This document shows positions 1 to 64,000 of a DNA stretch of 64,000 bases, one piece after another (positions within the stretch are counted from its first letter, which is position 1; the number at the start of each line of letters is the position of its first letter). The stretch comes from an uncultured Synergistales bacterium (lineage in GTDB: Bacteria > Synergistota > Synergistia > Synergistales > JAFGMB01): positions 10,834-74,833 of the forward strand of contig CAYPIU010000005.1 of assembly GCA_964410915.1 (NCBI GenBank), in the 5' to 3' direction. A program made the translations under genes and the position numbers. The notes beneath the pieces are model-generated. The model had not been told where the DNA came from, searched no databases, and saw nothing but the letters and a program-made list of their open reading frames with translations.

Positions 1-422
1 TATTTCCTGCCCTGGACTTCCATTACTTCTTTGCCTTTCTCATGGACTGTTCCCACACCCGTGGGAGTCAGGAATCCACCAAAGCCGAACCCTCCGGCCC
101 GTATTCTCTCTACGAAAGTTCCCTGGGGGACAAGCTCCAACTCAAGTTTCTCCTCGTTAAAAAGCCTCTGGGTCGCTTTGTTAAGACCTACATGTGATGC
201 TATTACCTTTTTCACCTGTTCTGTCTGGATAAGTTTCCCATGGCCTACCCCTTCGTAAAGAGTGTCGTTGGCTATAAGTTCAATATCTTTGACACCATAA
301 TCTACCAGTGCATCAACAAGGGTATAAGGAACACCACCGTAGTTAAAACCACCCACCATTACAGAAGAACCCTGAACAATATGTTTGACAGCTTCTTCTG
401 CTGACATTACTGGTTTAATCAT
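1..422 (-). CDS. Acyl-CoA:acetate/3-oxoacid CoA-transferase alpha subunit (AtoD/CtfA-like), 3' end runs off the window
   Basis: Not in the ORF track. Manual translation from ATG 422: MIKPVMSAEEAVKHIVQGSSVMVGGFNYGGVPYTLVDAL...IASHVGLNK...ELVPQGTFVERIRAGGFGFGGFLTPTGVGT, with hallmark MVGGF, PQGT..ERIRAGG and TPTGVGT motifs. Start overlaps the stop of the upstream permease. Confidence 0.9.
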   Translation of the reverse strand, partial: MIKPVMSAEEAVKHIVQGSSVMVGGFNYGGVPYTLVDALVDYGVKDIELIANDTLYEGVGHGKLIQTEQVKKVIASHVGLNKATQRLFNEEKLELELVPQGTFVERIRAGGFGFGGFLTPTGVGTVHEKGKEVMEVQGRK

Positions 423-2382
423 TTTTGACGGCATGTTCTGGATCACTCCTTTCTTCTTTATCTGTTTTTATTCTCATCTGGAAGAAATACATTCCAGAAA
501 GAAATACAACCCCGAATATATCTGTCTTTATTCCGGGTTTTATAAGAGAAATGGCAACTACTGCAAACATCAGCCTTTCTATCATATAAAGGTTTCTCCT
601 GAAAAACCCCTGTACTGCTGCTGCGAGAGCGATAACGCCTAACATTGCTGTAAATGTCGAGAGAGCTATTTTGACAAGAGGTCCCTGAAAAAGGAGAGCC
701 TGGTTATAGGCGAACATATACGGAACAATAAAACCTGCAATAGCCAGGCCAAGAGCTGCAAAACCCGTTTTCATTGCATTTGAACCGGCAATACCCGCTC
801 CTGCATAGGCAGCGAGGGCTACGGGAGGAGTAACATCTGCAATTACCCCAAAATACAGAATGAATAGATGAGCTGCCAGCATAGGGATACCCATCTGATG
901 TATGGCCGGAGCAGCAAGAGTTGACAGAATTATATATTTTGCAGTTGTAGGAAGTCCCATGCCCAGAATTATCGAGGCTACCATTGTTAAAGCAAGTGCA
1001 AGCCATAAAATCCCATGAGAAAGATCTATGATAAAGGAGGTAAAAGCCAGTCCAAGACCTGTTATTCCCACAACACCTATTATTAAACCTGCGCAGGCAC
1101 AGGCCGCAGCAACCTCCACCGCCATAACAGCACCCTGAATAAAAGCTTGTATTGTCCTGGAAGGTGTCATCCTGTTTTTCTTTTCCCCCATCCAGCTGGC
1201 CAGAAGAAGAAAAACTATAGACCAGAAAACAGCCTTGATCGCAGAATAGCCCAACGCCAGAAACACAATAAGAATTACCACGGGAAGAAGGAGATGCCAT
1301 CCTTTTTTAAGCACGACTCCGACCTTGGGAAGTTTCTCCTCCGGAATACCTTTGATACCTTCCCTCCCTGCCCTGAAATGAACCATTGTAAAAATTGAAA
1401 AGAAATATAAAAGTGCAGGAATGGCTGCCGATACCACTATGGTCCAATATGAAATACCCAGGAACTGAGCCATTACAAATGCAGCTGCACCCATAACAGG
1501 CGGCATGATCTGTCCACCTGTAGAAGATGCCGCCTCTACAGCACCTGCAAAATGAGCAGGATAGCCCACACTTTTCATAAGAGGAATAGTAAATGAGCCC
1601 GTCGTTACAGTATTCGCCACAGAACTCCCCGAAACACTTCCCATAAGGGCACTTGAAACAACTGCAGCCTTTGCTGGTCCACCGCGACTTTTTCCCGTAA
1701 GTGCCAGGGCAAGGTCAATGAAGAACTGGCCTGCCCCCGAGACATTAAGGATGGAACCAAAAAGGACAAAGAGAAATATAAAACTTGCAGAGACCCCGAG
1801 AGGTACCCCGAATATTCCATCAGTTCTCAGATATTCAAATGAAGCCAGGTCACTGAAGGGAAATCCTGCATGTGCGAACATTCCTGGCAGGTATGGACCG
1901 AACAAGGCATAACACAGTGACAGAATGGCTACAATAGGAAGGGGCCATCCGACTGTTCGCCTGGTGGCTTCTATAACGAGGAAAACCATGATCCCTCCCA
2001 TATATATATCGGAAGGGATGGGAGCTCCCGCCCGCATGGCAATTGCTTCCCAGTTCATAATTATATTAAGACATCCTGCTACAAGTAATCCGGCAAATAT
2101 CCAGTCCCAGAAGTCTATTTTTTTACGAGGTCTTTTTCCGGAAACAGGATAAAGAAGAAATATAATTGTACCCATGAACATCCAGTGGATCGCCCTCTGG
2201 TACATTGCTGGAAGTAAACCAAAATATGCAGTATAAAGATGAAACAGTGATGCCGAAAGAGCTATTCCGGAGACAAGATAATGCTGCCACCCTTCCAGAT
2301 CACGCTTGCCTCCCTCAATCTTATCCAGTAAATGATCTGAATTCTTATTTTCATGAACCTGATTTTCTCTGTTTTCACTCAT
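415..2382 (-). CDS. TRAP transporter fused 4TM/12TM permease (TAXI-associated)
   Basis: Polytopic hydrophobic protein with GGPAKAAVVSS, GSSVANTVTTG, GGQIMPPVMGAAAF and GMGLPTT motifs. Start moved to ATG 2382 (MSENRE), which follows GGGGAGG; the ORF track extends to 2463. Confidence 0.93.
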   Translation of the reverse strand: MSENRENQVHENKNSDHLLDKIEGGKRDLEGWQHYLVSGIALSASLFHLYTAYFGLLPAMYQRAIHWMFMGTIIFLLYPVSGKRPRKKIDFWDWIFAGLLVAGCLNIIMNWEAIAMRAGAPIPSDIYMGGIMVFLVIEATRRTVGWPLPIVAILSLCYALFGPYLPGMFAHAGFPFSDLASFEYLRTDGIFGVPLGVSASFIFLFVLFGSILNVSGAGQFFIDLALALTGKSRGGPAKAAVVSSALMGSVSGSSVANTVTTGSFTIPLMKSVGYPAHFAGAVEAASSTGGQIMPPVMGAAAFVMAQFLGISYWTIVVSAAIPALLYFFSIFTMVHFRAGREGIKGIPEEKLPKVGVVLKKGWHLLLPVVILIVFLALGYSAIKAVFWSIVFLLLASWMGEKKNRMTPSRTIQAFIQGAVMAVEVAAACACAGLIIGVVGITGLGLAFTSFIIDLSHGILWLALALTMVASIILGMGLPTTAKYIILSTLAAPAIHQMGIPMLAAHLFILYFGVIADVTPPVALAAYAGAGIAGSNAMKTGFAALGLAIAGFIVPYMFAYNQALLFQGPLVKIALSTFTAMLGVIALAAAVQGFFRRNLYMIERLMFAVVAISLIKPGIKTDIFGVVFLSGMYFFQMRIKTDKEERSDPEHAVKND

Positions 2383-2418
2383 GCAGTGTAATCCTCCCCG
2401 AGTTATGTGGATAAGAAC

Positions 2419-2460
2419 ATTAGAGATCCAGGGGCAGATATCTGCCCCTGGATCTCTAAT
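2419..2460. terminator. Perfect 42-bp palindrome (hairpin; intra-operon terminator or processing element)
   Basis: attagagatccaggggcagat|atctgcccctggatctctaat, between the TAXI solute-binding gene and the permease. Confidence 0.7.
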
Positions 2461-2466
2461 CATGAA

Positions 2467-3414
2467 TTACATGCCTATACCATTTTCCTCAAAGTATTTC
2501 ACCGCACCAGGGTGGAATGGAATGATCCCTACGCTCGCCTCTTCGGGAACAAAATGTGCCGCCTGGGGAGTAACATCCATGAATTTATTCTTGTTCTCAA
2601 GCATGGTTTTAACCAGGTCGTATGCAAGCCCCTCATCCATATCTTTGCGAACGACCATGTAGTTACCATCAGCAATAGTGGCAACATCATAATCTACATC
2701 ATCATAAGTTCCTGCCTTCATCGTATAGGCAAAAACCTCCGGATGCATTTCTGTTACTTTCTTAATTACATCTTCAGGAATAGAGATAAGTTTTACATCT
2801 CTTACAGCTCCAACTTCCATTACAGCTGCCCCAGGAGCGGAGAAATTCCAGAAAACGGCGTCCACGTTACCGTCCTTAAGAGCCATTGCAGCTTCCGGCT
2901 GTGTCAACTGCTGCATCTTATATTCCTTTTCCGGATCGATACCCGCTGCTTCAAGGATCATCTTTGTAAGAACCTGGTTCCCGCTGCCAGGTGCTCCTAT
3001 GGATACCTTTTTACCCTTGAGATCTTCAAATTTTTCGATCCCTGTTCTGGCTACAGTAACGAGATGCTGTGGTGCAGGATACATATTAAAAAGAATGGAG
3101 AGAGGAAGTTTGCCATCTTTTTCGAAAGCATCAGTACCATTGTAGGCCATAAAAAGGCTTGAACCCATGGCCATGCCAAGCTGAACTTTTTCAGCTGCAA
3201 GAAGGCGGCAGTTCTCCTTTGAAGCAGCTGTGGATCTTGAATTTGCCTTGACCCCGATATCAGCCTTTGAAAGGACTTCTGCCATTGAACCACCCAGAGG
3301 ATAATATGTACCTCCTACGCCGCCTGAACCTATAGTTACAAACGTAACTGCAAAGGCAGCAGCTGAAAAACAGATAACAACAGCAATAGCGAATGGAACA
3401 ATAAATCTCTTCAT
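2467..3414 (-). CDS. TAXI-family TRAP solute-binding protein
   Basis: Signal peptide, then IGSGGVGGTYYPLGG, STAASKEN, KGKKVSIGAPGSG and PFHPGAVKYF motifs. Confidence 0.93.
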   Translation of the reverse strand: MKRFIVPFAIAVVICFSAAAFAVTFVTIGSGGVGGTYYPLGGSMAEVLSKADIGVKANSRSTAASKENCRLLAAEKVQLGMAMGSSLFMAYNGTDAFEKDGKLPLSILFNMYPAPQHLVTVARTGIEKFEDLKGKKVSIGAPGSGNQVLTKMILEAAGIDPEKEYKMQQLTQPEAAMALKDGNVDAVFWNFSAPGAAVMEVGAVRDVKLISIPEDVIKKVTEMHPEVFAYTMKAGTYDDVDYDVATIADGNYMVVRKDMDEGLAYDLVKTMLENKNKFMDVTPQAAHFVPEEASVGIIPFHPGAVKYFEENGIGM

Positions 3415-3494
3415 AATTTTCCCTCCTTAAATTGTGATCCTTTTTCGTTGTTCCCCCCTTGAAACATTAAATCCAGAATTCTCTCCGAACTTCC

Positions 3495-4862
3495 TCACCC
3501 CCTGTTAATTTCGTTTTCCAGAAGAACGGAACTTTTTTCGAGTCCCCTTTCGAGTCGATCAAGTATTTCATCTACATCTTTGTTGTTTACGATCAGAGGC
3601 GGAGCCAACATAAACTGGTCTCCTTCCATGCCATCGACCATGCCCTTGCCTGGATAAACAACGAGTCCTTCTTTCATTAGTTCTTCAGTCACTATCGATG
3701 CAGCGTTCACTCTCGGCGGAAAACTTTTCTTTGATCCTTTATCCATAACGATCTCAATACCTCTCATGAGACCCAGGCCTCTTATATCTCCCACAAAGAA
3801 AAACCTGTCCATTTTCCTGAGCATTTCACCGAGATATTTCCCCTGTACTGCAGCATTTTCAAATATATTGTTTTTTTTCATGTAACGTATCGCGGCTGCA
3901 ACTGCCGCACCTGTTACAGGATTACCGTTGTAAGTATGTCCATGTTCAAAATGCCCGGAACCGTTTTTCAGAATATCCATGATCCTTTCTGAAACCATTA
4001 TGCCTCCTGCTGGTGAATAACCCCCGGACATGGCCTTTGCAGAAGCTATTATGTCTGGGACTACATCCCAGTGATCCAGACAGAAATACCTGCCAGTTCT
4101 TCCAAAACCCGTCATAACTTCATCAGCTACCAGAAGGACGTCGTACCTTGTGCATATATCACGTATAATGGGCCAGTATTCATCTGGCGGATTGAGAGCT
4201 CCAACTGTGGAACCTACCACTGGTTCCGCGAAAAACGCCGCAACGTACTGGGAACCAACCTGACGGATAGTACTCTCAAGCATATGAGCACATCTGATCC
4301 CACACGAGGGATATTCAAGACCATATGGACAGCGATAGCAATAATGAGAATTTATCTTGGGATATTCTTTGTACATTGGATAAAAAGTTTTTCTGCGGGC
4401 CATACTTCCCGCAAGTGCCATAGCCCCAAGAGTACTTCCGTGATAGGAATTCCATCTGCCTATGGTTATATATTTCGAAGAATCGACACCATCTCTTTCA
4501 ACATAATACTGCCTGGCCAGCTTCATGGCTGATTCAATGGCTTCACTTCCTCCGCTGACAAACCAGATATTGTTAAGATCCCCGGGAGTAATCGATGCCA
4601 CTTCCTTTGCCGCTTCTTCAATGGAATCATTGCGCCACCGTGAGGGATGTGCAAATTCGATTATCTGGAGCTGGTTATAAATTGCATCTGCTATATATTT
4701 ATTTCCATGACCGAGGCTGGAGATCAGGGCACCGCAGCAACCATCAATATAGGACTTGCCCTGTTCATCATAAATATAGATACCTTCAGCTTTGACAGCC
4801 CTTCGAAGTTTGCTTTTGTAATTTCGAGGAATGTAGTTTCCAAAATCAGCCAAGTTACTCAA
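3495..4862 (-). CDS. Class-III PLP aminotransferase (omega/beta-amino acid type)
   Basis: SGGSEAIESAMKLARQY, SYHGSTLGA, ADEVMTGFGRTG, PLP Lys in SAKAMSGGY, HGHTY motifs. Confidence 0.92.
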   Translation of the reverse strand: MSNLADFGNYIPRNYKSKLRRAVKAEGIYIYDEQGKSYIDGCCGALISSLGHGNKYIADAIYNQLQIIEFAHPSRWRNDSIEEAAKEVASITPGDLNNIWFVSGGSEAIESAMKLARQYYVERDGVDSSKYITIGRWNSYHGSTLGAMALAGSMARRKTFYPMYKEYPKINSHYCYRCPYGLEYPSCGIRCAHMLESTIRQVGSQYVAAFFAEPVVGSTVGALNPPDEYWPIIRDICTRYDVLLVADEVMTGFGRTGRYFCLDHWDVVPDIIASAKAMSGGYSPAGGIMVSERIMDILKNGSGHFEHGHTYNGNPVTGAAVAAAIRYMKKNNIFENAAVQGKYLGEMLRKMDRFFFVGDIRGLGLMRGIEIVMDKGSKKSFPPRVNAASIVTEELMKEGLVVYPGKGMVDGMEGDQFMLAPPLIVNNKDVDEILDRLERGLEKSSVLLENEINRG

Positions 4863-4905
4863 CTCCTTCTTTTATAATTGAAATATTGCTTGTTTTAAAT
4901 CAATA

Positions 4906-5760
4906 TCAATCCCCGGGAGTATATATCCCTTTCTCTTCCCATACTCTCTCAAGCTTTTCCAGTTGCAGATTGGTATGCTCACCCATTTCATGGGCGACTG
5001 TTAGAATTACTGCATTTATCACACAGAGAGGGGCCGTAAAAGAATCTATAAATGATATGGGGTTCCATGGAACAGAAACTACACAATCGGAGACTTCTGA
5101 AAGGGGACTGTTAAAATCACTTGTAATTGCTGCTGTATGAATTCCCTCTTCTTTCGCAAAATTCAGGAGATCATTGGTCCACCCCGAAAAACGCGGGAAA
5201 CTGATACCAATAGCAAGAGTATTCTTTCCTGTTCCAGCTATCTTTTCAAAAGCAAGGTGACTGTCAAGTAAATATGTATTCGGAAGGAACCAGGACAGAT
5301 AATAGGAAAGATAGAATGCCAGAGAGTAGGAACTTTTCTGCCCAAAAATAAAGATCGCAGGTGCGGTAATTATTCTTGACGAGAGATCGTTAATAGTCGC
5401 CCTGTCCACTTGCCATCTTGTAAGAGAAATGGTCTTCTGGGCTGATTCCGCGATTCTTTCAAGAAAGTCTTCTTCTGCTGCATTTTCGTAATCTCTGTAT
5501 CTTTCAAGAGTGGATAAATGTTCCATCAGATGCTTCTGGACAGCAGATTTAAGCTCGGGAAAACCTGAATAGCCAAGTGCACCCGCGAGCCTTATAACAG
5601 TAGACTCACTAACGCCTGCCCTGCTGCCTATCTGTGAAGCTGTAAGAAATGCTGCTTCACCTGGATTTTTCAGTATGAACCGGGCAGCATCAACCTGTCC
5701 TGAAGATAGTTTATCAAGTCTGTTTTCAATTCTCGTTTTCAGCATCTCTATCACACTCAC
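4906..5760 (-). CDS. MurR/RpiR-family transcriptional regulator (HTH + SIS)
   Basis: LTASQIGSRAGVSESTVIRLAGALGYSGFPELK HTH; SIS-like ISFPRFS and AITSDFNSPL. Confidence 0.93.
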   Translation of the reverse strand: MSVIEMLKTRIENRLDKLSSGQVDAARFILKNPGEAAFLTASQIGSRAGVSESTVIRLAGALGYSGFPELKSAVQKHLMEHLSTLERYRDYENAAEEDFLERIAESAQKTISLTRWQVDRATINDLSSRIITAPAIFIFGQKSSYSLAFYLSYYLSWFLPNTYLLDSHLAFEKIAGTGKNTLAIGISFPRFSGWTNDLLNFAKEEGIHTAAITSDFNSPLSEVSDCVVSVPWNPISFIDSFTAPLCVINAVILTVAHEMGEHTNLQLEKLERVWEEKGIYTPGD

Positions 5761-5782
5761 TCTCTACGTTTTTCCTGCAGAT

Positions 5783-5820
5783 TAATCTTTATATGCAGGA
5801 TTTCCTGCATATAAAGATTA
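5783..5820. terminator. 18-bp-stem hairpin upstream of rpiR
   Basis: taatctttatatgcagga-tt-tcctgcatataaagatta. Could be an operator rather than a terminator. Confidence 0.5.
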
Positions 5821-5860
5821 CCCAAATTAACTGTCTTTGTCAATGATCATTTCAAATATC

Positions 5861-5900
5861 AAAAAGGCAGGGGACCTGAACTCAGGCTCCCTGCCTTTTT
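5861..5900 (-). terminator. Rho-independent terminator of the dehydrogenase operon
   Basis: aaaaaggcagggga...tccctgccttttt stem with A/T tails, just downstream of the E3 stop. Confidence 0.75.
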
Positions 5901-5934
5901 GACAAGTACATTTTTTTATTTAACGGATAAGGTG

Positions 5935-7707
5935 TTACTTACGCGGAGGAATGTGTACTGCAATGTTATTTACATCCAGTGCAGCCTCTCCAAGCGCCTC
6001 TCCTATGGTTGGATGAGCATGAATTGTAGTGACTATCTCGTCGATGGTGGCTTCAAGACGGAGTGCAAGAGCTGCTTCAACGATCAGGTCTGTAGCTCTT
6101 GGCCCAATGATATGAACTCCCAGGATCTCATCATACTTCTCATCAACAACGAACTTGATGAATCCTTCGGTTTCATTCATGATTAGACTTTTGCCATTAG
6201 CTATAAGGGGGAATTTTCCGATCTTTACATTATGCCCCTTTTCAACTGCCTGTTCTTCTGTCAATCCAGCCCAGGCAATTTCAGGAGACGTATAAACTGC
6301 TCCAGGATTAGTCTTGTAATCCATTACGGTCTTATGCCCCATAATATTTTCAGCAGCAACCTCACCTTCTCTGGATGCTACATGAGCAAGCATTATAGGA
6401 CTGCAGCAATCTCCAATGGCATATATACTATCTACACTTGTTTTCATTTTCTTATCGATAATGATCTTTGCCCTGTCCATCTTAACCCCGGTGTTTTCAA
6501 GTCCAAGCGTGGATGTAGAGGGTTTCCTTCCAACAGAAACAAGCACCTTTTCGGTTATGATCTCCCTGTCTCCTTCGGACATCTTGACTTCTGATACCAG
6601 AGATCCATTTTCTTCTCTGAAACGGGTTACCTTCGAAGACGTAAGAATTTCAACACCCTTCGCAGCAAGTACACTTTTGAGTACTGCTACGATTTCTTTG
6701 TCAGTATTCGGAAGGATCTCAGGCAACATTTCAACAATTGTCACCCTGGTACCAAGGCTGGCAAAAATTGATGCAAATTCAACACCAATTACTCCGCCTC
6801 CAACGATAGTCATTGAATCAGGAACTTTATCAAGGCTCAGAGCTTCATTACTTGTAATGACACCCTTCGAGTCGATCCCCGGTACAGGCGGGACTACGGG
6901 CTCTGATCCGGCGGCTATAATACAGTAATCCGGAGAAAGGACCTGATCTTTTCCGGAACTGCTGACCCTGATCTCGGAATCAGAAATAAAAGAAGCATCT
7001 CCTTCAAGCATTTTTACTCCGTTTGAAGAAAGAAGAGATCTTACGCCTCCAACCAGCTGAGCAGTAACCTGTTCCTTTCGTTTCATCAGGGCAGACCAGT
7101 CAACTTCTACATTGTCTGCTTTTAAACCTATCATTTCGCCCTCTTTAACTGCGTTAAAAAGTTCAACTGTATGAAGAAGGACCTTTGTCGGAATACAACC
7201 GACGTTGAGACATGTGCCGCCATAGTATTTTCTGTCGACAATAGTTACGTCAGCACCAAGTTGTGCCGCCCTTATCGCTGAAACGTAACCACCGGGACCT
7301 GCACCTATTACCAGTACTGAAGTACCTTCTCCTATTCCAGCCTCTGACATTTCAGAACTTTCAACCGGTTTTTTCTCAGGTGAAGCTGAAGTCTCACTTT
7401 CAATCTTTACTGGCTTTTCCTCAGTCACAGGTTCTTCAGCGGCAGGAGATGAAGTTTCTACTTCTTCTCCTGGTGCTGCTATAATTCCTACTGCATCTGA
7501 AACAGCAGCCGAACTTCCAGCAGGGACCAGGATCTTCGCCAGGACTCCGCTTTGCTCTGCTTCAACTTCAAAGGTAAGTTTATCAGTTGCAACAACAAGA
7601 ATGATCTCACCCTTCTCAACGGGATCACCCTCCTGTTTTTTCCACTCGGAAACTGTACCCTCGGTCATTGTAAGACCAAGTTTAGGCATTGTAATTTCGT
7701 TAGCCAT
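5935..7707 (-). CDS. lpdA: Dihydrolipoamide dehydrogenase (E3) with N-terminal lipoyl domain
   Basis: Lipoyl motif VATDKL, FAD motif VIGAGPGGY, redox disulfide GGTCLNVGCIPTK, C-terminal HAHPTIGE. Start set at ATG 7707 (MANEITMPK). Confidence 0.95.
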   Translation of the reverse strand: MANEITMPKLGLTMTEGTVSEWKKQEGDPVEKGEIILVVATDKLTFEVEAEQSGVLAKILVPAGSSAAVSDAVGIIAAPGEEVETSSPAAEEPVTEEKPVKIESETSASPEKKPVESSEMSEAGIGEGTSVLVIGAGPGGYVSAIRAAQLGADVTIVDRKYYGGTCLNVGCIPTKVLLHTVELFNAVKEGEMIGLKADNVEVDWSALMKRKEQVTAQLVGGVRSLLSSNGVKMLEGDASFISDSEIRVSSSGKDQVLSPDYCIIAAGSEPVVPPVPGIDSKGVITSNEALSLDKVPDSMTIVGGGVIGVEFASIFASLGTRVTIVEMLPEILPNTDKEIVAVLKSVLAAKGVEILTSSKVTRFREENGSLVSEVKMSEGDREIITEKVLVSVGRKPSTSTLGLENTGVKMDRAKIIIDKKMKTSVDSIYAIGDCCSPIMLAHVASREGEVAAENIMGHKTVMDYKTNPGAVYTSPEIAWAGLTEEQAVEKGHNVKIGKFPLIANGKSLIMNETEGFIKFVVDEKYDEILGVHIIGPRATDLIVEAALALRLEATIDEIVTTIHAHPTIGEALGEAALDVNNIAVHIPPRK

Positions 7708-7808
7708 TACTAAAATATTCCTCCTCAAAAATAGGCTTGTTAATCCGGTTTTATGAATATCCGGGCGGGGTTCTTACAGGGGGTAAACGCACCGCCCGGA
7801 GAAAAGTT

Positions 7809-9305
7809 TTAGACCAGAAGCAGATAGGGATTTTCTATAATTTCACGTATCCTGGCCAGGAATTTAGCTGCATCTGCACCATCAAGGATTCTGTGATCTG
7901 CGGTCAAACCAATATTAGACATTGGTCTGATCACAATTTCCCCGTCTCTAACTACAGGCTTTTCAGTTATGGCGTTAACAGCAAAGATACATGCTTCAGG
8001 TGGGTTGATAATTGGAGTAAAGTCCTGCATTCCAAACATTCCAAGATTGGTTATAGTAAATGTGCCTCCCTGCATTTCGTCCATGGAAAGCTTTCCTGTT
8101 CTTGCTTTTTCCACTAATTCATCTGTAGCTGAAGCAATTTCCTGAAGATTTTTGCTCTGAACTGCCTTTACATTAGGTACAACGAGCCCGCCTTCAATAG
8201 CTACTGCAAGACCAATATTAACGTCTGAATGCAATATATACTCGTTTGATGCTTCATCGTAGCTTGCATTCGCCATCGGATAATCCTCCAGCGCTCTGCT
8301 GCAGACCTTCATTAGAATATCGTTAAAGGATAATTTTGCCCCTCCAGAAGATACCTGATCCTTTATTCGTTTACGGAAAGAAATGATCTCCGAAAAGTCC
8401 ACTTCCATATTGAAGACCACAGATGGAATTGTATTTGAACTCTGGGTCATTCTCTCTGCGATGACTTTCCTCATTGGTGAAAGAGGAACTCTCTTATCAC
8501 CTGTCACGGTCTTCTCAGAAAGAGCCTTTCCCTTAACTGTTTCCGGCTTTTCTGATACTTCTTCTGCACCAGCGGCTCTGAGTACATCCTCTTTCATTAT
8601 CCTGCCGCTGGTCTCAATGGAAGCAAGGTCCACACCAAGATCTTCGGCCATTTTTGATGCAACAGGAGAAGCTTTTATCCTGCCTTCAGAAAGATCTTCC
8701 AGATATCTTAAAACATCGGCTTTGACTGTACGTCCTTCGGGGCCTGTACCGGTTACAGCAGTAATATCAACATTATTATCTCTGGCTGTTTTTCTTGCTG
8801 AGGGTGAAGCCTTGAACATCACGGCTTCTTTCATTACATCTTCTTTTACGATCCTCTCACCTGGACCGGAACCTTTAATTTCAGAAAGAGAAAGCCCGAA
8901 TATTGAAGCCCATTTTCTCGCAAGAGGTGAGGCTTTTACCGGACCTTCCTGGTGCTTTACTTCGGGTTTCTCCGAGACCTCAGTTTTGACTTCCGCTACT
9001 TCCTCTTTTTCAGGAACTTCTTCCTCTGGCTTTGTGTCAGCCGGAGATGCTGTTTCGATCTTTTCCCCAGCCTGACCGATAACAGCAAGGTTCTCCCCTA
9101 CGGGAACCGACTGACCTTCTTCGACCAGCACCTGGAGCAAAGTTCCATCATCGGGAGCTTCTACATCATATGTAAGTTTATCTGTTGCAACTACAAGAAT
9201 TATGTCACCTTTTGTAACGGTATCGCCCTCACTGACATTCCAGCTTGAGATTAAACCTTCAGTCATGGTCAATCCCAGCTTAGGCATTGTAACGTAAGTT
9301 GCCAT
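7809..9305 (-). CDS. acoC: Dihydrolipoamide acyltransferase (E2) of an acetoin/2-oxoacid dehydrogenase complex
   Basis: Lipoyl VATDKL, three E3-binding (KASP..) repeats, GTFTITNLG, catalytic DHRILDG. Confidence 0.92.
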   Translation of the reverse strand: MATYVTMPKLGLTMTEGLISSWNVSEGDTVTKGDIILVVATDKLTYDVEAPDDGTLLQVLVEEGQSVPVGENLAVIGQAGEKIETASPADTKPEEEVPEKEEVAEVKTEVSEKPEVKHQEGPVKASPLARKWASIFGLSLSEIKGSGPGERIVKEDVMKEAVMFKASPSARKTARDNNVDITAVTGTGPEGRTVKADVLRYLEDLSEGRIKASPVASKMAEDLGVDLASIETSGRIMKEDVLRAAGAEEVSEKPETVKGKALSEKTVTGDKRVPLSPMRKVIAERMTQSSNTIPSVVFNMEVDFSEIISFRKRIKDQVSSGGAKLSFNDILMKVCSRALEDYPMANASYDEASNEYILHSDVNIGLAVAIEGGLVVPNVKAVQSKNLQEIASATDELVEKARTGKLSMDEMQGGTFTITNLGMFGMQDFTPIINPPEACIFAVNAITEKPVVRDGEIVIRPMSNIGLTADHRILDGADAAKFLARIREIIENPYLLLV

Positions 9306-9377
9306 GGGAAATCCTCCTCAACAAATCATTATCCGGAAAGGGGAATCCCTTCCAGCAGTCTGATCATTTATCTAAAA

Positions 9378-10433
9378 CTATTCTGAAGCCCAGGGATCAA
9401 GAATGATCTTGCATGCCCTGCCTTCCTTAAGCAATTCAAAACCCTTGTCAAATTTTGAAAGGGGCATTTTATGAGTAACTATCGGCGCAAGCTTTAACGA
9501 TCCTGAATCTATTAGATTCTCCATGACGGTCCATGTCTTGAACATTTTTCTTCCATGGATACCTTTTATCTTTGCTTCCTTGAAGATCACCTCTGGTCCA
9601 AGATCGATGGTGAACGGATCTGATGGAAGGCCGACAAGAGCAACATTTCCGCCTTTTCGCAGAATCTTGAATGCACCTGCAATGGCAGTGGTATTACCTG
9701 AAGCATCTATGAAGGCATCTACTCCAACATTTTCTGTCAGATCAAAAATCCGCTCGGAGAGATCCTCTTTCATGGGATTAATGCAGACATCTGCACCCAC
9801 ATCTCTGGCAACAGACAGTCGTTCTTCGGAAACATCGCTCGCAATTATCTTAGCTGCACCCAGTGCCCTGAGAGCTGTTATCGAACCCAGACCTATAGGA
9901 CCTGCTCCTATTACAGCAACAACAGATCCTGCGGGATCAACTTCCATTGCAGAACGCACACTTGTTCCAAGAGGTTCCATCATGGCTGCATATTCCCTTG
10001 GTATACTTTCAGGGATCTTTCTTGCACATATAGCAGGAAGAACCGTATATTGGGCAAAACAGCCATCACAGTGAACACCAAAAAGCATCATATTGGCACA
10101 TATGTGCTGCTGACCATTAAGACACTGGTAACATCTTCCGCAAGGACCATGGGTCTCTCCAGCTACATAATCACCCTCCGATAACCCCGTTACACCATCG
10201 CCCAGACTGACCACTTTGCCGCTGAACTCATGTCCCATGATCTGAGGTAATGACTTTACTGCACCCTGAGCCCATTTATTCCATTCATATATATGTACAT
10301 CTGTTCCGCAGATCGCAGTAGCAAGTACTTTTACAAGGACTTGCCCTGATCCTGGTGAAGGGATCGGGGCATCTTGAAAACTCCCCCCGAAAGAAGGACC
10401 AGTCTTGACTACAGCCTTCATCATTTCATCCAT
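9378..10433 (-). CDS. tdh: Zn-dependent dehydrogenase, L-threonine 3-dehydrogenase-like
   Basis: ICGTDVHIY, GHE, structural Zn CGRCYQC..C, GAGPIG, and Tdh-type GIHGRKMFKTW. Start set at ATG 10433 by RBS spacing. Confidence 0.8.
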   Translation of the reverse strand: MDEMMKAVVKTGPSFGGSFQDAPIPSPGSGQVLVKVLATAICGTDVHIYEWNKWAQGAVKSLPQIMGHEFSGKVVSLGDGVTGLSEGDYVAGETHGPCGRCYQCLNGQQHICANMMLFGVHCDGCFAQYTVLPAICARKIPESIPREYAAMMEPLGTSVRSAMEVDPAGSVVAVIGAGPIGLGSITALRALGAAKIIASDVSEERLSVARDVGADVCINPMKEDLSERIFDLTENVGVDAFIDASGNTTAIAGAFKILRKGGNVALVGLPSDPFTIDLGPEVIFKEAKIKGIHGRKMFKTWTVMENLIDSGSLKLAPIVTHKMPLSKFDKGFELLKEGRACKIILDPWASE

Positions 10434-10452
10434 TGAAAACACTCCTCCAGGA

Positions 10453-11211
10453 CTAATTGTCCCTCATTATTCCACCATCGACATCGGTTATCTCGCCTGT
10501 AACGTGACTTGCAAAATCAGAAGCAAGGAAGAGAACCATATTTGCAATATCCTGTGGTTGTCCAAATTTTTTAAGAGGAACTCCCTGTAAGATCCTTTCC
10601 CTGTTTTCTTTGGAACAACCTGATAACATATTTGTCTCTATCGGTCCCGGGCATATAGCATTGGCATTTATACCGTAAGGTCCGGCTTCCCTGGCAATTC
10701 CCTTGGTAAGCGCAATAACACCAGCTTTTGATGTACCATAAATCGTATTACCAAAGAATCCCCCGCCCTTCTTGCCGGCGATGGACGCGATATTTACTAT
10801 CTTGCCGTATTTTCGACCTATCATTCCGGGAAGAGCTGCAAAACAGGTGTTGTATACTCCCTTGAGATTAACTGCCATTATCTTGTCCCATTCTTCCTGG
10901 GTAGTCTCAAGGAATGGTTTTGGAGAAACTATGCCTGCATTGTTGACAAGTATATCTATACTTCCCCAACTTGCTTCGACCTCGGCGATAACTTCCTGAA
11001 CCATTTCCAGTTTTGATACATCTGCCTTGAAGACCATGGACTTTCCACCGCTCTTCTCGATCTCGGCTTTTGTCTCTCCTGCTCCCTCAACATTCATGTC
11101 TATTATGGCTATATTAGCACCGCAAGATGCTAAAGTAAGTGCTATAGAACGGCCTATGCCCTGTGCTGCTCCAGTAACAAGAACATTTTTACCATTGAAA
11201 TCAAACTTCAA
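10453..11211 (-). CDS. Short-chain dehydrogenase/reductase (FabG-like SDR)
   Basis: TGAAQGIG, NNAG, YGTSK catalytic motif. Confidence 0.92.
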   Translation of the reverse strand: MKFDFNGKNVLVTGAAQGIGRSIALTLASCGANIAIIDMNVEGAGETKAEIEKSGGKSMVFKADVSKLEMVQEVIAEVEASWGSIDILVNNAGIVSPKPFLETTQEEWDKIMAVNLKGVYNTCFAALPGMIGRKYGKIVNIASIAGKKGGGFFGNTIYGTSKAGVIALTKGIAREAGPYGINANAICPGPIETNMLSGCSKENRERILQGVPLKKFGQPQDIANMVLFLASDFASHVTGEITDVDGGIMRDN

Positions 11212-11246
11212 GACTATCCCACCTTTGCAAAAATGAACGAAAAAAA

Positions 11247-12014
11247 TCAGTCTCTGACTATTCCTCCGTCTACATCAAAGATCTCACCTGTTACATGACC
11301 TGCCATATCAGAAGCCAGGAAAACGACAACATCGGCAATTTCTCTGGGTTCTCCGTATCTTTTCAAAGGGGTACCCTCTATAATGAGTTTTTTCTGCTCT
11401 TCAGGGATGGAATTACCCATGACCGTGCTTATAACACCCGGGCAGACTGCATTCGCATTGATCCCACTGGGACCGCCTTCTCTTGCAAGACCTTTGGTGA
11501 GTCCTATAACACCTGCTTTTGATGCTGCATAAATAGCAGTTCCACGAAATCCGCCTCCAAGTTTTCCGGCGATAGAGGCTATATTAATAATTTTTCCTGA
11601 ACCATTCTTTATCATTTCCGGGAAAACTGCATTACATGTATTGAAACATCCCTTCAGGTTTATTCCTATAACACGCTCCCAGTCATTTTCATCACATTCA
11701 GCAAAGGGAGTGGGAAGAGTTACTCCAGCATCGTTGACCAGTACGTCCACCCTGCCATATTTTGAGAAAATCTCAGTGAATGCTTTCTTAACATCACTGT
11801 GATCAGAAACGTCCAGGGGAAGAAAGTCAACTTTCTTCCCCTGGGCATTAAGTTCCATGGCAGTCTGACGGCCGGCTTCTTCAAGAATATCAAGGATCAC
11901 ACATGTTGCTCCCGATTCACAAAAGGACTCGACTATAGCTCTGCCTATCCCCCTGCTTGCACCAGTTACAACGACTATTTTCCCTGAAAGATCTATTACT
12001 GCCGGTCCATTCAT
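11247..12014 (-). CDS. Short-chain dehydrogenase/reductase (FabG-like SDR), paralogue of the neighbouring gene
   Basis: TGASRGIG, NDAG, YAASK. Start set at ATG 12014 (MNGPAV). Confidence 0.92.
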   Translation of the reverse strand: MNGPAVIDLSGKIVVVTGASRGIGRAIVESFCESGATCVILDILEEAGRQTAMELNAQGKKVDFLPLDVSDHSDVKKAFTEIFSKYGRVDVLVNDAGVTLPTPFAECDENDWERVIGINLKGCFNTCNAVFPEMIKNGSGKIINIASIAGKLGGGFRGTAIYAASKAGVIGLTKGLAREGGPSGINANAVCPGVISTVMGNSIPEEQKKLIIEGTPLKRYGEPREIADVVVFLASDMAGHVTGEIFDVDGGIVRD

Positions 12015-12015
12015 T

Positions 12016-12504
12016 TTATTCACCCTTCTCGTAGATATTAAAAAGAGGGAATTCAGTTTCTTCGTCAAATGCTCTCAGAATATCAACATTATCAAAACCT
12101 TCTACAAGAACTTCCATTGTGCTCATCACCGGATTACCACCTTCTACAAAGTGAGCACCATGAAAGCCCTGTTCAGGATCAGAGATAACGCCATGAAGAT
12201 GAACAGCAGTCTCGCCTGTATCTGAGAACTGGCCTATCATTCCACTTCCGCATATAAACTCGAGAGGCCCGTCGATATCTACAGGATCCCCGTACTTGGC
12301 ATTCATTTTTGTACCCGGCGCAGGAAGGGCCCATACAAATCTGGCTTTAGAAAGACTGCCGTGCATGGCAGTTATACATCCTGCTGTAATATCATTATCT
12401 TTACAAACCTTAAGTACTCCGGCCAGAAGATCTGTACCAGGCATCAGGCGAGCAACAACTTTTTTTCCTGTTACCTGTACCGAAGAAGTTCTTACATCAG
12501 ACAT
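12016..12504 (-). CDS. DUF296 / PPC-domain protein
   Basis: ARLMPGTDL, GSL, LEF, VHLHG...GAHF and TMEV pattern typical of DUF296. Confidence 0.85.
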   Translation of the reverse strand: MSDVRTSSVQVTGKKVVARLMPGTDLLAGVLKVCKDNDITAGCITAMHGSLSKARFVWALPAPGTKMNAKYGDPVDIDGPLEFICGSGMIGQFSDTGETAVHLHGVISDPEQGFHGAHFVEGGNPVMSTMEVLVEGFDNVDILRAFDEETEFPLFNIYEKGE

Positions 12505-12519
12505 TTAATACCCTCCGTT

Positions 12520-13500
12520 CTAAAACATACCTTTTATTGCATTAGCAATTTTTTCGGGGGTTACCCTGTAAGCCTGTTCAAGAGGTTTGGCAAAAGGCAC
12601 CGGGGTAAATGGAGCTCCAACTCTTGTAATCGGAGCATCAAGGTAATCAATGCCTTCTTCAGCTACAATAGCGGAAATTTCAGCTCCTACTCCGCCCTGT
12701 TTTACAGCTTCATGTGCGATAGCAAGTCTGCTGGTTTTAGCTATTGATTCAAGGATCGTCTCTTTATCAATAGGTGAAATAGTTCTCAGATCGACACATT
12801 CTACACTGATGCCGTCTTTTTCAAGCATCTCTGCTGCCTGCAGGCAATGGTTGAAACAAAGTGAATAGGATACAAGGGTTACATCCTTACCCTCTTTAAC
12901 AACCTTCGCCTTTCCTATGGGAGTAAAGAATTCTTCTTCAGGAACCGGGCCTGACATTCTGAACAGAGACTTGTGCTCAAAATAGACTACAGGATTATCA
13001 TCTCTTATGGCTGACTTGAGCAAACCTTTGGCATCGGCAGGATTTGAAGGAATTACAACCTTGAGTCCGGGAACATGCATGAACCAGGATTCTATGCTCT
13101 GGGAGTGCTGGGCAGCTGCCTGGTTAATAAGTCCGTCAGGAGCCCTGAGTACCATTGGGACCGTCTTCTGACCACCGAACATGTAATGGATCTTGGCCAT
13201 CTGATTATAGATCTCATCCATACAGACACCCATAAAGTCCGCAAAATGCATATCGGCTATTGGACGCATACCGGCAAGGGCTGCACCTACGCATGCTCCC
13301 AATATGGCTGTTTCTGTTATAGGTGTATCCTTGACCCTGTCAGATCCGAACTGATCAGGAAGACCCTTAAACTGGCCGAATATTCCACCCTGTCTTGCGA
13401 TATCTTCCCCCATGATAAATACATTGCTGTCGCGGCTCATCTCCTCCTGCATTGCTTCAAGAGTAGCCTGGGAAAATGTAATTTCTCTCATATTATTCAC
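12520..13500 (-). CDS. acoB: TPP-dependent dehydrogenase E1 beta subunit (acetoin/pyruvate dehydrogenase type)
   Basis: MGEDI..GG, DTPITE, AQHSQS, DLRTISP motifs. Confidence 0.93.
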   Translation of the reverse strand: MNNMREITFSQATLEAMQEEMSRDSNVFIMGEDIARQGGIFGQFKGLPDQFGSDRVKDTPITETAILGACVGAALAGMRPIADMHFADFMGVCMDEIYNQMAKIHYMFGGQKTVPMVLRAPDGLINQAAAQHSQSIESWFMHVPGLKVVIPSNPADAKGLLKSAIRDDNPVVYFEHKSLFRMSGPVPEEEFFTPIGKAKVVKEGKDVTLVSYSLCFNHCLQAAEMLEKDGISVECVDLRTISPIDKETILESIAKTSRLAIAHEAVKQGGVGAEISAIVAEEGIDYLDAPITRVGAPFTPVPFAKPLEQAYRVTPEKIANAIKGMF

Positions 13501-13505
13501 CGCCC

Positions 13506-14510
13506 CTATACATAAAGGTCCTGATATAATTCGGAAGGATCAGGCTCTGGTGATTCTGTTGCAAATTTTATAGCCTCATCAACTTCTTTAACAACCCGGT
13601 CTTTGATCTCGTCAAGCTCTTTCCTGTCCATAACCTTTTCCTCAAGGACTCTCTGTTCGAAACGTACTATTGGATCATTTTCATCGGAGACCTTCTGTAC
13701 CTCTTCCTTGGTCCTGTATTTTTCAGGATCTCCTACGAAATGTCCTTTAATACGATAGGTCTTGCATTCAAGAAGGGCAGGACCCTCTCCATTGCGCATT
13801 TTTTCAACAAGCTGTTTTGTAGCTTCATATACTGCGAATACGTCATTGCCGTCCACTATTACGCCAGGCATATCATAACCCTGGGCCCTGTCTGCAATAT
13901 CTTCCACAGATGTAGTTGTCAGGTAAGGAGTGGTTGAAGCCCACTGGTTATTTTCACAGACAAAAAGAACTGGCAGATCCCATGCAGATGCCATGTTGGC
14001 CGCTTCATGGAAGGTTCCGCGGTTTGATGCTCCATCTCCAAAGAAAACTACTGAAATATCTTTTCTTCCAAGCATCTTGCACGCCAGACCTGCACCGGTT
14101 GCGAGAGTATAGCCACCGCCGACAATGCCGTTTGCTCCAAGCATACCCACGCTGAAATCCGCAATATGCATGGAACCGCCCTTACCTTTGCAGAAACCTG
14201 TTTTTTTCCCGAATATCTCTGCCATCATCTTTTTGAGATCCGCACCCTTAGCTATAGTATGGCCATGACCTCTGTGAGTGGTCTCGATATAGTCATTCTT
14301 CGTAAGGTTACTCATAATACCAGTACCTGTGGCTTCTTCACCTATATAAAGGTGAACAAATCCGGGTATCTCGCCTGCAAGGAACTTTTTCTCAATGTTG
14401 GTCTCAAAATACCTGATTTTCACCATTGTTTCGTAAAAATGTTCAAGAAGCTCCTTGTCATATTTTTTGATAGAGGAAGGCCCCTTTTTTCTTACGGGTT
14501 TAGCACACAT
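13506..14510 (-). CDS. acoA: TPP-dependent dehydrogenase E1 alpha subunit (acetoin dehydrogenase type)
   Basis: GFVHLYIGEEA, THRGHGH, GKGGSMH, TPP motif GDGASNRGTFHE...NN, TYRIKGH. Confidence 0.93.
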   Translation of the reverse strand: MCAKPVRKKGPSSIKKYDKELLEHFYETMVKIRYFETNIEKKFLAGEIPGFVHLYIGEEATGTGIMSNLTKNDYIETTHRGHGHTIAKGADLKKMMAEIFGKKTGFCKGKGGSMHIADFSVGMLGANGIVGGGYTLATGAGLACKMLGRKDISVVFFGDGASNRGTFHEAANMASAWDLPVLFVCENNQWASTTPYLTTTSVEDIADRAQGYDMPGVIVDGNDVFAVYEATKQLVEKMRNGEGPALLECKTYRIKGHFVGDPEKYRTKEEVQKVSDENDPIVRFEQRVLEEKVMDRKELDEIKDRVVKEVDEAIKFATESPEPDPSELYQDLYV

Positions 14511-14555
14511 TTAAATACCTCCTTGAATTTAGAGTTCCAGCTAATCTATATGCCA

Positions 14556-15875
14556 CTAGGTTACGATAGATGGAAGCCACGTAACTATCTGAGGCCAGAT
14601 AATGCAAAGTGTAAGCGCTATGGCCTGCAGAATTACGAAGGGCGCGACTCCCCAATAGATTTCTTTTGTTGTAACACTTGGTGGTGCAACACCCTTGACG
14701 AAGAATATCGCATAGGCAAATGGCGGCGTAAGGAAAGACATCTGCAGATTAATGCATATGAGGAGAACAAAGTAAAGTGGATCGATCCCGAGATGTATTG
14801 CAATGGGGAGGAAGATCGGGACTACTATGTAGACGATACCGATCCAGTCGAGGAACATGCCCATTATGAAAACAGTGAACATCATTACAAAGACAACTCC
14901 CCACTTTCCAAGCCCAAGCCCGAGGAGAGCAGATTCTATAAGAGCTCCTCCACGCATGAAAAGAAACACTGATGTAAACATGGATGCACCAACAATTACA
15001 AAGAACACCATGGATGTTACCTTAATTGTCTCGTAAACAGCATCTTTTACAGTTTTGAGATTAAGTTTCCTGTAGAGAAGGGCGATTATAACTGCTCCAA
15101 GTCCTCCAAGGGCGGATGCCTCTGTTGGAGAAGCTATGCCTAAAAGAATAGAACCAAGAACAGCAAAAAGCAGACCAAGAATGGGAAGCATATAAACTAA
15201 GGTCTGAACGAGAAGCTGCTTGTTTGTACTCTCGGCTCTTTCCTCATCGGAAATCGAAGGAGCGATCGATGGCTGTAACCAGCATCTGATAACAATATAA
15301 GCGATATACAGAGAGGCAAGCAGAAGACCAGGCATAAGTGCGCCTGAAAACAATTTGGCAACTGAAAGATTTGTCATGGGTCCAAGTACGACCAGCATGA
15401 CACTCGGGGGGATCAGTATACCAAGGGTCCCACCCGCACAGACAACACCTGTTGAGAGTCCATGATCATAATTCCTCTGCAACATAGCCGGGAGTGCCAT
15501 AAGGGTCATTGTAGTGACCGATGCAGCTATTACTCCTGTGCAGGCAGCAAAAAGGGTACTGATTATTATCGTTGTAAGAGCAAGACCGCCTTTAATAGGA
15601 CCAAGCAGCTTATACATTGTATTAAACAATTTTTCGGCTGCTCCGCTTTTCTCAAGGATACAGCCCATGAATACAAAAAGCGGAACGGCTATCAGAATCT
15701 CGTTCTGCATCGTCCCAAAAATATTCTGCATATACAGGGACAACATCGCGGGGCCCCTGTAATACACGCCAAAAGTAACCCCAAGGAACATCATGGCAAA
15801 TGCAAGGCGAATACCTGACATAACCATGATTATAAGGATAACTAACATTGAAACAGCAAGGACTTCAGGACTCAT
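14556..15875 (-). CDS. dctM: TRAP transporter large permease DctM
   Basis: AVPLFVFMG, GTLGILIPPS, SPTEA, SFLTPPF motifs. Confidence 0.93.
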   Translation of the reverse strand: MSPEVLAVSMLVILIIMVMSGIRLAFAMMFLGVTFGVYYRGPAMLSLYMQNIFGTMQNEILIAVPLFVFMGCILEKSGAAEKLFNTMYKLLGPIKGGLALTTIIISTLFAACTGVIAASVTTMTLMALPAMLQRNYDHGLSTGVVCAGGTLGILIPPSVMLVVLGPMTNLSVAKLFSGALMPGLLLASLYIAYIVIRCWLQPSIAPSISDEERAESTNKQLLVQTLVYMLPILGLLFAVLGSILLGIASPTEASALGGLGAVIIALLYRKLNLKTVKDAVYETIKVTSMVFFVIVGASMFTSVFLFMRGGALIESALLGLGLGKWGVVFVMMFTVFIMGMFLDWIGIVYIVVPIFLPIAIHLGIDPLYFVLLICINLQMSFLTPPFAYAIFFVKGVAPPSVTTKEIYWGVAPFVILQAIALTLCIIWPQIVTWLPSIVT

Positions 15876-16375
15876 TCCGATTCTCCTTTAATAGCTTTCT
15901 GCAGATTTCTGTAAAGTTCCACAAATCCCTGCATGAACATCATTCCAAAACCGATGGGAATAACTGTTTTAACAGGACCAGATGGGAATCTCCAGAGTGT
16001 GGTAGAGAGCCTCTCTCCATGTGACCAGGCAAATGCTGCAAAATCAACTGACTTCCAGGTCAGCAAACCCATAATGGGAAGAAACAGGATAGCGAAAAAG
16101 AAGACGTCAAACCATGCCTGGTATTTTGCGGGAAGAGAACTGAAAATAATGTCGATTCTGACGTGTCTCTTATGTACCATTGTATAGGCTCCTCCAAGAA
16201 GGAACATGGCACTGAATAACATCCAGGCTGTATCGTATACCCAGTCAGTAGGACTGTTCAAAACATATCTTATCAGGACTTCGTAAACCACAACGGCATT
16301 GAGGGGAATTACAAGCCATGCACCGAATATACCTACTTTTTCATTGAACTTTTCTATGATATCTAAAAGTCCCAT
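15872..16375 (-). CDS. dctQ: TRAP transporter small permease DctQ
   Basis: Four TM segments, YEVLIRY, HVRIDI. Confidence 0.92.
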   Translation of the reverse strand: MGLLDIIEKFNEKVGIFGAWLVIPLNAVVVYEVLIRYVLNSPTDWVYDTAWMLFSAMFLLGGAYTMVHKRHVRIDIIFSSLPAKYQAWFDVFFFAILFLPIMGLLTWKSVDFAAFAWSHGERLSTTLWRFPSGPVKTVIPIGFGMMFMQGFVELYRNLQKAIKGESE

Positions 16376-16401
16376 AGATTCAGATTACCTCCTATGCCAG
16401 A

Positions 16402-16427
16402 GGTTGGCCCGAACTTTCGGGCCAACC
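16402..16427. terminator. 11-bp-stem hairpin between dctP and dctQ
   Basis: ggttggcccga-actt-tcgggccaacc; the usual position for stabilising the solute-binding-protein mRNA or partial termination. Confidence 0.55.
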
Positions 16428-16466
16428 AGGCTTTTCAGTTAACATAGAATAATAATTTTGTAATTA

Positions 16467-17510
16467 TTATTTATCGAACTTAGTAAAGTTGTAGAAGTCC
16501 ACATAGGATTCGAGGAACTGCTTCTGTGATTCCCAAACCTTCTTGAACATTGGATCTTCCTCGGATTTCTCATCAAGGATCTCGTAGGAAAGCTTGAGAG
16601 CCTTCATCTGGTCTTCTTTGGAGAGCTTGTTGATCTCCACACCAGCTTCCTTGATCTGATCAAAGGCCGTACTACTATCAACATAGAACTGGGAATAACC
16701 CTCGAAAGAAGCGGCTATAGCTGCATTTTTGACAATTGCTTTCAGATCGTCAGGAAGAGCTTCCCATTTTGCCGGGTTGATGACGAGCTGAAAAATGTTG
16801 GAACCCATGTGGATCGGGGGACCCATAAGGTAATCGCAGACTTCATGAAGTCCAAGTCCTACGTCCATGCTCGGGAATGCAAATTCAGCTCCGTCGATAA
16901 CGCCTCTGCGGAGAGAAGGTACTACCTCGCCGCCGGGAAGAAGGACAACGGAAGCTCCAAGTTTCTGCCAGAGCTCCATGCTCAGACCAGCGGAACGGAC
17001 CTTAAGACCCTTGATATCATCCAGGGTCTTGACCGGCTTAGTGGTCCAGATACCTGATTCGGGGGGGGTAAGACCGAGGGGAAAGACCTTTATGGCATCG
17101 CCGTACATCTCATCGGCAAGGGCCTGGCCTTCTCCGCCATACATCCATACGAGAAGATCATTTGTCTCAGTAACACCTGCGGGGAGGGTATAGAAAAGAT
17201 CGCCGGCAGGATACTGCCCCTTCTGCCAGGCGGGAGTATTCTGTCCACAGTCAAGGACACCGTCACGGACTGAATCGAAAACTGCGGGTCCGGGGACGAT
17301 CTCGCCTGAACCGTGAACTTCTATTACAAGACGTCCACCACTCATGGCTTCGACTTTTTCAGCCCACATGGGGAAATATGCACCCACAGGGAGTTTTACA
17401 GGGAAGCAGCTCTGTCCAATCCATTTGTAGCTGTCTGCAGCGACAGCAGACATGGCCATTGTAAGTACCATGACTACAGCTATTGCGACCAATAAAGCTT
17501 TTTTCTTCAT
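16467..17510 (-). CDS. dctP: TRAP solute-binding protein DctP, TakP-like (monocarboxylate/2-oxoacid subfamily)
   Basis: Signal peptide; AEKVEAMSGGRLVIEVHGSGEIVP, DSVRDGVLD, KGLKVRSAG, LPGGEVVPSL. Confidence 0.9.
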   Translation of the reverse strand: MKKKALLVAIAVVMVLTMAMSAVAADSYKWIGQSCFPVKLPVGAYFPMWAEKVEAMSGGRLVIEVHGSGEIVPGPAVFDSVRDGVLDCGQNTPAWQKGQYPAGDLFYTLPAGVTETNDLLVWMYGGEGQALADEMYGDAIKVFPLGLTPPESGIWTTKPVKTLDDIKGLKVRSAGLSMELWQKLGASVVLLPGGEVVPSLRRGVIDGAEFAFPSMDVGLGLHEVCDYLMGPPIHMGSNIFQLVINPAKWEALPDDLKAIVKNAAIAASFEGYSQFYVDSSTAFDQIKEAGVEINKLSKEDQMKALKLSYEILDEKSEEDPMFKKVWESQKQFLESYVDFYNFTKFDK

Positions 17511-17640
17511 TACTGCGAACCTCCTTAAGTTCTTAATAGATAGATGTGAAAACTGTAAACCTTAAAACCAGCTTCCTTATACCCCAAAATCACCACCTCT
17601 CCTCAAAATCCACCTCTTCCGGGTAAACTTTTAAAAGGGA

Positions 17641-18270
17641 CTACATAAGCCTAGTTTTACCTCCTTTAAGGTGGATATCCATCACTCTAAGTGCATTAAC
17701 AACATCTTTCTCTTTAAGAGCCTTGACTATTTGTGTATGTTCTTCATGAAAAAGCCGCATATTTTCCCGGGACTGAAGCATCTTGATATTCAGGGAATAC
17801 AGGCGATCTCTCAGGTTTGACATATACTCGATTATCATTGGATTTTCGTAAAATCTGAAAAGAGCCTCATGAAATTCTCTGTCACAACTCAGATAACTCG
17901 CAGCATCTCCTTCCTGGATACATTGCCCCTGACGCTCAACAATATTTTCAAGTCCCTTTATCTGATCCGATGTTAAATTGCCAGCAAGTTCCCTGATCAC
18001 AAACTCCTCAATAGCGATCCTAAGGTCATAGATATATCTGAATTCATTAACGGAAGTCTCGTTAACAACTATCCCCTTGTTGGGTACTATCTTTAAAAAA
18101 CCCTCCATTTCCAACTGCTGGAGAGCTTCTCTGACTGGAGTCCTGCTCATTTTTAATCGATTTGAAAGGGAATTCTCTGAAATATGGTACATATCCAGAA
18201 AATGCTGATCAGCTATAAGAGCCTTGATTTTATAGTATGCCTGTTTCTTCTTGGTTTGTTTTTTAAGCAC
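17641..18270 (-). CDS. GntR-family regulator (HTH + FCD)
   Basis: ISENSLSNRLKMSRTPVREAL HTH, DREFH..L, EH..I. GTG start after AGGAGG. Confidence 0.92.
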   Translation of the reverse strand: MLKKQTKKKQAYYKIKALIADQHFLDMYHISENSLSNRLKMSRTPVREALQQLEMEGFLKIVPNKGIVVNETSVNEFRYIYDLRIAIEEFVIRELAGNLTSDQIKGLENIVERQGQCIQEGDAASYLSCDREFHEALFRFYENPMIIEYMSNLRDRLYSLNIKMLQSRENMRLFHEEHTQIVKALKEKDVVNALRVMDIHLKGGKTRLM

Positions 18271-18292
18271 AGGTAATCCTCCTGGAGGTAAC

Positions 18293-18335
18293 TTGCATAC
18301 AGGTTGAATACACTTCTTTGTATTGAAAGATACAT
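18293..18335. promoter_or_regulatory. Candidate GntR operator: TTG(C/A)ATACA repeats
   Basis: ttgcataca (18293) and ttgaataca (18304) as direct repeats, followed by tgtattgaaagataca, immediately upstream of gntR. Confidence 0.4.
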
Positions 18336-18459
18336 GTTACAAAAATATCTGTCAAGGGGCATTTGAATTGTCGGTAATGCAAGAAAATTATCTTGTTTTT
18401 AAGTAAATACTGACGTTAATAATTTCACTTGCCTTGCTCCCCGAAACTAAGAAATGGGT

Positions 18460-18488
18460 ACAGAGCAGGATATTTATTCCTGCTCTGT
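18460..18488. terminator. Hairpin downstream of the second DUF296 gene
   Basis: acagagcagga-tatttat-tcctgctctgt. Confidence 0.5.
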
Positions 18489-18713
18489 TGATCATTGAAA
18501 TTACAGACTGTCTGTCACAGGTAGTGGGATATGAGGTTTTAAGCTGTTTGACTGCCAATGCAACTTACAGCTTTCCGGTAAGATCTCATTATCTTTTCTG
18601 CTGTAATGCCGGGAAGGTCATGTATTGCTTACAGAGCATCTCCTTGCTCCACTTTCACTCGACTATTAACTGCAAACAATCTTCGGGTATCTTAGACTTT
18701 GAAAAGGATGTAT

Positions 18714-19193
18714 TTATTTCCCTGATATGTCAAATCTGATGAACTCGGTTTCTTCATCATATGATTTGTGCAGTTCAACAGAGCCAAACCCCTGGATAAC
18801 TATCTCCATTGTTGCCAAAACAAAAGTTTTACCATCATCCACTATATGACCTGCAATTGGCTCCATTTCATCAGTACCCACAGTACCATGCAGATGAAGG
18901 CTTATCTCTCCCTTTTCAAGTCCGATCATCCCCTGAGCTCCTATCAGTTCAAGCGGGCCCTGGATCATAATGGGCTCAAAATACCTTGCCCCTATTTCAC
19001 TTGTAGGATCCGGTGTAACACAGACAAGAGTTGCAGCTTTAAGGCTTCCAAGCATAGTAACGATCGTTCCTGAAAAGATATTTTTCTCTTTGCAAACCTG
19101 TCTTATACCTTCAAAAAGCTCTACGCCATGAGAAAAACGGGCGACAATGGTTTTGGAAATGTCAGTCTCAAATGCTTCAATTTTAGGATCCAA
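18714..19193 (-). CDS. DUF296 / PPC-domain protein (second copy)
   Basis: ARFSHGVEL, GSL, LELIG, LHLHG...AGHI, TMEI. TTG start at 19193 after GGGAGG; the ORF track starts at 19265. Confidence 0.85.
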   Translation of the reverse strand: MDPKIEAFETDISKTIVARFSHGVELFEGIRQVCKEKNIFSGTIVTMLGSLKAATLVCVTPDPTSEIGARYFEPIMIQGPLELIGAQGMIGLEKGEISLHLHGTVGTDEMEPIAGHIVDDGKTFVLATMEIVIQGFGSVELHKSYDEETEFIRFDISGK

Positions 19194-19293
19194 TACCTTA
19201 CCTCCCAATACGTATAAGGATAATTCCCTGGGATATAGATTATAGAGAAACCGGGAATTTATCAATCCCGAAACTAAGTATCAAGGAACACAG

Positions 19294-19761
19294 CTACTTT
19301 TTGTTTTCTCCCAGGTTTAATTCTCTGTATATCTGATTAAGTTTTCTTCCTATATCAAAATACTCCTTCTCCGTTTTCCTCAGGGATACAGCATCCTGCC
19401 TGTAATCCTTTTTTGCATACTTATCTCCATTGCTTCGCTGCTTTAATTTAATTGAAATATCCTCAAGCTGAGCAACTGCCCTCATAAAAACGCTTATATA
19501 GGCTCTTAGAGTTATCAGAAACTGGCCTTCCCTTTCTTTTCCATCAGGTTTAATAGACCTGATACTATCCTTGGCCTGTCCAAGTTCATCCTCCATTTCC
19601 TGCAGCCTTTCAAAATGCGCCTGGTAATTTACAGGCCTGAAAATCCCGGGAATGGGAATTATCTTTCTGAAGGAAGGCTTGAAAATATCTTCTTCTATAT
19701 TCACATATTCTTTAACAAGACCATTAACCTTCATTGCCACAGAAGAAACTTTCTGATCCAT
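19294..19761 (-). CDS. Hypothetical helical protein (155 aa)
   Basis: Long ORF with GGGGT RBS and coiled-coil-like composition; no family recognised. Confidence 0.7.
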   Translation of the reverse strand: MDQKVSSVAMKVNGLVKEYVNIEEDIFKPSFRKIIPIPGIFRPVNYQAHFERLQEMEDELGQAKDSIRSIKPDGKEREGQFLITLRAYISVFMRAVAQLEDISIKLKQRSNGDKYAKKDYRQDAVSLRKTEKEYFDIGRKLNQIYRELNLGENKK

Positions 19762-19988
19762 GGTTTACCCCCATTTTTGAAAAATATTAGAATAAGACCT
19801 TCATATAAAATATATCACTAAAAACTGGATATTGTATTTTTTAAATAGACACACAAGTTTCTATAATGATATTCCCATATTTAAACATTTCAGAAAACGA
19901 TATTTTTTTGACATGGTATTATTTGTAAAAAGTATTTGGAACATTCAAGCGAATAGTCTGGATTTAATACTCAGGAGGGATGTAATCA

Positions 19989-20984
19989 ATGGATCATCTT
20001 GAAAAACGTATCGCTCTCGGCAACCTGCCTACTCCGATACAAAAAATGAATAACATAAGCAGATTTCTCGAAGGACCAGACATTTACATTAAGCGGGACG
20101 ATCTCACTGGAGTCGCCTTTTCCGGAAACAAGGTCAGAAAACTCGAATTTTGCGGAGCCTTTGCTCTGGAAAAAGGATATGATGTTCTGATCTCCTGCGG
20201 AGGTATCCAGTCAAACCACGCAAGGGCGACTGCCGCTGCAGCTTCAAAACTTGGGCTTGGATGTCACCTGGTTTTAGGTGGGAAAAAACCTGTGGATACA
20301 GAGGGAAATCTTTTCCTGGATCAGATACTTGGAGCTTCGATCACTTTTGCCGATGGATATGGTCTTAACGAGATGGAAGATCTGATGGAAGAAATTGCTG
20401 AAGATTACAGAACAAAGGACTTCAAACCATATATCATTCCCCTGGGAGCATCCGATGCAAGGGGATCTCTTGGATATATAAAAGCATCTATGGAAATGAA
20501 AGAACAGTTTGATAACCAGGGATTCGAACCGGATCATATTATATGCCCCACGGGTTCGGGTGGAACTCTTTCAGGACTCCTGGCAGGCAAAGATCTTTGT
20601 GGAATATCATCAAGAATAACGGGTTTCAGCGTAGCCTTTGATTCCATGTCAGTAAAGTCAAAAGTCATGAGTGTCCTTGAAGAGATCAAGGGAAGTTATT
20701 TCCCCGAATTGAACATTGAAGAAATTAATATTAACGTCAATGACAGCTATATCGGGGAGGGATATACGAAAACCACCATGGAACAGCTGAAAATGATCAA
20801 AGAAGTTGCAAGCAGGGAAGCTCTCCTTTTTGATCCGACTTATACCGGCAAAGCTTTCTATGGAGTTACCGAAGAAATTCGCAATGGGAAATATCGAAAA
20901 GGTGAAAAAATCCTCTTCATTCATACTGGGGGAGTTTTTGGACTATTTCCTTATAAAGAAAGATTTAGAGAAGATATTTTCTGA
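19989..20984 (+). CDS. dcyD: D-cysteine desulfhydrase family PLP enzyme
   Basis: IKRDDLTG..FSGNKVRKLEF, QSNHARATA, GSGGT, DPTYTGK (Thr, not the Glu of ACC deaminase), HTGG. Confidence 0.88.
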   Translation: MDHLEKRIALGNLPTPIQKMNNISRFLEGPDIYIKRDDLTGVAFSGNKVRKLEFCGAFALEKGYDVLISCGGIQSNHARATAAAASKLGLGCHLVLGGKKPVDTEGNLFLDQILGASITFADGYGLNEMEDLMEEIAEDYRTKDFKPYIIPLGASDARGSLGYIKASMEMKEQFDNQGFEPDHIICPTGSGGTLSGLLAGKDLCGISSRITGFSVAFDSMSVKSKVMSVLEEIKGSYFPELNIEEININVNDSYIGEGYTKTTMEQLKMIKEVASREALLFDPTYTGKAFYGVTEEIRNGKYRKGEKILFIHTGGVFGLFPYKERFREDIF

Positions 20985-21025
20985 TTTAACAGATGTTGTA
21001 AAGGTTCAGACAAGGAGGTAGTATC

Positions 21026-22135
21026 ATGCTTCGCCAGACCTGGATGGAAATATACACGGATAATCTTCGCTCCAATTACAGGGAAGTAAGAAGGCTCATC
21101 CCTGAGGATTGCAAAATAATCGCAGTAGTAAAAGGTAACGCCTATTCCCATGGAGCAGTAGAAACAGCAAAGGTTTTCAGATCTGAAGGATGCCAGTGGT
21201 TCGCAGTAGCAACCCCTGAAGAAGCCCTTGAACTGAGATGCAACGGAATAAAAGAAAAAATACTTGTAATGGCAGCATCTACTGCTGAAGCCGCAGAAGC
21301 ATATATAACTAATGACATCTCTGCAGCATGCGGAGATTTCAGATTTTTAGACATTATGAACAGAGCAGCCCTGAAGACAGGGAAAAAAGCCAGGGTACAC
21401 ATAAAGTTTGATACAGGACTGAGCAGAACGGGATTCTTTGAAACAGATATCCCGAAACTCACACAAAAACTCAGATATTCCGAAGGAATTGTAATGGAAG
21501 GCACCTTCACCCATTTTGCAACTGCTGACGAGACAAATCCGGATTACACAAAATGGCAGTACTCGAGGTTTAAAAATGCAATGTCAGATATGGCCGCAAA
21601 AGGTTTCCCATCAGATTTTCAACACGTCTGCAACAGCCCTGCCACAGTCAACTTCCCGGAATACAGCCTTGATGCGGTCCGGCCTGGAAACCTTCTTTAC
21701 GGACTACCCAGCGGAAGATGTTCAAGAACAGTCGCTCTTAAACCCGCATGCGCATTTAAGACCCGAATTGCAGTTATTCGTGAACTTGAAGCAAGAACAG
21801 GCGTAGGTTATGGCCTGAAATATATGACAAGAGGCAGGCAGAGAACAGGTATTCTCCCTGTAGGGTTTTATGACGGAATGACGAGGCTGCTGTCTGGGAA
21901 AGCAGAGGTACTTGTAAGGGGACGCAGGGTCCCGGTGATAGGAAATATATGCCTTGACCAGACTATAATTGACCTGACGGAAGTTCCCGAAGCAAGAGAG
22001 GGTGACGAAGTTGTGCTTATAGGAAGACAGGGCGAAGAAGAAATATCAGTAAAGGATGTAGCCGATAAGCTGGGGTCTATAGTCACTCAGGTACTAAGTT
22101 TCATAACAGCGAGGGTACCCCGAGTCTATATATAA
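21026..22135 (+). CDS. alr: Alanine racemase family (fold type III)
   Basis: AVVKGNAYSHG (PLP Lys), HIKFDTGLSRTG, FTHFATAD, VRPG, GVGYG (catalytic Tyr), GNICLDQ. Confidence 0.92.
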   Translation: MLRQTWMEIYTDNLRSNYREVRRLIPEDCKIIAVVKGNAYSHGAVETAKVFRSEGCQWFAVATPEEALELRCNGIKEKILVMAASTAEAAEAYITNDISAACGDFRFLDIMNRAALKTGKKARVHIKFDTGLSRTGFFETDIPKLTQKLRYSEGIVMEGTFTHFATADETNPDYTKWQYSRFKNAMSDMAAKGFPSDFQHVCNSPATVNFPEYSLDAVRPGNLLYGLPSGRCSRTVALKPACAFKTRIAVIRELEARTGVGYGLKYMTRGRQRTGILPVGFYDGMTRLLSGKAEVLVRGRRVPVIGNICLDQTIIDLTEVPEAREGDEVVLIGRQGEEEISVKDVADKLGSIVTQVLSFITARVPRVYI

Positions 22136-22514
22136 ATGCCCTGCTGATAGAATCAGACTTAAAGTAAATTCTTTAAAATATTTCTTAAAATAAGTATATT
22201 TAAGATACATAAGCCATTGTATCCGCTAAAATACATAATACATTCGATCCAGCTAAAATTAGAAACGATATTTTTTAAAATTCTTCGTTGGCTTAACTTC
22301 TTCAATTAACCCCAAGAACCCTATCGAATCAGTGTTAGCAGGTATTTAGCAGATAACATGCAATCGATAAAAAAATTATAAGTAGCATTTTGTGAATTTG
22401 CGGATTATTTTGACACTTACTATACTCTCAGGTAATATATTTTTTGCATACAGACAATTCCGTATTACGGAATTGTCTGTATAAATCCAGTAGAGTCGGA
22501 GAATTTGTAGAGCT

Positions 22515-23294
22515 ATGGTTAAAAATACCAGACACAGCGAACTTGTTCAGTCCGTTATCCGTTCTTTTTCCATTGTTGAACTTCTTTCTTCCTTCGGCGA
22601 ACTGGGGATCAGTGAAATCAGTATTCATACCCAACTCGAGAAGAGTACGGTGGCACGATTGCTCAAAACTCTTCAACACCTTGGTTATGTCGTACAAAAC
22701 TCTTCCAATCATAAATATAAGATAGGCTTAAAGCTTTTTGAGATGGGTATAACGGAACTTGAGAGAAACACTGTTAAATTGCTTGCACATCCACATCTCG
22801 AAAATCTTTCCTGTGAAACCGGAGAATTTGCCTCTATCGGGATTATCGCAGGAAATGAAGTTCTTGTACTGGATAGTGTGAAACCCGATGATACAGGATC
22901 AGGGCACCCGGTATTCGGCAACAGATTGCCTGTATATGCAACCTCCACGGGCAAAGTTCTTCTCGCATTTCAACCAGAATCCAGGCAAAAGATCATACTT
23001 GAGAATATCAATTTCAATATTTTCACAAAGAACACGCTCAAAGACCATGATCAAGTTGCTGAAGAACTTGTCAAGATCCGCGGGAAAGGGTACGCAACGG
23101 ATAAAGAAGAGTTAAGCTATGGATTTTTTTCATGTGCCGTACCCATAATGAATAGAAAGGGATATGCACTGGCTGGACTTTGTATAACATTTCCCCACAG
23201 GGAAAAAACTGATCTAATGGATTATGGGTCCTTCATAATATCAAAACTTCGTGAGGTTTCCATAAAACTGAGTCTGAAACTCGGTTTTGAATAG
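22515..23294 (+). CDS. IclR-family transcriptional regulator
   Basis: QSVIRSFSIVELL, LEKSTVARLLKTL, YATSTGKVLLA, GYATDKEE. Confidence 0.93.
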   Translation: MVKNTRHSELVQSVIRSFSIVELLSSFGELGISEISIHTQLEKSTVARLLKTLQHLGYVVQNSSNHKYKIGLKLFEMGITELERNTVKLLAHPHLENLSCETGEFASIGIIAGNEVLVLDSVKPDDTGSGHPVFGNRLPVYATSTGKVLLAFQPESRQKIILENINFNIFTKNTLKDHDQVAEELVKIRGKGYATDKEELSYGFFSCAVPIMNRKGYALAGLCITFPHREKTDLMDYGSFIISKLREVSIKLSLKLGFE

Positions 23295-23407
23295 AAATTT
23301 AATGGCAGGGGGGGAGATATGAATATTAAAAATTCTTTTAAAGTTACAAACTATTCAGGATACGGTCAATTAAACAGAACGAAAGGTTAAAGGGGTGGTT
23401 AACACAA

Positions 23408-24031
23408 ATGATGAAGATCATGACAAGCGGATTATGGAAATTACTGGAATACCCTCAAAAAGCAATAATGATAATTTCTTCTTTATCAATTCTTACACTT
23501 GTTGTTGTTCAGGTTATTTTGCGGTACGTATTTGTAATGCCTCTTATGGGTATAGAGGAAATTGCAACCATGGTAGGCTTCTGGCTTTATTTCATGGGGG
23601 CCTCATGGGGAACTGCAGACAGAAGTCATATCAAAGCTGACCTTGTAAATGCTTTTGTAAAAAATCCAAAGATCCTTGTCTGGATCAAATCTCTTACTGC
23701 ATTCCTTTCTGTATGCCTAAGCCTCTTCATGACATATTGGGGCTGGAAGTATGTCGTCTGGGGATTCCAGAAGGGACAGGCATCTTTCACACTAATGATA
23801 CCTATGATCTATTCCCAGGTAAGCATATTCATCTGCGCACTTCTGATGGATTTCTATTTTGCAGTTGAATTCATGGATTACTTCTCCCAGGCTACAGGAA
23901 AGGCCCCACTGACAATAGGAATGGAAGAAGAAGAAAAGATCGAGGAAGTCCTTGAAGAAACAGGGTTAAAGGATCTTTCCAGTAACATCGGGAAAGATGA
24001 AAAATCCAGCGATAGAGTAACGGAGGAATAG
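23408..24031 (+). CDS. dctQ: TRAP small permease DctQ with acidic C-terminal extension
   Basis: VQVILRY, EEIA, HIKAD, four TM segments. Confidence 0.9.
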   Translation: MMKIMTSGLWKLLEYPQKAIMIISSLSILTLVVVQVILRYVFVMPLMGIEEIATMVGFWLYFMGASWGTADRSHIKADLVNAFVKNPKILVWIKSLTAFLSVCLSLFMTYWGWKYVVWGFQKGQASFTLMIPMIYSQVSIFICALLMDFYFAVEFMDYFSQATGKAPLTIGMEEEEKIEEVLEETGLKDLSSNIGKDEKSSDRVTEE

Positions 24032-24033
24032 AT

Positions 24034-25335
24034 ATGGTTATTGCGATTAATCTTCTTATCCTGATAGGTCTGATAGTCCTCGGCTTACCAGTAGCATTAT
24101 GTTTCATGTCTGCAGCTATCTACATGGGAATGGTTTACGGTTTCAGTTTTGGTTTCCTTCTTCCTGCAGGCTACTACGCTCTTAATTCGCTGACCCTGCT
24201 TTCCATGCCTTTCTTCATTATGGCAGGAGCACTTATGTCATCATCAGGAATTGCACAGAGACTTACAATCTTCGCGCAGGCATTCCTCGGAAGAATGCGT
24301 GGTGGTATGGGAGCAGCAACAATAGTCGCATGTGCAATATTTGGTTCAATAGCAGGAACATGTACAGCTGCCGTGGCATGCATCGGAGGCATCATGATAC
24401 CCCGCCTTGAAAGCTTTGGTTACCCAAGACCCTACTCAGTGGCGATAGTAAGCTGTGCATCCGTTCTTGGACAGCTCATCCCGCCAAGTGTCCCAATGAT
24501 ACTCTACGCATGGGTAACCCAGCAGTCAGTTGCAGCATGCTTCCTGGCCACTGTCCTTCCAGGTATACTGATGACCTTCCTTATGTGTGTACTTAATTAC
24601 TTTGAAGTCAAAAAAATACCAACTATCACCGTAGAACCCAAGATATCTTTTGATGACAAGCTCAAATTGATCGGAAATGCTACAAAAACCGGTATATGGA
24701 GTTTGTTAATGCCTGTAATAATTCTCGGAGGTATTTACGGAGGGATCACTACTCCAACGGAATCTGCTGCTATAGCCATGTTCTACGCGATACTTGTAGG
24801 TTTTCTGATTCACAGGGAGCTCAACCTTAAGAAACTTGGCCATTCACTGGTGAGTTCAGCAACAACAAGCGGCGTCTGCGCATTAATGCTCTTTTTCGTT
24901 TCTATTCTGGCTAAGATCTATACCATGCAGCAGATACCACAGCAGCTTGCAGATTTTCTACTGACACTTTCCGACAACAAGTATGTTCTTCTTTTACTGG
25001 TTAACCTATTCCTGATCATGATCGGCATGATGATGGACGACTTCAGCGGAACAATGCTTGCTGCTCCGCTCCTTCTGCCACTGATGTTAAAGATCGGAGT
25101 CCATCCAGTACATTTCGCCGCCATAGTGGGGACAAACCTGGGACTCGGAAATGTTACTCCTCCGTGTGCACCAATACTTTACCTTGGGGGAAGAATTGGC
25201 GGAGCCTCGTTTGATGAATATGTCAAACCGGCAGCCAAAATAATGCTCATGGTGCAGCTACCGGTCGTTTTAATAACAACATATTTCCCGCAGCTATCAC
25301 TGTTCCTGCCAAAACTCATCATGAACATTAAATAA
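24034..25335 (+). CDS. dctM: TRAP large permease DctM
   Basis: MPFFIMAG, LGQLIPPSVPMILY, TPTESA, GNVTPP. Confidence 0.93.
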   Translation: MVIAINLLILIGLIVLGLPVALCFMSAAIYMGMVYGFSFGFLLPAGYYALNSLTLLSMPFFIMAGALMSSSGIAQRLTIFAQAFLGRMRGGMGAATIVACAIFGSIAGTCTAAVACIGGIMIPRLESFGYPRPYSVAIVSCASVLGQLIPPSVPMILYAWVTQQSVAACFLATVLPGILMTFLMCVLNYFEVKKIPTITVEPKISFDDKLKLIGNATKTGIWSLLMPVIILGGIYGGITTPTESAAIAMFYAILVGFLIHRELNLKKLGHSLVSSATTSGVCALMLFFVSILAKIYTMQQIPQQLADFLLTLSDNKYVLLLLVNLFLIMIGMMMDDFSGTMLAAPLLLPLMLKIGVHPVHFAAIVGTNLGLGNVTPPCAPILYLGGRIGGASFDEYVKPAAKIMLMVQLPVVLITTYFPQLSLFLPKLIMNIK

Positions 25336-25469
25336 CAGCAACAATGGAGTTTTTAGATTCATATATGGATAAATGAAGGAGTGATGCCAGGGAAAAGATC
25401 TTTGAGGTTAAAGGAGAAGTAGAGTTAAAGTAAAATTGGCTCCAAAAATTTCAGGAGGTGTCTAAAATA

Positions 25470-26480
25470 ATGAAAAAGTTCCTGGTAGTATTTTTGGTAG
25501 TAGCTCTGGTAGTAAGCCTTGCTTCAGTAGCCGTTGCAGCACCAAAATGGAAATTCAAAATGGGTCACGCTAATCCTATAGAAACTCCCTATGATCAGAC
25601 GACCAAGCAATTCGCCGAATTTGCCAAAGAGATGACTGACGGACAGGTTGAGGTAAGCATTTTCCCGAATAACCAGCTGGGTGACTGGACTGAAACTTTT
25701 GAGCTTATTATGCGCGGAGACGTCGAAATGGGCTTCCAGATCGCAAATGCTGCCTATGACCCCAGACTGAACTTCGCCTATTATATGCCTTACGTTGTTA
25801 CCAATGTTGAGGAAGCCAAAGAAGCATACGGTCCTGGTGGCTGGGCTCTTGGAATAGCCGAGCAGCTTTGGGCTGATCATGGTATCAAGGCTCTTGCCGT
25901 ATTCCCCGTAGGAGTAGCAGGCGTATCTCTCAGCGAAGTACCTGAGGGCCCGGGGGATCCTGATGTTGCAAAAGGCATGAAGATCCGTGTAATGCCCCTT
26001 AAAGCATGCGAACTTACATACAAAAGACTTGGATATATACCCACCCCTATCCCCTATGCTGAAACCTACAGCGCAATCCAGACCGGTATAGCAGACGGCC
26101 AGATGGGCGGAGGTTCTTTCCAGGCATGGTCCTTCAGAGATGTCAACAGTGTATGGGTAAGATACAATGACTACTTTGAGAACCATTTCATTGTAATAAA
26201 CCAGGATATTTGGGACGATCTTCCTGAAGATGTACAGGAAGGACTCCAGGAAGCAGCAAATAAAGCTTCTGAGATCCGCTGGGAGCAGGTCAAGACTGAA
26301 GACCAGCACTACGTGGATATTCTGAAAAATGATTTTGACTGGACAATCGTCAACCTTTCCAAGGCAGAACTCGATGCATGTGCCAAGGCAGTCCGTGAGG
26401 ATGTATGGCCGGAACTGAAAGAAATGCTCGGAGAAAAACTCTTCAACCAGGCCATGGAAGGCATAGGTATGAGCAATTAG
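25470..26480 (+). CDS. dctP: TRAP solute-binding protein DctP
   Basis: Signal peptide, FPNNQLG, GMKIRVM, YSAIQTGIADGQ. ATG 25470 chosen from the AGGAGG spacing. Confidence 0.92.
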   Translation: MKKFLVVFLVVALVVSLASVAVAAPKWKFKMGHANPIETPYDQTTKQFAEFAKEMTDGQVEVSIFPNNQLGDWTETFELIMRGDVEMGFQIANAAYDPRLNFAYYMPYVVTNVEEAKEAYGPGGWALGIAEQLWADHGIKALAVFPVGVAGVSLSEVPEGPGDPDVAKGMKIRVMPLKACELTYKRLGYIPTPIPYAETYSAIQTGIADGQMGGGSFQAWSFRDVNSVWVRYNDYFENHFIVINQDIWDDLPEDVQEGLQEAANKASEIRWEQVKTEDQHYVDILKNDFDWTIVNLSKAELDACAKAVREDVWPELKEMLGEKLFNQAMEGIGMSN

Positions 26481-26532
26481 TAAGACTCTTTCCAGAAATG
26501 TTTTATAACGGGATAGAGTAAGCTGTTTTTTG

Positions 26533-26566
26533 AAAGGGCGGGTTTATGCCCGCCCTTTTCTTTTCT
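26533..26566 (+). terminator. Rho-independent terminator after dctP
   Basis: aaagggcggg-tttatg-cccgcccttt followed by a T-rich tail. Confidence 0.75.
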
Positions 26567-26662
26567 ACTGGGGGAAGATCCTGAAATACCTGTTATAACC
26601 TGGATTTTCATGTACAATATTGGAAAATTCAGATTGAAGTACTTTAAAAGGAGCTGAAGCAA

Positions 26663-28021
26663 GTGACTTCCAGAAAACTTGACAAATGCATGAAACTGGT
26701 CGAGGAAGATAAGGCTATTACCTCACCTGCAGCAAAAGTACCTTACTACCCACTCGTTGTAAAAAGTGCAAAGGGCTCAATTGTCGAAGATGTGGATGGC
26801 AATAAATATATCGACCTTCTTTCAAGTGCAGGCGCAATAAATACCGGTCACTGCCATCCTGACGTGGTAAAAGCCATAAAAGAACAATCAGAAAAACTTA
26901 TACTCTACACCCATGTTTATATGTATCATGAACCTATCATCGATCTTACCAGGGAACTGATAAATATATCTCCAGGCAACTACAGAAAAAGAGTATTTTA
27001 CGGGCTTTGCGGCTCGGATTCTAATGACGGTGCCATAAAACTTGCCCGAACTTCTACCGGCAGAACCAAGATAATCTCTTTCATTCGGGGATACCACGGA
27101 AGCACATATGGAGCTTTATCGCTTAGCGCTGTAAGCCTCCCGATGAGACGGAATCTTGGCCCCCTTCTCCCTGAGATCTACCATGTCCCTTTCCCAGATA
27201 CTTACAGGACACCCTTTCCTGGAATGTCCGGGGATGAAGTCGCGGATTACACTATAAAACAGATCGAGAATGCTTTCGAGACATATATTCCTGCGGATGA
27301 GGTAGCTGCCTTTATTATGGAACCCATCCAGGGCGATGCGGGACTGGTTGTACCACCCATAAAGTTTGTCAAAGATCTGAAAAAACTTTGCGAAAAACAT
27401 GGAATTCTTTTCTTTTCAGAAGAAGTTCAACAGGGTTTTGGCAGAACAGGAAAATGGTTTGGCATAGAAAATTTTGATGTCATACCTGACGGGATAATAA
27501 TGGGCAAGGCTATGGCATCAGGACTTCCGCTCGGGGGAATGGTCGCAAGAGCAGAACTAATGGAAAACTGGGAAGCACCAGCTCATCTTTTTACTGCTGC
27601 GGGAAACCCTGTATGTTGTGCCGCCTCTCTTGCAACCATAAACGTAATAAGAAATGAAAACCTTCTGGACCATGTAAGCACAATTGGGACCTATGCAAAA
27701 GATCGTTTCACCAGAATGCAGGAGAAATATGAGATCATCGGAGATGTACGTGGAATTGGCCTGTCTATCGCTGTGGACCTTGTAAAGGACAGACTTTCCA
27801 AAGACAGGAACAGGGAAGCAGCTGCCAAGATATGTTATAGATGCTGGGAAAAGGGGCTTTTACTATCCTTCTTCAGCGGATCAGTTCTGAGATTCCAGCC
27901 TCCCCTGGTCATTACAAAAGCACAAATAGACGAATCCATGGATAAAATAGATGCAAGTATTGGAGAATACCTGAAAGGTGATATCCCCGATTCAGTCCTT
28001 GAAACTGTCAAGGGCTGGTAA
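26663..28021 (+). CDS. GABA-aminotransferase-like fold-type-I PLP enzyme, probably an amino-acid racemase/epimerase (isoleucine 2-epimerase / BAR-like)
   Basis: DVDGNKYIDL, YHGSTYG, EPIQGDAG (Asp), GKAMASGLP, APAHLFT.AGNPV, LRFQPPL, terminal GW. This matches my recollection of Lactobacillus Ile 2-epimerase. Confidence 0.8.
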   Translation: MTSRKLDKCMKLVEEDKAITSPAAKVPYYPLVVKSAKGSIVEDVDGNKYIDLLSSAGAINTGHCHPDVVKAIKEQSEKLILYTHVYMYHEPIIDLTRELINISPGNYRKRVFYGLCGSDSNDGAIKLARTSTGRTKIISFIRGYHGSTYGALSLSAVSLPMRRNLGPLLPEIYHVPFPDTYRTPFPGMSGDEVADYTIKQIENAFETYIPADEVAAFIMEPIQGDAGLVVPPIKFVKDLKKLCEKHGILFFSEEVQQGFGRTGKWFGIENFDVIPDGIIMGKAMASGLPLGGMVARAELMENWEAPAHLFTAAGNPVCCAASLATINVIRNENLLDHVSTIGTYAKDRFTRMQEKYEIIGDVRGIGLSIAVDLVKDRLSKDRNREAAAKICYRCWEKGLLLSFFSGSVLRFQPPLVITKAQIDESMDKIDASIGEYLKGDIPDSVLETVKGW

Positions 28022-28066
28022 ATACAGAATTAGACTGATAAATATCTATAATAAGGAGGAATTAAG

Positions 28067-28381
28067 TTGGCTGCCAAAAAGATCCCTGCAGGAACCTGGG
28101 TACAGATCGAGACCGTTGTTCTTGAAGCAGGAAACAGGGCTGAGCATCTCCCGGAAGATACTAAAAGCCATCCTTTACAAATGTGGGTTAAGGGTTACCT
28201 TGGAGAAGAAGCACAAATTGGAGATATCGTAACAATAGAAACAATAATAGGACGGCACCTCCAGGGTAAACTTATTGCTGAAAACCCTCCATATAAACAT
28301 AATTTTGGTCGTGCGATTCCCGAACTCCTCTCTGTAGGAGCTGAACTTCGTAACCTTATCAGAATGGGGGAAGAAAAATGA
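28067..28381 (+). CDS. ortA: 2-amino-4-ketopentanoate thiolase alpha subunit
   Basis: GTWVQI..VVL..G.RA.HLPEDTK..PL.MWVKG, ENPPYKHNFG..IPELL pattern. Confidence 0.92.
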   Translation: MAAKKIPAGTWVQIETVVLEAGNRAEHLPEDTKSHPLQMWVKGYLGEEAQIGDIVTIETIIGRHLQGKLIAENPPYKHNFGRAIPELLSVGAELRNLIRMGEEK

Positions 28382-29787
28382 CCGGTAAAAGCTATAGTGA
28401 AGTAATGGCAAGAAAAAACTCTATAATGAAAAAAGCTCTTGGACTCGACTATGAAGAATTTGAGGGTAAGGGGCTGCGTTTTGACTACGAAGGCATGATG
28501 GAAAAAGCCGGTTACTCCATCGAAGAGGTACGAAAGATACAACAGGAAACAAACGTCGGGAACACCCCTCTGATCGAGCTCAGAAATTTAACCGCTGCAG
28601 CAAGGGCCCTTGCTGCACCCGGGAAAGGCGCAAGGATCTTTGTCAAGGATGAAGCAAGCAATCCTTCCGGGAGTTTTAAGGCCAGGCGAGCTTCCGTTTC
28701 ATGCTATTATGCCGCAGAAAAAGGATACAAGGGCGTTATAGCTGCAACAAGCGGTAATTATGGAGCCGCAGTGGCATCACAGGCAAATATGAGAAATCTT
28801 AAGACCATAATAGTACAGGAACTCTTTGACAGCAGGGGTATAGGTCAACCCGAGATACTTGAAAAGGGTAGAAAATGTGAAGCTTATGGATCGGAAGTTT
28901 TACAGTTAACAGTAGGGCCTGAACTTTTTTATACTTTTCTTCTGACCCTCGAAGAAACAGGATATTTTAATGCATCGCTCTATACTCCCTTTGGAATAGC
29001 AGGAATTGAAACTCTTGGTTACGAATTGACAGAACAGGTCAGGGCAAGATGCGGAAAAGACCCTGATGCTGTTCTGGTAACACATGCTGGAGGGGGGAAT
29101 CTTACCGGAACTGCAAGAGGGCTTGCTAAAGCCGGAGCAACCGATACAAAACTTATAGGTGCCTCTGTTGATCTTACGGGACTCCATATGGCAAGTGATA
29201 ATGACTTTAACAGAAAATCATTTACCACTGGACACACGGGCTTTGGAGTTCCATTTGCTACCTGGCCTGACAGGGCTGATGTACCAAGAAATGCCGCAAG
29301 GCCACTGAGATATATGGACCGATACGTTACGATCTCCCAGGGAGAGGTCTTTTATATTACTGAAGCTCTTGCTCAACTCGAAGGTATGGAAAGAGGACCT
29401 GCCGGAAATACATCCCTGACAGCTGCTTTTGCAATTGCCCAGGAGATGGATGAAGATGAAGTTCTTGTAGTTCAGGAAACTGAATATACTGGCGCTGGTA
29501 AACATTTGACTGCTCAACTTACTTTTGCACGGGAAAACGGAATAGATATAAGACGGGGAGATCCTTCAGATCAGGTCCCCGGTAAAAACATCATAATCCC
29601 GGAAAAAGCATCCATGATAAGTGTAAAAGAAATTGAACTTGACAAATTACGTAAATCCTATATCCGTAATTCTCTAAAACACAACGATATTGAACCGGGA
29701 ACACTTGAAGATGAAGATATTGAATTCCTCGCAGAAGAAGTAAGTAAGGATATTTCCTTTATAAACAAGACACTTAAGGAAATGTAA
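28378..29787 (+). CDS. ortB: 2-amino-4-ketopentanoate thiolase beta subunit (PLP)
   Basis: SYSEVMARKNSIMK, KDEASNPSGSFKARRA, ATSGNYGAA, ERGPAGNTS, QETEYTGAGKH; overlaps the ortA stop. Confidence 0.94.
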   Translation: MTGKSYSEVMARKNSIMKKALGLDYEEFEGKGLRFDYEGMMEKAGYSIEEVRKIQQETNVGNTPLIELRNLTAAARALAAPGKGARIFVKDEASNPSGSFKARRASVSCYYAAEKGYKGVIAATSGNYGAAVASQANMRNLKTIIVQELFDSRGIGQPEILEKGRKCEAYGSEVLQLTVGPELFYTFLLTLEETGYFNASLYTPFGIAGIETLGYELTEQVRARCGKDPDAVLVTHAGGGNLTGTARGLAKAGATDTKLIGASVDLTGLHMASDNDFNRKSFTTGHTGFGVPFATWPDRADVPRNAARPLRYMDRYVTISQGEVFYITEALAQLEGMERGPAGNTSLTAAFAIAQEMDEDEVLVVQETEYTGAGKHLTAQLTFARENGIDIRRGDPSDQVPGKNIIIPEKASMISVKEIELDKLRKSYIRNSLKHNDIEPGTLEDEDIEFLAEEVSKDISFINKTLKEM

Positions 29788-29831
29788 ATTAAACAGGCAG
29801 GGGACATTCCCTGTCCCCTGCCTGTTTAATT
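29787..29831. terminator. Bidirectional terminator between convergent ortB and xth
   Basis: 20-bp stem aattaaacaggcaggggaca-ttccc-tgtcccctgcctgtttaatt. Confidence 0.8.
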
Positions 29832-29844
29832 GTAAAAAAATGGA

Positions 29845-30639
29845 CTAAACTCCAGGAATGTCAAAAACCGAAACGACCGGAGTATGATCAGATGGTTTCT
29901 CCCATGACCTGGGATCCCTGTCAACATAGCAGTCAAGACACATCCCGCTTAAAGGCTCAGTGGCAAGAACGTGGTCTATTCTCCATCCTATATTTCGCTT
30001 CAATGAATCTTTTACCCTGTAATCCCAGAAAGAAAACTCTCCTTCACCTGGCCTGAATTTTCTAAAAACATCTGTGAATCTTGTACCCCTTACACTTTCA
30101 AAAACAGACTTGACATCTTCATGAAAACAGACATGGTTTTTTTTCGTCTCGGGTTTTGTTACGTCAAGATCACTTGGAGCCACATTCAGATCTCCAACCC
30201 ACAAAATATTTTCTTCCGTTGAATAATTTGTGTTTACAACGTCACCTATCCTCTTGAGAAATGATAGTTTGTATTTGTAATTCTCATGTTCTATTGATTT
30301 ACCCTGTGGGACATATGCATTGATAAGGGATATTGAAGCTATCTTCGCCTGGATCAGTCTTGTTTCACCTGAAGGAATGCTTCCGTCCCCAAAACCGTAA
30401 ACAACATTTTCAAGTGGATATCTACTTGCTATAGCAACCCCGTTATATCCCTTTTCTCCTCTGAAGGCCACTTTATATCCCTTTTCTTCAAAAAAGTCTG
30501 TCGGGAATGTCTGATCCTGTGTTTTTGTCTCCTGAAGGCACAGAATATCAATATCTTTCTGAGAAAGCCACTTATCGAGAATATGGAGTCTGCTCCTTAC
30601 CGAATTAACATTGAAAGTTGCCACATTGATAACTCCCAT
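29845..30639 (-). CDS. xth: Exodeoxyribonuclease III
   Basis: ATFNVNSVR, LQETK, GYNGVAI, GDLNVA, GWRIDH, SDHTPV. Confidence 0.95.
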   Translation of the reverse strand: MGVINVATFNVNSVRSRLHILDKWLSQKDIDILCLQETKTQDQTFPTDFFEEKGYKVAFRGEKGYNGVAIASRYPLENVVYGFGDGSIPSGETRLIQAKIASISLINAYVPQGKSIEHENYKYKLSFLKRIGDVVNTNYSTEENILWVGDLNVAPSDLDVTKPETKKNHVCFHEDVKSVFESVRGTRFTDVFRKFRPGEGEFSFWDYRVKDSLKRNIGWRIDHVLATEPLSGMCLDCYVDRDPRSWEKPSDHTPVVSVFDIPGV

Positions 30640-30736
30640 TATCTAAAAACCCCCTTTATCCTTAAAAACGTGTAAAATCAATTGTAAGATATAATGTGAA
30701 AATAATAAATCGTGCCGGTAGAAAGGATCCTGTCTG

Positions 30737-31771
30737 ATGGAGAGAAAAACTAAAATACTTCTGTTGATCCTGGCAGGAGTTCTTGCCGGATCTTTCACTG
30801 GGATGCATCTGATAGTCGGCCTATCCTGGACTGACTCTGTTTATTATACAGTTATCACCCTGTCCACTGTGGGTTTTGAAGCACCAGAAGGCCTCACACC
30901 AACGGGGAAATTGTTTATTGCGTTCATAATAATAACCGGCATCGGTTTTGCAGGTTACATACTGGGTAACCTGACACAGATCTTGATCGAAGAGAAACTT
31001 ATCCTCTCAATGGGGAAAGGCGGGGACAAAAGGATGAAAGAATTGAAGAACCACTGGATCATATGCGGGCTTGGGAGATACGGATACAGGGTTACATCCC
31101 TGCTTTCAGATGAAAATATTCCATTTGTAGCTATAGAGATCGATGAAGACCGGGTATCGGATGCAAGAGAGAAAAATATGCTTGTCCTTCAGGGAGATGC
31201 CACTGAAGAGGAGATCCTCCAGGAAGCTGGAATAGAAAAAGCGGAAGGAATGATAATCGCACTTGAAGATGAAGCAGATATCGTTTATACAACTCTTACT
31301 TCCAGAGCAATAAAAAAAGAACTTCGAATAATTGCCAGAGCAAGCGACACACAGGGAGTGGAAATGCTTTACAGGGCCGGGGCGGACAAAGTCATTAACC
31401 CTGTAATGGCAGGAGCTGCTTCAATGGTAAGAGCCTCACTTCAACCTTCTGTTGCAGATTTTCTCGAGCTTGTGAACATTTCAAGAAAACTTGACCTTGA
31501 TTTTGGAACTTTAACAATACACAAGGACAGTTATATGGTCGGTCAGACTCTCTCAAAAGCACCTATCCGATCAGAATACCGGACTACCGTAATTGCAATA
31601 ATGAAACCAGGAGGAGATGTTATATATAATCCTGAAGGAAGTTACATGATCGAAGAAAATGACAGATTGATAATCTTTGGGGAAAGACATCAGATGTCCA
31701 GATTAAGGGAAGATGTTGCCTGTGTAACATGCTCCGAAACTATCGAAACAAAGGAAAAGACGGGAGAATAA
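30737..31771 (+). CDS. Potassium channel family protein (ion-transport pore + TrkA-N/TrkA-C)
   Basis: TLSTVGF filter-like motif, CGLGRYG Rossmann motif, GDAT, C-terminal RCK_C. Confidence 0.9.
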   Translation: MERKTKILLLILAGVLAGSFTGMHLIVGLSWTDSVYYTVITLSTVGFEAPEGLTPTGKLFIAFIIITGIGFAGYILGNLTQILIEEKLILSMGKGGDKRMKELKNHWIICGLGRYGYRVTSLLSDENIPFVAIEIDEDRVSDAREKNMLVLQGDATEEEILQEAGIEKAEGMIIALEDEADIVYTTLTSRAIKKELRIIARASDTQGVEMLYRAGADKVINPVMAGAASMVRASLQPSVADFLELVNISRKLDLDFGTLTIHKDSYMVGQTLSKAPIRSEYRTTVIAIMKPGGDVIYNPEGSYMIEENDRLIIFGERHQMSRLREDVACVTCSETIETKEKTGE

Positions 31772-31817
31772 ATGGGATAGAACAATTTCATCTATTCTCC
31801 CGAACATTATAATATGG

Positions 31818-32807
31818 TCAGTCCAGAATATAATCCTCTCGGTTAACTTTGCCCGCGATCCTGTCTCCTTTGAGAAATACTGCTACATTTTTACCCGCCA
31901 TTTCAACAGCTTTTTCAACTGCACCCTCAACATTATTGGAATTGTGTGGAGAACCTATAAAGTTATCAAGGTCAAAAAATGGATAGTTTATATTGAAATC
32001 AGAATTACTCCAGGATGGTTCCTCCCACCACACATCGAGCCCCGCCATAAATTCAGGATTTTCAGCAAGATGCTCATAAAGCGCCTGTTCATCGATCAGT
32101 GGAGCCCTTGCCACATTAATAATAACTGCATCTTTCTTCATCATCTGTAACTCTTTCCTGCCGATCAGGCCTCTGGTATATTTAGTAAGAGGAAGTGAAA
32201 GAAGCACAACATCCGAACTGGATAGAAGATCTTCCAGATCTGACATCCTACCTATTTTATCAATGTTCTCATTGCTTTCCCCAGTGGTATTAAGGGCATA
32301 AACATTCATTCCAATACTTTTCATGAGTCTTGCTGTATGTTTTCCTATTCCACCGAAACCTATGACACCAAAAGTTTTCCCGGCGAGATTCCTCAAAATA
32401 AAAGCATCCCTGTTAAAATCTCCCCTGGCAAGTCGTTGATGCTGAGGTATAAGTCTTTTATACAAAGCCATAGCCATGGCAACTGAATGTTCAGCTATCT
32501 GGTAGGCCCATCCTCCTGCATTCGAGGCGATCTCTATATGGGAGGGTATTTCTGTAAACGGAAGATAATCGACCCCTGCTGAAATAGTCTGAAGAAGACG
32601 TAAGTTTTTTAGTAGTTCATATTCCTCTTGTTGAATTTCTCTGTTAAAAAAGAAAGAAACAAGGACATCTGCATTTTCAAGGACTTTTTCTCTTGAGTTG
32701 ACATCATCCAGAAAGATAATTTCAGCTGATGAACCTGCTGATCCTTCGAATATCTTTTTAGCCTCATCTTTCATTCTGGCACTTACAACAACCTTAGCTC
32801 CAGTCAT
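31818..32807 (-). CDS. D-isomer-specific 2-hydroxyacid dehydrogenase
   Basis: SAGVD, IAEH, GFGGIG, LPLTKYTRGLI, INVARAPLIDE, GLDVWW.EP, SPH. Confidence 0.92.
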   Translation of the reverse strand: MTGAKVVVSARMKDEAKKIFEGSAGSSAEIIFLDDVNSREKVLENADVLVSFFFNREIQQEEYELLKNLRLLQTISAGVDYLPFTEIPSHIEIASNAGGWAYQIAEHSVAMAMALYKRLIPQHQRLARGDFNRDAFILRNLAGKTFGVIGFGGIGKHTARLMKSIGMNVYALNTTGESNENIDKIGRMSDLEDLLSSSDVVLLSLPLTKYTRGLIGRKELQMMKKDAVIINVARAPLIDEQALYEHLAENPEFMAGLDVWWEEPSWSNSDFNINYPFFDLDNFIGSPHNSNNVEGAVEKAVEMAGKNVAVFLKGDRIAGKVNREDYILD

Positions 32808-33066
32808 TGGACCTTCACTCTCCTTTCATGAGTAACCTGTGCTGGACTACGAATAATACATCCAATAATAACGTAATTCAAGTATTCAGGATCTCGCTCA
32901 TTCTGTCCATTGCTAAATGGTCAAGATTAGAAGACAGAGATCAAAAGATAATCATACAATGTTATGACATTTCATCCCGGTAGAGTTTTACTGCTTGCTA
33001 TAGATAAAAGTTATTATTATAATAAATATCAAACGAGTTTAATTCAATTATAAGGAGTGGTCCTCT

Positions 33067-33537
33067 ATGGCAGAATGCTTTGAAATGAAAAAAGCACTGA
33101 TCTATGGTATTAAGGCAGAGATAGAAGCTAAGGAATTTTACAGTAAGTGGTCTGAGAATGTTTCCGAGGAACATTACAAGAAGGAGCTTAGTGAACTATC
33201 TGACTGGGAAGGAGAACACGAAGAAAGCCTCAAAAACTACTACAAGGTAATGTACGACGAAGAACCCCAGATAGATCCGAATATGATAGTAGCGCCTGAA
33301 CTGAAAGTACAGACCAGGGATTTCCAGGATACAACTTCACTTCTGAGAATAGCTTCAGCAGCTTATCTTTCAGAATTGAGAGCAAATGAATTTTACACAA
33401 GGCTTGCAAAAGAATCAGAGGGAGAAACGAAGGTCATGTTTGAAAAACTGGCAGAAATGGAAAAAGGTCATATGGAAACCACCAAGGCAAGATACATGAA
33501 GATTCGTGAAGATGTCGTAGGTTTTCACGCATTCTGA
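33067..33537 (+). CDS. Rubrerythrin/ferritin-like di-iron protein
   Basis: Two E..A..FY and E..H repeats (EIEAKEFY/EGEH, ELRANEFY/EKGH). Confidence 0.85.
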   Translation: MAECFEMKKALIYGIKAEIEAKEFYSKWSENVSEEHYKKELSELSDWEGEHEESLKNYYKVMYDEEPQIDPNMIVAPELKVQTRDFQDTTSLLRIASAAYLSELRANEFYTRLAKESEGETKVMFEKLAEMEKGHMETTKARYMKIREDVVGFHAF

Positions 33538-33564
33538 TAATACCGGTATAGATCTGAAAAAAAC

Positions 33565-33599
33565 AAAAAAGGGGCGGGGAAACCCGCCCTATATTTTTT
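33565..33599. terminator. Bidirectional terminator between convergent genes
   Basis: gggcggg-gaaa-cccgccc flanked by A- and T-runs. Confidence 0.7.
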
Positions 33600-35070
33600 C
33601 CCGAAGTTTTCTCCTGAGAATTTTCCCTGTAGCAGAAAGGGGGAAACTGTCAAGAAATTCTACCTTCCTTGGTACTTTAAAATGAGCAAGCTCATTCTTG
33701 CAATATGAGATAATATCCCTTTCTTTTATCGAAGAACCTTCTTCTCTCATTATAAAAGCCTTTACCACTTCTCCATTTACAGGGTGCGGCATTCCTATGG
33801 CAACTGCTGCAGATACACCGTCTATACCATTGAGCACAGCTTCAACTTCCTGGGGATACACGTTAAATCCACCGACTATAATGATATCCGTAGCCCTATC
33901 AAGAATCGTCACATACCCTTCATCATCAAAGTTTACAACATCTCCTGTATTGAACCACCCATCCTGAAATCTCTCATCGGTAAGCTCCGGAGCTCGAAAA
34001 TATTCTCCACCCACTGATGGCCCCTTAACCCACATAACTCCATCCTGTCCATCAGGCAGCAATTTGCCGGACAGATCACGGATCTCTTTGCTGTAACCGG
34101 ATATTAGTGGACCCACAGTACCCAGTTTCCTGCTGGCATAGGACCTGTTAACGCAGACAACGGGAGAACATTCTGTAAGTCCATATCCTTCGAGGACTCC
34201 CACTCCCATATTTTCTCTGACCTTATCATCAAGCTGAACATTCAGGCGGTCTCCTCCGGTGACTATAAGCTTTAATGGTTTTTCAAGACATACACCGGTA
34301 TTTTTTATCGTACCAAGCATAAAAGAAAGCATCGCAGGAACGACAATGAGACTGGTAACACCAGCTTTATTGATCACCTCGATAGTTTTGCTTGGCGGCA
34401 TAAAGGAAGGAAGAAGGACCTGGTGCATTCCACAAATTAAAGGTAGTATCCCCGAAACTGTATAACCGAAGGAATGAAAATTGGGAAGTACGTTCAACAG
34501 GATATCTCCCTCTTCCATTTCTTCAACAGAATTAAAAACCGTTACAGCATTATCAGCTAAATTGGAATGATATAGAGGAACTGCTTTGGGGAGTCCGGTA
34601 GTACCCGAGGTTGCAAATATTATGGCAAGAGAAGGATCCGATTTATGTTCCCCCTGACCACCTTCATATGTGGGAAAGGGCTTATCCCAGGATGAAAAAA
34701 CCACCATAAAACCACTTGAAGCAAGGCTTTCACCTAATTCGGTCATATCTTCACTTATTATTACACCATGTGGATCTATCAGCTCAAGGGTCTTTGCAAG
34801 TGAAGCTGAACCAGCCCTGGCATTCAGAGTTGAAACTGTTCCGCCTTTTCCCCATACAGCCAGTGAAATCGCAAGGACCATGGGAGAATTGGGCAGCAGA
34901 ACAGCAAGCCTGTCTCCAGAGGAAAACCCCGATGCCGAAAGTCTTTCGCTGCAGGCTTGTACAAGATCAATAAAATCCTGATTTACCCACCATTTATCTC
35001 TCCACCAGAATATCTTTTCCTCAGGATCCTTTTCCAAACGTTTAAAAATTGTCTTTTCAAGTCTTTCCAA
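33589..35070 (-). CDS. AMP-binding enzyme (long-chain acyl-CoA synthetase-like)
   Basis: ATSGTTGLPKAV, EGYGLTECSP, GWFNTGD, DRATDII..GGFNVYPQEVE, SATGKI. TTG start at 35070 after GAGGAGG. Confidence 0.92.
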   Translation of the reverse strand: MERLEKTIFKRLEKDPEEKIFWWRDKWWVNQDFIDLVQACSERLSASGFSSGDRLAVLLPNSPMVLAISLAVWGKGGTVSTLNARAGSASLAKTLELIDPHGVIISEDMTELGESLASSGFMVVFSSWDKPFPTYEGGQGEHKSDPSLAIIFATSGTTGLPKAVPLYHSNLADNAVTVFNSVEEMEEGDILLNVLPNFHSFGYTVSGILPLICGMHQVLLPSFMPPSKTIEVINKAGVTSLIVVPAMLSFMLGTIKNTGVCLEKPLKLIVTGGDRLNVQLDDKVRENMGVGVLEGYGLTECSPVVCVNRSYASRKLGTVGPLISGYSKEIRDLSGKLLPDGQDGVMWVKGPSVGGEYFRAPELTDERFQDGWFNTGDVVNFDDEGYVTILDRATDIIIVGGFNVYPQEVEAVLNGIDGVSAAVAIGMPHPVNGEVVKAFIMREEGSSIKERDIISYCKNELAHFKVPRKVEFLDSFPLSATGKILRRKLREKI

Positions 35071-35108
35071 AACTTTTCCCCTCCTCAAATGATTGTTTTA
35101 CCATCCCT

Positions 35109-35540
35109 TTATTGAATTTCCGATTCTCTGACAAGATACCCTGAAATATCAAAAGGAAGTAATGCAAAATCAGTGTCCATTGAAAGGGATCCCGGATCTT
35201 TAACGATATCCTGAAGTCCCCTGCATCTGAAAGGAACAATATTCTGCATATCTCCATCCATACATGTTAGAGGGGCAGAATATCCTTTCTGACAAATGGA
35301 TATACCCGGAACATTTTCTATATATTTCCTGAACATATTTAACTCGGAGAGCGTAAAAAACTCATCTACATATCCCTTGGCGATCGAAGCCTGATATGAG
35401 TTCATATCATCTAAACCGCTTATAAGATCATTATAGGGAGCAAGTCTTATCCTTTCCGCTCTTAAGGGGATCCATAAGATTTTACTCTGTCCATTTCCAA
35501 TCTCTGTAACATTACTCCACGCACGATAAAGTTCTACCAT
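35109..35540 (-). CDS. Hypothetical protein (143 aa)
   Basis: ORF with AGGAGG RBS, co-oriented with its neighbours; no family recognised. Confidence 0.7.
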   Translation of the reverse strand: MVELYRAWSNVTEIGNGQSKILWIPLRAERIRLAPYNDLISGLDDMNSYQASIAKGYVDEFFTLSELNMFRKYIENVPGISICQKGYSAPLTCMDGDMQNIVPFRCRGLQDIVKDPGSLSMDTDFALLPFDISGYLVRESEIQ

Positions 35541-35572
35541 ACCTACAAATTCCTCCTGTTAAGGAAAGTTTC

Positions 35573-36766
35573 CTATCCACCCGGGGATTTGTCCCTTAAG
35601 TAGTTAAAACATAATTGAGCAAGCATCCCTGAAGCATCTGGTATAACTTTTTCTTCTATATCAAAGCGGGAATGATGAAGGGGGAAATTCTTTTTATCAT
35701 TAAATCCCGTACCAAGCATAAAGTAACATCCGGGTCTTTTCTGAAGGAAATACGAAAAGTCATCAACTCCCATTGAGGGGGAATCAAGCTGAACAACACT
35801 TGAGACTCCAAGATATTCCGCTGCTGAAGAACTGACTAGAAGAGTCATTTCAGGATCATTAAAAAGTGCCGGATAACCTTCTGTAAACTCGACTTCGCCT
35901 GTCCCTCCCATGGACTCTGCCGTAAGAGAAACAATTTTCTCAAGCTCGGCCCTCAGGAAAGGACGGTTCAATGGTTCGAGAGTCCTTATTATGCCGGAAA
36001 ATGAGACCTCGTCAGCAATGATATTCCTTGCCGAACCTCCCGATATAGTTCCTATAGTTATTACCGCTGATTCAAGAGGAGATACTCTCCTGCTCACAAG
36101 CTGCTGGATTATACTTATTATCCTGTTTGAGATAACTATGGCATCAGTACCCTTTTCAGGTTCAGCTCCGTGAGACGAAAAACCCTTCACATTTACATCG
36201 AACATATCCGCAGCTGCTCTCATCCTGCCAGCTTTGCAACCAACCATACCTGCATGAATATCAGGAGTAACGTGAAGCGAGAAAACAGAATCAACATATG
36301 GATCTTCAAGTACTCCTTCATTTATCATTATTTCCGCTCCGCCAGTCGTTTCCTCAGCAGGCTGAAAAATGAACTTTACATTTCCCCTCAATTGCTCTCT
36401 CATGGAAGAGAGAATGCCAGCAAGTCCAAGTATAATGGCCATATGTGCATCATGACCGCAGGCATGCATTTTCCCAATATTTCTGGATATATATGGAACA
36501 TTGCTCTTTTCTGTAACTGGAAGAGCATCCATATCTGCCCTTAGTGCAACGGTAGGACCTTCAGAATTACCCTTCAAAAGCGCAGTGACTCCATTACATG
36601 GAGTGATTTCACCCTTTATGCCTGACTTTTCAAGAATAGTACATATCTGGAGGGCTGTCTCCTTAACATCAAAATCCGTTTCAGGATACATGTGAAACCA
36701 TCTTCTGATATCTATCAGGTCATTAGTCTTCTGCCGGGCCAATTCTCTTATTCTTTCAGTATACAA
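35573..36766 (-). CDS. M20D-family amidohydrolase
   Basis: LRADMDALP, MHACGHDAH, FQPAEE, HGAEPEKG, GVDDFS, HHSRF. Confidence 0.92.
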   Translation of the reverse strand: MYTERIRELARQKTNDLIDIRRWFHMYPETDFDVKETALQICTILEKSGIKGEITPCNGVTALLKGNSEGPTVALRADMDALPVTEKSNVPYISRNIGKMHACGHDAHMAIILGLAGILSSMREQLRGNVKFIFQPAEETTGGAEIMINEGVLEDPYVDSVFSLHVTPDIHAGMVGCKAGRMRAAADMFDVNVKGFSSHGAEPEKGTDAIVISNRIISIIQQLVSRRVSPLESAVITIGTISGGSARNIIADEVSFSGIIRTLEPLNRPFLRAELEKIVSLTAESMGGTGEVEFTEGYPALFNDPEMTLLVSSSAAEYLGVSSVVQLDSPSMGVDDFSYFLQKRPGCYFMLGTGFNDKKNFPLHHSRFDIEEKVIPDASGMLAQLCFNYLRDKSPGG

Positions 36767-36840
36767 AACGCCTTCCTCCCGGGATATACACTATAAAAAC
36801 TTCATGGGGGTTGAACCACATGGTTTAAACATGTATAGTA

Positions 36841-36856
36841 AACCCCTATAGGGTAT
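36841..36856. promoter_or_regulatory. Candidate CsoR/RcnR-type operator
   Basis: Minus strand reads ATACCCTATAGGGGTT, directly after a TTGAAC-17-TATAGT promoter-like pair, upstream of trx-ccdA. Confidence 0.35.
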
Positions 36857-36983
36857 AGTTTTTTCAAAACAAGATCTTGTTAACAGGCTTCTATTATTAC
36901 ATACAGTTGGTATAATGTTAAAGTGAGTTGTCTTGCTTTGGTAGAAAGATAACATCTTAATCTATAGAACTGGAGGTTGTGGA

Positions 36984-37394
36984 ATGGATAAAAAGACAAG
37001 GATCATAATTCTTGCTATAGTAGCTCTGGCTGTAATTGCCACTTTCATGCTCAAAGAAAAAGACACCGGCGAAAATATTATCAGTGAACAAAAGGAATTA
37101 CCTGTACTTCTTGATCTCAGCATGAAGACCTGACCTGCATGTAAAGAAATGAAAGGAATTCTGGCAGAATTCCAGAAAGATCATGAAGACAAAATCGAGA
37201 TAAGGCTCATTGATGTATGGAAAAACCCTGATGCTGGAGAAAAGTATAAGATCAGAGTCGTTCCCACACTTATCTTCCTTGACCCCTCCGGTAAAGAACT
37301 GTACAGACAGGAAGGGATCATGACTTCCGAAGATTTATTAAAAAAATGGGAAGAACTTGGTTATAACATAACATCTACGGAAGACGGGATCTGA
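36984..37394 (+). CDS. Membrane-anchored selenocysteine thioredoxin (UPAC motif), 136 aa
   Basis: ATG 36984 after GGAGG. In-frame TGA at 37131-37133 reads ...SMKT-U-PAC-KEM and is in frame with ORF 37149..37394 (cis-Pro VVPTLIF). SECIS-like hairpin at 37155-37173. Confidence 0.9.
37155..37173 (+). promoter_or_regulatory. Bacterial SECIS-like hairpin
   Basis: ggaattct-ggc-agaattcc; the apical loop starts with GG, 29 nt after the UGA. Confidence 0.7.
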
Positions 37395-37396
37395 TC

Positions 37397-38098
37397 ATGG
37401 GTGAAATACTGAATACTGTTTATTCAGCTCTACAGGGTGGTGGGACATTAGTTCTTGGAGCATCTTTTCTCTGGGGTATAATAGGTATGCTCTTCAGTCC
37501 ATGCAGCCTCATAGCAATTCCCCTGGTAATTGGCTATATAGAATCCCAGGAAGAAAAGACAACCTCCAGCGCAGCCCTGATATCTTTAGCTTTCTCCCTG
37601 GGAATATTTATAAATATCGCGATCGTGGGCACTGTTATCGCTTCCGCAGGAACCTTAATGGCAGATCTTTCAAGAATTACAAATTATATTGTGGCTGTCA
37701 TTTTTATTCTTTTCGGGCTTCACCTTATGGAAGTGATCAGGATACCCTGGATAAACCTCAAAGGAATGAGTATAAAAAGATCAAGGGGACTCTTCGGTGC
37801 ATGGCTTCTCGGCACCTTCTCCGGAATGGCTATAGGTCCCTGTTCCTTTGCATATCTTGCCCCAATGCTTGTTCTGGCAATGAAAGCAGCAACAGGTAAT
37901 TTTTTATTTGCCTTTCTTATGGTATTAATGTATGCACTGGGCAATTGTCTGATAATTATTATTGCGGGAACATCAGCAGGTTTCGTAACGAGGTATATGA
38001 ACTTTGGTGAAAATTCCAATTTTACCCTGATAATGAACCGTATTTTTGGCGTTATTCTTATACTGGTTTCTCTATATTTTATTTACAGTGCTCCTTAA
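37397..38098 (+). CDS. ccdA: Cytochrome c biogenesis / DsbD-type transmembrane electron carrier CcdA
   Basis: FSPCSLIAIP and IGPCSFAY redox Cys pair, six TM segments; starts 2 bp after the thioredoxin stop. Confidence 0.9.
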   Translation: MGEILNTVYSALQGGGTLVLGASFLWGIIGMLFSPCSLIAIPLVIGYIESQEEKTTSSAALISLAFSLGIFINIAIVGTVIASAGTLMADLSRITNYIVAVIFILFGLHLMEVIRIPWINLKGMSIKRSRGLFGAWLLGTFSGMAIGPCSFAYLAPMLVLAMKAATGNFLFAFLMVLMYALGNCLIIIIAGTSAGFVTRYMNFGENSNFTLIMNRIFGVILILVSLYFIYSAP

Positions 38099-38143
38099 TA
38101 AAAGATATTCCAAAATTCTTGAAAGGATCAGGGAAAGACAATA

Positions 38144-38677
38144 ATGTTCATGGATATTGTTAGAAATAGATACAGCGTGAGAAAATATTCATCAAAACAG
38201 GTGGACAGAAAAGATATTGATAAATGTGTCGAAGCTGCAAGGCTTGCCCCTTCCGCCTGCAATTCCCAACCATGGTCATTTCTTATATGCGATGACATGG
38301 ACAGGAATAAATGGATATGTTCGAGGATATTTTCAGGGCCATATGCCATGAACTCTTTCGCGGGAGAGGCACCAGTAATGATATTTGTCAAAACCGAAAG
38401 ATCCATTTACACGGCGAGAATGGGCGGTTTTTTCAGGGGAGTGCAATTCAGCCTTGTTGATATAGGAATAGCGTGTGAACATTTTGCCCTTCAGGCAACT
38501 GAACTTGGTATGGGTACATGCTGGATAGGGTGGTTCAATGAAAAAGCTCTGAAAAGAGAGATCTCATTGCCTCCAAAGGAAAAGATCGACATTATATTAT
38601 CCATGGGCTATCCTTTGGAAAATGATATTCCTTTAAAAAACCGTAAAAATATTGCTTCTATACACCAATACATATAG
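38144..38677 (+). CDS. Nitroreductase family protein
   Basis: RYSVRKY, ARLAPSACNSQPWSF, LGMGTCWIG. Confidence 0.92.
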   Translation: MFMDIVRNRYSVRKYSSKQVDRKDIDKCVEAARLAPSACNSQPWSFLICDDMDRNKWICSRIFSGPYAMNSFAGEAPVMIFVKTERSIYTARMGGFFRGVQFSLVDIGIACEHFALQATELGMGTCWIGWFNEKALKREISLPPKEKIDIILSMGYPLENDIPLKNRKNIASIHQYI

Positions 38678-38711
38678 GGAAATTAAAATCCACAGAAAAA
38701 GCAAAACAATC

Positions 38712-38739
38712 TTGACAAAAAATATTCCTACTTTATAAT
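38712..38739 (+). promoter_or_regulatory. Sigma70 promoter of the T-box leader
   Basis: TTGACA-16 bp-TATAAT. Confidence 0.8.
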
Positions 38740-38779
38740 TATCTGAAATCAACCAATGGTAATATTCAGTTTTAAATTG

Positions 38780-39031
38780 GCAAAAGCGATGAACCTGGGC
38801 GCTGACCAGCATAATATCCGACAGAGAAGGGCATTCACCGGCTGAAAGGTGCCCGCGGAATAGGTGGTTTGCTCAAAACCAGGTGAGCAGGATCTGAAAG
38901 GGAAACCGGAGTAAGATCCCGGATTGGAACTCCGTAAAAAGTTTCGAGCGGGACATTTTTTAAAATGTCCAAGCAGGGTGGTATCGCGAGTATAACAGGC
39001 TCGTCCCTTCATGGGACGGGCCTGTTTTTTT
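38780..39031 (+). promoter_or_regulatory. T-box riboswitch (tRNA-Lys specifier AAA) with terminator
   Basis: Stem I with GA motif (gcgatga/tgagc), AG bulge gacagaga, loop ggctgaaa and AAA-A at 38875-38878. T-box AAGCAGGGTGGTATCGCG at 38971-38988, antiterminator partner TCGTCCCT, terminator 38994-39031. Confidence 0.9.
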
Positions 39032-39049
39032 ATAAGGAGATGAGACTTT

Positions 39050-40024
39050 ATGAAAATTGCAGTGGCAGGAGCAACAGGTGAAGTCGGCAGGATGATGACA
39101 AGGGTACTTCAGGAACATTGCGTCGAACCGGAAGATATAACTTTTTTTGCGTCAGAACGTTCACAGGGGAAAGAAGTCACATTTTACAATTATCCCTACA
39201 AGGTAGAGACCCTGACAAAAGAAGCTATGGCGAGAGGGTTTGATTATATACTGTTCTCTGCGGGTTCAGGTGTTTCAAAGGAATTCGCACCAGTAGCTGC
39301 CAGATCCGGTTCTGTGGTGATCGATAATTCATCCGGTTTTCGGATGGATCCCAATATACCGCTTGTGGTACCGGAGATCAATGGATCGCTTCTCAAAGAT
39401 TACAGAGGGATAATAGCAAACCCCAACTGCTCCACTATTCAGATGGTTCTTTCACTATATAAGGTACACCATGCTTTTGGAATAAAAAAGATAGTGGTAA
39501 GTACTTATCAGGCAGTTTCAGGTGCAGGGCACAAGGGAGTTGCCGGTCTTGAAAGGGAAGAGGAAGGCAAAATTGAACCATCTGCTTTTTCAAGACAGAT
39601 ACACAGAAACCTGATACCCCAGATCGGGAATTTTCTTGATGACGGTTTCAGTGAAGAAGAGATGAAGATGGTGAACGAGACAAGAAAAATACTTGACGAT
39701 AAAGAGATATCAATATGGCCTACAACAGTAAGAGTCCCTGTTGAATACTCACACTCCGAGGCCATATACGCGGAAACCACCCATCCGTTTACCAGTGCAG
39801 AACTTACAGAGGCAGTCAGGTCAAGTGAAAATGTAACTCTGACAGATGACTTTACAACCCCTCTTGATGCAGCAGGAACGGACGAAACATTTGTTTCCAG
39901 ACTGAGATCTTTCGACTCTACTTCATTTCTCATGTGGAACGTAGCTGACAATATAAGAGTTGGAGCGGCAACGAATGCCGTCCGTATTCTTAAAAAACAC
40001 ATGTCCATCAATCAGGTAAAATAA
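39050..40024 (+). CDS. asd: Aspartate-semialdehyde dehydrogenase
   Basis: GATGEVG, IDNSSGFRMD, ANPNCSTIQ, YQAVSGAG, VRVPVEYSHSE, DNIRVGAA. Confidence 0.96.
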   Translation: MKIAVAGATGEVGRMMTRVLQEHCVEPEDITFFASERSQGKEVTFYNYPYKVETLTKEAMARGFDYILFSAGSGVSKEFAPVAARSGSVVIDNSSGFRMDPNIPLVVPEINGSLLKDYRGIIANPNCSTIQMVLSLYKVHHAFGIKKIVVSTYQAVSGAGHKGVAGLEREEEGKIEPSAFSRQIHRNLIPQIGNFLDDGFSEEEMKMVNETRKILDDKEISIWPTTVRVPVEYSHSEAIYAETTHPFTSAELTEAVRSSENVTLTDDFTTPLDAAGTDETFVSRLRSFDSTSFLMWNVADNIRVGAATNAVRILKKHMSINQVK

Positions 40025-40079
40025 GGTCTAGAGCTGAAAGAAACCAGATTTTAAGTAACTAAAAAGGGAGGAATAGCTA

Positions 40080-40970
40080 ATGTTCACAAAAGGAACTGGA
40101 ACAGCTGTTGTAACACCTTTTACCGAAAATAATGAGATCGATTACGGGAGTTTTGGTAGTTTCCTCAACTTCCAGATCGAAAGTGGCGTCGACGCTCTTA
40201 TCGTCCTCGGGACAACCGGTGAAGCTCCCTCTGTAAGTTCAGAGGAAAGGGAAAATATCATAAGTTTTGCCGTGGAATTGAGCAATGGCAGAGTACCGAT
40301 CGTAATAGGAACCGGAAGCAATTCTACGGATCATACGATCGAGACTTCCCAACAGGCCATGTCTCTCGGAGCAGATGGAGTACTTGTAGTTACACCTTAC
40401 TATAACAAACCAACACAGGAAGGGCTTTATCAACACTACTCACAAATAGCGAAAAATGTTGATGGCCCGATCATAATCTACAACGTCCCCGGGAGAACGG
40501 GAGGAAATATTCTTCCGGCAACAGTCCTGAGATGTGCAGAATTTGAGAATATAACAGGTATAAAGGAAGCATCAGGAGACATGAAGCAGATAGACACACT
40601 GATAAGGCAGATAAAAAAGATCCGTCCTGATTTTTCCGTTTTTTCCGGAAATGATGATCAGGCTTTCCACCTTGTTTGCAGCGGAGGAGATGGTGTCATT
40701 TCGGTCCTGTCCAACGCTATGCCCTCCGAAACTGTTGAGATGATCAATGCCACCCTCGAGGGAGACCTGCAGAAAGCAAGGGGACTGCACTTGAGGATGC
40801 TTCCAATGATGAAGAACCTCTTCGCTGAAACTAACCCCATACCCGTTAAATATGCCGTAAGCAGATTGGGGTATTGCAGAAATTCACTCAGACTGCCGCT
40901 TGTCCAGGCAACCGGAAATGCAGAACGTTTGGTTGATGAAGCTATGAAAGAAAGCGGAACAAAGGTATGA
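40080..40970 (+). CDS. dapA: 4-hydroxy-tetrahydrodipicolinate synthase
   Basis: GTTGEA, VTPYYNKP, YNVPGRTG, IKEASG, ETNPIPVK. Confidence 0.96.
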   Translation: MFTKGTGTAVVTPFTENNEIDYGSFGSFLNFQIESGVDALIVLGTTGEAPSVSSEERENIISFAVELSNGRVPIVIGTGSNSTDHTIETSQQAMSLGADGVLVVTPYYNKPTQEGLYQHYSQIAKNVDGPIIIYNVPGRTGGNILPATVLRCAEFENITGIKEASGDMKQIDTLIRQIKKIRPDFSVFSGNDDQAFHLVCSGGDGVISVLSNAMPSETVEMINATLEGDLQKARGLHLRMLPMMKNLFAETNPIPVKYAVSRLGYCRNSLRLPLVQATGNAERLVDEAMKESGTKV

Positions 40971-41617
40971 AATACGGAGTGATCGGCCATTCCGGAAGGA
41001 TGGGACAGGAAATAATCAAGAATTTCAAGGGCCACGAACTGACCCTCTCCGTTGAACTTGGCAATGAGTGGATTGACAGATCACCAGACGTAATTATCGA
41101 TTTTTCGTCGGCAAGGGCCACTGCAAGGACAATAGATCTCTGCCGCGAAAACAGCAGCGCTCTGGTAATAGGGACCACTGCCCTGTCTTCAGGACAGATC
41201 GATGATCTCAAGGAACTTGGCAGGAACGTACCTGTTGTCCAGAGTTTTAATTTCTCAACCGGGATAAACATCCTGAAGATAATACTGAGGGAATTCGGGT
41301 ATATGTTCTCGGACTGGGATATGGCAATGAGTGAAACCCACCACTCCAGAAAAAAGGATGCCCCCTCCGGGACAGCGATCCTCCTGCAGGAAGCTTCCGG
41401 TAGACAATGCGATATAGCATCTCTCAGAATGGGCGGTGTCCCGGGAGATCATGAGGTTAACTTTTCCAACGAGGGAGAAATTGTGAGCCTGTCCCACCGG
41501 GCAATATCCCGAAGTGTTTTCGCATTGGGAGCTCTAAAAGCGGCAGAGTTCGCCATCTCCAGAAAGACAGGTTTTTACACATTTGAGGAGGTCATACAAT
41601 GCGGGCAGAAGAAATAA
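40967..41617 (+). CDS. dapB: 4-hydroxy-tetrahydrodipicolinate reductase
   Basis: GHSGRMG, IGTT, NFSTG, ETHHSRKKDAPSGTA, R.GGVPGDH. Confidence 0.95.
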   Translation: MKYGVIGHSGRMGQEIIKNFKGHELTLSVELGNEWIDRSPDVIIDFSSARATARTIDLCRENSSALVIGTTALSSGQIDDLKELGRNVPVVQSFNFSTGINILKIILREFGYMFSDWDMAMSETHHSRKKDAPSGTAILLQEASGRQCDIASLRMGGVPGDHEVNFSNEGEIVSLSHRAISRSVFALGALKAAEFAISRKTGFYTFEEVIQCGQKK

Positions 41618-42297
41618 TTCGCATGATAAGCGAAGCGGAAAAGAAAACCCCTGCCAAAGCCTTTGTTATGGGTGATCTGAAGGATCTGGACTGGGGTCCG
41701 CTTAAATTTATCGGCTCAAGCAGTTTTGGCGTGGTTTCAGGGGACGAGGGGTTACTGACCGAAATGATCAATAAACACAGGGACAATATCCATGAATACG
41801 ATCTCGAGGTGTATGCAAGAAACTCAGCACTGCCCTTAGCTGACCTGACCAGATATGAGGCGAGGATAGAACCGGGCGCTATCATACGTGACATGGTTGA
41901 GATAGGTAGAGGTGCTGTAATAATGATGGGGGCAGTACTCAACATAGGATGCGTAGTGGGAGAAGGTACCATGATAGACATGAACGCAGTCCTTGGAGGA
42001 AGAGCTACGATAGGTACAAACTGCCATATAGGAGCAGGGAGCGTTATAGCAGGTGTTATTGAGCCGCCAAGTGCAACACCTGTGATCGTGGAAGACGATG
42101 TTCTTGTAGGTGCAAATGCCGTGATCCTCGAAGGCGTAAGACTGGGTAAAGGTTCTGTCATAGCAGCAGGTTCGATCGTAACAAAGGATGTTGAGCCTTT
42201 TTCAGTAGTTGCAGGTGCACCTGCAAAACTTGTTAAAAAAGTTGATAGCGGAACAAGAGATAAAACAAAGATATTGAAAGAATTAAGAAACCTGTAG
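41599..42297 (+). CDS. dapH: Tetrahydrodipicolinate N-acetyltransferase
   Basis: AEEIIRMISEAEKKTP N-terminus, ARIEPGAIIRD, hexapeptide repeats, GVIEPPSA. Confidence 0.94.
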   Translation: MRAEEIIRMISEAEKKTPAKAFVMGDLKDLDWGPLKFIGSSSFGVVSGDEGLLTEMINKHRDNIHEYDLEVYARNSALPLADLTRYEARIEPGAIIRDMVEIGRGAVIMMGAVLNIGCVVGEGTMIDMNAVLGGRATIGTNCHIGAGSVIAGVIEPPSATPVIVEDDVLVGANAVILEGVRLGKGSVIAAGSIVTKDVEPFSVVAGAPAKLVKKVDSGTRDKTKILKELRNL

Positions 42298-42342
42298 ATT
42301 TTTAATATACAGAAGGTAACAGGTGAGTAATATTTCCAAGAG

Positions 42343-43563
42343 GTGATATTCTTGATCGTTCAGAAATATGGCGGATCATCGGTAGCTACTCCTGAAAAGG
42401 TACAAAAAGTCGCAGAAAAGATAAGGGAAAGGGTCAACACCGGGGAAAAGCTGGTAGTTGTAGTCTCGGCTATGGGAGAGTCTACAAATCAGCTTATAGA
42501 ACTTGCCCACCAGGTCTCGGGTAGCCCACACAAAAGAGAAATGGATATGCTCCTGGCAACGGGAGAACAGGTTTCTGCAGCGCTTCTTTCCATGGCTCTT
42601 AATGACCTTGGAGTCCCCGCTGTCTCGTTCAATGCTTTCCAGCTGGAAATGGTAACTACTAACTCTCATAACAATGCAAGAATAAAGGATCTCAAACTTT
42701 CTAAACTCTTCAGAGAACTTGAAAAACATGAGGTTGTTGTAGTTACCGGTTTCCAGGGAGTTACTGAAGAGGGAAATATCACGACTCTCGGAAGGGGCGG
42801 ATCAGATACTTCCGCCGTAGCAATAGCAACGGAAGCAGGAGGTAAATGCGAGATTTACAGCGACGTAGCAGGAGTATATACAGCTGATCCGAGAATTCTT
42901 CAAAATGCAAAAAAACTAAAATATATTACATGTGACGAGATGCTTGAACTGGCCTCCCTCGGAGCAAAGGTTCTTCACTCAAGAGCAGTTGAAATTGCAA
43001 GAAAATACGATGTATCCATTTACTGTGCTTCAACATTTTCTGATGAAGGAGGAACTTTCGTGGTACACAAGCTTCCCGAATGGCTTGAACAGCCAGTTGT
43101 TACCGGAGTTACTGCAAATAGTGACCAGACAAAAGTAACAATAAGCAATCTTCCAAATGATATAAATCTAATAAGCAGTCTTTTTGTGAACATGGCTGAA
43201 CGTGATATCAACGTAGATATGATCTCGACCGTTAACGACAACGGGCATTCTTATCTTACATTTACATTCGTCAGTGGAGAATTTGACCTTGTAAAAAGAA
43301 CTGTTGAAAAAACTCTTAAAAATGTGAAAGGCTGGAAATTAAGCCGCGATAATGAAGTTGAAAAAGTTTCGGTCGTGGGTGTAGGAATGCAGTCTGCTTC
43401 AGGAGTAGCTGGCAGATTTTTCAGCGCACTCAGCAGAGGCGGGATCAAACTTCTTGGGACAACAACTTCAGAGATAAAGATCTCAGTGCTCGTGCACTCC
43501 TCTGAATCCAGAAAAGCAATAGAGGCCCTGGCCGAGGAATTTGAACTCCTGGAGAAAGAGTAA
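42343..43563 (+). CDS. lysC: Aspartate kinase
   Basis: VQKYGGSSV, VVSAMG, TLGRGGSDTSA, two ACT domains, TSEIKIS. Confidence 0.96.
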   Translation: MIFLIVQKYGGSSVATPEKVQKVAEKIRERVNTGEKLVVVVSAMGESTNQLIELAHQVSGSPHKREMDMLLATGEQVSAALLSMALNDLGVPAVSFNAFQLEMVTTNSHNNARIKDLKLSKLFRELEKHEVVVVTGFQGVTEEGNITTLGRGGSDTSAVAIATEAGGKCEIYSDVAGVYTADPRILQNAKKLKYITCDEMLELASLGAKVLHSRAVEIARKYDVSIYCASTFSDEGGTFVVHKLPEWLEQPVVTGVTANSDQTKVTISNLPNDINLISSLFVNMAERDINVDMISTVNDNGHSYLTFTFVSGEFDLVKRTVEKTLKNVKGWKLSRDNEVEKVSVVGVGMQSASGVAGRFFSALSRGGIKLLGTTTSEIKISVLVHSSESRKAIEALAEEFELLEKE

Positions 43564-44068
43564 TGCTCTCTGGAGTACATTACCCCTATGGCCTGAATTT
43601 AAAAAATATCTCGCGTATAAAACTGATTACTTACAGAGACAGCAGAAACAACTCTAAAAGAAGTAAGAAAACATGGAGAAAGGCATCATAGTGTCTCTAT
43701 TTTGAGAATATCTCCACTATAGAACCTCTGGTGCCCTTTCCCTGATCTTTAAACCGAAAAATACTATAACCCTTAAGCTCTTCCTGATGACATTGTCTTT
43801 CTTCCAATGAAAATTGCCTTTTCAGATATTCTGTTGGAAATTGACAGATCTCCCGGAATTTCCTGAATGTATCCAGGATAATTCAGATTTATATCCACCT
43901 TCTGGAGGATTTACGAATATTGTATCTGAACTATCAACTCCAATTCAGGAGGATATGTTTTCTTACCCTCTGAAAATTCCGGGAGCAAAATTGGCGAAAG
44001 CTTTACCCTCCATGATATCTAATCCTTAAAGAGAACTGATTCTTATTTTGGGGACAGAGATCTAAGGC

Positions 44069-44096
44069 TTGACAAGACAGTTAGTAGTTGTAAAAT
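44069..44096 (+). promoter_or_regulatory. Sigma70-like promoter of umuDC
   Basis: TTGACA-16 bp-TAAAAT; no recognisable SOS box. Confidence 0.55.
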
Positions 44097-44141
44097 ATTT
44101 TGTGTTTACTATTAGTATGTATATATGGAGGGCTTTATTAT

Positions 44142-44486
44142 ATGTACACTACGGGATTTCCTTCTCCTGCCAATGATTTTGAGGAAAATACCCTTGATAT
44201 CAATTCTTTAGTTGTAAAAAACCCTTCCGCTACATTCTTCATGATAGCAGAAGGTGAAACCATATTCGAAGACATTGTTGAACCAGGAGATATCCTTGTG
44301 ATCGACAGAAGTATAAAACCATCACCTGAAAATATTATCGTTTCCTGTGAAGATGGGAAATTCATTCTAAGATCTTGCCGTTATAAAAGAAAGAGCCCAA
44401 GCAGTGAAGGGTATAAAAATATAACCTGGGGAGTAGTTACCTGGATAATACATCGATCCGGAATTAAAAAGAACAATGTCAGATGA
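44142..44486 (+). CDS. umuD: UmuD-like subunit, N-terminally truncated with a degenerate catalytic dyad
   Basis: [29 protein letters not shown] 44142 lies 10 nt after GGAGG. Confidence 0.88.
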
Positions 44487-45777
44487 GATCTTCGGCCTTG
44501 CTGACTGCAATAATTTTTATGTTTCCTGTGAAAGGGTCTTCGATCCTTCACTTGAAGAAAGACCCGTAGTAGTTCTTTCGAACAATGACGGGTGTGTAAT
44601 AGCAAGATCCAATGAAGCAAAAGCTATGGGTATACCGATGGGAGCACCTGCCTTCAAATACAGGGAATATTTTCAAAAATACGGTATAACTGTCTTTTCA
44701 TCAAACTACACTCTTTATGACAACATGTCCGAAAGAGTTATGAGTATCCTTGCTGATTCTGCCCCGTTCATAGAAGTATATTCCATTGATGAAGCTTTCC
44801 TGGATTTTTCCTCCCTTAAAAGATTTCACATGCCATCATTCTGCAGGGACATCAGAGAGAAGATCAGGTCATGGACCGGAATACCTGTATCAATAGGCAC
44901 AGGAAGAACAAAGACACTGGCCAAGATCGCCAACAGAATAGCCAAAAAGGACAAGAGCACCGGAGGGATCTTCAATATGGAAAGATACTGCGAAAATGAT
45001 CTTGACATGATCCTTGCCGTAATAGACGTAGGAGATATATGGGGCATTGGGAAAAAATATGCGCAGTTCCTGAGAAAAAGTAATATAAATACAGCAAAAG
45101 ACCTTAAATACACTCCCGATGAATGGATCTTAAAGTATCTTACCGTCGAGGGGCTGAGGACAACCACGGAATTGAGAGGCAGGATATGTATACCCTTCAG
45201 GGAAAAGAGACCTGCCCGAAAACAACTGGTAGTATCACGATCCTTTGGTAAAGATGTCACAGATCTTGAGGAGATCAGTGAATCCGTATCAGAATTTGCA
45301 TCAAGAGCTGCTGAAAAACTCCGGAAAGAAGGACTCACAGCTTCCTCCATTGCAGTTTTTATACAGACAAATCCCTTCAGAAATGATCCCCAGTATCATA
45401 ATATTTCTTCTATTAAACTTCCTGCCGGCACATCATACACCCCGGAGATAGTCCAAACTGCCATTTTATTACTTAAAAAAATATTTCGATCGGGCTACTC
45501 ATATAAAAAATCAGGTGTGATCTTTTCCGAGATCGGAAAAACAGATACCAGACAAATGGGACTCTTCGAAAAAAACAAGAATATAGACCGTCATCAAGAT
45601 CTTATGAGAACTATTGATACTATAAATACTGAAATGGGTAAAAACTATATCAGACCAGCAATTACCCTGAACAGACATAGATGGGAGATGAAAAGTTCCT
45701 TCAGATCCTCGAGATACACCACGAACTGGGATGAACTTCCATCCGTAAGAATATGTCATGATGAAAATGAAAAGTAG
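44476..45777 (+). CDS. umuC: Y-family DNA polymerase V catalytic subunit
   Basis: [39 protein letters not shown]-terminal WEMK...S.RYTT.W.ELP. Confidence 0.95.
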
Positions 45778-45844
45778 ATATAGCCGGTTTTTTCAATGAA
45801 AGGTCTACAATGACCGGGCCTGATATATATTTAGCAGAGCAGTA

Positions 45845-45881
45845 TTTTAGAAGGCATCCATTATGAGGATGCCTTCTAAAA
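45845..45881. terminator. Bidirectional terminator
   Basis: 15-bp stem ttttagaaggcatcc-attatga-ggatgccttctaaaa between convergent umuC and the surface-protein gene. Confidence 0.8.
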
Positions 45882-45924
45882 TTTACTTACACGTTATTTA
45901 AAACTTTTCTGAATAACTGGTGGA

Positions 45925-48114
45925 TCATAATTTTCGGAACATGATAAACATTAGAGGCATCATCAGCAGAATAAGAGCTCCTGAAGGTCCCACGTTACAA
46001 CCGCTGGAACCTCCTCCATGGCCATCTTCTATTTCACCGGGTTCGGGGACCTCGGAACCTGCAAGGATGGAATCATCCAGAAGTGCACCAAAGACCTCTC
46101 CCCAGCTTTCAGAAGGAAGATCTGCGCATGCTTTCCACTGCCCCTCGCCAAGATCGGTCCAGTTAACCTGGATCTCTGTCCAGCCTGAACCAGAGTACCA
46201 CCACAGATTAGGTTTATTATCGGGAAGCCATTCATAATCAGCCTCATCCAGATACCCGCATATCTCTACCGCACAGATATCATCAGAATTTACCAGATCA
46301 AGCTGGAAGAAAAGGCTTTCACCATCTTCTGGAACTTCACTCAGAAGGGGTTCTATATTCATTGAAGGTTCCCGAATATCTCCACTCACTTCTCCGTTGT
46401 TCTCCTCACTACATGGAGTTACTTTGACCTCATAGAATATCCCGTCAGGTGCAGGATATACTCCCTCGGTGGACGTGGGGAAAGGTTCCTCTTCGTAACG
46501 CCAGACCTGACAACCGTTCCCGGGATTTGACGTACCAAGCCAGAGTATGTCTTCGCCATCCTCCCGGGTTGTCACCATAGTTCTTCCGCCGTACTGGAGG
46601 GGATCTCCAAAGCCATCCTGCATAACCACTTCGAAGTTTAATCCATCTTCAGACTTGTAAAGATCAAACCCGACAGGTGAACCATGATTCAGGAAAACAT
46701 CTACGATCTCTGAAAGACTCGGGGATACGGGAAGTGTAAGACCAGCCATTTCACAAAGTGCCCTTACGTGAACCGTAACAAGGTTTTTCAGGACATCCAC
46801 AGCCACATTCTGGTTTTCCGGCATCAGTTCAATGCTGTCCCAGTCTATGGAATGAAGGAAGGACCGCCAGTCGAAGGTGGATATGTAAAGATCTCCGTCA
46901 TGGATACCCCATGTCCACAGGTAAACGTTGGTCGGTACACCAAAACCTGGAGCTTTTAGACCAGTCCCGCTACCCATGACCGTTTCCCAGCTATCTCCGT
47001 CAAAACGATAAAGATAGGAGGGAACTATACACTTTAACATCCTTGTAAGCAGCTCTTCCTCTCCCGCATTTAGAATATCAAGATCATAAAGCGGGAAACC
47101 GCCGTTCAACGTGGCGATGTAAAGATGATCGCCATAGACAAAACCGTTTGCTCCCACGTGAATGGACTGCTTGAGGCCCGGAGTCTCATCCACCCAGGAA
47201 CCTTGAATAAATGATTCGCCCTCCGAATTAACACAGGGCCCAAGATCTTCTTCCTCACATACAGGCTCCGGAACCCACCTTAAAAGACGCCAGCCATTCT
47301 CTCCATCCCCGGTAACTGCCCACAGGCTTCCCTGGTAAGAGACCAGGTCCGTTACATAGCCTTTTCCTTCAAAACCATCATTGGAAAAACGTTCCCAGCC
47401 GGATAAAGGATCAGAAGTAGAATACACCCCATACTCATAGGCCACAACAAATTGTCCGTCGTATTCCACCATACCCCTGTATGAGTAAGCTTTGTTCTCC
47501 TCCAGGTCTCCGGAGACCACTTCAGGACTTACATCAACAGGAGCGCTATCACAATCTGATATGGCAATTATCTTGGGGACACCGTCCCAATCTTGTGAAG
47601 ACATTTTCAGGTTCATAGTACCCGCGTAAAGTACTCCTTCGTAATTGTACATTTTGCGGAATCCCTGATTTCCCGAGAAATCCCCCACTCCGGTGAAAGG
47701 TGTAAGAGGAACAACTTCCCATTCCCCATTCTGGGTTATATTCTTCCGCATTATCTCCACTGTTCCCGGATCCCATGTTTCGGAAGGAGGAAGGCTGTCG
47801 CCAAAAATAGAAGGATCCATTGCCGTTCCCAGAGGAGACATAGGACCCAGAAATGCCCCATGAGGGAAATTTCGGTAGGCGCCTACGTACAGATATTCAT
47901 CCCCATCACACTGCAGAGTGCCCATTGACCATGCGTAGGAATTATTACGAGAGGGTTTTTCAGAATAAGGGGACCCTGGTACCACTGTTCCATCAACAAG
48001 ACCATCCTTTCCAACCTGGGTCCATCCCGGAGGGATCTCAGCCCAGGCACTGGAGGAAAGGACCATGCCCAAGAGAAAAATCACTATCAGTACAAAACGC
48101 ATAGATCTGTTCAT
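45925..48114 (-). CDS. Secreted surface protein with SYNERG-CTERM-like sorting tail (729 aa)
   Basis: Signal peptide ending AWA, acidic Trp/Gly-rich beta-propeller-like body, C-terminal GGGSSGCNVG + hydrophobic helix + RK. Confidence 0.88.
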   Translation of the reverse strand: MNRSMRFVLIVIFLLGMVLSSSAWAEIPPGWTQVGKDGLVDGTVVPGSPYSEKPSRNNSYAWSMGTLQCDGDEYLYVGAYRNFPHGAFLGPMSPLGTAMDPSIFGDSLPPSETWDPGTVEIMRKNITQNGEWEVVPLTPFTGVGDFSGNQGFRKMYNYEGVLYAGTMNLKMSSQDWDGVPKIIAISDCDSAPVDVSPEVVSGDLEENKAYSYRGMVEYDGQFVVAYEYGVYSTSDPLSGWERFSNDGFEGKGYVTDLVSYQGSLWAVTGDGENGWRLLRWVPEPVCEEEDLGPCVNSEGESFIQGSWVDETPGLKQSIHVGANGFVYGDHLYIATLNGGFPLYDLDILNAGEEELLTRMLKCIVPSYLYRFDGDSWETVMGSGTGLKAPGFGVPTNVYLWTWGIHDGDLYISTFDWRSFLHSIDWDSIELMPENQNVAVDVLKNLVTVHVRALCEMAGLTLPVSPSLSEIVDVFLNHGSPVGFDLYKSEDGLNFEVVMQDGFGDPLQYGGRTMVTTREDGEDILWLGTSNPGNGCQVWRYEEEPFPTSTEGVYPAPDGIFYEVKVTPCSEENNGEVSGDIREPSMNIEPLLSEVPEDGESLFFQLDLVNSDDICAVEICGYLDEADYEWLPDNKPNLWWYSGSGWTEIQVNWTDLGEGQWKACADLPSESWGEVFGALLDDSILAGSEVPEPGEIEDGHGGGSSGCNVGPSGALILLMMPLMFIMFRKL

Positions 48115-48139
48115 TTCTTCATACCTCCCATGATGACAT

Positions 48140-48225
48140 GCACTAAGGCAGCCCGGCGGTCATGGGTTGTACCTTTAGACCCGTAGCTTTGCGTCACTGT
48201 CTTTTGACAGTTTTGCCATTATCTC
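48140..48225 (-). ncRNA. c-di-GMP-I (GEMM) riboswitch
   Basis: Minus strand: GGCAAA-ACUGUC-AAAA-GACAGU-GACGCAAAGCUACGGGUCUAAAGG...CCCAUGACCGCCGGGCUGCC, about 30 nt upstream of the start codon. Confidence 0.9.
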
Positions 48226-48827
48226 TCAAATCTACATTCTTCAGAACAAAAAAGGAGCAATGAAAAATCTTAAGAAACCTTGCACCCCCCCTTTGAGAGC
48301 GGGACAAACGAATAAGATCTTAAAAAAACTTTATCCAAATCTTTTAGATATGCATTATAGGAATGAATGATCTATAGGAAAAGTATGTAAAAAGGAATGT
48401 AAAAATATGGCGATCGAAAAGAGATTAACGCTATAATCATAAAATTTAGTGAGTAATTATTTAATTTATACTATTAGATGTTTAATATTATTACATAGTG
48501 CTTAAACACATGGATGGGACTTTTAGCCATATTTTAATGGGTATTTAGACTCATTTATGATAAAAGTCGAAGGTTAAAAATATTATTCTTGATCTTTTAA
48601 TTGCAAAAAGGGGGAATAAGTGTGATTTTTTCTCTCTTAGAGATAGTAATTGATCAGCCTGACGGATTAATAAACACGTTCCTGCCGCCATTTTCCGCTG
48701 CATCCCTCTGATAAAAGATTTTTGCAGAGAAAATTGTTTCAGACCCAGTCCGGCTATTAAAATCTCTGCCTTCAGACTCGATGTTCTTCCTGTCAGATCT
48801 GTGGGATCTTTCAGGTAAAAGGGGGAA

Positions 48828-48861
48828 AAAGAGGGCCGGGAAATAATTCCCGGCCCTCTTT
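48828..48861 (-). terminator. Terminator after ilvD
   Basis: 15-bp stem aaagagggccgggaa-ataa-ttcccggccctcttt. Confidence 0.8.
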
Positions 48862-48875
48862 CATATAAGAAAAGA

Positions 48876-50537
48876 CTATTTCTCGAACACGGCTCCTTTA
48901 TTTCCTGAAGTAACAAAATCCCTGTACCTGTTGAGAAAAGAACTATCGATCTTCTGTTCCTGTGGTTTCCAGTTCGATCTTCGTCTTTCTATCTCATTAT
49001 CATCAACAAGAAGATCGATCTTCCTGGAATCAACATCTATTTCTATCATGTCTCCTTCTTCAACGAGAGCAATAGGACCACCGGCAGCAGCTTCCGGGGA
49101 GACATGGCCTATTGATGCGCCTCTTGTAGCACCGGAGAAACGCCCATCTGTTATCAGGGCCACCGAGGTATCAAGTCCCATTCCTGCGATACTGGCCGTG
49201 GGGCCGAGCATTTCCCTCATTCCGGGACCTCCCTTGGGCCCCTCGTATCTTATGATTATTACATCCCCTTCGTTGATCTTTCCATCCCTTATGGCCTGGG
49301 ATGCATCTTCCTCACAGTTGAATACTCTTGCAGGCCCCTTATGCTGCATCATTTCTGGCAGAACTGCGGCCTGTTTTACTACACATCCAAGGGGAGCAAG
49401 AGTACCTTTCAGAACAGCTATACCACCTTGTGCATGATATGGGTCTTCAACGGGACGTATGACGTTATTATCCTTGACAGACGCTGTTGTAAGGTTTTCT
49501 CCAACAGTCATAGTGGTAACAGTTGGAAGATCCCTGTTTATCTTTCCAGCTTCAGCAAGTCTGCTCATTACAGCCTGAACTCCTCCAGCCTTCCAGAGAT
49601 CCTGAATATGATGTTTACCAGCCGGACTCATACTGCATAGATGGGGAGTTTTCTTACCGATATCATCCATATGATCCAGAGTAAGCTCTATCCCGGCTGC
49701 ATGAGCGATAGCCGGTAGATGAAGAGCGGTATTGGTGGAACCGCCAAGTGCCATATCAACAGCTACAGCATTTTCAAAAGCTTCAGCCGTGAGAATATCA
49801 CGAGGTTTAATATCTTTTTCAACCAGGGAAAGGATAATCCTGCCTGCATCCTTTGCTAAACGTTCACGTCCCGCGAACACGGCGGGAATAGTGCCATTTC
49901 CCGGCAAAGCAAGACCGAGGGCTTCCATCATGCAGTTCATTGTATTTGCAGTGAACATGCCTGAACAGGAACCGCATGTGGGGCAGGCAAGATCCTCAAG
50001 CCGCTTAAGCTCGTTATTGTCAATTTTGCCTGTATTGTATTTCCCGACTGCTTCAAACAGTGAACTGAGATCAATATCAGCAGCTTCATCCGGTCCAGCA
50101 AGCATAGGACCGCCGCTTATCACTATAGACGGGATATTGAGATTAGCTGCAGCCATTGCCATTCCCGGAATGATCTTGTCACAATTTGTTACAAGAACAA
50201 GACCATCGATTGCATGAGCCCTTGACATAACCTCTATTGAATCCATTATCAACTCCCTGCTCGGAAGAGAAAATTTCATTCCTTCGTGGTTCATGGCAAT
50301 TCCGTCACAAACTCCGATAACAGGGAATTCCAACGGTAGTCCGCCTCCGGCATAAACACCAGATTTAACAGCCTGGGATATCCTGTTGAGGTGAGTATGT
50401 CCTGGAACAATGGAGTTATAGGCGTTAACAACACCTATCCAGGGTCTCTCGATCTCCCAGTCAGTAAACCCATCTGCCTTAAGCAGAGAACGGTGGGGCG
50501 CTCTTTCAGGACCTTTTTTCGCCCTGTCACTGATCAT
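48876..50537 (-). CDS. ilvD: Dihydroxy-acid dehydratase (IlvD/Edd family)
   Basis: [60 protein letters not shown]. Confidence 0.95.
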
Positions 50538-50584
50538 TTAATATTCCTCCTTCATTCTTTATAAATGTTTTCCCTTTTACATAA

Positions 50585-51871
50585 CTACATTATGCCTCCC
50601 CAGAAGATCTGAGGAAGTATCAATGTAATGGAAGGCAAATAAGTCACTATTAGAAGTACAAATATCAGTACAAGTACCATTGGTATTATAGGTTTACTGA
50701 TCTCCTCTATACTTAGGCCCGTTATTGCACTGGCAACATAAATATCGATTGCAACGGGAGGAGTCGCCATTCCTATGGCCAATCCTATGGATATCAGAAC
50801 CCCGAAATGGATAAGGTTACCTCCGAGCTGTGCAATAGTCGGAAGAAAAATAGGTGTAAGTATTATAAGAGCAGATGCCGTCTCCATGAACATTCCAGAG
50901 ATCAGTACTATCACCATTATCATAAAGTAGATCATTATGCTGTTACCACCTGCCAGGCCTATAAGAGTACTGGCAACTGCCTCAGGTACCTGGTAAAAAG
51001 CAAGACCCCATCCAAAGAGTTTTGAAGTAGCTATAATGAACATTATCAGGGAAGAGGTTATTCCTGCTCCCACAACTATTTTATAAAACTTTTTAAAATC
51101 AAGGTTTTTATATACAAAGAACGCTACAAAGAAGGAATAGTCCACCGCAATTGCAGCTGCTTCTGAAGGTGTGAACCAACCCGAAAAAATACCTCCAAGA
51201 ATAATTACCGGCGTCATAAGACCCCATAATGACCTTTTAAACCTTGCCATTTTCTCACTGAAAGAAACTGGATCACTTGCCGGATAGTTTCGTTTTCTGG
51301 CTACATAGAGCGCAAGAGTGATGAGTCCGATCCCCATAAGAGCTCCAGGTATAAAGCCGGCCATAAATAGTTTCGCCACAGATTCTCCTGAAATAACCGC
51401 ATAAAGAACCATGGGGACACTTGGCGGAATAACCACACCAATGGTCCCCGATGCAGCTATAAGGGCAGCTGAAAAATCGACATCATATCCCTTTTCCTCA
51501 AGATCAGGCAGCAGTGCAGAGCCTACTGCAGCTGTCGTTGCTGCACCCGAACCTGAAATAGCAGCTATAAACATGGAAGCTACTGTCGATACTATGGATA
51601 AACCGCCCTTTATTCTACCCAGAGTAGCCTCTGCAAAGGAAATTATCTTTTCCGATATACCTCCCTTGGCCAGAATATCACCAGCGAGTATGAAGAATGG
51701 AACGGCTACGAGAGCAAAAGAGTTGTTGCCCATAAACATCATTTGAGGAACCATCTGAAAGGGCAGATCATTAATTACAAGCACTGAAAAAGCAGAAATA
51801 CCTATAGCAAGACCTATGGGCATCCCCAACAGCATTAAGAGAAAAAAGATACCTCCAAGAAATGCACCCAT
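50585..51871 (-). CDS. dctM: TRAP large permease DctM
   Basis: AVPFFILAG, SGSGAA, IPPSVPMVLY, FTPSEAA, MATPPV. Confidence 0.94.
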   Translation of the reverse strand: MGAFLGGIFFLLMLLGMPIGLAIGISAFSVLVINDLPFQMVPQMMFMGNNSFALVAVPFFILAGDILAKGGISEKIISFAEATLGRIKGGLSIVSTVASMFIAAISGSGAATTAAVGSALLPDLEEKGYDVDFSAALIAASGTIGVVIPPSVPMVLYAVISGESVAKLFMAGFIPGALMGIGLITLALYVARKRNYPASDPVSFSEKMARFKRSLWGLMTPVIILGGIFSGWFTPSEAAAIAVDYSFFVAFFVYKNLDFKKFYKIVVGAGITSSLIMFIIATSKLFGWGLAFYQVPEAVASTLIGLAGGNSIMIYFMIMVIVLISGMFMETASALIILTPIFLPTIAQLGGNLIHFGVLISIGLAIGMATPPVAIDIYVASAITGLSIEEISKPIIPMVLVLIFVLLIVTYLPSITLILPQIFWGGIM

Positions 51872-51873
51872 TA

Positions 51874-52389
51874 TCAGCGCCTCCTGACTACGTCATAAAG
51901 ACCATCTAAAAGATGAATAAGTATCACAATGCCCATACCGGGATACATTAGATATATCCAGAACATTGAAAGTCCCATGGCGGGAGTTGTCTGTGAACCT
52001 TCACTGATCATCATAACCACTCCGTACCATGCCATAACCGCAAAAAAGATTATTCCCAGGATCTGCACAAAAAGGGCGATAAGCTTGTTAAGAACACGAG
52101 GCAGTTTATTGACAAAAAAAGTGATCGCTATATGGCTGCCTCTTTTAAAAGCTATTGAAGCACCTACAAGTGAGGAAAAAACAAGCATAAAACGCGTAAG
52201 CTCCTCAGACCAGATCAGAGCCTCAAAAAAGAATCTGCATATTATCTGCAGCGTTGTAAGAAGTATCATCCCTACTATGAGAATGAAGAGCAAAACTTCA
52301 CTGTACTTGTTGATCCTGTCGCTTAAACCCCGCAGGGGCGATCCAGAAGGACCGCTCCCTGCTGATCTGGTTCCTGTCATAGTTATCAC
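51874..52389 (-). CDS. dctQ: TRAP small permease DctQ
   Basis: WSEELTRF, GSHIAI, four TM segments. Confidence 0.92.
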   Translation of the reverse strand: MITMTGTRSAGSGPSGSPLRGLSDRINKYSEVLLFILIVGMILLTTLQIICRFFFEALIWSEELTRFMLVFSSLVGASIAFKRGSHIAITFFVNKLPRVLNKLIALFVQILGIIFFAVMAWYGVVMMISEGSQTTPAMGLSMFWIYLMYPGMGIVILIHLLDGLYDVVRRR

Positions 52390-52391
52390 TT

Positions 52392-53396
52392 TTATTCAGC
52401 TTTTGTTTCTGCTATGGCCTCAAGAAGATCTTCGCCGAACTGTGAACCGTATTCGTCATAAACCGGCTGTACAGCCTCTCTGAAAGCAGCGAGGTCTGGA
52501 TCTTCTACTACATTCATACCCTGGTCCTTAAGGAATGCAAGCCATTCTTCAGCTTTGTCGTTATCATATTTTCTATTTGCTTCGGCCGCAAGCTGAGCAG
52601 CTTCCTGAACCACTTCCTGCTGTTCGGGAGTAAGTTTATCCCATGAGCGCATACTCATCATGACAACATTGGGAGCATAAGCATGTCTTGTCAGGGAAAG
52701 ATATTCCTGGCTCTCGTAGAGTTTGAAGGCAACGATAACGTTAAGAGGGTTTTCCTGACCATCAATTGTCTTCTGCTGAAGTGCAGTAAGAGCCTCAGTC
52801 CAGGCCATTGGAACCGCATTAGCACCTAGGGTCTTGAAAGTTTTAACATAGATCGGATTCTGCATGAGGCGGACTTTCAGCCCCTCAACATCTGCCGGAG
52901 TTTTCACAGCACGTTTACTGTTGGTAAGATTACGGAAACCTCTTTCACCGTAGGCCAGACCTTTCCATCCCTGATCTTCCAATTTTCCGAGAAGTGTTTT
53001 TCCCACAGGTCCATCAAGAACAGCATAAGCATGGGAAGGACTTCTGAAAAGGAATGGGAGATCAAAAACTCCAAATTCCGGGATGAAGTTTATGATAGGT
53101 CCACTCGTTATGATACCTGCATCCACGACACCCATTTTCATGCCTTCAAGGAGAGCTCTTTCATCTCCAAGTTTTGCATTCGGGAAAATAGTTACGGTAA
53201 CATCTCCATCAGTCTTTTCTTCAACGATTTCCTTGAATTTCAGTGCGCAAACGTGAAAGGCATCTTTTTCATTGACAACATGTGCGATCTTGATATTCGT
53301 GCCTTTCGCCATCGCAACAGGCGCAACAAGGGCAACTGACAGACATACTGCTAATAAAACGATAAGTGCTTTTTTCATAAAAAAACCTCCCTGCAA
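52392..53396 (-). CDS. dctP: TRAP solute-binding protein DctP
   Basis: FPNAKLGDER, GERGFRN, GLKVRLM, ALQQKTIDGQENP. The true start may be a few codons downstream (MKKALIV). Confidence 0.94.
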   Translation of the reverse strand: MQGGFFMKKALIVLLAVCLSVALVAPVAMAKGTNIKIAHVVNEKDAFHVCALKFKEIVEEKTDGDVTVTIFPNAKLGDERALLEGMKMGVVDAGIITSGPIINFIPEFGVFDLPFLFRSPSHAYAVLDGPVGKTLLGKLEDQGWKGLAYGERGFRNLTNSKRAVKTPADVEGLKVRLMQNPIYVKTFKTLGANAVPMAWTEALTALQQKTIDGQENPLNVIVAFKLYESQEYLSLTRHAYAPNVVMMSMRSWDKLTPEQQEVVQEAAQLAAEANRKYDNDKAEEWLAFLKDQGMNVVEDPDLAAFREAVQPVYDEYGSQFGEDLLEAIAETKAE

Positions 53397-53400
53397 TATT

Positions 53401-53424
53401 TTGGTACTACCTTGGTACTACCAA
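53401..53424. promoter_or_regulatory. Tandem FadR-type operator
   Basis: ttggtactacc twice in tandem; the second copy forms the perfect palindrome TTGGT-ACT-ACCAA (TGGT-N3-ACCA consensus) between the divergent dctP and fadR genes. Confidence 0.75.
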
Positions 53425-53515
53425 AGTCTATAGAATTATAGTATTATAACAACAGAATTACAAGAGTCCTTTACATTTATCTCCGATCATAGTTGAGGGA
53501 AAGGTTGGATACTTT

Positions 53516-54205
53516 TTGAAAAACCGAAGACAGAAATTGTCAGAGGAAATAGTCGAACGGATCCGAAAAGGGCAAATCGTACAGGACGGGAAGATGCTTC
53601 CTGAAAGAGAACTTGCGCAGCATCTTGATGTTAGCAGGAATCTTCTTAGAGAGGCACTGGTCATGCTTGAATGTATGAACCTCATAGAGGTAAGGGGAAG
53701 GGAAGGAATATTCGTAAAAGACGGAGATATCCCGAATTTCCATTCCAACCTTGAATCCATAACCCTGTGGCCCGAAAATATGTTGAGAGATCTGATGGAA
53801 ATGAGAGAGATAGTTGAGATCCCGGCTGCAGGGATCGCATCACAGCGAAGAGATAAAACAGATCTCGCAAGAATGAAACAATGTGTGGAAGAACTTGGAA
53901 AGATCTATGAGCATGGCGAAATTGCCTATGGTGATGGAGCAAGATGGGATTCCCTTCTTCACACCGTTATTGTTGAATCTACAAAAAACCCCCTTTTAAT
54001 AAGGGTTTCGGAAGATCTTGCCCAGGTACTGGAAAAATATATTGGACAAAGCAGAGCACTTGTCTTTTCAAGTGGGAGCTGGCCCAAAATAATCCTTGAA
54101 CAGCATAGAAGACTTTATGAGGCGATCAAGAATGGCAACAGGTCAGAAGCAGAAGAGATAGCTTCCAGACATATTAATCTTGCAAAGGAAAAATTTGCAG
54201 GATAA
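53516..54205 (+). CDS. FadR/GntR-family regulator
   Basis: LPERELAQHLDVSRNLLREAL, FCD domain D..LH. Confidence 0.93.
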   Translation: MKNRRQKLSEEIVERIRKGQIVQDGKMLPERELAQHLDVSRNLLREALVMLECMNLIEVRGREGIFVKDGDIPNFHSNLESITLWPENMLRDLMEMREIVEIPAAGIASQRRDKTDLARMKQCVEELGKIYEHGEIAYGDGARWDSLLHTVIVESTKNPLLIRVSEDLAQVLEKYIGQSRALVFSSGSWPKIILEQHRRLYEAIKNGNRSEAEEIASRHINLAKEKFAG

Positions 54206-54287
54206 TGCTCGAGAAATGAAGCCGGAATATCATTCCGGCTTCAAAAAGGACAAATTTAAAACCTACAGCTTTAAAATCCTACCTGAC

Positions 54288-54776
54288 CTACGAAAAAAGG
54301 CCGTTTTTGTCCATTATCTCAACCATCCAGGAGTAAATAGGTATCATTGCATAGGGATTGAGCGAAAATGTGCAGAACATTCCCATGGCTGCAACAGAAT
54401 GAAGGATAGAAAGAATACCTCTGTACTCCTCCCTGTGAGCTATCACCCCAAGGGAAACCTCACAAAGGATAAGCGCGGTCACATGGTATATCCAGACATG
54501 TTCTATACCGGGCAGATGCGTGTAATGGATCGTCCTCAGAACACAATACACGGACCATATGCCAAGCAAATACATCTGGGAAATAGCGATTACGGCCTGA
54601 ACTGAAACTGATGCGATCTTTATATGGGTCCTGTTGAGGCTGTCCTGTTCCTGTGATTCATTCTCCCTGAAGGAATCAATTATAGTTCCCACAAAAGGCG
54701 TTACGTATCTCGAATATGTACTCGAAACTATCCAGGCCCATACCAACATTGGTAAAACAAACTTCAAATAAATCAA
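54288..54776 (-). CDS. Hypothetical membrane protein
   Basis: Four hydrophobic segments; no family recognised. Confidence 0.65.
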   Translation of the reverse strand: MIYLKFVLPMLVWAWIVSSTYSRYVTPFVGTIIDSFRENESQEQDSLNRTHIKIASVSVQAVIAISQMYLLGIWSVYCVLRTIHYTHLPGIEHVWIYHVTALILCEVSLGVIAHREEYRGILSILHSVAAMGMFCTFSLNPYAMIPIYSWMVEIMDKNGLFS

Positions 54777-55008
54777 GAAAGATTTCCCCCCCTGTAAAAT
54801 AAAGACATATTCCCTATTTTATTCTAACAAAAGATCTGAAAAATATTTCATATACTCTGAAGATTCATTTCTGAAAAAGAACAAAGTTCGAACCAGAACA
54901 TATATACGATAAACGATCTCTCAAATTGCACAGGATTAGAACTCATTAAAAAAAGGAAGATCAATTGATCCTCCTTCTTTCAGACCTTTATATTTTATGA
55001 TCATGTGT

Positions 55009-55377
55009 TCAAGATATGGGAAGTTCCTTTGTATGTCCTTCTTCGTCAGTAAAACGTGCTATCAGCATATTTTCTTTTCCTGTGACCAGTTCTCTGAAAT
55101 GAGAGCACTTGCCCTCTATTTTGTACTCTCTTGCATCCCCTCTTGTACAGGCATCAAGTTTTTCTCTGCACATCGGGCAATTAAAGGAAATGCATCTGTC
55201 TCCAACAGCAGATAGATCCACAGGTACTTCTTCTCCGAAATCATTTGCGAATATAACAATGTTCTCTAATTCGTCGACCCTTTCAAAATGATCGCACCCC
55301 TGCTTAACATTACCTGGACCACTTCCCTGACTGATATTCCCACATATGGGGCATTCAACTTTAAGATACCTTCTCAT
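55009..55377 (-). CDS. Small Cys-rich protein with an internally duplicated CPxC...CxH unit
   Basis: CPIC..CDHF and CPMC..CSHF; GGGGG RBS. Confidence 0.75.
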   Translation of the reverse strand: MRRYLKVECPICGNISQGSGPGNVKQGCDHFERVDELENIVIFANDFGEEVPVDLSAVGDRCISFNCPMCREKLDACTRGDAREYKIEGKCSHFRELVTGKENMLIARFTDEEGHTKELPIS

Positions 55378-55506
55378 ATCTGATCCCCCCTATCAAAAAA
55401 GCTTACCCCCGGATTGTTTTTCCCTTACCTTTGGATTTAGTATATCACGCTGCTAAATCACCGCAAGAGAGACCGACGCTAAAGGCTGAAATTAGAGAGA
55501 AATTAT

Positions 55507-56463
55507 TCATATGATCTTACCAGTATCAGATCTATCCTTAAGAGAAAGATCTATTATGTGATCAAGAAAAGATGAAAAAGAATATCCTGCAGCTTTTGCT
55601 GCTTTTGGTACCAGGCTGGTACCTGTCATTCCAGGAACTGTATTAACTTCGAGTATGAAAGGATTACCATGAGCATCAAGACGAATATCCACTCTGGCAT
55701 ATACACTGCAGCCAAGTGCCGAGAATGCAGCATTCGAAGCATTTTCAACAACCCTGAGAATATCCGGGGAAAGATCAGCTGGAGCGTTATATCTGCTTTT
55801 TCCCGATGTATACTTTGCTTCATAGGAATAAAAGCCACCTGCCGGTATGATCTCAACCACGGGCAGACTTCTATTTTCTAAACCATCACCTACAACAGTC
55901 ACTGTCAATTCCCTGCCTGGAATATATTTTTCCACCAGAACAGAATCATCATAATAGAATGCCTTTGAAAGTGCATTCCGGAAAGATTTCTCGTCATTAG
56001 CGTCTATGATCGATATCCCTATGGTACTTCCGCAGGAATTGGGTTTAACTACTATCTTTGCTTCTCCATCAAATCCAAGGCCTGAAAGGTCAGGAATGCC
56101 TTCTCGTTTTCTCAAAAGAATGGCAGGAGGAACCGGAACATTATATGCCTGAAAAAGAATTTTACTTCTCCATTTGTCCATTGCCATGCTGCAGGCAGAG
56201 CATGGAGAACCCGAGAAAGGAATATCCGCGCCCTCAAGTACAGCCTGGATCCTTCCATCTTCGCCCCAGTCACCGTGAAGTGCTATAAAAAAGATATCTG
56301 CCTCATAGTTATGAAGGTTTTTTATGAGTTCACTCATACTTGGAACTTCCCAGAGGATCACACTGTGTCCGCCCTCCCGTAATGCTTCTCCAACCTCTCT
56401 TCCACTCCTGATGGAAACATCTCTTTCACAACCATCTCCACCATATACAACTACAATCTTCAT
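55507..56463 (-). CDS. ddl: D-alanine--D-alanine ligase
   Basis: GGDGCERDVSIRSG, ALHGDWGEDG, KPNSCGST, FYSYEAKY, ARVD, EVNTVPGMT. Start set at ATG 56463. Confidence 0.93.
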   Translation of the reverse strand: MKIVVVYGGDGCERDVSIRSGREVGEALREGGHSVILWEVPSMSELIKNLHNYEADIFFIALHGDWGEDGRIQAVLEGADIPFSGSPCSACSMAMDKWRSKILFQAYNVPVPPAILLRKREGIPDLSGLGFDGEAKIVVKPNSCGSTIGISIIDANDEKSFRNALSKAFYYDDSVLVEKYIPGRELTVTVVGDGLENRSLPVVEIIPAGGFYSYEAKYTSGKSRYNAPADLSPDILRVVENASNAAFSALGCSVYARVDIRLDAHGNPFILEVNTVPGMTGTSLVPKAAKAAGYSFSSFLDHIIDLSLKDRSDTGKII

Positions 56464-56530
56464 TAGCGAATATCCGCACCATTCATGATAGTTTTCCCGG
56501 AGAATCGAATATCTACCGGGATGAAAAATA

Positions 56531-56558
56531 AAGCCAGTGGCAATTATACCACTGGCTT
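56531..56558 (-). terminator. Hairpin/terminator between ddpX and ddl
   Basis: aagccagtgg-caattata-ccactggctt with a U-rich tail on the minus strand; the loop overlaps a TGGTATAAT extended -10 facing ddl. Confidence 0.55.
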
Positions 56559-56592
56559 GCAAGAGAATATTTAAAAAATTACATAGTTTAAA

Positions 56593-57360
56593 CTAAAAAT
56601 TCTTTTTCCACCTTAAGAACGGATGGATAACTCCGTAAAAAGCAGTTACATCCTGAGACTTACTCAGATAGGCCCAATTCTGATTACCATAATCGAAATG
56701 CCACCACTCTTCAGGATAATTTGTAAATCCTGCATTGATCATAGTGTGATAGAGAATCCGCCTGTTTTCAAGGGCTGAACTTTCTCTTTCATTCAGGTCT
56801 ATGCCTTCTGCAAGTTTTTTTTCGTAATAACACGTTTGGGACGTCTCTGAAGTTTGATCAAATATTGTCCCCATTTCGAGAAACAATCCTCTCTGGTCAA
56901 CCATGGATATATCAACCGCACCACCAGTAATGTGAGGAGATGGACAGGAGGATACACTCGACGGATGCGCCACGAATCTTGCTGTCAAGTCCTCGAGTTC
57001 CTTAGCTTTAACACCTGGACACTTACTTTTCAATTCTTCCCTGTAAGATACAAACAGAGACTCCTGAACTTTTTCCGGCCTCCAGGCATCCATAATAACA
57101 ATTTTAAAAATATCCGGCAGATCTTCCGCTGCTTCATGGAGCCGAACAAACGCGCCCTTCCTTAGGAAACATTCGGGTAAAGCCCCATCGATCCCCTGAA
57201 GAAAATACTGGGGACTTACTGTCAACTTCCCTCCAGTCAAGCTTGTCTGGACTAAGGGTTCCCCTGATTCCTCGATCCTTAAAGACCTGACCTGCTCCCA
57301 GTTCCATGAATTACACTCAGGTATCGGTTTATTTCTGAAACTTTCCATCTTATTCTTCAA
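56593..57360 (-). CDS. ddpX: D-Ala-D-Ala dipeptidase (M15D, VanX/DdpX family)
   Basis: DAWRP, SPHITGGAVD (SxHxxGxAxD), EEWWHFDYG; no signal peptide. Confidence 0.9.
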   Translation of the reverse strand: MKNKMESFRNKPIPECNSWNWEQVRSLRIEESGEPLVQTSLTGGKLTVSPQYFLQGIDGALPECFLRKGAFVRLHEAAEDLPDIFKIVIMDAWRPEKVQESLFVSYREELKSKCPGVKAKELEDLTARFVAHPSSVSSCPSPHITGGAVDISMVDQRGLFLEMGTIFDQTSETSQTCYYEKKLAEGIDLNERESSALENRRILYHTMINAGFTNYPEEWWHFDYGNQNWAYLSKSQDVTAFYGVIHPFLRWKKNF

Positions 57361-57378
57361 CCAGGAAAACCTCCTGTG

Positions 57379-58668
57379 TTACAGATTAAGAAGTCCGGGT
57401 ATAAAAGTACATATTACGGGAAAGGTTATAAGTATGAGAAGAACGATCATAGCTACACCTATGAACGGCCATATTACCCTGAATACATCTCCTAGTTTTA
57501 CTTTGCCGACAGCAGCCACAATGTAGTTACACGCACCCATGGGTGGAGTTATTAGCGCAATAGTAACGTTAAGGGTCATTACAATACCGAAATGGAAAGG
57601 ATTAATTCCTGCCTTAATGGCTAAAGGCGCAAAGATCGGAGTAAGAAGTGTCAGGGTTGAAACCTCTTCCATGAACATACCCACCGGAAAGATTATCGCA
57701 CTCAGGACAACCATGAGAAGCCATGGTGTCTCGATAAGACCTGATTGAATTATAATTGCCGCAAATTTCTGGGGGATCTGCTCCCATTTGAGAAGCCACC
57801 CTATTACTGTAGCTGCACCCATGATAAGAAATATCGAGCTGGTAAGTCTTACTGTCTCATATATGGATTCGGCGAGAGATCTGAGACTAAGCTGTCTTGT
57901 ATATAAGAAACCTGCCACAAGACAGTAAGCTGAACCTAAAGCGCCTGACTCTGTAGGAGTTACTACCCCGGTTACTATTCCTCCAATTATTATTACTGGT
58001 GCAACAAGAGCAACTCCGGATCTCAGAAGGATTTTTCCTGCCTGTTGTCTTGCTTCCCTGAAATCTGAAACTGGGACATCATATTTTCTGGAAAAATACC
58101 AGTTCATGATCATGAAGGCCAGCCCAAGGACAAGTCCAGGTAACAATCCTGCTGCAAAAAGCCCTCCAATGGAAGTATTTGTCATGGTGGCATAAATGAT
58201 CATAAAGATACTTGGAGGTATTATGGGACCGATCAGCGAACTACTGGCAGTAAGACCTGCAGAATATGAAGGAGGAAACCCTTCCTTTACCATAGCGGGA
58301 ATAAGAATGGAGCCCAGTGCAGATGCATCAGCCGCAGCAGATCCATTCACCCCTGCAAGGATAATTCCTCCCACTACATTCACATAACCGAGACCCCCCC
58401 TTACCGACCCAACTATCAACCTGCTGAAATCAAGCATACGGTCAGTAAGACCGGATCTGTTCATAAGGATCCCTGCAAAAATGAAAAAAGGGATCGCCAT
58501 AAGGGAGAAAATATCCATACCACCATAAAACTGCTGAGCCATAACACCAAGGATGGACCAGTCCCCAAGGATCGCTATTCCAATAAAAGAGCTTGTAAGA
58601 AGAGAAAGATAAAGAGGAACACCAAGGATCATCAGGGTAAAGAAAGAAAGCAGCATTGTTATGCCCAT
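57379..58668 (-). CDS. dctM: TRAP large permease DctM
   Basis: AIPFFIFAG, GSAAADA, IIPPS, TPTES, ITPPMG. Start set at ATG 58668. Confidence 0.93.
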   Translation of the reverse strand: MGITMLLSFFTLMILGVPLYLSLLTSSFIGIAILGDWSILGVMAQQFYGGMDIFSLMAIPFFIFAGILMNRSGLTDRMLDFSRLIVGSVRGGLGYVNVVGGIILAGVNGSAAADASALGSILIPAMVKEGFPPSYSAGLTASSSLIGPIIPPSIFMIIYATMTNTSIGGLFAAGLLPGLVLGLAFMIMNWYFSRKYDVPVSDFREARQQAGKILLRSGVALVAPVIIIGGIVTGVVTPTESGALGSAYCLVAGFLYTRQLSLRSLAESIYETVRLTSSIFLIMGAATVIGWLLKWEQIPQKFAAIIIQSGLIETPWLLMVVLSAIIFPVGMFMEEVSTLTLLTPIFAPLAIKAGINPFHFGIVMTLNVTIALITPPMGACNYIVAAVGKVKLGDVFRVIWPFIGVAMIVLLILITFPVICTFIPGLLNL

Positions 58669-58670
58669 AT

Positions 58671-59162
58671 CTATTTCCAGCCCCCTTTCCCTTCCAGTAG
58701 ATTCTTCAGAATATATATTGCCAGAAGAAGTCCGAAACCCAGAGGAACAGCTAAAAGCGGTATCGTTTTCGGAACATGGAGTGCCATGGTATGCATTTCC
58801 CAAACACTGATCGCGTTGACAGTTCCAAGATATATCATTAAAGAAAGGATAGACACTGTGAGAAGCAGTCTGAAAACATAGACCACCTTTCGCAAAGCCG
58901 GAGGAAACCTGTGTACTACAAAATCGATGACCATATGGTCACCATGATAGTAGGCTCCTCCAGCAGCCATAAGCACGAGCCAGACAAGTGAAAAGCGGGC
59001 AAGCTCTTCAGTCCATATTATTGAGTTTTTGAGAACATACCTGCAGAAAATACCCAATAAAACATCTGCAATATTAATAACAAGAAGCGCCCCGGCGGTC
59101 CATGCGCTGAGGCGCTCAAGAAATCTCAGGGTATGTTCAGTCCTGCCCTGAAGATTGTTCAA
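58671..59162 (-). CDS. dctQ: TRAP small permease DctQ
   Basis: WTEELARF, GDHMVID. TTG start at 59162 after GGAGG. Confidence 0.9.
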   Translation of the reverse strand: MNNLQGRTEHTLRFLERLSAWTAGALLVINIADVLLGIFCRYVLKNSIIWTEELARFSLVWLVLMAAGGAYYHGDHMVIDFVVHRFPPALRKVVYVFRLLLTVSILSLMIYLGTVNAISVWEMHTMALHVPKTIPLLAVPLGFGLLLAIYILKNLLEGKGGWK

Positions 59163-59164
59163 TT

Positions 59165-60229
59165 TTACTTTCCTCCTGCTTCCCTGTTCGCTTTCGAGGC
59201 ACATTCAAGGGCAAGTTCTACCCATTCGCCGCCAATCTTCTCCTGAAGCCAGTCTATATATGCAGGCTGACCTTTTGACCTGAACTTCTCCATTTCACTC
59301 TCATTGGGAGAATAGGCCTCCATACCATTATCTACAAGAAACTTAATATCCTCCTTATCCTGTTTTTCCATTACCTGCCTGTTAATACCGTTAGCCTCTG
59401 CAGATGCCTCGAATATGGCATTTCTGTTGTCTTCAGACATTTCGTCCATTACATCTCCATTGATAACAAGGAACTGGTCCGAATACTGGATGTTGGCAAG
59501 AGTAAGATATTTCTGAACTTCGTAAAGGCTTCCCATTTTGATATACATGGCAGGATTCATCTGACCATCAACAACTCCTGTTTTCAGGGCCATGTAAAGC
59601 TCAGTCCAGGGGATAGGAGTACCACTTGCTCCAAAAGATTTGTACAGTGCTATCTGATCCTCAGCCATACCACGGAATTTTAAACCTTCAAAATCCGAAG
59701 GAACACGGATCTCCTTTTTAGAGTTAGTAAAAGCAAGGAAACCCCCTTCTTCAACTACCTCGACCAGATAAGCGCCAGTCCTTTCCTTGAATTCATCCCT
59801 GGCCTTACTGATAAAAGCACTGGAATCGAAAAATATGTGAGCTGCTTTATAGCTGTCAAAAAGAAAGGGTATGTTACTTGCATACATTTCGGGGAAGAGA
59901 GGAGCAATACCAGCATATGATGCAACATTTATTATTGGCTGATTCATTCCTGATTTCATAAGAAGCTGCATTCTTTCCTCTTCGTTGCCCAACTGACTGT
60001 CAGGGAACAGCCTTACCAGGACCTCGCCATCTGTTTTTGCTTCAACTGCTTTTTTGAAATTACTTGCAAAAAGATGAACAGCATTGTTGTCTGGATCAGC
60101 TGGACCATTATATGACATTTTAAGCTCAAGAGCCGCCTCTGAAACTGAAAAACACGAAAAAAGCAGTATCAGAACAATCGCAGGAACTCCCAAAAACCAA
60201 CCTGACTTAAACATCTTCACATTTATCAC
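59165..60229 (-). CDS. dctP: TRAP solute-binding protein DctP
   Basis: Signal peptide, FPDSQLG, GLKFRGM, YMALKTGVVDGQMNP; start uncertain by a few codons. Confidence 0.92.
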   Translation of the reverse strand: MINVKMFKSGWFLGVPAIVLILLFSCFSVSEAALELKMSYNGPADPDNNAVHLFASNFKKAVEAKTDGEVLVRLFPDSQLGNEEERMQLLMKSGMNQPIINVASYAGIAPLFPEMYASNIPFLFDSYKAAHIFFDSSAFISKARDEFKERTGAYLVEVVEEGGFLAFTNSKKEIRVPSDFEGLKFRGMAEDQIALYKSFGASGTPIPWTELYMALKTGVVDGQMNPAMYIKMGSLYEVQKYLTLANIQYSDQFLVINGDVMDEMSEDNRNAIFEASAEANGINRQVMEKQDKEDIKFLVDNGMEAYSPNESEMEKFRSKGQPAYIDWLQEKIGGEWVELALECASKANREAGGK

Positions 60230-60583
60230 TCCCCGTTTTAATTATGGATCAAACCTGGACTTATATGAAATGTTTAACAGTTTAACCCCTTACAGAAATA
60301 GTAAGTAACCCTCCCATTATTGTCAAACAGGGATCCATATTAAAAAACGTCCAATTATCTTAAAAGATCCCGCTTAAAAAACAGATCATTAAAGACCCAT
60401 TCACCGTAAAGGTTTTCGCTAAGAAGTTTTTATATATCGGAAAAATGATCAGCCATTGGTAAAAAATAGTTATATTCACTACTTTGATTTACCTGTTCTT
60501 GATCAAACAACGCTCCGTTGTAATAATGTAGTAAAATGTTATCAGGCTCGAAATATAACAGATACCTGAAAGGATATGACTTT

Positions 60584-60808
60584 ATGTATCACCCCATAAG
60601 TGATTACGGGATCATAGGAGATCTATATACGGTCGCCCTGATAAACAGGACAGGCTCTATGGAGTGGTTATGCCTTCCCTTTCTGGATTCCCCAGGCGTT
60701 TTTGGACCTCTCCTCAATTATGAGAGGATTTTCATCATGGAATCCGTTAAGACACTTAAAATATCTTATAGTGATTATGACTGGAGGTTGAACAGGTATG
60801 AAGAATAA
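60584..60808 (+). pseudogene. N-terminal remnant of a GH15 (glucoamylase/trehalase-like) gene
   Basis: [44 protein letters not shown] matches the GH15 N-terminus (I.DY..IGD..T.AL....GS..WLC.P.FDSP..F..LL). Similarity stops after about 45 aa, whereas full-length proteins are about 600 aa. Confidence 0.75.
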
Positions 60809-61175
60809 TGATCCTGATAAGATCATTGAAAGAACTTCCTTCGGTGAAATAGTCGTAAACGGGGAAAAATATGAAAAGGACATTTACATCAATATTTCCG
60901 GGAAGATCAGGAAAAGAAAGAAAAAACTTTCCAAAAAGAGATGCGGTACTTCCCATATTATTTCACTGGAAGAGGCAGAATATGTCTATGAAAAGGGATT
61001 GGAAGAACTGATAATTGGAACAGGCCAGGAAGGGCTGGTAACACTTTCACCGGAAGCCAGAAGTTTTTTCAGTGATATGGGCTGCAATGTAATGATGTCA
61101 CCGACATGAAAGGCCATAGAGACATATAATAATTCCAAAAAAGTTAAAGCAGGACTCTTCCATATTACATGTTGA
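60798..61175 (+). pseudogene. Mth938-like (DUF498) protein interrupted by an in-frame TGA at 61107-61109
   Basis: FGEIVVNGEKYEKDI, LIIGTGQEG, then PT*KAIETYN...AGLFHITC*. The family C-terminal motif continues in frame after the TGA. Confidence 0.75.
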
Positions 61176-61213
61176 AAAAGGGTGCGGTATATATACCGCA
61201 CCCTTTTTCAACA
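61170..61213. terminator. Perfect 44-bp palindrome, bidirectional terminator
   Basis: tgttgaaaaagggtgcggtata|tataccgcaccctttttcaaca. Confidence 0.8.
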
Positions 61214-61235
61214 ATCTGGCTATTTTGAGAAAAGA

Positions 61236-61397
61236 TCATAAAGAACTAAAAGACCTTTTATGTTTTTTTTCTTCAGCGTTAAGTTCCTGCAAAACCTGCA
61301 CATAACGGCTTTCCCACTCCCCATTTTGCATCAAAAGCGCCTCTTCATGGGTCTCGAGGAACTTTTTTTCTTCAAGAAGATATCGTATTCTATCCAA
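61236..61397 (-). CDS. Unannotated small protein (53 aa)
   Basis: GGGGAGTGAGGA RBS then TTG: MDRIRYLLEEKKFLETHEEALLMQNGEWESRYVQVLQELNAEEKKHKRSFSSL; ends just before the palindromic terminator. Confidence 0.5.
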   Translation of the reverse strand: MDRIRYLLEEKKFLETHEEALLMQNGEWESRYVQVLQELNAEEKKHKRSFSSL

Positions 61398-61718
61398 AAT
61401 TCCTCACTCCCCTGCCTTAAAAATATTTGAAACGCTATATGAAAAAGGGATATATCTTACACAGGAGTATATCGATCCTTCCTGAATTACACTTTCAGGA
61501 ACTTGATTATAATACTTCACGAGCATAAAACTCAATACTAAAATCAATTGGAAGCCTGATTATAATGTATAATCACTCATCATCTTTAAGATATCTGTTT
61601 ATGATCCATGTCCCACCATAATCCCGGGCTGACAAGGGCAACACAACAAACTTAAGGCCCTGGTAATTCCGGGTTAACAGTCAGTTCGATCCGTCCTGAA
61701 ATACTGGTTGTTATATTA

Positions 61719-62483
61719 TCAGCGAATCTGCACCGCTTTTTTGACTTTTTCCAGACTTTCCTCTGTCAGACCAAGTAGGGGACCGATCTCTTCCAGCTGA
61801 GGAAATGCTCCCCAACCTGCCAGAAAACCGTTGACCCTTGCAACTGCAGTTGAATTTATTAGATCATTATCATCAGGATAGTATTTTTTGAATTCTTCCA
61901 GTATGGCAGAATGCATTTTTAAACTGTATTTCTGATGATAATTTTCCGCCATATAGAATACTTTAAATGGGGTTACAAGAGTCTGTATCTTTTTTGAGTT
62001 TTCTTTTTCCCATTTCTCTATTGATCTCAATATTTCTGATTCTTGCAGATCATCGTGGGAAAATATGATGGACATATATTGTTTTGACCAGGTTTTTCTT
62101 GAAGGGTCATGACTTTTCCAGAAAATATCAAGAAGCTCACTGTAAGATATTTTCTTTGGGTCAAAATCTATCTGTATGGTCTCCGTATGATCTCCAAGTT
62201 CATAATAAGTAGGATTCTCTTTCGATCCTCCCGAATAACCAACTCTTGTTCTTATAACACCCGGGATGATACCAAACCTGGCATCAGGACCCCAGAATCA
62301 GCCAAGGGCAAAAGTAGCGGTTTCGTAATTATCGGGGATATTTTTGTCAATAGGCGGAACCAGTTGTGTCTTAACATCTGAATACTCCACAGAACATGCC
62401 TCCCTTTGCGGAAATATATGGAATACCAAAAAGAGAATAACTAAAACGACAGTTAGGTTTGTGAATATTTTATCGATACTCAT
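61719..62483 (-). CDS. msrA: Selenocysteine-containing methionine sulfoxide reductase A with N-terminal TM/signal segment (254 aa)
   Basis: ORFs 62298..62483 and 61719..62075 are one frame joined by TGA 62298-62300: ETATFALG-U-FWG, then RTRVGYSGG, NPTY, DHTE, FW..HDP and AENYHQKY. Confidence 0.92.
62262..62294 (-). promoter_or_regulatory. Bacterial SECIS-like hairpin of msrA
   Basis: mRNA: lower stem UGGGGU/AUCCCG, upper stem GAUGCCA/UGGUAUC, loop GGUU starting 19 nt after the UGA. Confidence 0.75.
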
Positions 62484-62631
62484 AATATTTTACACCTCAC
62501 AGGAAAATTATGAAAATCCTGTTGAACTAATAGACCTTTTTCTGTTTACTTTATCATTATATATCATCTCTCATAGTGGATATATATCAAATAAAAGGTT
62601 AAGATTACCCGGAAAACAGGGAGGAGATAAA

Positions 62632-63033
62632 ATGCCTGTAAGTGACAATGTAATTTCGGATCAGATAAAGGAACTGAAAGATTTCCGCAACTGGCAGAAC
62701 AGACCTGAAATATCCTTTCTGCCAAAGATAGTGGATGAAGGTGAAAAGATCTCAGCTATCACTGTAGGACTGTATATTGAATCAAAATGGCTCCTGACTC
62801 TCACTGACAGAAGGATCATCCTCATTCACAGGAAATTTTTAGAAGCATTGAGCGATGAAATATTATTAAAAGATATCTGTTCATTAACTTTAAAAAAAGG
62901 CCTTTTATTCTCTAGGATGGACATTTTAGCTAAAGATGACAGAGAATTAACTATCGAATCAATTATGAAAAAAGATGCAGACAAGATAATGGAGATCATT
63001 ATATCAGAATGGCCAGACATCAAGATATCCTGA
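62632..63033 (+). CDS. Bacterial PH-domain protein (bPH_3-like), 133 aa
   Basis: ATG 62632 after GGAGGAG; GEKI.....G......WLLTLTDRRIILI and I.S....KGLLFS.M.I pattern. Confidence 0.78.
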   Translation: MPVSDNVISDQIKELKDFRNWQNRPEISFLPKIVDEGEKISAITVGLYIESKWLLTLTDRRIILIHRKFLEALSDEILLKDICSLTLKKGLLFSRMDILAKDDRELTIESIMKKDADKIMEIIISEWPDIKIS

Positions 63034-63069
63034 ATCCCTGTATTTTATCCGCAACTTGAAATACATGGA

Positions 63070-63999
63070 TCAAACACTTATACCAAGAAGGTCACCTATC
63101 TGCAGAAAAATATCGTAAATTTTACTGTCTACCCTGATATCAGTTTCACGGCTTTTACCCAGGATAATGTGCTTTATCTCGAAATAGAGATTTTGTGAAT
63201 ACCAGAGGTCAGGCTGGATAGAAGTATCTCTTAAAAATAGAAGAAAATCCCTCAAGGTCATCATTTTAACTATATCCTCCGAATTTTCCTTGAGTTCTTC
63301 CATTTTTTTATCAAGCCATTTAAGGGCCTCTGATGAAAATGCGGCTTTATCGAGGTCTATATCCCAACTCTCAGCTTTGACAATATCTGACCTGATCTTT
63401 TCAATATCAGGCAGTTCTTTTGCTAATTCCTTCTGTAGATCAGAATTTATAACTATCTCCGCTGATTTGAGAAATTCCGTCGGTACCGGCATGCCTTCAG
63501 CTGAGATAAAATTCATGAACATGTGATCATTTTCGAGAACATCTCCCAGAAAAGCATCGATCTTTTCAAGATCACCCCTGAGAAGAGTCTTGACTATCTC
63601 TTTCTGTTCATGTCTGAAAACATGACTGAGATTATAAAAATGATCCCCGAAATAACTTTCCGCAATATTTATCATTGAACTCATATCTCCATGTTCAAAA
63701 GTTCTTGTCATACTGTTAAACATAGATTCAGAGTCATTATCGGAGAGTGTATCAGAAACGGAACATAATACGTTGTGCCCTCCTAATCTCAGAGAGCAAA
63801 AGGAAAATTTACGTTCCTCAAGGGTTATACTGGAAATAACACTGAACTTTCCTATTCGTGCGATTCTGCCATCTTTACCAAGATCGACCATTTTAAGTAT
63901 TTTAATTTCGTAGCAGTAAGATGGAATTGTATGTATATCCTTCGTAAAAAGGAATAAAACAGCGGTATGAGCAGCCACTCTGTAAAAATCATAGGAAAA
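63070..63999 (-). CDS. C-terminal part of a DUF3536-domain (GH57-associated) protein; 5' end beyond the window
   Basis: The frame is open to the window edge; CSLRLGGHNVLC, YNLSHVFRHEQKEIV and PDLWYSQNLYF resemble DUF3536. Confidence 0.7.
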   Translation of the reverse strand, partial: FSYDFYRVAAHTAVLFLFTKDIHTIPSYCYEIKILKMVDLGKDGRIARIGKFSVISSITLEERKFSFCSLRLGGHNVLCSVSDTLSDNDSESMFNSMTRTFEHGDMSSMINIAESYFGDHFYNLSHVFRHEQKEIVKTLLRGDLEKIDAFLGDVLENDHMFMNFISAEGMPVPTEFLKSAEIVINSDLQKELAKELPDIEKIRSDIVKAESWDIDLDKAAFSSEALKWLDKKMEELKENSEDIVKMMTLRDFLLFLRDTSIQPDLWYSQNLYFEIKHIILGKSRETDIRVDSKIYDIFLQIGDLLGISV

Positions 64000-64000
64000 A

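Follow-up and report, generated by a model that had tools for sequence, protein, structure and literature searches.

Thirteen co-oriented genes, all on the minus strand at positions 5935-19265 of the 64-kb Synergistales window analysed here, hold an operon that recurs in several bacterial phyla and in which an organic-acid importer is encoded together with a dehydrogenase complex of the acetoin type, three alcohol dehydrogenases and a DUF296 (PCC) protein. We tentatively read this operon as catabolic: a short monocarboxylic acid carrying oxygen at both C2 and C3 would be imported and cleaved to an acyl-CoA. The operon thereby points to an undescribed breakdown route for small hydroxy or keto acids and offers a first plausible job for bacterial DUF296 proteins. 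New observations include a DUF296 fold match, a distinct type of transporter binding protein in minimal relatives of the cluster, and the replacement of residues that are invariant in canonical threonine dehydrogenases (TDHs).

Gene content and conservation of the operon

The gene set consists of a PCC/DUF296 gene, a GntR-FCD regulator, DctPQM, E1alpha, E1beta, a second PCC/DUF296 gene, two SDRs, a Tdh-like dehydrogenase, E2 and E3. The gene positions given in an initial annotation were borne out; its count of ten genes disagrees with its own list, which names 11, and its range also contains a PCC/DUF296 paralogue that it left unmentioned (18714..19265; Pfam PF03479, 1.6e-19; starting at TTG 19265 or internally near 19193). 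This paralogue is 39% identical to the in-operon protein and keeps its His-x-His...His motif; together with a 155-aa ORF (19294-19761), likewise upstream of the GntR gene, it is conserved in no relatives beyond the closest ones (L011, L017, L033 and L034). The regulator (17641..18270; Pfam GntR and FCD) belongs to a class whose usual effectors are carboxylates. It heads the cluster in L001, L003, L007, L010, L011, L028 and L033-35, and a promoter-like TTGACA-17-TATCTT lies nearby at 18355-18327. The public sequencing runs located consist of metagenomic DNA and show flat coverage. The absence of acoR, acoX and kbl noted initially is true of the entire window. When every ORF of 150 aa or more in the 64 kb was scanned against Pfam, neither a sigma-54 activator (hence no AcoR) nor an NAD-kinase-like AcoX was detected, and class-I/II aminotransferases (hence Kbl) were likewise missing.

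The operon's PCC subfamily was traced to 33 non-redundant loci with a length of 10 kb or more. E1alpha/beta genes are present in 26 of these and a 3-oxo-tetronate kinase/decarboxylase (OtnK/OtnC) operon in six, while one has neither; a TRAP transporter is found in nearly all. Synergistales genomes and metagenomes contain the complete cluster (L001, L007, L009-L011, L017, L033-L035), and rearranged versions, in which PCC-SDR-SDR-Tdh travels as a block, are seen in L003, L004 and L012. Outside Synergistales, versions were recovered from Deinococcota (L030), Desulfarculia (L022), Peptococcaceae (L002) and Negativicutes (L019), and also as L028, L029 and L031. Some are minimal, with TRAP, DUF296 and E1/E2/E3 genes and no Tdh, and AcoR-like sigma-54 activators appear in L002, L019 and L026. 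Likewise, DctP has homologues of 57-63% identity in further lineages, and four of five sampled neighbourhoods of these contained E1/E2, SDR, Tdh-like and PCC genes. Because the arrangement recurs, with rearrangements, in many loci from several phyla, it is far beyond chance. Indeed, the travelling block and the shared DctP neighbourhoods show the SDR and DUF296 genes to be conserved with aco genes, and the TRAP, aco, DUF296, SDR and Tdh-like genes constitute one conserved functional unit, as had been proposed.

Transporter, cleavage complex and alcohol dehydrogenases

The transporter comprises DctM (14556..15875; Pfam PF06808, 2.3e-86), DctQ (15872..16375; Pfam PF04290), whose gene overlaps dctM by 4 nt, and the binding protein DctP (16467..17510; Pfam DctP), whose family counts 1773 members at E<=1e-30. 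Among solved structures, DctP comes closest to the ketoacid-binding 7ug8 (4e-39), the lactate-binding TTHA0766 (2zzv, 6e-39) and TakP (2hzk/2hzl, 6e-33). These matches confirm the earlier TakP-like label and place the protein in the alpha-keto/alpha-hydroxy monocarboxylate group, in line with acid import. In contrast, the best PDB match of the DctP proteins in the minimal clusters L019 and L020 is 4P8B (7e-62 and 3e-55, respectively), the R. eutropha H16_A1328 binding protein according to the start of the record title; its ligand we take to be (S)-2-acetolactate. A review names 2-acetolactate as a TRAP ligand found in the study behind 4P8B.

The cleavage complex consists of a TPP-dependent, acetoin-dehydrogenase-like E1alpha (13506..14510; Pfam E1_dh), an E1beta (12520..13500; Pfam Transket_pyr and Transketolase_C), an E2 dihydrolipoyl acyltransferase (7809..9305) in which Pfam recognizes lipoyl, three E3-binding and catalytic domains, and an E3 dihydrolipoyl dehydrogenase (5935..7728, likely ATG at 7707; Pfam Biotin_lipoyl, Pyr_redox_2 and Pyr_redox_dim) with a lipoyl domain at its N-terminus. 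E1alpha is closest to the E1s of acetoin and butanediol clusters, justifying the acetoin-type label: it is 54% identical (314 bits) to the E1alpha of a plasmid-borne Enterococcus sigma54-lpdA-E1-E2-butanediol-dehydrogenase cluster and 52% identical to that of a Bacillus acoABCL-like cluster, whereas its best PDB match, human pyruvate dehydrogenase (PDH) E1alpha, scores 236 bits. On the PDH model TIGR03182 it falls in a grey zone just under the cut-off (379, cut-off 393.85); AcoA proteins defined by context do not score higher than it (344 and 370), and the relative L027 passes at 403.5. E1beta falls in the NCBIfam subfamily PRK09212 (PDH E1beta, 367 bits), E2 stays under the cut-off of the NCBIfam PDH E2 model (400 against 445) and E3 exceeds that of TIGR01350 (563 against 409). 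Sequence does not separate acyloin from 2-oxoacid E1 substrates, and a true 2-oxoacid may be the substrate here.

Two of the alcohol dehydrogenases are FabG-like SDRs (Pfam adh_short). SDR A (11247..12014) lies in an ORF spanning 11247-12068, with a likely ATG at 12014 and homologues of 254 aa; SDR B (10453..11211) is the SDR most widely retained in related clusters, for example in L007, L029, L030 and L031. The nearest PDB relatives of both are 3-oxoacyl reductases and 3-hydroxyacyl dehydrogenases. The third enzyme (9378..10442) is a Zn-dependent MDR dehydrogenase in a divergent subclade of the L-threonine 3-dehydrogenase family, matching PDB 2d8a and 3gfb at E of about 1e-102 and about 50% identical to archaeal TDH. 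Its zinc ligands are all retained, as is the counterpart of E. coli His90, and it passes NF003808 (391, cut-off 380) but not the stricter TIGR00692 (400, cut-off 458). Comparison with four true threonine dehydrogenases, in which T114, N135, N156, A157, T174 and E242 are invariant, revealed other residues at these positions in most or all copies from the clusters, which argues against threonine itself as the substrate of this clade. Tdh-family enzymes oxidise a C3 hydroxyl adjacent to a C2 substituent, and a characterised SDR acts on the 3-OH of 2,3-dihydroxy sugar acids (PMC12994016). The proposed beta-hydroxyl oxidation agrees with the families to which the Tdh-like and FabG-like enzymes belong.

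The DUF296 protein

The in-operon PCC/DUF296 protein (12016..12504, 162 aa; Pfam PF03479) is a candidate metal-dependent alpha-ketol-acid decarboxylase or isomerase. When its AF2 model (pLDDT 91.8) was searched with Foldseek, DUF296 structures came first, and the sole other matches were acetolactate decarboxylases (probability 1.00, TM ~0.5), among them 4bt3, whose ligand is 2,3-dihydroxy-2-methylbutanoate. Profile-profile comparison of DUF296 with acetolactate decarboxylase found nothing, placing the likeness at the level of the fold only. Twenty diverse cluster-linked homologues all share six residues (R19, E82, H102, H104, H118 and T129), which are unchanged across all PCC contexts, and the spacing of the three histidines resembles that of the HxH...H zinc motif of acetolactate decarboxylase. 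The decarboxylation step of the initial annotation had been left without an enzyme; with the acetolactate-decarboxylase fold and a conserved His triad, DUF296 is therefore a candidate for it. However, PCC homologues at 37-41% identity also occur in the OtnK/OtnC operons, where decarboxylation ahead of phosphorylation would defeat the purpose and an isomerase is what the gene set lacks, suggesting ketol isomerization as an alternative activity.

A candidate pathway and its alternatives

In our preferred, still tentative, reading the GntR/FCD regulator would respond to the acid, and the TakP-type TRAP transporter would import an alpha-hydroxy or alpha-oxo monocarboxylate. The Tdh-like enzyme and the two SDRs would oxidise its beta-hydroxyl, probably in different stereoisomers, to an acetolactate-like alpha-hydroxy-beta-keto acid; relatives lacking these dehydrogenases may import the keto acid itself. 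Since TRAP and TAXI systems carry carboxylates and E1alpha is nearest to the E1s of acetoin and butanediol clusters, the carboxylate must be removed or relocated at some point. The PCC/DUF296 protein might do this by binding the alpha-ketol acid at a putative His3 metal site and forming an enediolate, the most likely outcome here being loss of CO2, as in acetolactate decarboxylase, to give a neutral acyloin. Finally, the Aco-type E1alpha/beta with E2 and the lipoyl-E3 would cleave the acyloin to an acyl-CoA and an aldehyde, generating NADH. The initial annotation's interpretation is supported in part, as regards the conserved unit, the acid-type binding protein, the aco-like E1alpha and the beta-hydroxyl-oxidising families; the substrates it named, 2,3-dihydroxy-2-methylbutyrate and 2,3-dihydroxybutyrate, are hypothetical, and the OtnK/OtnC context suggests an isomerase as an alternative to its decarboxylation. 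Unbranched 2,3-dihydroxybutanoate would be an unattractive substrate, as decarboxylation followed by cleavage would yield formaldehyde, and clusters in Anaeroselena and Brevibacillus that have TRAP and E1/E2 genes without PCC also count against the preferred reading, as does the membership of the window's DctP in the TakP rather than the 4P8B group.

That DUF296 instead takes the place of OtnI without being orthologous to it, interconverting 2-oxo-3-hydroxy and 2-hydroxy-3-oxo acids via the same kind of metal-bound enediolate, seems rather unlikely but accounts for several observations. The dehydrogenases would make one isomer and E1/E2/E3 use the other, either by acyloin-type cleavage of the 2-hydroxy-3-oxo acid to an acyl-CoA and glyoxylate (pyruvate if C2 is methylated) or by converting the 3-hydroxy-2-oxo acid to a 2-hydroxyacyl-CoA through ordinary oxidative decarboxylation. 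In 11 metagenome loci from one lineage, the PCC gene is followed by a HIBADH-family dehydrogenase gene, and in the six that are long enough (L050, L052, L054, L058, L060 and L064) DctPQM, OtnK and OtnC-like genes come next; with a cut-off of 350, OtnK reaches 427-432, and the OtnC-like proteins match OtnC best, at 168-177. No OtnI gene was found in this compact PCC-OtnK-OtnC operon, and the known four-step route requires exactly an isomerase of the OtnI type (PMC12994016). The identity of the PCC invariant residues in all contexts fits a shared activity of this kind, which would also explain why an extra enzyme is retained beside a 2-oxoacid dehydrogenase and the alcohol dehydrogenases. Yet the HIBADH-family enzyme could be a 3-dehydrogenase, making an isomerase unnecessary, and such a bypass is known in another family; OtnI could also lie elsewhere in the genome. 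Moreover, the DUF296 model has no Foldseek likeness to the OtnI/Hyi fold, its only enzyme fold match being a decarboxylase, and the operon lacks genes for using glyoxylate or 2-hydroxyacyl-CoA.

Three further explanations were weighed. An ordinary dehydrogenase complex for pyruvate, 2-oxobutyrate or branched-chain 2-oxoacids, fed by the transporter and with the dehydrogenases and DUF296 accessory or unrelated (DUF296 being, for example, regulatory or structural), is improbable. TakP-group proteins bind pyruvate, 2-oxoacids and lactate, PdhR and LldR belong to the FCD class, E1alpha lies just 15 bits under the PDH equivalog cut-off that L027 exceeds, and E1beta passes its PDH subfamily model. 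But this would leave PCC, Tdh-like and SDR genes without a role despite their co-inheritance with the transporter and E1 across phyla and their movement as a block; E1alpha is nearer to aco-context E1s than to human PDH, relatives carry AcoR-like activators, and PCC, with its enzyme-like invariant His, Arg and Glu, has no DNA-binding motif. Scavenging of C4 overflow products, which we hold to be a slighter prospect, would have alpha-acetolactate imported, converted to acetoin by DUF296 and cleaved by AcoAB/E2/E3, while the SDRs and the Zn-dehydrogenase served as 2,3-butanediol and diacetyl-acetoin oxidoreductases on freely diffusing neutral compounds rather than on an imported acid. It gives every gene a role with no exotic substrate, and 4P8B-like binding proteins do occur in minimal clusters. 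Classical aco clusters also contain an SDR and/or a Zn butanediol dehydrogenase, as on the Enterococcus plasmid and in P. aeruginosa. On the model for meso-2,3-butanediol dehydrogenase the two SDRs reach 209-217 bits, but this is under the BudC cut-off of 270; the Zn enzyme is of the Tdh family and shares just 30% identity with the butanediol dehydrogenase of Enterococcus, the regulator is of the acid-sensing GntR/FCD type rather than AcoR, and the window's DctP is not of the 4P8B type. Finally, it is very improbable that the operon encodes a Kbl-independent threonine pathway, in which Tdh would form 2-amino-3-oxobutanoate for DUF296-aided decarboxylation to aminoacetone or for direct cleavage by the TPP complex. 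Synergistota are amino-acid fermenters, and one NCBIfam equivalog model for L-threonine 3-dehydrogenase accepts the Zn-dehydrogenase, whose zinc ligands and His90 equivalent are intact. Nevertheless, it fails the stricter model, the polar T114, N135 and N156 are replaced throughout the cluster clade, and TakP-type binding proteins recognize alpha-oxo and alpha-hydroxy rather than alpha-amino acids. TPP-dependent cleavage of aminoacetone or an amino-keto acid moreover has no known precedent and would yield an imine or formaldehyde, and the TRAP, PCC and E1/E2/E3 core occurs without any Tdh.

Layout and conservation of the cluster

The cluster is an unbroken run of genes on the minus strand (5935-19265), whose ORFs were identified by Pfam and NCBIfam. 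A PCC/DUF296 paralogue (18714-19265) and a GntR regulator with an FCD domain (17641-18270) precede the adjacent genes of a TRAP transporter, DctP (16467-17510; PF03480), DctQ (15872-16375; PF04290) and DctM (14556-15875; PF06808). These are followed by E1alpha (13506-14510; Pfam E1_dh), E1beta (12520-13500; Transket_pyr/Transketolase_C), the in-operon PCC/DUF296 protein (12016-12504; PF03479), two classical SDRs (11247-12014, with a start that is probably 12014, and 10453-11211) and a zinc MDR dehydrogenase of the threonine-dehydrogenase family (9378-10442). The run closes with an E2 built from a lipoyl domain, three E3-binding domains and a catalytic domain (7809-9305; Biotin_lipoyl, E3_binding, 2-oxoacid_dh) and an E3 that carries an additional lipoyl domain at its N-terminus (5935-7728; Pyr_redox_2/dim, passing TIGR01350). 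All intergenic gaps from dctP to E3 are below 100 bp. These calls match the genes and coordinates of the initial annotation, which had counted ten genes while listing eleven; the second DUF296 paralogue falls inside the range it covered and is absent from its list. Its statement that acoR, acoX and kbl are absent holds across the 64-kb window, since a Pfam scan of all ORFs of 150 aa or longer found no Sigma54_activat, AcoX/NAD-kinase-like or Kbl-type aminotransferase match. A promoter scan of the cluster placed one promoter-like site before gntR, and the promoter and terminator scans otherwise did no better than on shuffled sequence. The exact sequence is present in metagenome runs, the majority labelled soil metagenome, at flat read depth. 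A 155-aa ORF without a Pfam match (19294-19761, minus strand) lies beside the gene of the second DUF296 paralogue, both upstream of gntR, in three relatives as well (L011, L017, L034), and this pair is missing from more distant clusters.

We used the in-operon DUF296 protein as the most specific marker of the cluster. Its close homologues are few, amounting to 14 clusters in a word-limited search of a 5.8-billion-protein collection. The neighbourhoods of homologues, together with a genome-collection scan and a metagenome scan, gave 33 loci that are non-redundant and span 10 kb or more. E1alpha/beta genes lie beside the DUF296 gene in 26 of the 33, six carry a tetronate-type operon, and one (L016) has neither. 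The relatives from the genome collection were Synergistales/Synergistaceae MAGs, including one of Acetomicrobium hydrogeniformans. Three layouts recur. Arrangement A, the type of the window, reads GntR - DctPQM - E1alpha/beta - PCC - SDR(-SDR) - Tdh-like - E2 - E3 and is carried by Synergistales (L001, L007, L009-L011, L017, L033-L035). It is rearranged in L003, L004 and L012 to GntR - DctPQM - PCC - SDR - SDR - Tdh-like - E1alpha/beta - E2, the PCC-dehydrogenase block having shifted as one piece. Arrangement B is minimal, with an AcoR-like sigma-54 or IclR regulator, a TRAP or TAXI system, PCC and E1/E2/E3, sometimes joined by lipoate ligase and lipoyl synthase; it occurs in MAGs of Peptococcaceae (L002), Negativicutes (L019) and Desulfarculia (L022), and in Pyramidobacter piscolens and other Synergistaceae (L020, L021, L023, L062, L065, L066). 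Arrangement C, the tetronate type, is found in one lineage.

As an independent check from the transporter side, we inspected the neighbourhoods of five DctP homologues (57-63% identity) from other lineages. E1/E2 genes were present in four of the five, as was an adjacent SDR, and PCC and Tdh-like genes were each present in three, the latter encoding proteins of 46-58% identity; one of the loci belongs to a Deinococcota MAG. Since the marker-based loci and the DctP-based check agree, the association of transporter, DUF296, dehydrogenases and lipoyl complex is robust. The initial annotation had named a lack of conservation of the SDR and DUF296 genes with the aco genes among the grounds for refuting it, and both surveys speak against such a lack.

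Several loci depart from these layouts. In high-GC Synergistales contigs (L016 9767-10492; L013-L015) a lone DUF296 gene is flanked by a giant ORF of 1863 aa on one side and a histidine kinase gene on the other; because the same flanks enclose a whole cluster in L003, it is apparently the leftover of a cluster whose other genes were lost. In some TRAP-linked clusters a single E2 is accompanied by two or three pairs of E1alpha and E1beta, namely in those of Anaeroselena agilis (L026 8024-17859), a 1.55-Mb contig (L029 1252-18730) and a Deinococcota MAG (L030 4624-12400), the last of which also has an E1 with alpha and beta fused and a lipoyl protein standing on its own. This multiplicity suggests that several substrates feed one acyltransferase.

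Fold, motif and operon contexts of the DUF296 protein

The AlphaFold model of the in-operon DUF296 protein, built from a family alignment, reached a pLDDT of 91.8. Its first Foldseek matches in the PDB were structural-genomics DUF296 proteins, including 'metal-containing protein AF0104', and the next were solely alpha-acetolactate decarboxylases, from five organisms, at probability 1.00 (5yho, 6j3d, 1xv2, 6inb, 6j92, 4bt2 and 4bt3; E 5e-3 to 2e-2, query TM 0.46-0.51). One of these matches is a decarboxylase complex with 2,3-dihydroxy-2-methylbutanoate. No other enzyme family exceeded a probability of 0.4 in this search, leaving AlsD/BudA (PF03306; PDB 4bt2/4bt3, 5xne, 5yho) as the sole one with significant similarity to the predicted structure. 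Six residues (R19, E82, H102, H104, H118 and T129) are invariant in 20 of 20 diverse operon-linked homologues. The two families also resemble each other in a His-x-His...His motif and a conserved Arg and Glu, the motif reading VHLHG...(13)...H in DUF296 and YH(L/E)HF...(10)...H in the decarboxylases (spacing HxH-x13-H versus HxH-x10-H). In acetolactate decarboxylase the HxH...H histidines are zinc ligands; those of DUF296 are a candidate metal site. As modelled, DUF296 has the architecture of an enzyme that would, like AlsD/BudA, handle alpha-hydroxy-beta-keto acids through a metal-bound enediolate.

The likeness lies at the level of fold and motif and not of family membership. With its one domain of about 160 aa, DUF296 differs from the decarboxylases, which have two domains in about 235-260 aa, and its activity is a prediction. 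The two are separate Pfam families with undetectable sequence-profile similarity: Pfam returns only PCC (PF03479) for the window protein, without a match to PF03306, and an alignment of PCC proteins against three acetolactate decarboxylases gave an hhalign probability of 0.2%, that is, no sequence relationship. Databases name the bacterial proteins 'DNA-binding' by analogy with plant AT-hook proteins. We set aside a role as a DNA-binding regulator because the protein has no AT-hook and its invariant residues are enzyme-like. Structures of bacterial DUF296/PPC proteins have been solved, but to our knowledge none of these proteins has been given a function, and a literature search for one found nothing, returning mainly papers on DUF2961 and plant AHL proteins.

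A different clue to function comes from arrangement C, in which the order is PrpR-like regulator, PCC, HIBADH-family dehydrogenase, DctPQM, DUF1537 kinase and class-II aldolase (for example L058 7019-15235; also L050, L052, L054, L060 and L064). PCC and the HIBADH-family dehydrogenase occur together in eleven loci of this lineage, and the full operon is seen in the six that are long enough. The kinase scores 427-432 on the 3-oxo-tetronate kinase model (cut-off 350), the best match of the aldolase is 3-oxo-tetronate-4-phosphate decarboxylase (OtnC-like), and the two are fused in L052. In the published four-step route for threonate and erythronate, the isomerase OtnI has to convert the 2-oxo to the 3-oxo acid after the dehydrogenase and before the kinase (PMC12994016). 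No OtnI gene, and no other ORF of at least 80 aa, was found in the operon at any of the six loci; there, though not in the window, PCC (37-41% identical to the window PCC) occupies the place of the missing isomerase. Arrangement C is a possible new variant of the threonate/erythronate pathway.

Predicted substrates and a putative route to acyl-CoA

TRAP and TAXI systems import carboxylates. The window DctP falls in the TakP subgroup (E 1e-33 to 1e-39), and its family is large, with 1773 proteins at E<=1e-30. Its nearest structures in a PDB search were the ketoacid-binding 7ug8 (4e-39) and the Thermus lactate-binding 2zzv (6e-39), followed by two pyruvate-type EFI targets (4pet and 5cm6) and TakP itself (2hzk, 6e-33), so the initial description of the transporter as TakP-like stands. 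The solved relatives are distant (best E 4e-39), and a ligand is therefore not transferable; their chemistry suggests a small monocarboxylate with an alpha-oxo or alpha-hydroxy group. A DctP of another type is encoded in the minimal clusters L019 and L020, whose best PDB relative is 4P8B (7e-62 and 3e-55), matched by the window DctP at 5e-10 only. According to its PDB title, 4P8B is the Ralstonia eutropha EFI target H16_A1328. The ligand bound in it is reportedly (S)-2-acetolactate. A review places 2-acetolactate among the new TRAP ligands of the study behind 4P8B. The 4P8B type is abundant (3024 matches at E<=1e-40) and also occurs inside E1/E2 clusters without DUF296 in the cultured Anaeroselena agilis and Brevibacillus marinus. 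A single-sequence AlphaFold model of the L019-type DctP was poor (pLDDT 43). Compared with R. sphaeroides TakP, an alpha-keto-acid TRAP protein, and the lactate binder TTHA0766, the window DctP is distant from both, yet across these proteins and H16_A1328 the ligand would in all cases be a small alpha-oxygenated monocarboxylate. At L032 (2411-8762) a DctP 57% identical to that of the window has no E1/E2 or DUF296 gene nearby and adjoins an SDR, the beta-keto-acid cleavage enzyme BKACE, a LarA-family protein and a TAXI system; here, too, the neighbouring enzymes are of kinds that handle beta-keto and alpha-hydroxy acids.

The simplest putative route is one that joins the carboxylate transporters, the dehydrogenase families, the DUF296 architecture and a lipoyl complex that seems closest to acyloin-cleaving ones. 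A carboxylic acid would be imported by TRAP or TAXI and oxidised to an acetolactate-like alpha-ketol acid by the dehydrogenases, which belong to families that oxidise a hydroxyl beside a substituted alpha-carbon. DUF296 would act on this alpha-ketol acid, and E1/E2/E3 would cleave the product to an acyl-CoA, a carbonyl fragment and NADH. For the E1 operons we tentatively favour decarboxylation as the DUF296 step, a reading that may well be correct but that we would stop short of calling probable. It draws on the logic of converting an acid to an acyloin, on the decarboxylase fold, and on the AcoR-like regulators and acetolactate-type binding proteins of the minimal clusters. The tetronate operons make it a serious alternative, if an unlikely one, that DUF296 is instead a ketol isomerase, and decarboxylation and isomerisation share one intermediate. 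A close precedent is the degradation of L-threonate and D-erythronate by LtnD-OtnI-OtnK-OtnC, together with the Ltn3D bypass (Zhang et al. 2016; PMC12994016). There, and as proposed for the window cluster, a 2,3-dihydroxy acid enters through a TRAP system, is oxidised with NAD(P) to an alpha-ketol acid, and is then isomerised and/or decarboxylated. A DUF296 homologue heads the OtnK/OtnC operons, and SDR enzymes oxidising the 3-OH of such acids are known (PMC12994016). The window differs in lacking a kinase and class-II aldolase; because a TPP/lipoyl complex takes their place, carbon would flow to acyl-CoA and not to DHAP.

The make-up of that complex bears on two further readings. Separate E1alpha and E1beta of the heterotetramer type, a lipoyl E2 and an E3 encoded together, with embedded alcohol dehydrogenase genes, are the AcoABCL type by Pfam, as in Bacillus subtilis, Pelobacter carbinolicus, Clostridium magnum and an Enterococcus plasmid cluster (L025; sigma-54 regulator - lpdA - E1alpha - E1beta - E2 - 2,3-butanediol dehydrogenase), and relatives of the window cluster have AcoR-like sigma-54 activators (L002, L019, L026). 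In contrast to these systems, the window has a GntR/FCD regulator where AcoR sits, no AcoX, a TRAP transporter and DUF296 gene within the operon, three E3-binding domains on E2, and a Tdh-like zinc dehydrogenase only 30% identical to the Enterococcus butanediol dehydrogenase. The E3 of C. magnum, AcoL, reportedly carries a lipoyl domain. The window E1alpha is 54% identical (314 bits) to that of the Enterococcus cluster and 52% identical (301 bits) to that of a Bacillus acoABCL-like cluster, and matches human PDH E1alpha more weakly (236 bits). On the PDH model TIGR03182 (cut-off 393.85) it scores 379, against 344 and 370 for two AcoA proteins defined by their context; a TRAP-linked relative (L027) passes, with 403.5. 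With identities and scores on both sides, sequence alone would place the window E1alpha with the acetoin group, making acetoin cleavage a candidate activity, and also allows a 2-oxoacid substrate. We regard it as improbable that the complex is a plain 2-oxoacid dehydrogenase. It is slightly less probable still that the cluster scavenges acetolactate, acetoin or butanediol with dehydrogenases acting on neutral diols.

The zinc dehydrogenase bears on a last alternative, a threonine pathway. The enzyme shares about 50% identity with the archaeal L-threonine 3-dehydrogenases of Pyrococcus and Thermococcus and exceeds the cut-off of the Tdh model NF003808 (391 versus 380), but not that of the stricter TIGR00692 (400 versus 458). 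We aligned eleven cluster copies with four canonical enzymes (P. horikoshii numbering). The zinc ligands C42, H67, E68, C97, C100, C103 and C111 are invariant in all fifteen sequences, and zinc-binding Glu152 is kept in pairwise alignments. However, T114 is replaced by M/L, N135 by C (I in one copy) and N156 by T/V in the cluster copies; A157 becomes S/G, T174 becomes I/A/V and E242 becomes D, each with one copy unchanged. N156 and A157 lie in the segment after Glu152, where EPLGNA reads EPLGTS. With the zinc ligands kept and six canonical-invariant positions replaced in most or all copies, the comparison with only four references is suggestive of a substrate related, but not identical, to threonine. 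We set aside a plain threonine pathway, which we consider highly improbable, on these replacements. The cluster also differs from the Tdh-Kbl system of threonine degradation in that the 64-kb window lacks kbl and the enzyme sits in a TRAP/E1 operon. A Tdh-like clade whose pocket residues differ in this way cautions against automatic 'threonine dehydrogenase' calls. Both SDRs are generic FabG-like proteins whose nearest structures in the PDB interconvert 3-hydroxy and 3-oxo groups.

The initial annotation had proposed an imported 2,3-dihydroxy acid that is converted through a beta-keto acid and an acyloin to an acyl-CoA and an aldehyde, and its named substrates are reasonable candidates. The branched 2,3-dihydroxy-2-methylbutanoate would give harmless products, and the unbranched 2,3-dihydroxybutanoate would release formaldehyde if decarboxylated first, or glyoxylate if cleaved directly. 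More broadly, we raise as a possibility, and a somewhat doubtful one when taken whole, that bacterial PCC/DUF296 proteins are a new metal-dependent family acting via an enediolate on alpha-hydroxy-beta-keto and alpha-keto-beta-hydroxy acids, as decarboxylases in E1/E2/E3 operons and as ketol isomerases replacing OtnI in tetronate operons, and that they work alongside TRAP transporters and Aco-type complexes in a pathway, widespread in several phyla of anaerobes, from acetolactate-type acids and their reduced 2,3-dihydroxy forms to acyl-CoA. If true, a domain that plant AHL proteins also contain would thereby gain its first enzymatic function. All components come from known families. Of such a cluster as a combination, and in particular of DUF296 in that role, we found no description in the searchable literature. 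The pathway consists of known enzyme types plus one domain of unknown function with a testable role, for which the steady operon context and the acetolactate-decarboxylase-like fold offer a concrete and cheap test. Current annotation of the cluster would read pyruvate dehydrogenase, threonine dehydrogenase, FabG and 'PPC domain-containing DNA-binding protein'. Many anaerobes have 'acetoin dehydrogenase' or 'PDH' clusters linked to TRAP genes, which annotation today labels as pyruvate dehydrogenase. If acetolactate-type acids are the substrates, carbon-flow models of digesters, sediments and gut communities mis-assign them, and cross-feeding on excreted acetolactate or dihydroxy acids would add a new link in these communities.

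Other units in the window

Downstream of E3, the minus-strand genes at 415-5760 encode an RpiR regulator, a class-III aminotransferase and a TAXI-TRAP system. They adjoin the cluster only in its closest relatives (L005, L009, L033, L041), with a lipoate-protein ligase there instead in L001, and because they are conserved no further we set them aside as pathway members; they are probably a separate unit. Divergent from the cluster, a D-cysteine desulfhydrase-family PLP enzyme followed by an alanine-racemase-family gene (19989-22135, plus strand) looks like a racemase and D-amino-acid lyase unit; the model that fits the PLP enzyme best is that of the D-cysteate sulfo-lyase CuyA, at 312 bits where the cut-off is 450. 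A c-di-GMP-I-GGC riboswitch (48143-48226, minus strand; 67.6 bits, above the gathering score) lies immediately upstream of a 729-aa ORF without a Pfam match (45925-48114).

There are five TRAP systems in the 64 kb, counting the TAXI system at 415-3414 and a DctQMP set at 23408-26480. At 55507-60229 (minus strand), DctP (59165-60229), DctQ and DctM (57379-58803) come first, and after them a VanX-like D-Ala-D-Ala dipeptidase (56593-57360) and a protein of the D-Ala-D-Ala-ligase family (55507-56562); work by Vetting in 2015 is said to count D-Ala-D-Ala among the known TRAP ligands. The TRAP system at 50585-53396, next to a dehydratase of the IlvD/Edd family (48876-50537) and a divergently oriented regulator of the GntR/FCD type (53516-54205), looks like part of a sugar-acid unit spanning 48876-54205.

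Follow-up and report, generated by a model that had tools for sequence, protein, structure and literature searches.

The window, that is, the whole 64,000-nucleotide stretch of Synergistales DNA that we analyzed, holds an operon that, like all of the genes described below, lies on the minus strand (-). Its first gene encodes a GntR/FCD-family regulator (17641..18270; PF00392 and PF07729); a sigma-54 AcoR-type regulator is absent from the operon. A TRAP transporter follows, made up of a DctP-family solute-binding protein (16467..17510), which Pfam and PDB matches place in the TakP/lactate-binding type, a small permease (DctQ, 15872..16375; homologues with PF04290), and a large permease (DctM, 14556..15875; homologues with PF06808). 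Next come the thiamine-diphosphate-dependent E1-alpha of the acetoin-dehydrogenase type (13506..14510; PF00676) and E1-beta (12520..13500; PF02779 and PF02780), then the first of two PCC/DUF296 genes (copy 1), two SDR genes, and a Zn-dependent MDR dehydrogenase. The E2 dihydrolipoamide acyltransferase (7809..9305; homologues with PF00364, PF02817, and PF00198) and the E3 dihydrolipoamide dehydrogenase, which carries an N-terminal lipoyl domain (5935..7728; homologues with PF00364, PF07992, and PF02852), are encoded together with E1-alpha and E1-beta in the window. SDR A (11247..12014; PF13561/PF00106), whose start was set at the ATG at 12014 from the gene junction, is 51% identical to SDR B (10453..11211; Pfam). 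The MDR dehydrogenase (9378..10442) is threonine-3-dehydrogenase (Tdh)-like: it scores 391 bits with NF003808 (cut-off 380), 400 bits with TIGR00692 (cut-off 458), and 344 bits with archaeal Tdh structures, and shares just 30% identity with a protein annotated as 2,3-butanediol dehydrogenase.

Copy 1 (12016..12504) is a putative metal-dependent enzyme of 162 aa. Both it and copy 2 (18714..19193; 159 aa) belong to PF03479 (PCC/DUF296), as the initial annotation had stated, with 65.8 bits (E 5.5e-18) for copy 1 and 71.3 bits (E 1.1e-19) for copy 2, the Pfam cut-off (gathering score) being 25 bits. The positions given to them at that time also stand. Copy 1 is located between E1-beta and the two SDR genes: its start lies 15 bp past the stop of E1-beta, its own stop is one base short of the first SDR's ATG (TAAAATG), and it is translationally coupled to these flanking enzyme genes. 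Copy 2 lies upstream of gntR, 444 bp before its start; the frame can be extended to a TTG at 19265, and homologues begin at the Met of 19193.

The two copies share 41% identity over 148 residues (E 1e-38). Copy 2, which was characterized by its Pfam match, this identity, the tree, and synteny, forms a separate clade and is an old paralogue of copy 1 that has kept the same conserved residues. The best sigma-70-like promoter match upstream of gntR (18327..18355; TTGACA-17-TATCTT, a consensus match only) falls between copy 2 and gntR, and for that reason copy 2 would be outside the gntR transcript. Copy 1 belongs to the metabolic operon, whereas copy 2 is outside it, in a two-gene unit of its own. 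Its partner is a basic protein of 155 aa (19294..19761; pI 9.4), predicted from the alignment and an AlphaFold (AF2) model (pLDDT 83) to be a four-helix bundle, and the Synergistales relatives all have this ORF ahead of copy 2. The protein has no Pfam or NCBIfam match, and its AF2 model has no significant fold match.

Both copies keep the HxH...H pattern that had been pointed out earlier, as H102-L-H104-G...G-A-H118 in copy 1 and H-L-H-G...A-G-H in copy 2. None of the three His varies among 46 relatives (alignment A2), and across 127 diverse representatives their conservation is 100%, 100%, and 94%. Copy 1 further conserves R19, C34, Y71, E82, T129, E131, R144, and D147; among the same 127 representatives the figures for other polar positions are 94% for Glu/Asp131, 90% for T129, 86% each for R19 and D147, and 85% for C34. 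Such a conserved polar pattern would be typical of an active site. The His triad itself is common to the whole DUF296 family and is not particular to the copy-1 subfamily. Both proteins are acidic (pI 4.74 for copy 1 and 4.73 for copy 2, net charge about -11 to -12), as are most relatives. Plant AHL proteins bind DNA through an AT-hook and not through the PPC domain; neither copy contains an AT-hook (RGRP) in its sequence or matches an HTH family in Pfam.

The initial annotation placed DUF296 in one fold superfamily with acetolactate decarboxylase (ALDC) and proposed AlphaFold and Foldseek as the check, and the outcome bears this out. The AF2 model of copy 1 (pLDDT 95.3) finds the DUF296 crystal structures first (AF0104, 2H6L; PH0802, 2DT4; VCA0587, 2P6Y; Salmonella, 2HX0 and 2NMU; BT_1116, 3HTN; and 3HWU) at TMq 0.67-0.76 and E 3e-10 to 1e-8. 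ALDC structures form a second tier (E 6e-3 to 2e-2, prob 1.0, TMq 0.44-0.52, with TMt against the ALDC chains of just 0.32-0.38) and are the only other PDB fold matched, everything lower being noise. The A2 profile finds the same structural-genomics proteins at E 4e-19 to 3e-8, at merely 15-23% identity. They share the Pfam family, the fold, and the His triad with copy 1, and the title of 2H6L reads “metal-containing protein AF0104”; none has an assigned function. By comparison with them, the copy-1 subfamily has an additional insertion near residues 60-73, where the conserved Y71 lies, and a C-terminal pair of strands, likewise conserved, that carries R144 and D147.

Membership of the ALDC family itself was considered and rejected. 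Neither copy matches PF03306 (ALDC), PF03479 being the only match at E ≤0.01, and a search of the PDB with the A2 profile brings up no ALDC at E ≤10. With an ALDC sequence 100% identical to 5XNE, the sole stretch aligned by hhalign sets H102/H104/H118 on the zinc triad H173/H175/H186 (5XNE numbering), at a nonsignificant E of 0.37. The claim that the copies are ALDC-like is therefore retained for the fold and the conserved metabolic placement and dropped for family membership. ALDC (AlsD/BudA, PF03306, EC 4.1.1.5; 4BT2-4BT7, 5XNE, and 1XV2) has an HxH...GGH-type triad at the sequence position corresponding to that in copy 1; in copy 1 the hairpin between the second and third His is three residues longer. 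ALDC has about 235-260 aa in two domains, whereas copy 1, with 162 aa in a single domain, lacks the ALDC N-terminal domain. We take that domain to supply Glu65 and Arg145 of the catalytic set Glu65, Arg145, and Glu253 (B. brevis numbering). Candidate counterparts of the catalytic Glu and Arg residues in copy 1 are R19, E131, R144, and D147, and we conjecture that D147, in the C-terminal extension, may play the part of Glu253. The genomic settings also differ, that of ALDC being biosynthetic (alsSD/budABC) and that of copy 1 catabolic, with a transporter and acetoin cleavage.

The E1, E2, and E3 genes invite comparison with acetoin dehydrogenase. The AcoABCL system of an Enterococcus plasmid cluster has the same E1-alpha, E1-beta, E2, and E3 as the operon in the window; other examples are those of Clostridium magnum, Pelobacter carbinolicus, and Bacillus subtilis. 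The AcoL of C. magnum has an N-terminal lipoyl domain, as does E3 in the window. E1-alpha in the window shares 54% identity with its counterpart in the Enterococcus sigma54-lpdA-E1ab-E2-butanediol dehydrogenase cluster and scores 379 bits with the pyruvate dehydrogenase E1-alpha model TIGR03182, under its 394-bit cut-off. The classical Enterococcus cluster lacks the transporter and the PCC gene that are both built into the operon in the window, and in place of its sigma-54 regulator and 2,3-butanediol dehydrogenase we find GntR/FCD and Tdh-like plus SDR dehydrogenases. AcoR-like sigma-54 regulators do occur in the related loci L019, L026, and L032, and relatives also carry lipoylation genes.

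This arrangement is not confined to one lineage. Relatives of copy 1 (33-86% identity) adjoin acetoin-type E1-alpha and E1-beta genes (56-92% identical) and E2, and E3 is also present wherever an examined locus of the copy-1 type extends past E2. Ten arrangements of these genes were seen, across Synergistota, several Bacillota lineages, and sulfate-reducer-type MAGs; the clusters come from Synergistota, Peptococcaceae, Anoxynatronum, Firmicutes UBA1065, Vescimonas, Anaeromusa, Desulfobacula, and “Deltaproteobacteria” MAGs. Every cluster with enough flanking sequence includes a transporter (nine TRAP and one MFS). The SDR and MDR genes are specific to Synergistales, and the link of the PCC gene is therefore with the E1 complex. 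A canonical ALDC was found neither in the window nor in 35 loci totaling 520 kb. There are departures from the pattern: in L003, the PCC gene is away from E1, between TRAP and SDR genes; in Variovorax, it is inside a CoA-dependent cluster without any E1; and one close relative, P0171, stands alone beside a two-component system. In the open-access literature searched, we found no description of the cluster of PCC, aco, and transporter genes, and no paper in the literature searched ties acetoin dehydrogenase to a TRAP transporter. Copy 1 is a constant member of what appears to be an undescribed catabolic operon, acid-importing and resembling that of acetoin dehydrogenase, which is found in many anaerobes.

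The binding proteins give some indication of what is imported. In five related loci (L031, L010, L026, L019, and L024) the best PDB match of the TRAP binding protein is 4P8B, at 35-48% identity, with L031 highest (312 bits and 48%). We take 4P8B to be the R. eutropha H16_A1328 binding protein with bound (S)-2-acetolactate. H16_A1328 is among the TRAP systems listed in the supporting information of a preprint, and 2-acetolactate was reported as a TRAP ligand in a study covered by a review (PMC5812351). A 4P8B-like binding protein (38% identity) is also found in a thiolase/CoA-ligase setting from which PCC and aco genes are missing. The binding protein in the window is only 24-26% identical to 4P8B and is of the TakP/lactate type; its best PDB matches are 7ug8 (ketoacid-binding), 2zzv (lactate-binding), and 2hzk (TakP). 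It keeps, as read from the sequence, the carboxylate-binding Arg of LKVR, and is probably of the alpha-keto/alpha-hydroxy-acid type.

Our preferred reading, to which we give a probability of roughly 0.4, is that copy 1 is a metal-dependent decarboxylase of 2-hydroxy-3-oxo acids that feeds acyloin to the Aco-like complex. What the analysis demonstrates is the family assignment, the fold, the conservation of residues, the order of the genes, and their synteny. Both copies would be small, acidic, metal-binding (probably Zn) PCC/DUF296 enzymes and not DNA-binding proteins. The TRAP transporter would import a small alpha-hydroxy or alpha-keto carboxylate, which, in the Synergistales version, the two SDRs and the Tdh-like dehydrogenase would oxidize to an acetolactate-type 2-hydroxy-3-oxo acid. 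In other phyla, where the clusters are simpler, the 2-hydroxy-3-oxo acid would be taken up directly. Copy 1 would then bind the acid at the metal site formed by the three His and remove CO2 by way of a metal-bound enediolate, by analogy with the ALDC reaction, in which a 2-hydroxy-3-oxo acid loses CO2 with the help of a metal and yields an acyloin. The neutral acyloin (acetoin or a close analogue) would be cleaved by the adjacent thiamine-dependent E1/E2/E3 to acyl-CoA and an aldehyde. Metal binding, decarboxylation, and the substrate and product named here are what we infer. Copy 2 probably performs this kind of reaction on a different isomer or substrate. More tentative is the wider proposal that the PCC subfamily is a minimal single-domain analogue of ALDC and that, with a dedicated TRAP or MFS importer and an acetoin-type E1/E2/E3 complex, it may constitute an undescribed route through which anaerobes in several phyla scavenge 2-hydroxy-3-oxo acids of the alpha-acetolactate type, or dihydroxy acids that they oxidize to these, and ferment them.

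Several observations count against the decarboxylase reading. Acetolactate is unstable and would be an unusual nutrient. The Tdh-like enzyme suggests other beta-keto acids, for example 2-amino-3-oxobutanoate or 2-hydroxy-3-oxobutanoate, and the decarboxylation products of these are poor Aco substrates. We also count against it the nonsignificant sequence relation to ALDC, the single-domain build of copy 1 without the ALDC N-terminal domain, the family-wide occurrence of the His triad, the context of P0171, the thiolase/CoA-ligase setting of a 4P8B-like protein, the distance of the binding protein in the window from 4P8B, and the DNA binding by LmiA described below.

It is worth stating what would follow. 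PF03479, found in bacteria, archaea, and plants, is routinely annotated as “DNA-binding,” and we know of no biochemical function for the domain itself. If the decarboxylase reading is true, it would provide the first enzyme function for the PCC/DUF296 family, a correction of the family-wide PF03479 annotation, a second, far more compact protein design for the metal-dependent decarboxylation of beta-keto acids, and a new route of hydroxy-acid or acetolactate fermentation in Synergistota, Clostridia, Negativicutes, and sulfate reducers. The link of PCC to an acyloin-cleaving complex and a carboxylate importer, kept through rearrangement, gives a concrete, testable hypothesis; should the decarboxylase reading fail, the conserved cluster would still mark an unassigned catabolic pathway.

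An unlikely alternative is that the same metal site carries out different chemistry, forming an enediolate on an alpha-hydroxy ketone, in which case copy 1 would be an acyloin racemase, isomerase, or tautomerase. An acetoin racemase, for example, could allow a stereospecific E1 to draw on both enantiomers; to our knowledge, acetoin racemase is an orphan activity. The fold and His triad common to ALDC suit this chemistry, the second half-reaction of ALDC being protonation of the enediolate to acetoin, as do the direct adjacency of the PCC gene to E1-alpha or E1-beta in most architectures and the AcoR-like regulators noted above. However, a racemase would be of use whether or not a transporter is present, and yet PCC and a carboxylate-type transporter occur together in all clusters seen, and the classical transporter-less aco cluster has no PCC gene. 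The GntR/FCD regulators and the Arg in the binding proteins suggest that the substrate is anionic, and the conserved Arg19 and Arg144 would suit a carboxylate.

Still less probable, in our view, is a noncatalytic partner of E1, that is, a ligand- or metal-binding subunit, chaperone, or sensor acting in assembly, protection, or substrate delivery. Tight adjacency to E1 genes across phyla is consistent with such a role, aco clusters are known to include accessory genes without an assigned role (AcoX, for instance), and in the literature searched we came across no report of enzymatic activity in a DUF296 protein. The constellation of three His with acidic and Arg residues, conserved across the 127 representatives, is nevertheless more typical of catalysis, and the PCC gene also occurs away from E1 (L003) or without it (Variovorax).

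We regard a DNA-binding transcription factor controlling the operon as improbable, and more plausible for copy 2, which lies upstream of a regulator gene and beside the basic 155-aa protein, than for copy 1: the relative P0171 does adjoin a two-component system, but the acidity of the copies, their lack of an AT-hook or HTH match, the AT-hook-dependent binding of the AHL proteins, the GntR or sigma-54 regulator that the operon already has, and the translational coupling of copy 1 amid enzyme genes all argue against it. Evidence for such a role comes from LmiA (Z4267), a DUF296 protein of E. coli O157:H7 for which binding to the LEE1 promoter was reported by EMSA, ChIP-qPCR, and footprinting, and whose authors consider its three conserved His a probable Zn site (PMC7667037). 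LmiA shares the Pfam family and the three conserved His with copies 1 and 2; it is the product of a stand-alone island gene and is reported to bind DNA, whereas the copies here are strongly acidic and lie among enzyme genes.

On the minus strand of the window, running from 19761 to 5935, an ORF of 155 aa (unk155, 19294-19761) and PCC/DUF296 copy 2 (18714-19193) are followed by a 444-bp gap (18271-18713) and then by one tightly packed operon. The gap contains the region's best promoter-like site, a consensus match at 18355-18327 on the same strand. The operon reads, in order, GntR/FCD regulator, TRAP transporter DctP/DctQ/DctM, E1-alpha, E1-beta, PCC/DUF296 copy 1 (12016-12504, minus strand), two SDRs, a Zn-dependent Tdh-like MDR dehydrogenase (9378-10442, minus strand), E2, and E3, the last with an N-terminal lipoyl domain. 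Between the E1-beta stop and the start of copy 1 are 15 bp, and between the copy 1 stop and the SDR start codon a single base. The initial annotation had described two DUF296/PPC genes, one within the operon and one upstream of gntR, each with an HxH...H motif. Both ORFs clear the PF03479 threshold by a wide margin (65.8 bits for copy 1 and 71.3 for copy 2, against a Pfam cut-off of 25), the motif is found in both sequences, and the genes lie as described: copy 1 after E1-beta and before the two SDRs, and copy 2 separated from gntR by the gap. The two copies are 41% identical.

The gene neighbourhood is the strongest evidence in this analysis. An exhaustive search for relatives of copy 1 returned 413 clusters at E <= 1e-3, and its close relatives are few (14 clusters among 5.8 billion proteins). 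Where the flank suffices, these close relatives adjoin the same type of E1-alpha/E1-beta, 56-92% identical to those of the window; such loci also carry E2 and a transporter, as well as E3 wherever the locus extends beyond E2. Gene order differs among them. The Synergistales arrangement is GntR-TRAP-E1ab-PCC-SDR-SDR-MDR-E2-E3(-LplA), and that of L003, one of the compared loci, is GntR-TRAP-PCC-SDR-SDR-MDR-E1ab-E2. A Peptococcaceae MAG has sigma54 activator-E1ab-PCC-TRAP-E2-E3, locus L031 has GntR-E1ab-PCC-TRAP-E2-E3, and Anoxynatronum buryatiense has sigma54 activator-E1ab-TRAP-PCC-E2-E3. A Firmicutes UBA1065 MAG and a "Deltaproteobacteria" MAG share TRAP-PCC-E1ab-E2(-E3), Vescimonas has FCD-TRAP-dehydrogenase-MBL hydrolase-PCC-E1ab-E2-E3-LplA, and Anaeromusa has AcoR-like activator-MFS-PCC-E1ab-E2 plus lipoylation genes; on a short Desulfobacula contig the visible part is PCC and then E1-alpha only. 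It follows from these gene orders that the SDR and Tdh-like genes are a Synergistales-specific addition. The conserved core is a transporter, PCC, and E1/E2, plus E3 where the locus is long enough.

The lipoylation set of Anaeromusa (L032, 12840-18492), located after the PCC-E1ab-E2 cluster, comprises LplA-like genes, LipA, and a GcvH-like gene; the same stretch also carries a CMD-family gene and a GlcD/GlcF-like pair of FAD and Fe-S oxidases. A canonical alpha-acetolactate decarboxylase (ALDC) gene is absent from the window and from the 35 loci searched with it (520 kb in all). Plasmid-borne ALDC genes are nearly confined to Pantoea, Lactococcus, and further bud/als producers.

The window's operon is similar to AcoABCL systems, but with an importer and a PCC gene added. 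The classical Enterococcus acetoin cluster, whose E1-alpha shares 54% identity with the window's, consists of a sigma-54 regulator, lpdA, E1ab, E2, and a 2,3-butanediol dehydrogenase; it lacks both a transporter and a PCC gene. The searchable literature yielded no paper linking an acetoin dehydrogenase to a TRAP transporter, and no report of enzyme activity for DUF296. A plain 2,3-butanediol/acetoin cluster was down-weighted because the MDR enzyme is clearly Tdh-like (344 bits to archaeal threonine dehydrogenases, and only 30% identity to a butanediol dehydrogenase) and because the transporter and regulator indicate a carboxylate. Of two NCBIfam Tdh models, this enzyme passes one (391 bits vs 380) and fails the other (400 vs 458), and no 2-amino-3-ketobutyrate CoA ligase gene was found near it; its real substrate is therefore probably a threonine-like 3-hydroxy acid. 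A route from threonine to aminoacetone is unlikely as the core function, given that the PCC-aco clusters of other phyla have no Tdh-like gene.

From an alignment of 46 relatives, AlphaFold gave a highly confident model of copy 1 (pLDDT 95.3, pTM 0.88). Searched against the PDB with Foldseek, it gives three clean tiers: DUF296 structures, then ALDCs, then noise. The top tier holds seven solved DUF296 proteins (TMq 0.67-0.76), among them 2H6L, which carries the PDB title "metal-containing protein AF0104." The second consists of all the ALDC entries and nothing else (E 6e-3 to 2e-2, probability 1.0, TMq 0.44-0.52). The superfamily link between DUF296 and ALDC, as had been proposed, is thus supported for the modeled copy 1 at the level of structure only. 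A search of PDB sequences with the PCC profile found no ALDC at E <= 10, and hhalign of the PCC profile against an ALDC alignment gave an E of 0.37, below significance. The only stretch aligned at that non-significant value sets H102/H104/H118 of copy 1 on H173/H175/H186, the zinc triad of Bacillus subtilis ALDC (the sequence used is 100% identical to 5XNE). Among 127 diverse subfamily representatives, H102 and H104 are each conserved in 100% and H118 in 94%, and position 131 is acidic in 94%. Together with R19 (86%), C34 (85%), T129 (90%), R144 (80%), and D147 (86%), this set looks like an active site. By profile the two proteins belong to PF03479; they are not ALDC family members, since both the sequence and the architecture tests for ALDC fail, although they may work in the ALDC manner. 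Among viral structures, the fold search turned up only one further DUF296 protein, from a giant virus (Terrestrivirus, BFVD A0A3G4ZMM0), which shares the fold (TMq 0.74, 26% identity).

The transporters bear on what may be imported. Within the PDB, the window's DctP is closest to binders of alpha-keto and alpha-hydroxy acids, namely 7ug8 ("ketoacid-binding protein"), 2zzv (Thermus lactate-binding protein), and TakP (2hzk). Its sequence retains an LKVR arginine, which we take, by analogy with SiaP Arg147, to be the carboxylate-binding arginine of the family. The binding proteins of five other clusters (L031, L010, L026, L019, and L024) are of another type, with 4p8b by far the best PDB relative; that of L031 matches it at 312 bits and 48% identity, the next match being at 146 bits. 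We take 4P8B to be the Ralstonia eutropha H16_A1328 binding protein with (S)-2-acetolactate, and the H16_A1328 protein was reportedly crystallised with this ligand in the screen of Vetting et al. (2015). If this ligand is right, the minimal clusters would make up a full pathway, with acetolactate import, decarboxylation by PCC, and Aco-like cleavage of acetoin. A review credits the same screening study with the discovery of 2-acetolactate as a TRAP ligand (PMC5812351), and the supporting information of a preprint lists H16_A1328 among TRAP systems.

Two caveats qualify this pathway: identity between 4p8b and the DctP of the window is no more than 24-26%, and a 4p8b-like binding protein (38% identity) also occurs in Sulfitobacter (L035), in a thiolase/CoA-ligase/SDR setting with no PCC. 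The Sulfitobacter cluster is similar to that of the Variovorax paradoxus chromid CP063167.1 (L034, 6902-14423), which contains LysR, a tandem pair of DUF296 genes, genes for an SDR, a thiolase, and an AMP-dependent ligase, and a TRAP system, and is a second, CoA-dependent metabolic setting for the DUF296 family. In the Synergistales locus L010, a 4p8b-like TRAP replaces the TakP-like type, and the PCC within the operon resembles copy 2 (50%) more closely than copy 1; at 5169-9442, the neighbours of its PCC2 include a dehydrogenase of the PdxA family and a second GntR gene.

Our leading interpretation, to which we assign a probability of about 0.42, casts copy 1 as a metal-dependent decarboxylase acting on 2-hydroxy-3-oxo acids. 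It would turn an imported anionic compound, either as such or after oxidation, into a neutral acyloin, which the thiamine-dependent E1 would then cleave. In the operon of the window, the step to the 3-oxo acid would fall to the Tdh-like enzyme, acting on a 2-substituted 3-hydroxy acid, and the two SDRs, 51% identical to one another, could plausibly serve other stereoisomers in the same way. Other enediolate chemistry by copy 1, such as acyloin racemisation, is unlikely, and it is slightly less probable again that copy 1 acts as a non-catalytic partner of E1. A DNA-binding regulator is very improbable here: both copies are acidic (pI 4.7, with about 24 acidic against 12-13 basic residues each), as are most of their relatives, neither sequence has an AT-hook or an HTH family match, and the operon already has its own GntR/FCD regulator. 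The counter-example to this case against DNA binding is LmiA of Escherichia coli O157:H7, a member of DUF296 for which binding to the LEE1 promoter has been reported (PMC7667037). The small probability that we retain for a regulatory role applies chiefly to copy 2, and the rest of the probability is not allotted to any reading.

Copy 2 retains every conserved residue. In a maximum-likelihood tree, copy 1 falls inside a well-supported Synergistota clade and copy 2 in a separate one; the latter is therefore an ancient paralogue, not the product of a recent duplication. Throughout the Synergistales relatives, copy 2 is partnered by unk155, which always precedes it, and sits with the aco-type operon on one side and a divergent PALP/alanine-racemase-like pair on the other. 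The unk155 protein is basic (pI 9.4) and found no match in a family search; its model is a four-helix bundle (pLDDT 83), for which a fold search gave nothing significant (best 2ap3, E 0.03).

In three relatives a 385-aa GD_AH/UxaA-type dehydratase is encoded between PCC2 and gntR, on the other strand (L008, 8538-9695; L009, 7124-8281; L011, 1480-2936), the L011 stretch including beside it a 99-aa ORF with no family match. This pair, which presumably resembles the sulfolactate sulfo-lyase SuyAB, is missing from the window, where only the gap occupies that position. The divergent genes, PALP (DcyD/CuyA-like) and alanine-racemase-like (19989-22135, plus strand in the window), keep this arrangement in every Synergistales relative seen (L008-L012, L023, and L027) and may form a D-amino-acid or cysteate-type module.

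Follow-up and report, generated by a model that had tools for sequence, protein, structure and literature searches.

The gene at positions 26663-28021 of the window (the whole stretch of 64,000 nucleotides analyzed here), which carries source names such as '4-aminobutyrate aminotransferase', is predicted with high confidence to encode a PLP-dependent amino-acid racemase/epimerase of the ILEP/BAR family, which shares the class-III aminotransferase fold. This reading, already put forward in the original prediction, is supported by a phylogenetic tree, by NCBIfam scores, by the ranking of PDB and fold matches, and by an active-site signature combining Asp with the absence of Arg. The gene is located between genes for a TRAP transporter (dctQMP) and for 2-amino-4-oxopentanoate (AKP) thiolase (ortAB).

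Active site and family of the gene product

The open reading frame was confirmed, and its product comprises 452 amino acids. The GTG start has an AGGAG motif 8 nt upstream, and alignments with homologues begin at residues 1-4. The gene and its principal active-site codons are as follows:

26663..28021, + strand: racemase/epimerase of the ILEP/BAR family, fold type I (class-III fold), PLP-dependent; predicted from Pfam PF00202, NF006228, PDB matches, the AlphaFold model and the tree
27335..27337, + strand: codon gat of Asp225, putative second catalytic base, in EPIQGDAG; read from the DNA, aligns with ILEP D222 and ASR D234
27419..27421, + strand: codon gaa of Glu253, at the pyridine-N-binding Asp position of fold-type-I enzymes; aligns with GabT D239 and the Asp of the ILEP DEV motif
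27506..27508, + strand: codon aag of Lys282, Schiff-base lysine; aligns with ILEP K280

Direct reading of the DNA gave atc cag ggc gat gcg gga (I-Q-G-D225-A-G), tca gaa gaa gtt caa cag (S252-E253-E254-V-Q-Q) and ggc aag gct atg (G-K282-A-M, within the motif GK282AMASG), and APAHLFTAAGNPV corresponds to residues 305-317. The motifs on which the original prediction was built (EPIQGD225AG, SEEVQQG with E253, K282 and APAHLFTAAGNPV) are thereby borne out by the open reading frame and its codons. D225 was unchanged across 25 homologues, and the column of K282 held Lys in 215 of 221 aligned relatives. At the matching columns, E. coli GabT has EPVQGEGG and ADEVQSG, in line with the GEGG that had been stated for GABA aminotransferases where D225 is found here. 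In the alignment, D225 takes the place of GabT E211, and the Arg at the distal-carboxylate position of GabT (R141) is replaced by Ser147.

The protein matched the class-III aminotransferase family (Pfam PF00202) with 371 bits and scored above the cutoff for NCBIfam NF006228 (PRK08360; 650 vs 608 bits). All GabT and ArgD equivalog models scored far under their cutoffs, among them TIGR00700 (349 vs 506.65 bits), NF005376 (393 vs 676) and NF005985 (287 vs 713). Among sequences of solved structures, ILEP (456 bits), BAR (418 bits) and ASR (363 bits) ranked above GabT (∼250 bits), and the AlphaFold model (pLDDT 85) had ILEP (TM 0.91), BAR and ASR as its top fold matches. A tree including Ile 2-epimerase, BAR and the GABA aminotransferases, which the original prediction had proposed as a check, grouped the protein with the racemases and not with GabT or ArgD: a clade of 56 rows (SH-aLRT 95) contained it together with all characterized fold-type-I racemases (ILEP, BAR and Ala/Ser racemase). 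The clade of the ornithine aminotransferase PH1423 was sister to this racemase clade, and E. coli GabT was remote in the same tree. Among the 221 aligned relatives, which include 84 with Asp at the switch position (racemase-type) and 89 with Glu (aminotransferase-type), the GabT-type Arg accompanied the Glu switch in 79 of 89 sequences and the Asp switch in none of 84.

The protein thus combines the class-III fold with the Lys and the opposite-face Asp, and has lost the E211/R141 apparatus of the transaminases. In the ILEP, BAR and Ala/Ser racemase mechanism, which it would share, Lys282 (on PLP) and Asp225 (on the opposite face) would abstract and return the α-proton, with Arg410 holding the α-carboxylate. 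In ASR, the K291A and D234A variants are inactive (PMC6047364). That the protein is an ordinary GABA or acetylornithine aminotransferase, as database names and its class-III fold would have it, was rejected as extremely improbable on model scores, residues, context and tree: it falls below the GabT and ArgD equivalog cutoffs, lacks the Glu-Arg switch and the distal-carboxylate Arg (D225 and S147 for E211 and R141), has neither gabD nor gabP around its gene, and lies far from E. coli GabT.

The best solved match, ILEP of Lactobacillus buchneri (PDB 5wya, 4ysn, 5ll2; 456 bits, ∼46-52% identity, TM 0.91), was likewise first annotated as a GABA aminotransferase and has EPIQGD.G, GK..ASG, APAHLFT.AGNPVC and LRFQPPL in common with the window protein. 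The two differ at the pyridine-N position (Asp in IDEVNQG of ILEP, Glu in SEEVQQG here), at T20, L81 and S402 (Y, H and I in ILEP), and in the C-terminal G.IPD.VL...W tail, which ILEP is missing; unlike the window protein, ILEP has no linkage to TRAP or ortAB. BAR of Pyrococcus horikoshii (PH0138, PDB 9wrf), of the same clade and ∼44% identical, shares the pyridine-N Glu, EPIQGDAG and the C-terminal GKIPDEVL..W tail, whereas its substrate loop reads PVPFFVFTHIGHAVN in place of APAHLFTAAGNPV, and this archaeal enzyme is accompanied by a YkvI-type transporter and no thiolase, instead of TRAP and OrtAB. ASR of P. horikoshii (PH0782, PDB 9wqz) and the Leu/Met racemase TK1211 have the same Lys/Asp two-base design and belong to the Asp-switch clade, but scores for this type were lower (363 bits; NF004171, 390 vs 639; NF045634, 420 vs 800), and the pyridine-N position of ASR is Asp (MDEV) rather than Glu. 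The ornithine δ-aminotransferase PH1423 (PDB 7vno) and E. coli GabT share the fold, the PLP lysine and the equivalent of Arg410; unlike the window protein, these transaminases have EPIQGEGG, HGR (Arg) and DDEV/ADEV.

The Glu at the pyridine-N position, which had been called atypical, is real in the DNA but not unique: it occurred in 47 of the 84 Asp-switch sequences, including crystallized Pyrococcus BAR (IDEEVQTG), and in none of the 89 Glu-switch sequences. Motifs of the SEEVQQG type were found in ∼115 of the 121 closest database homologues, and Glu253 is therefore no sequencing oddity. As far as the aligned sequences tell, the racemase clade has repeatedly switched between Glu and Asp at this position, and Glu is a trait that recurs within it.

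The operon and its neighbors

The gene is part of an operon that begins with a regulator gene and is closed by a terminator. The following features were assigned in the operon and the adjoining region:

19895..19908, + strand: 14-mer AAACGATATTTTTT upstream of dcyD-alr; second copy at 22263-22276, upstream of iclR
19989..20984, + strand: D-cysteine desulfhydrase/ACC-deaminase-family PLP enzyme; TIGR01275, 301 bits (cutoff 289)
21026..22135, + strand: alanine racemase Alr, fold type III, in the neighboring operon; TIGR00492, 325 bits (cutoff 168)
22448..22482, no strand: perfect palindrome with 17-nt arms and a 1-nt spacer, candidate operator; repeat search
22515..23294, + strand: IclR-family regulator, first gene of the operon; Pfam HTH_IclR and IclR_C, same position in loci L081 and L087
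23408..24031, + strand: DctQ, TRAP small membrane subunit; Pfam PF04290
24034..25335, + strand: DctM, TRAP large membrane subunit; Pfam PF06808
25458..26480, + strand: DctP, TRAP solute-binding protein; Pfam PF03480
26532..26559, + strand: GC-rich hairpin with T-run 3′ of dctP, attenuator- or terminator-like; sequence scan
28067..28381, + strand: OrtA, small subunit of AKP thiolase; NF040739, 131 bits (cutoff 70), and Pfam PF22010
28378..29787, + strand: OrtB, PLP subunit of AKP thiolase; NF040741, 845 bits (cutoff 550)
29787..29831, no strand: perfect 20-nt inverted repeat, bidirectional terminator ending the operon; repeat search, convergent xth gene next

The palindrome lies between a promoter-like TTGACA/TAATAT site (22410-22438) and iclR. 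The 14-mer AAACGATATTTTTT occurs only twice in the 64 kb, against 0.11 copies expected, and suggests co-regulation of dcyD-alr and the iclR operon. The D-cysteine desulfhydrase-family gene lies 41 nt upstream of alr and also adjoins the cluster in L024 and L081. A scan of 19-31 kb for riboswitches or leader RNAs yielded nothing near the gathering scores.

Downstream, 45 nt separate the racemase stop codon from ortA, and both the short gaps and the terminator-closed operon support a coupling of the racemase to OrtAB. Judged from its sequence, OrtB is a genuine subunit of AKP thiolase, with 77% identity to the OrtB of Ord-carrying clusters. For DctP, the closest solved relative scored 89 bits, and no ligand inference is therefore possible. 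OrtA and OrtB pass the equivalog models of the oxidative ornithine cluster of C. sticklandii and C. difficile (ord-ortA-ortB-oraS-oraE-or4-orr), which also resembles the operon in that a racemase is clustered with ortAB and D-alanine is the product. However, the window encodes none of OraS, OraE, Or-4, Orr and Ord (tblastn of all 64 kb with Ord, OraE, Or-4 and Orr found none), and the same holds for all loci of the racemase type, except for Ord in three. Moreover, Orr is an Alr-like protein of fold type III (NF040742), whereas the window protein is of fold type I; given its class-III fold, it falls outside the Orr family and could at most take over the function of Orr. No glycyl radical enzyme was present in the operon or the window region.

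Conservation of the TRAP-racemase-OrtAB arrangement

DctQMP and the racemase form a fixed pair in Synergistota, with dctQMP directly upstream of the racemase gene in every well-covered TRAP-type locus of the phylum, and the pair is usually joined to ortAB and sometimes also to alr or ord. In 17 of the 21 TRAP-linked loci, and in the window, ortAB was in the same operon, in one of two gene orders; in the alternative order, the gap between ortB and dctQ is 34 nt. The cluster of L013, L049 and L160 reads Alr-Ord-OrtAB-DctQMP-racemase and contains a bona fide Ord (477 bits). Alr lay within the cluster or next to it in L013, L024, L049, L081 and L160. Two Synergistaceae loci (L168 and L169) had DctQMP and the racemase but no ortAB within 7-10 kb.

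Viewed from the thiolase, 21 of 95 OrtB loci carried the racemase. OraE, Or-4 or Orr was found within 10 kb in none of these 21, but in 51 of the 74 others, and the racemase in none of the 51 OrtB loci with OraE/Or-4; these are raw counts that ignore kinship, in a set dominated by one phylum.

The racemase was also paired with OrtAB in a Bacillota operon (L048), the racemase and OrtB of which both branch elsewhere, so the pairing arose at least twice. FastTree suggested a third independent pairing (L024), but the AU test did not reject a grouping of its OrtB with the Synergistota clade (p = 0.44), and therefore only two origins are claimed. Nine positions separate the TRAP-linked from the Clostridial racemases, and the L048 racemase lacks the TRAP-linked residues there; hence, there is no common OrtAB-linked signature, and the substrates of the two OrtAB-linked lineages may differ. 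The genes of the Clostridial homologues are flanked by one for a class I/II aminotransferase and one for a membrane protein; the latter matched nothing in Pfam or NCBIfam, leaving an identity as YkvI transporter unsupported.

Synergistota-like clusters of the composition OrtAB-Ord-deacylase-YfcC (L090-L093) had no OraSE nearby; split ornithine pathways therefore occur in the lineage. Homologues of OraE from a Synergistota-like cluster are 72-79% conserved across phyla, which makes their identity uninformative on lineage; none of the matches was named Synergistota, and the one cluster recovered was canonical and had an Orr::arginase fusion. Relatives of Ord at 64-67% identity were found in unrelated contexts with SDH_alpha, ECH, M20, PALP and ADI, where OraSE and OrtAB were absent. 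Among the papers searched, none linked OrtAB to a class-III enzyme or a TRAP system.

Possible substrates and implications

For the role of the enzyme, the original prediction had offered replacement of ornithine racemase or conversion of the D-alanine product. A third option, absent from it, is racemization of AKP itself. The genomic context favors an action that would lie on the substrate side of OrtAB rather than on its product side, and the absence of the racemase from the 51 OraE/Or-4 loci argues against a general product-side role. The substrate that we tentatively prefer, at less than even probability, is L-2-amino-4-oxopentanoate, converted to its D-form ahead of OrtAB. The TRAP system would import an L-configured γ-keto amino acid (L-2-amino-4-oxopentanoate or a closely related compound); the racemase would invert Cα to the (2R) form; the D-specific OrtAB would cleave (2R)-AKP with CoA to acetyl-CoA and D-alanine; and Alr would convert D-alanine back to L-alanine. 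Stereo-inversion, which in the canonical pathways is the first step (Orr acting on ornithine, an epimerase on hydroxyproline), would here come last before thiolysis, and without a B12 mutase. In the HplG route, too, the OrtAB step follows AKP formation. HplG, the trans-4-hydroxy-D-proline C-N lyase (a glycyl radical enzyme), forms AKP and is a second known source of it, independent of B12 (PMC13450708). As the precursor already has the D-configuration, an AKP racemase is not required on this route.

Pyrococcus BAR and its transporter are a co-induced pair for the use of D-amino acids (PMC13628549), which, together with the Clostridial context and the upstream DctQMP, suggests that the racemase acts on an imported amino acid. 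Enzymes of the ILEP and BAR type take side chains of the size of norvaline and leucine (PMC9986279), making AKP a plausible substrate. Several observations count against AKP: the presence of Ord in L013, L049 and L160, which suggests that the lineage of these loci uses 2,4-diaminopentanoate, and hence ornithine, as an intermediate; the split clusters without OraSE; the lone TRAP-racemase pairs of L168 and L169; and the residue differences of L048. In addition, we know of no natural extracellular source of L-2-amino-4-oxopentanoate.

Ornithine itself is an unlikely substrate, although it has the most to recommend it among the remaining candidates. The enzyme would then have displaced the fold-type-III Orr non-orthologously and convert imported L-ornithine to D-ornithine, with OraS/OraE (and usually Ord) encoded elsewhere and OrtAB and Alr finishing the oxidative pathway. 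All genes of the L013/L049/L160 cluster fit the known pathway, from which only OraSE is absent, and the split clusters of the same lineage (L090-L093) likewise do without OraSE; Orr occurred in no racemase-type locus but in 31 canonical ones, OrtB copies of 74-78% identity sit with Ord or with OraE/Or-4/Orr, and some canonical ornithine clusters do contain TRAP genes (L112, L129 and L139). The polar or acidic residues T20, D195 and S402, gained in the TRAP-linked relative to the Clostridial racemases, might also suit ornithine, and PH1423 of the sister clade binds both L- and D-ornithine (PMC9986279). Yet the racemase adjoined OraSE in none of 21 loci, the independent pairing in L048 came with neither OraSE nor Ord, the characterized members of the clade use neutral and not basic amino acids, and DctP is only 22-25% identical to DctP of the TRAP-carrying canonical ornithine clusters. 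Being cationic, ornithine would moreover be an unusual TRAP solute.

Rather improbable is a product-side role or general salvage of D-amino acids, in which TRAP would import D-alanine or other D-amino acids for conversion to the L-form, the role that BAR and ASR have in Pyrococcus, and OrtAB would be clustered only as another source of D-alanine. Consistent with salvage, the TRAP-racemase pair stands alone in L168 and L169, the Pyrococcus and Clostridial homologues are transporter-linked genes of D-amino-acid utilization, a homologue (L086) is surrounded by M20 and Amidohydro_3 genes, and Pyrococcus ASR of the same clade is an Ala/Ser racemase. In L048, the racemase is preceded by an OCD-family protein with similarity to archaeal alanine dehydrogenase (237 bits, below the cutoff), which as such an enzyme would complete a path from D-alanine via L-alanine to pyruvate. 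However, Alr is in or beside the operon in at least six loci, where a second alanine racemase would be redundant; the racemase is missing from all 51 OraE/Or-4 loci, despite the fact that D-alanine is made there as well; and co-transcription of a D-alanine importer with the thiolase of a different substrate is hard to rationalize.

A true aminotransferase making AKP is very improbable. It would either aminate acetylpyruvate (2,4-dioxopentanoate) taken up by the cell, OrtAB and Alr recycling the alanine, or transaminate C4 of 2,4-diaminopentanoate instead of Ord. The class-III fold and the retention of every PLP-binding residue would allow this; the usual cargo of TRAP systems is organic acids, 2-oxo acids among them, and pyruvate-dependent ω-transaminases likewise do without the GabT Arg. 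An alanine cycle would also explain the linked Alr and conserve the acetyl unit as acetyl-CoA. Against it stand the branching of the protein within the racemase clade rather than in the sister aminotransferase clade, the Asp at the switch, as in every proven racemase of this fold, instead of Glu or Ala, the nearest characterized relatives, which are racemases, and the occurrence of Ord alongside the racemase in clusters of the L013 type.

Taken as a whole, the operon could conceivably, and still more tentatively than the choice of AKP as substrate, be a self-contained B12-independent module, in which TRAP would import L-AKP, or acetylpyruvate to be aminated with alanine regenerated by OrtAB and Alr; the enzyme would yield (2R)-AKP, and OrtAB would keep the acetyl unit as acetyl-CoA. 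If so, the module would comprise a new activity (an AKP racemase or a D-forming AKP transaminase) and a new TRAP ligand, and would constitute a third entry to AKP thiolysis beside those from ornithine and hydroxyproline.

The assignment bears on a large bacterial clade, as thousands of its database entries go under the name of a GABA or aspartate-family aminotransferase and bear the full racemase signature, and a rule of two columns (Asp at the switch, no Arg at the HG-R position) sorts the racemase type from true transaminases. Within the sample, replacement of the near-universal fold-type-I pyridine-N Asp by Glu was limited to the racemase clade, and the toggling between Glu and Asp offers a natural series for how protonation of the PLP ring may be tuned for racemization over transamination. 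Synergistota are major amino-acid fermenters of digesters and guts. Their conserved TRAP-racemase-OrtAB operon without a B12 mutase would represent either ornithine fermentation by an unrecognized racemase and split genes, or an undescribed source of substrate for AKP thiolase.

Family assignment

The original prediction held that the protein encoded at 26663-28021 (plus strand, 452 aa; GTG start 8 nt behind AGGAG), named GABA aminotransferase in databases, is probably a racemase with an atypical PLP-binding motif. Database homologues align to it from its first residues. Reading of the DNA and its translation recovered the predicted ORF together with D225 (atc cag ggc gat gcg gga, I-Q-G-D225-A-G), E253 (tca gaa gaa gtt caa cag, S-E253-E-V-Q-Q), K282 (ggc aag gct atg, G-K282-A-M) and APAHLFTAAGNPV (residues 305-317). 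At the matching columns, E. coli GabT reads EPVQGEGG and ADEVQSG. The Pfam match was to the class-III aminotransferase fold only. The best NCBIfam models, both generically named equivalogs, were passed (NF006228, 650 bits, cutoff 608; NF006368, 573 bits, cutoff 570), and the protein scored far under the cutoffs of all GabT, ArgD, DABA and ornithine transaminase equivalogs (TIGR00700, 349 versus 506.65). Racemases led the sequence matches to solved structures:

Solved-structure sequence matches of the window protein, by rank
1, Lactobacillus isoleucine 2-epimerase (ILEP), 456 bits
2, Pyrococcus broad-specificity racemase (BAR), 418 bits
3, Pyrococcus Ala/Ser racemase (ASR), 363 bits
4, PH1423 aminotransferase, 320 bits
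5, amino-acid amide racemase, 280 bits
6, GabT enzymes, about 250 bits

The fold ranking (AlphaFold model, pLDDT 85; TM 0.91 to ILEP) equalled the sequence ranking. In an IQ-TREE phylogeny of 103 sequences (including the reference enzymes and 64 cluster representatives of the relatives that HMMER retrieved when 1.8 billion proteins were searched exhaustively), the window protein fell inside a 56-row clade with ILEP, BAR and ASR (SH-aLRT 95), with E. coli GabT far outside. The sister group (14 rows) contained the PH1423 ornithine delta-aminotransferase and Bathyarchaeia proteins.

The residue signature was assessed in 221 aligned relatives. The D225 column corresponds to the GabT "switch" E211, and that of S147 to R141, the distal-carboxylate binder of GabT. 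Arg occupied the latter position in 79 of 89 sequences with a switch Glu and in none of the 84 with Asp. PH1423, an established transaminase that is nearest among the non-racemases, reads EPIQGEGG, HGR and DDEV, i.e., it has the switch Glu and the Arg, unlike the window protein; ASR, BAR and ILEP show EPIQGD.G without the Arg, as the window protein does. Variants K291A and D234A of ASR had no activity (PMC6047364). Judged by its sequence, the window protein carries all features defining the Lys/Asp two-base racemases of fold type I and none of those defining GabT. Its sequence, its fold and its place in the tree are those of a Lys/Asp racemase, and we are confident that it represents a new member of a known family (ILEP since 2013, BAR since 2015, ASR since 2018, TK1211 since 2021; structures released 2016-2026), for which mis-annotation as GABA aminotransferase is documented. 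GabT itself is as good as excluded; equivalog score, switch and Arg residues, and tree are all contrary to it.

In GabT, ILEP, ASR and PH1423, the E253 column is occupied by the Asp that forms a hydrogen bond with PLP N1. Glu at this position is unusual among fold type I enzymes generally, and to that extent the motif is indeed atypical; however, it is not private to the window protein. SEEVQQG-type motifs occurred in ∼115 of the 121 nearest homologues, Glu was present in 47 of the 84 Asp-switch but 0 of the 89 Glu-switch sequences, and Asp and Glu swapped several times inside the racemase clade. Glu is thus a recurrent trait of this clade, and because crystallized BAR (IDEEVQTG) also has it, it is compatible with racemase activity. 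Conceivably, Glu253 may tune the partition between racemization and transamination.

Layout of the operon and its surroundings

Features surrounding the racemase gene
19895-19908 and 22263-22276, 14-mer AAACGATATTTTTT, upstream of dcyD-alr and of iclR
19989-20984, plus strand, D-cysteine-desulfhydrase-family enzyme (dcyD; family match)
21026-22135, plus strand, alr, starting 41 nt past dcyD
22448-22482, perfect palindrome with 17-nt arms (ATACAGACAATTCCGTA / TACGGAATTGTCTGTAT), preceded by a promoter-like site (TTGACA-17-TAATAT) and followed by the start of iclR
22515-23294, plus strand, iclR
23408-24031, plus strand, dctQ
24034-25335, plus strand, dctM
25458-26480, plus strand, dctP
26532-26559, GC-rich hairpin 3' of dctP
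28067-28381, plus strand, ortA (passes the OrtA equivalog model)
28378-29787, plus strand, ortB (OrtB equivalog, 845 bits, cutoff 550)
29787-29831, perfect 20-nt inverted repeat at the operon end, with a convergent xth gene beyond

The racemase gene and ortAB lie closely spaced on the same strand (45 nt from racemase to ortA; 4-nt overlap of ortA and ortB), and OrtAB is a bona fide D-specific thiolase for 2-amino-4-oxopentanoate (AKP). The gap from alr to iclR is 380 nt; the palindrome within it, which occurs once in the window, is a candidate IclR operator. The 14-mer (two copies in 64 kb versus 0.11 expected) is found upstream of dcyD-alr and iclR only, which suggests a shared regulon. For the dcyD product, a D-cysteine-desulfhydrase/ACC-deaminase-family protein, the best named model was D-cysteate sulfo-lyase CuyA (312 bits, cutoff 450). 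Homologue search and family scans of the whole 64 kb yielded no homologue of Ord, OraE, Or-4 or Orr of the oxidative ornithine pathway.

Three regions of the minus strand of the window were also noted. At 415-5760, an RpiR regulator and a TAXI-type TRAP system (NMT1_3 binding protein and fused DctM, 682 aa) accompany another class-III aminotransferase (3495-4862), which shares only 28% identity with the racemase and has Ser as its switch residue. At 5935-17510, genes for E1 alpha, E1 beta, E2 and a lipoyl-bearing E3 form a cluster like that of an acetoin or 2-oxoacid dehydrogenase complex, joined by a Zn-ADH, two SDRs and a DctPQM TRAP system of its own. At 45925-48114 lies a 729-aa ORF without Pfam match at E ≤ 1e-4.

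Neighbourhoods of racemase and OrtB relatives

In the racemase context sample (80 genome loci and further contigs), Synergistota homologues (61-98% identity) almost always had DctQMP directly upstream. Both TRAP and OrtB were present at 17 of 61 well-covered homologue loci, in addition to the window; TRAP without OrtB at 4, OrtB without TRAP at 1 (L048, from Bacillota) and neither at 39. Two gene orders were seen, iclR-dctQMP-racemase-ortAB and ortAB-dctQMP-racemase. Because two loci (L168, L169) have DctQMP-racemase without ortAB within 7-10 kb, the importer-racemase pair is the invariant core. Alr was in or beside the cluster at five loci (L013, L024, L049, L081, L160) and a DcyD-like gene beside it at two (L024, L081); the dcyD-alr pair adjoins the TRAP-racemase-OrtAB cluster again in L081 and is rearranged in L024. 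T20, L81, P160, D195 and S402 are lineage-specific racemase residues.

Clostridial homologues (53-64% identity) were flanked on one side by a class I/II aminotransferase of HisC type and on the other by a ∼373-aa membrane protein without family match; at some loci an Amidohydro_3 enzyme or a class IV aminotransferase was also close by. This conserved triad was observed at L015, L019 (8649-12624), L020, L032, L033, L037-L039 and L041, in many cases together with a regulator of HTH-cupin or sigma-54 type. The arrangement is similar to that of transporter and BAR in Pyrococcus, with a transaminase added; BAR and a YkvI-type transporter form a D-allo-Ile-induced pair (PMC13628549).

An OrtB profile search provided 80 metagenome loci, 65 of them canonical, with Ord (526 bits), OraS, OraE (1416 bits), GlmL-like Or-4 and Orr all over cutoffs. 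Among 95 pooled OrtB rows, the racemase was present in 21 and OraE or Or-4 in 51, never both (Fisher p = 3e-9, kinship ignored); Orr was present in 31, none with the racemase (p-values again ignoring kinship). A Synergistota-like OrtB clade (25 rows, support 96) mixed 19 racemase-type and 5 canonical-type loci, the latter being those of the L090-L093 and L096/L170 arrangements described below. As the OrtB copies are 74-83% identical, the thiolase chemistry is surely common to both settings.

Synergistota-like loci L090-L093 (IclR, OrtAB-Ord-ArgE/DapE deacylase-YfcC; e.g., L093:8680-15099, with iclR on the minus strand and YfcC a basic amino-acid antiporter) had no OraSE within 10 kb of the cluster and are a further split or variant ornithine-type cluster. 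L096 and L170 read Ord-OrtAB-OraS-OraE-MutL-like-Orr::arginase; the apparent fusion would channel arginine to D-ornithine. A 583-aa protein of Ala_racemase_N (Orr-like) and Arginase ends the canonical cluster at L170:13590-15341 and L171:8691-10442. L013, L049 and L160 read Alr-Ord-OrtA-OrtB-DctQMP-racemase (Ord 477 bits, cutoff 400). Upstream, L160 (2059-7754) encodes a Kbl/glycine C-acetyltransferase (543 bits), a PLP enzyme like CysK and an epimerase/dehydratase-type SDR. At L172:7610-13416 and L174:4810-12321, Ord-like dehydrogenases with 64-67% identity to the Ord of L160 occur beside SDH_alpha, enoyl-CoA hydratase, M20 peptidase and a PALP enzyme (in L174 also an arginine-deiminase-family gene); as OrtAB and OraSE are absent from these loci, Ord-family proteins may serve a different function there.

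The L048 operon (2542-16023) has DctP-DctQ-DctM, then dihydroorotase/hydantoinase-like, EutA/hydantoin-racemase-like, carbamoylase and OCD-family enzymes, racemase, OrtA, OrtB, a WrbA-like protein, an Fe-S protein and AOR. It contains neither OraSE nor Ord and looks like ureide or hydantoin catabolism ending in the AKP thiolase. In the trees, the L048 racemase lies apart from the Synergistota/Clostridia group and the L048 OrtB groups with Bacillota canonical copies (support 98), so the racemase-ortAB pairing arose at least twice; for L024, a candidate third origin, placement of its OrtB within the Synergistota clade was not rejected (AU p = 0.44), and the claim is kept at two.

Proposed function

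Two AKP routes are known, B12-dependent ornithine degradation and glycyl-radical HplG from trans-4-hydroxy-D-proline (PMC13450708). No paper linking OrtAB to a class-III enzyme or a TRAP system was found; the operon is conserved and undescribed. Tentatively, we favor racemization of L- to D-2-amino-4-oxopentanoate, because the window-type operon has nothing else between transporter and thiolase, because the racemase operons are devoid of the B12 mutase, racemase and OraSE neighborhoods being mutually exclusive, and because the pairing recurs in the unrelated L048 with hydantoinase- and carbamoylase-type enzymes upstream, the amino acid they would release being assumed to be L-configured. Ord in L013-type clusters and split clusters in the same lineage speak for the main rival, in which the enzyme would racemize ornithine in place of Orr and OraSE would be encoded at another site of the genome; we consider this reading unlikely. 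A product-side or general D-amino-acid salvage racemase, as the TRAP-racemase loci standing alone and the behavior of BAR and ASR might suggest, is rather improbable given the co-resident Alr and the absence of the racemase from every canonical cluster. A transaminase making AKP from acetylpyruvate or 2,4-diaminopentanoate, contrary to residue and tree evidence, is very improbable.

If AKP is the substrate, the racemase would invert C-alpha of a TRAP-imported solute, rendering it usable by OrtAB; configuration would thus be inverted at the last step, versus the first for Orr or hydroxyproline epimerase. As Clostridial, Pyrococcus and Synergistota homologues all sit by transporter or membrane genes, action on an imported amino acid is probably clade-wide.
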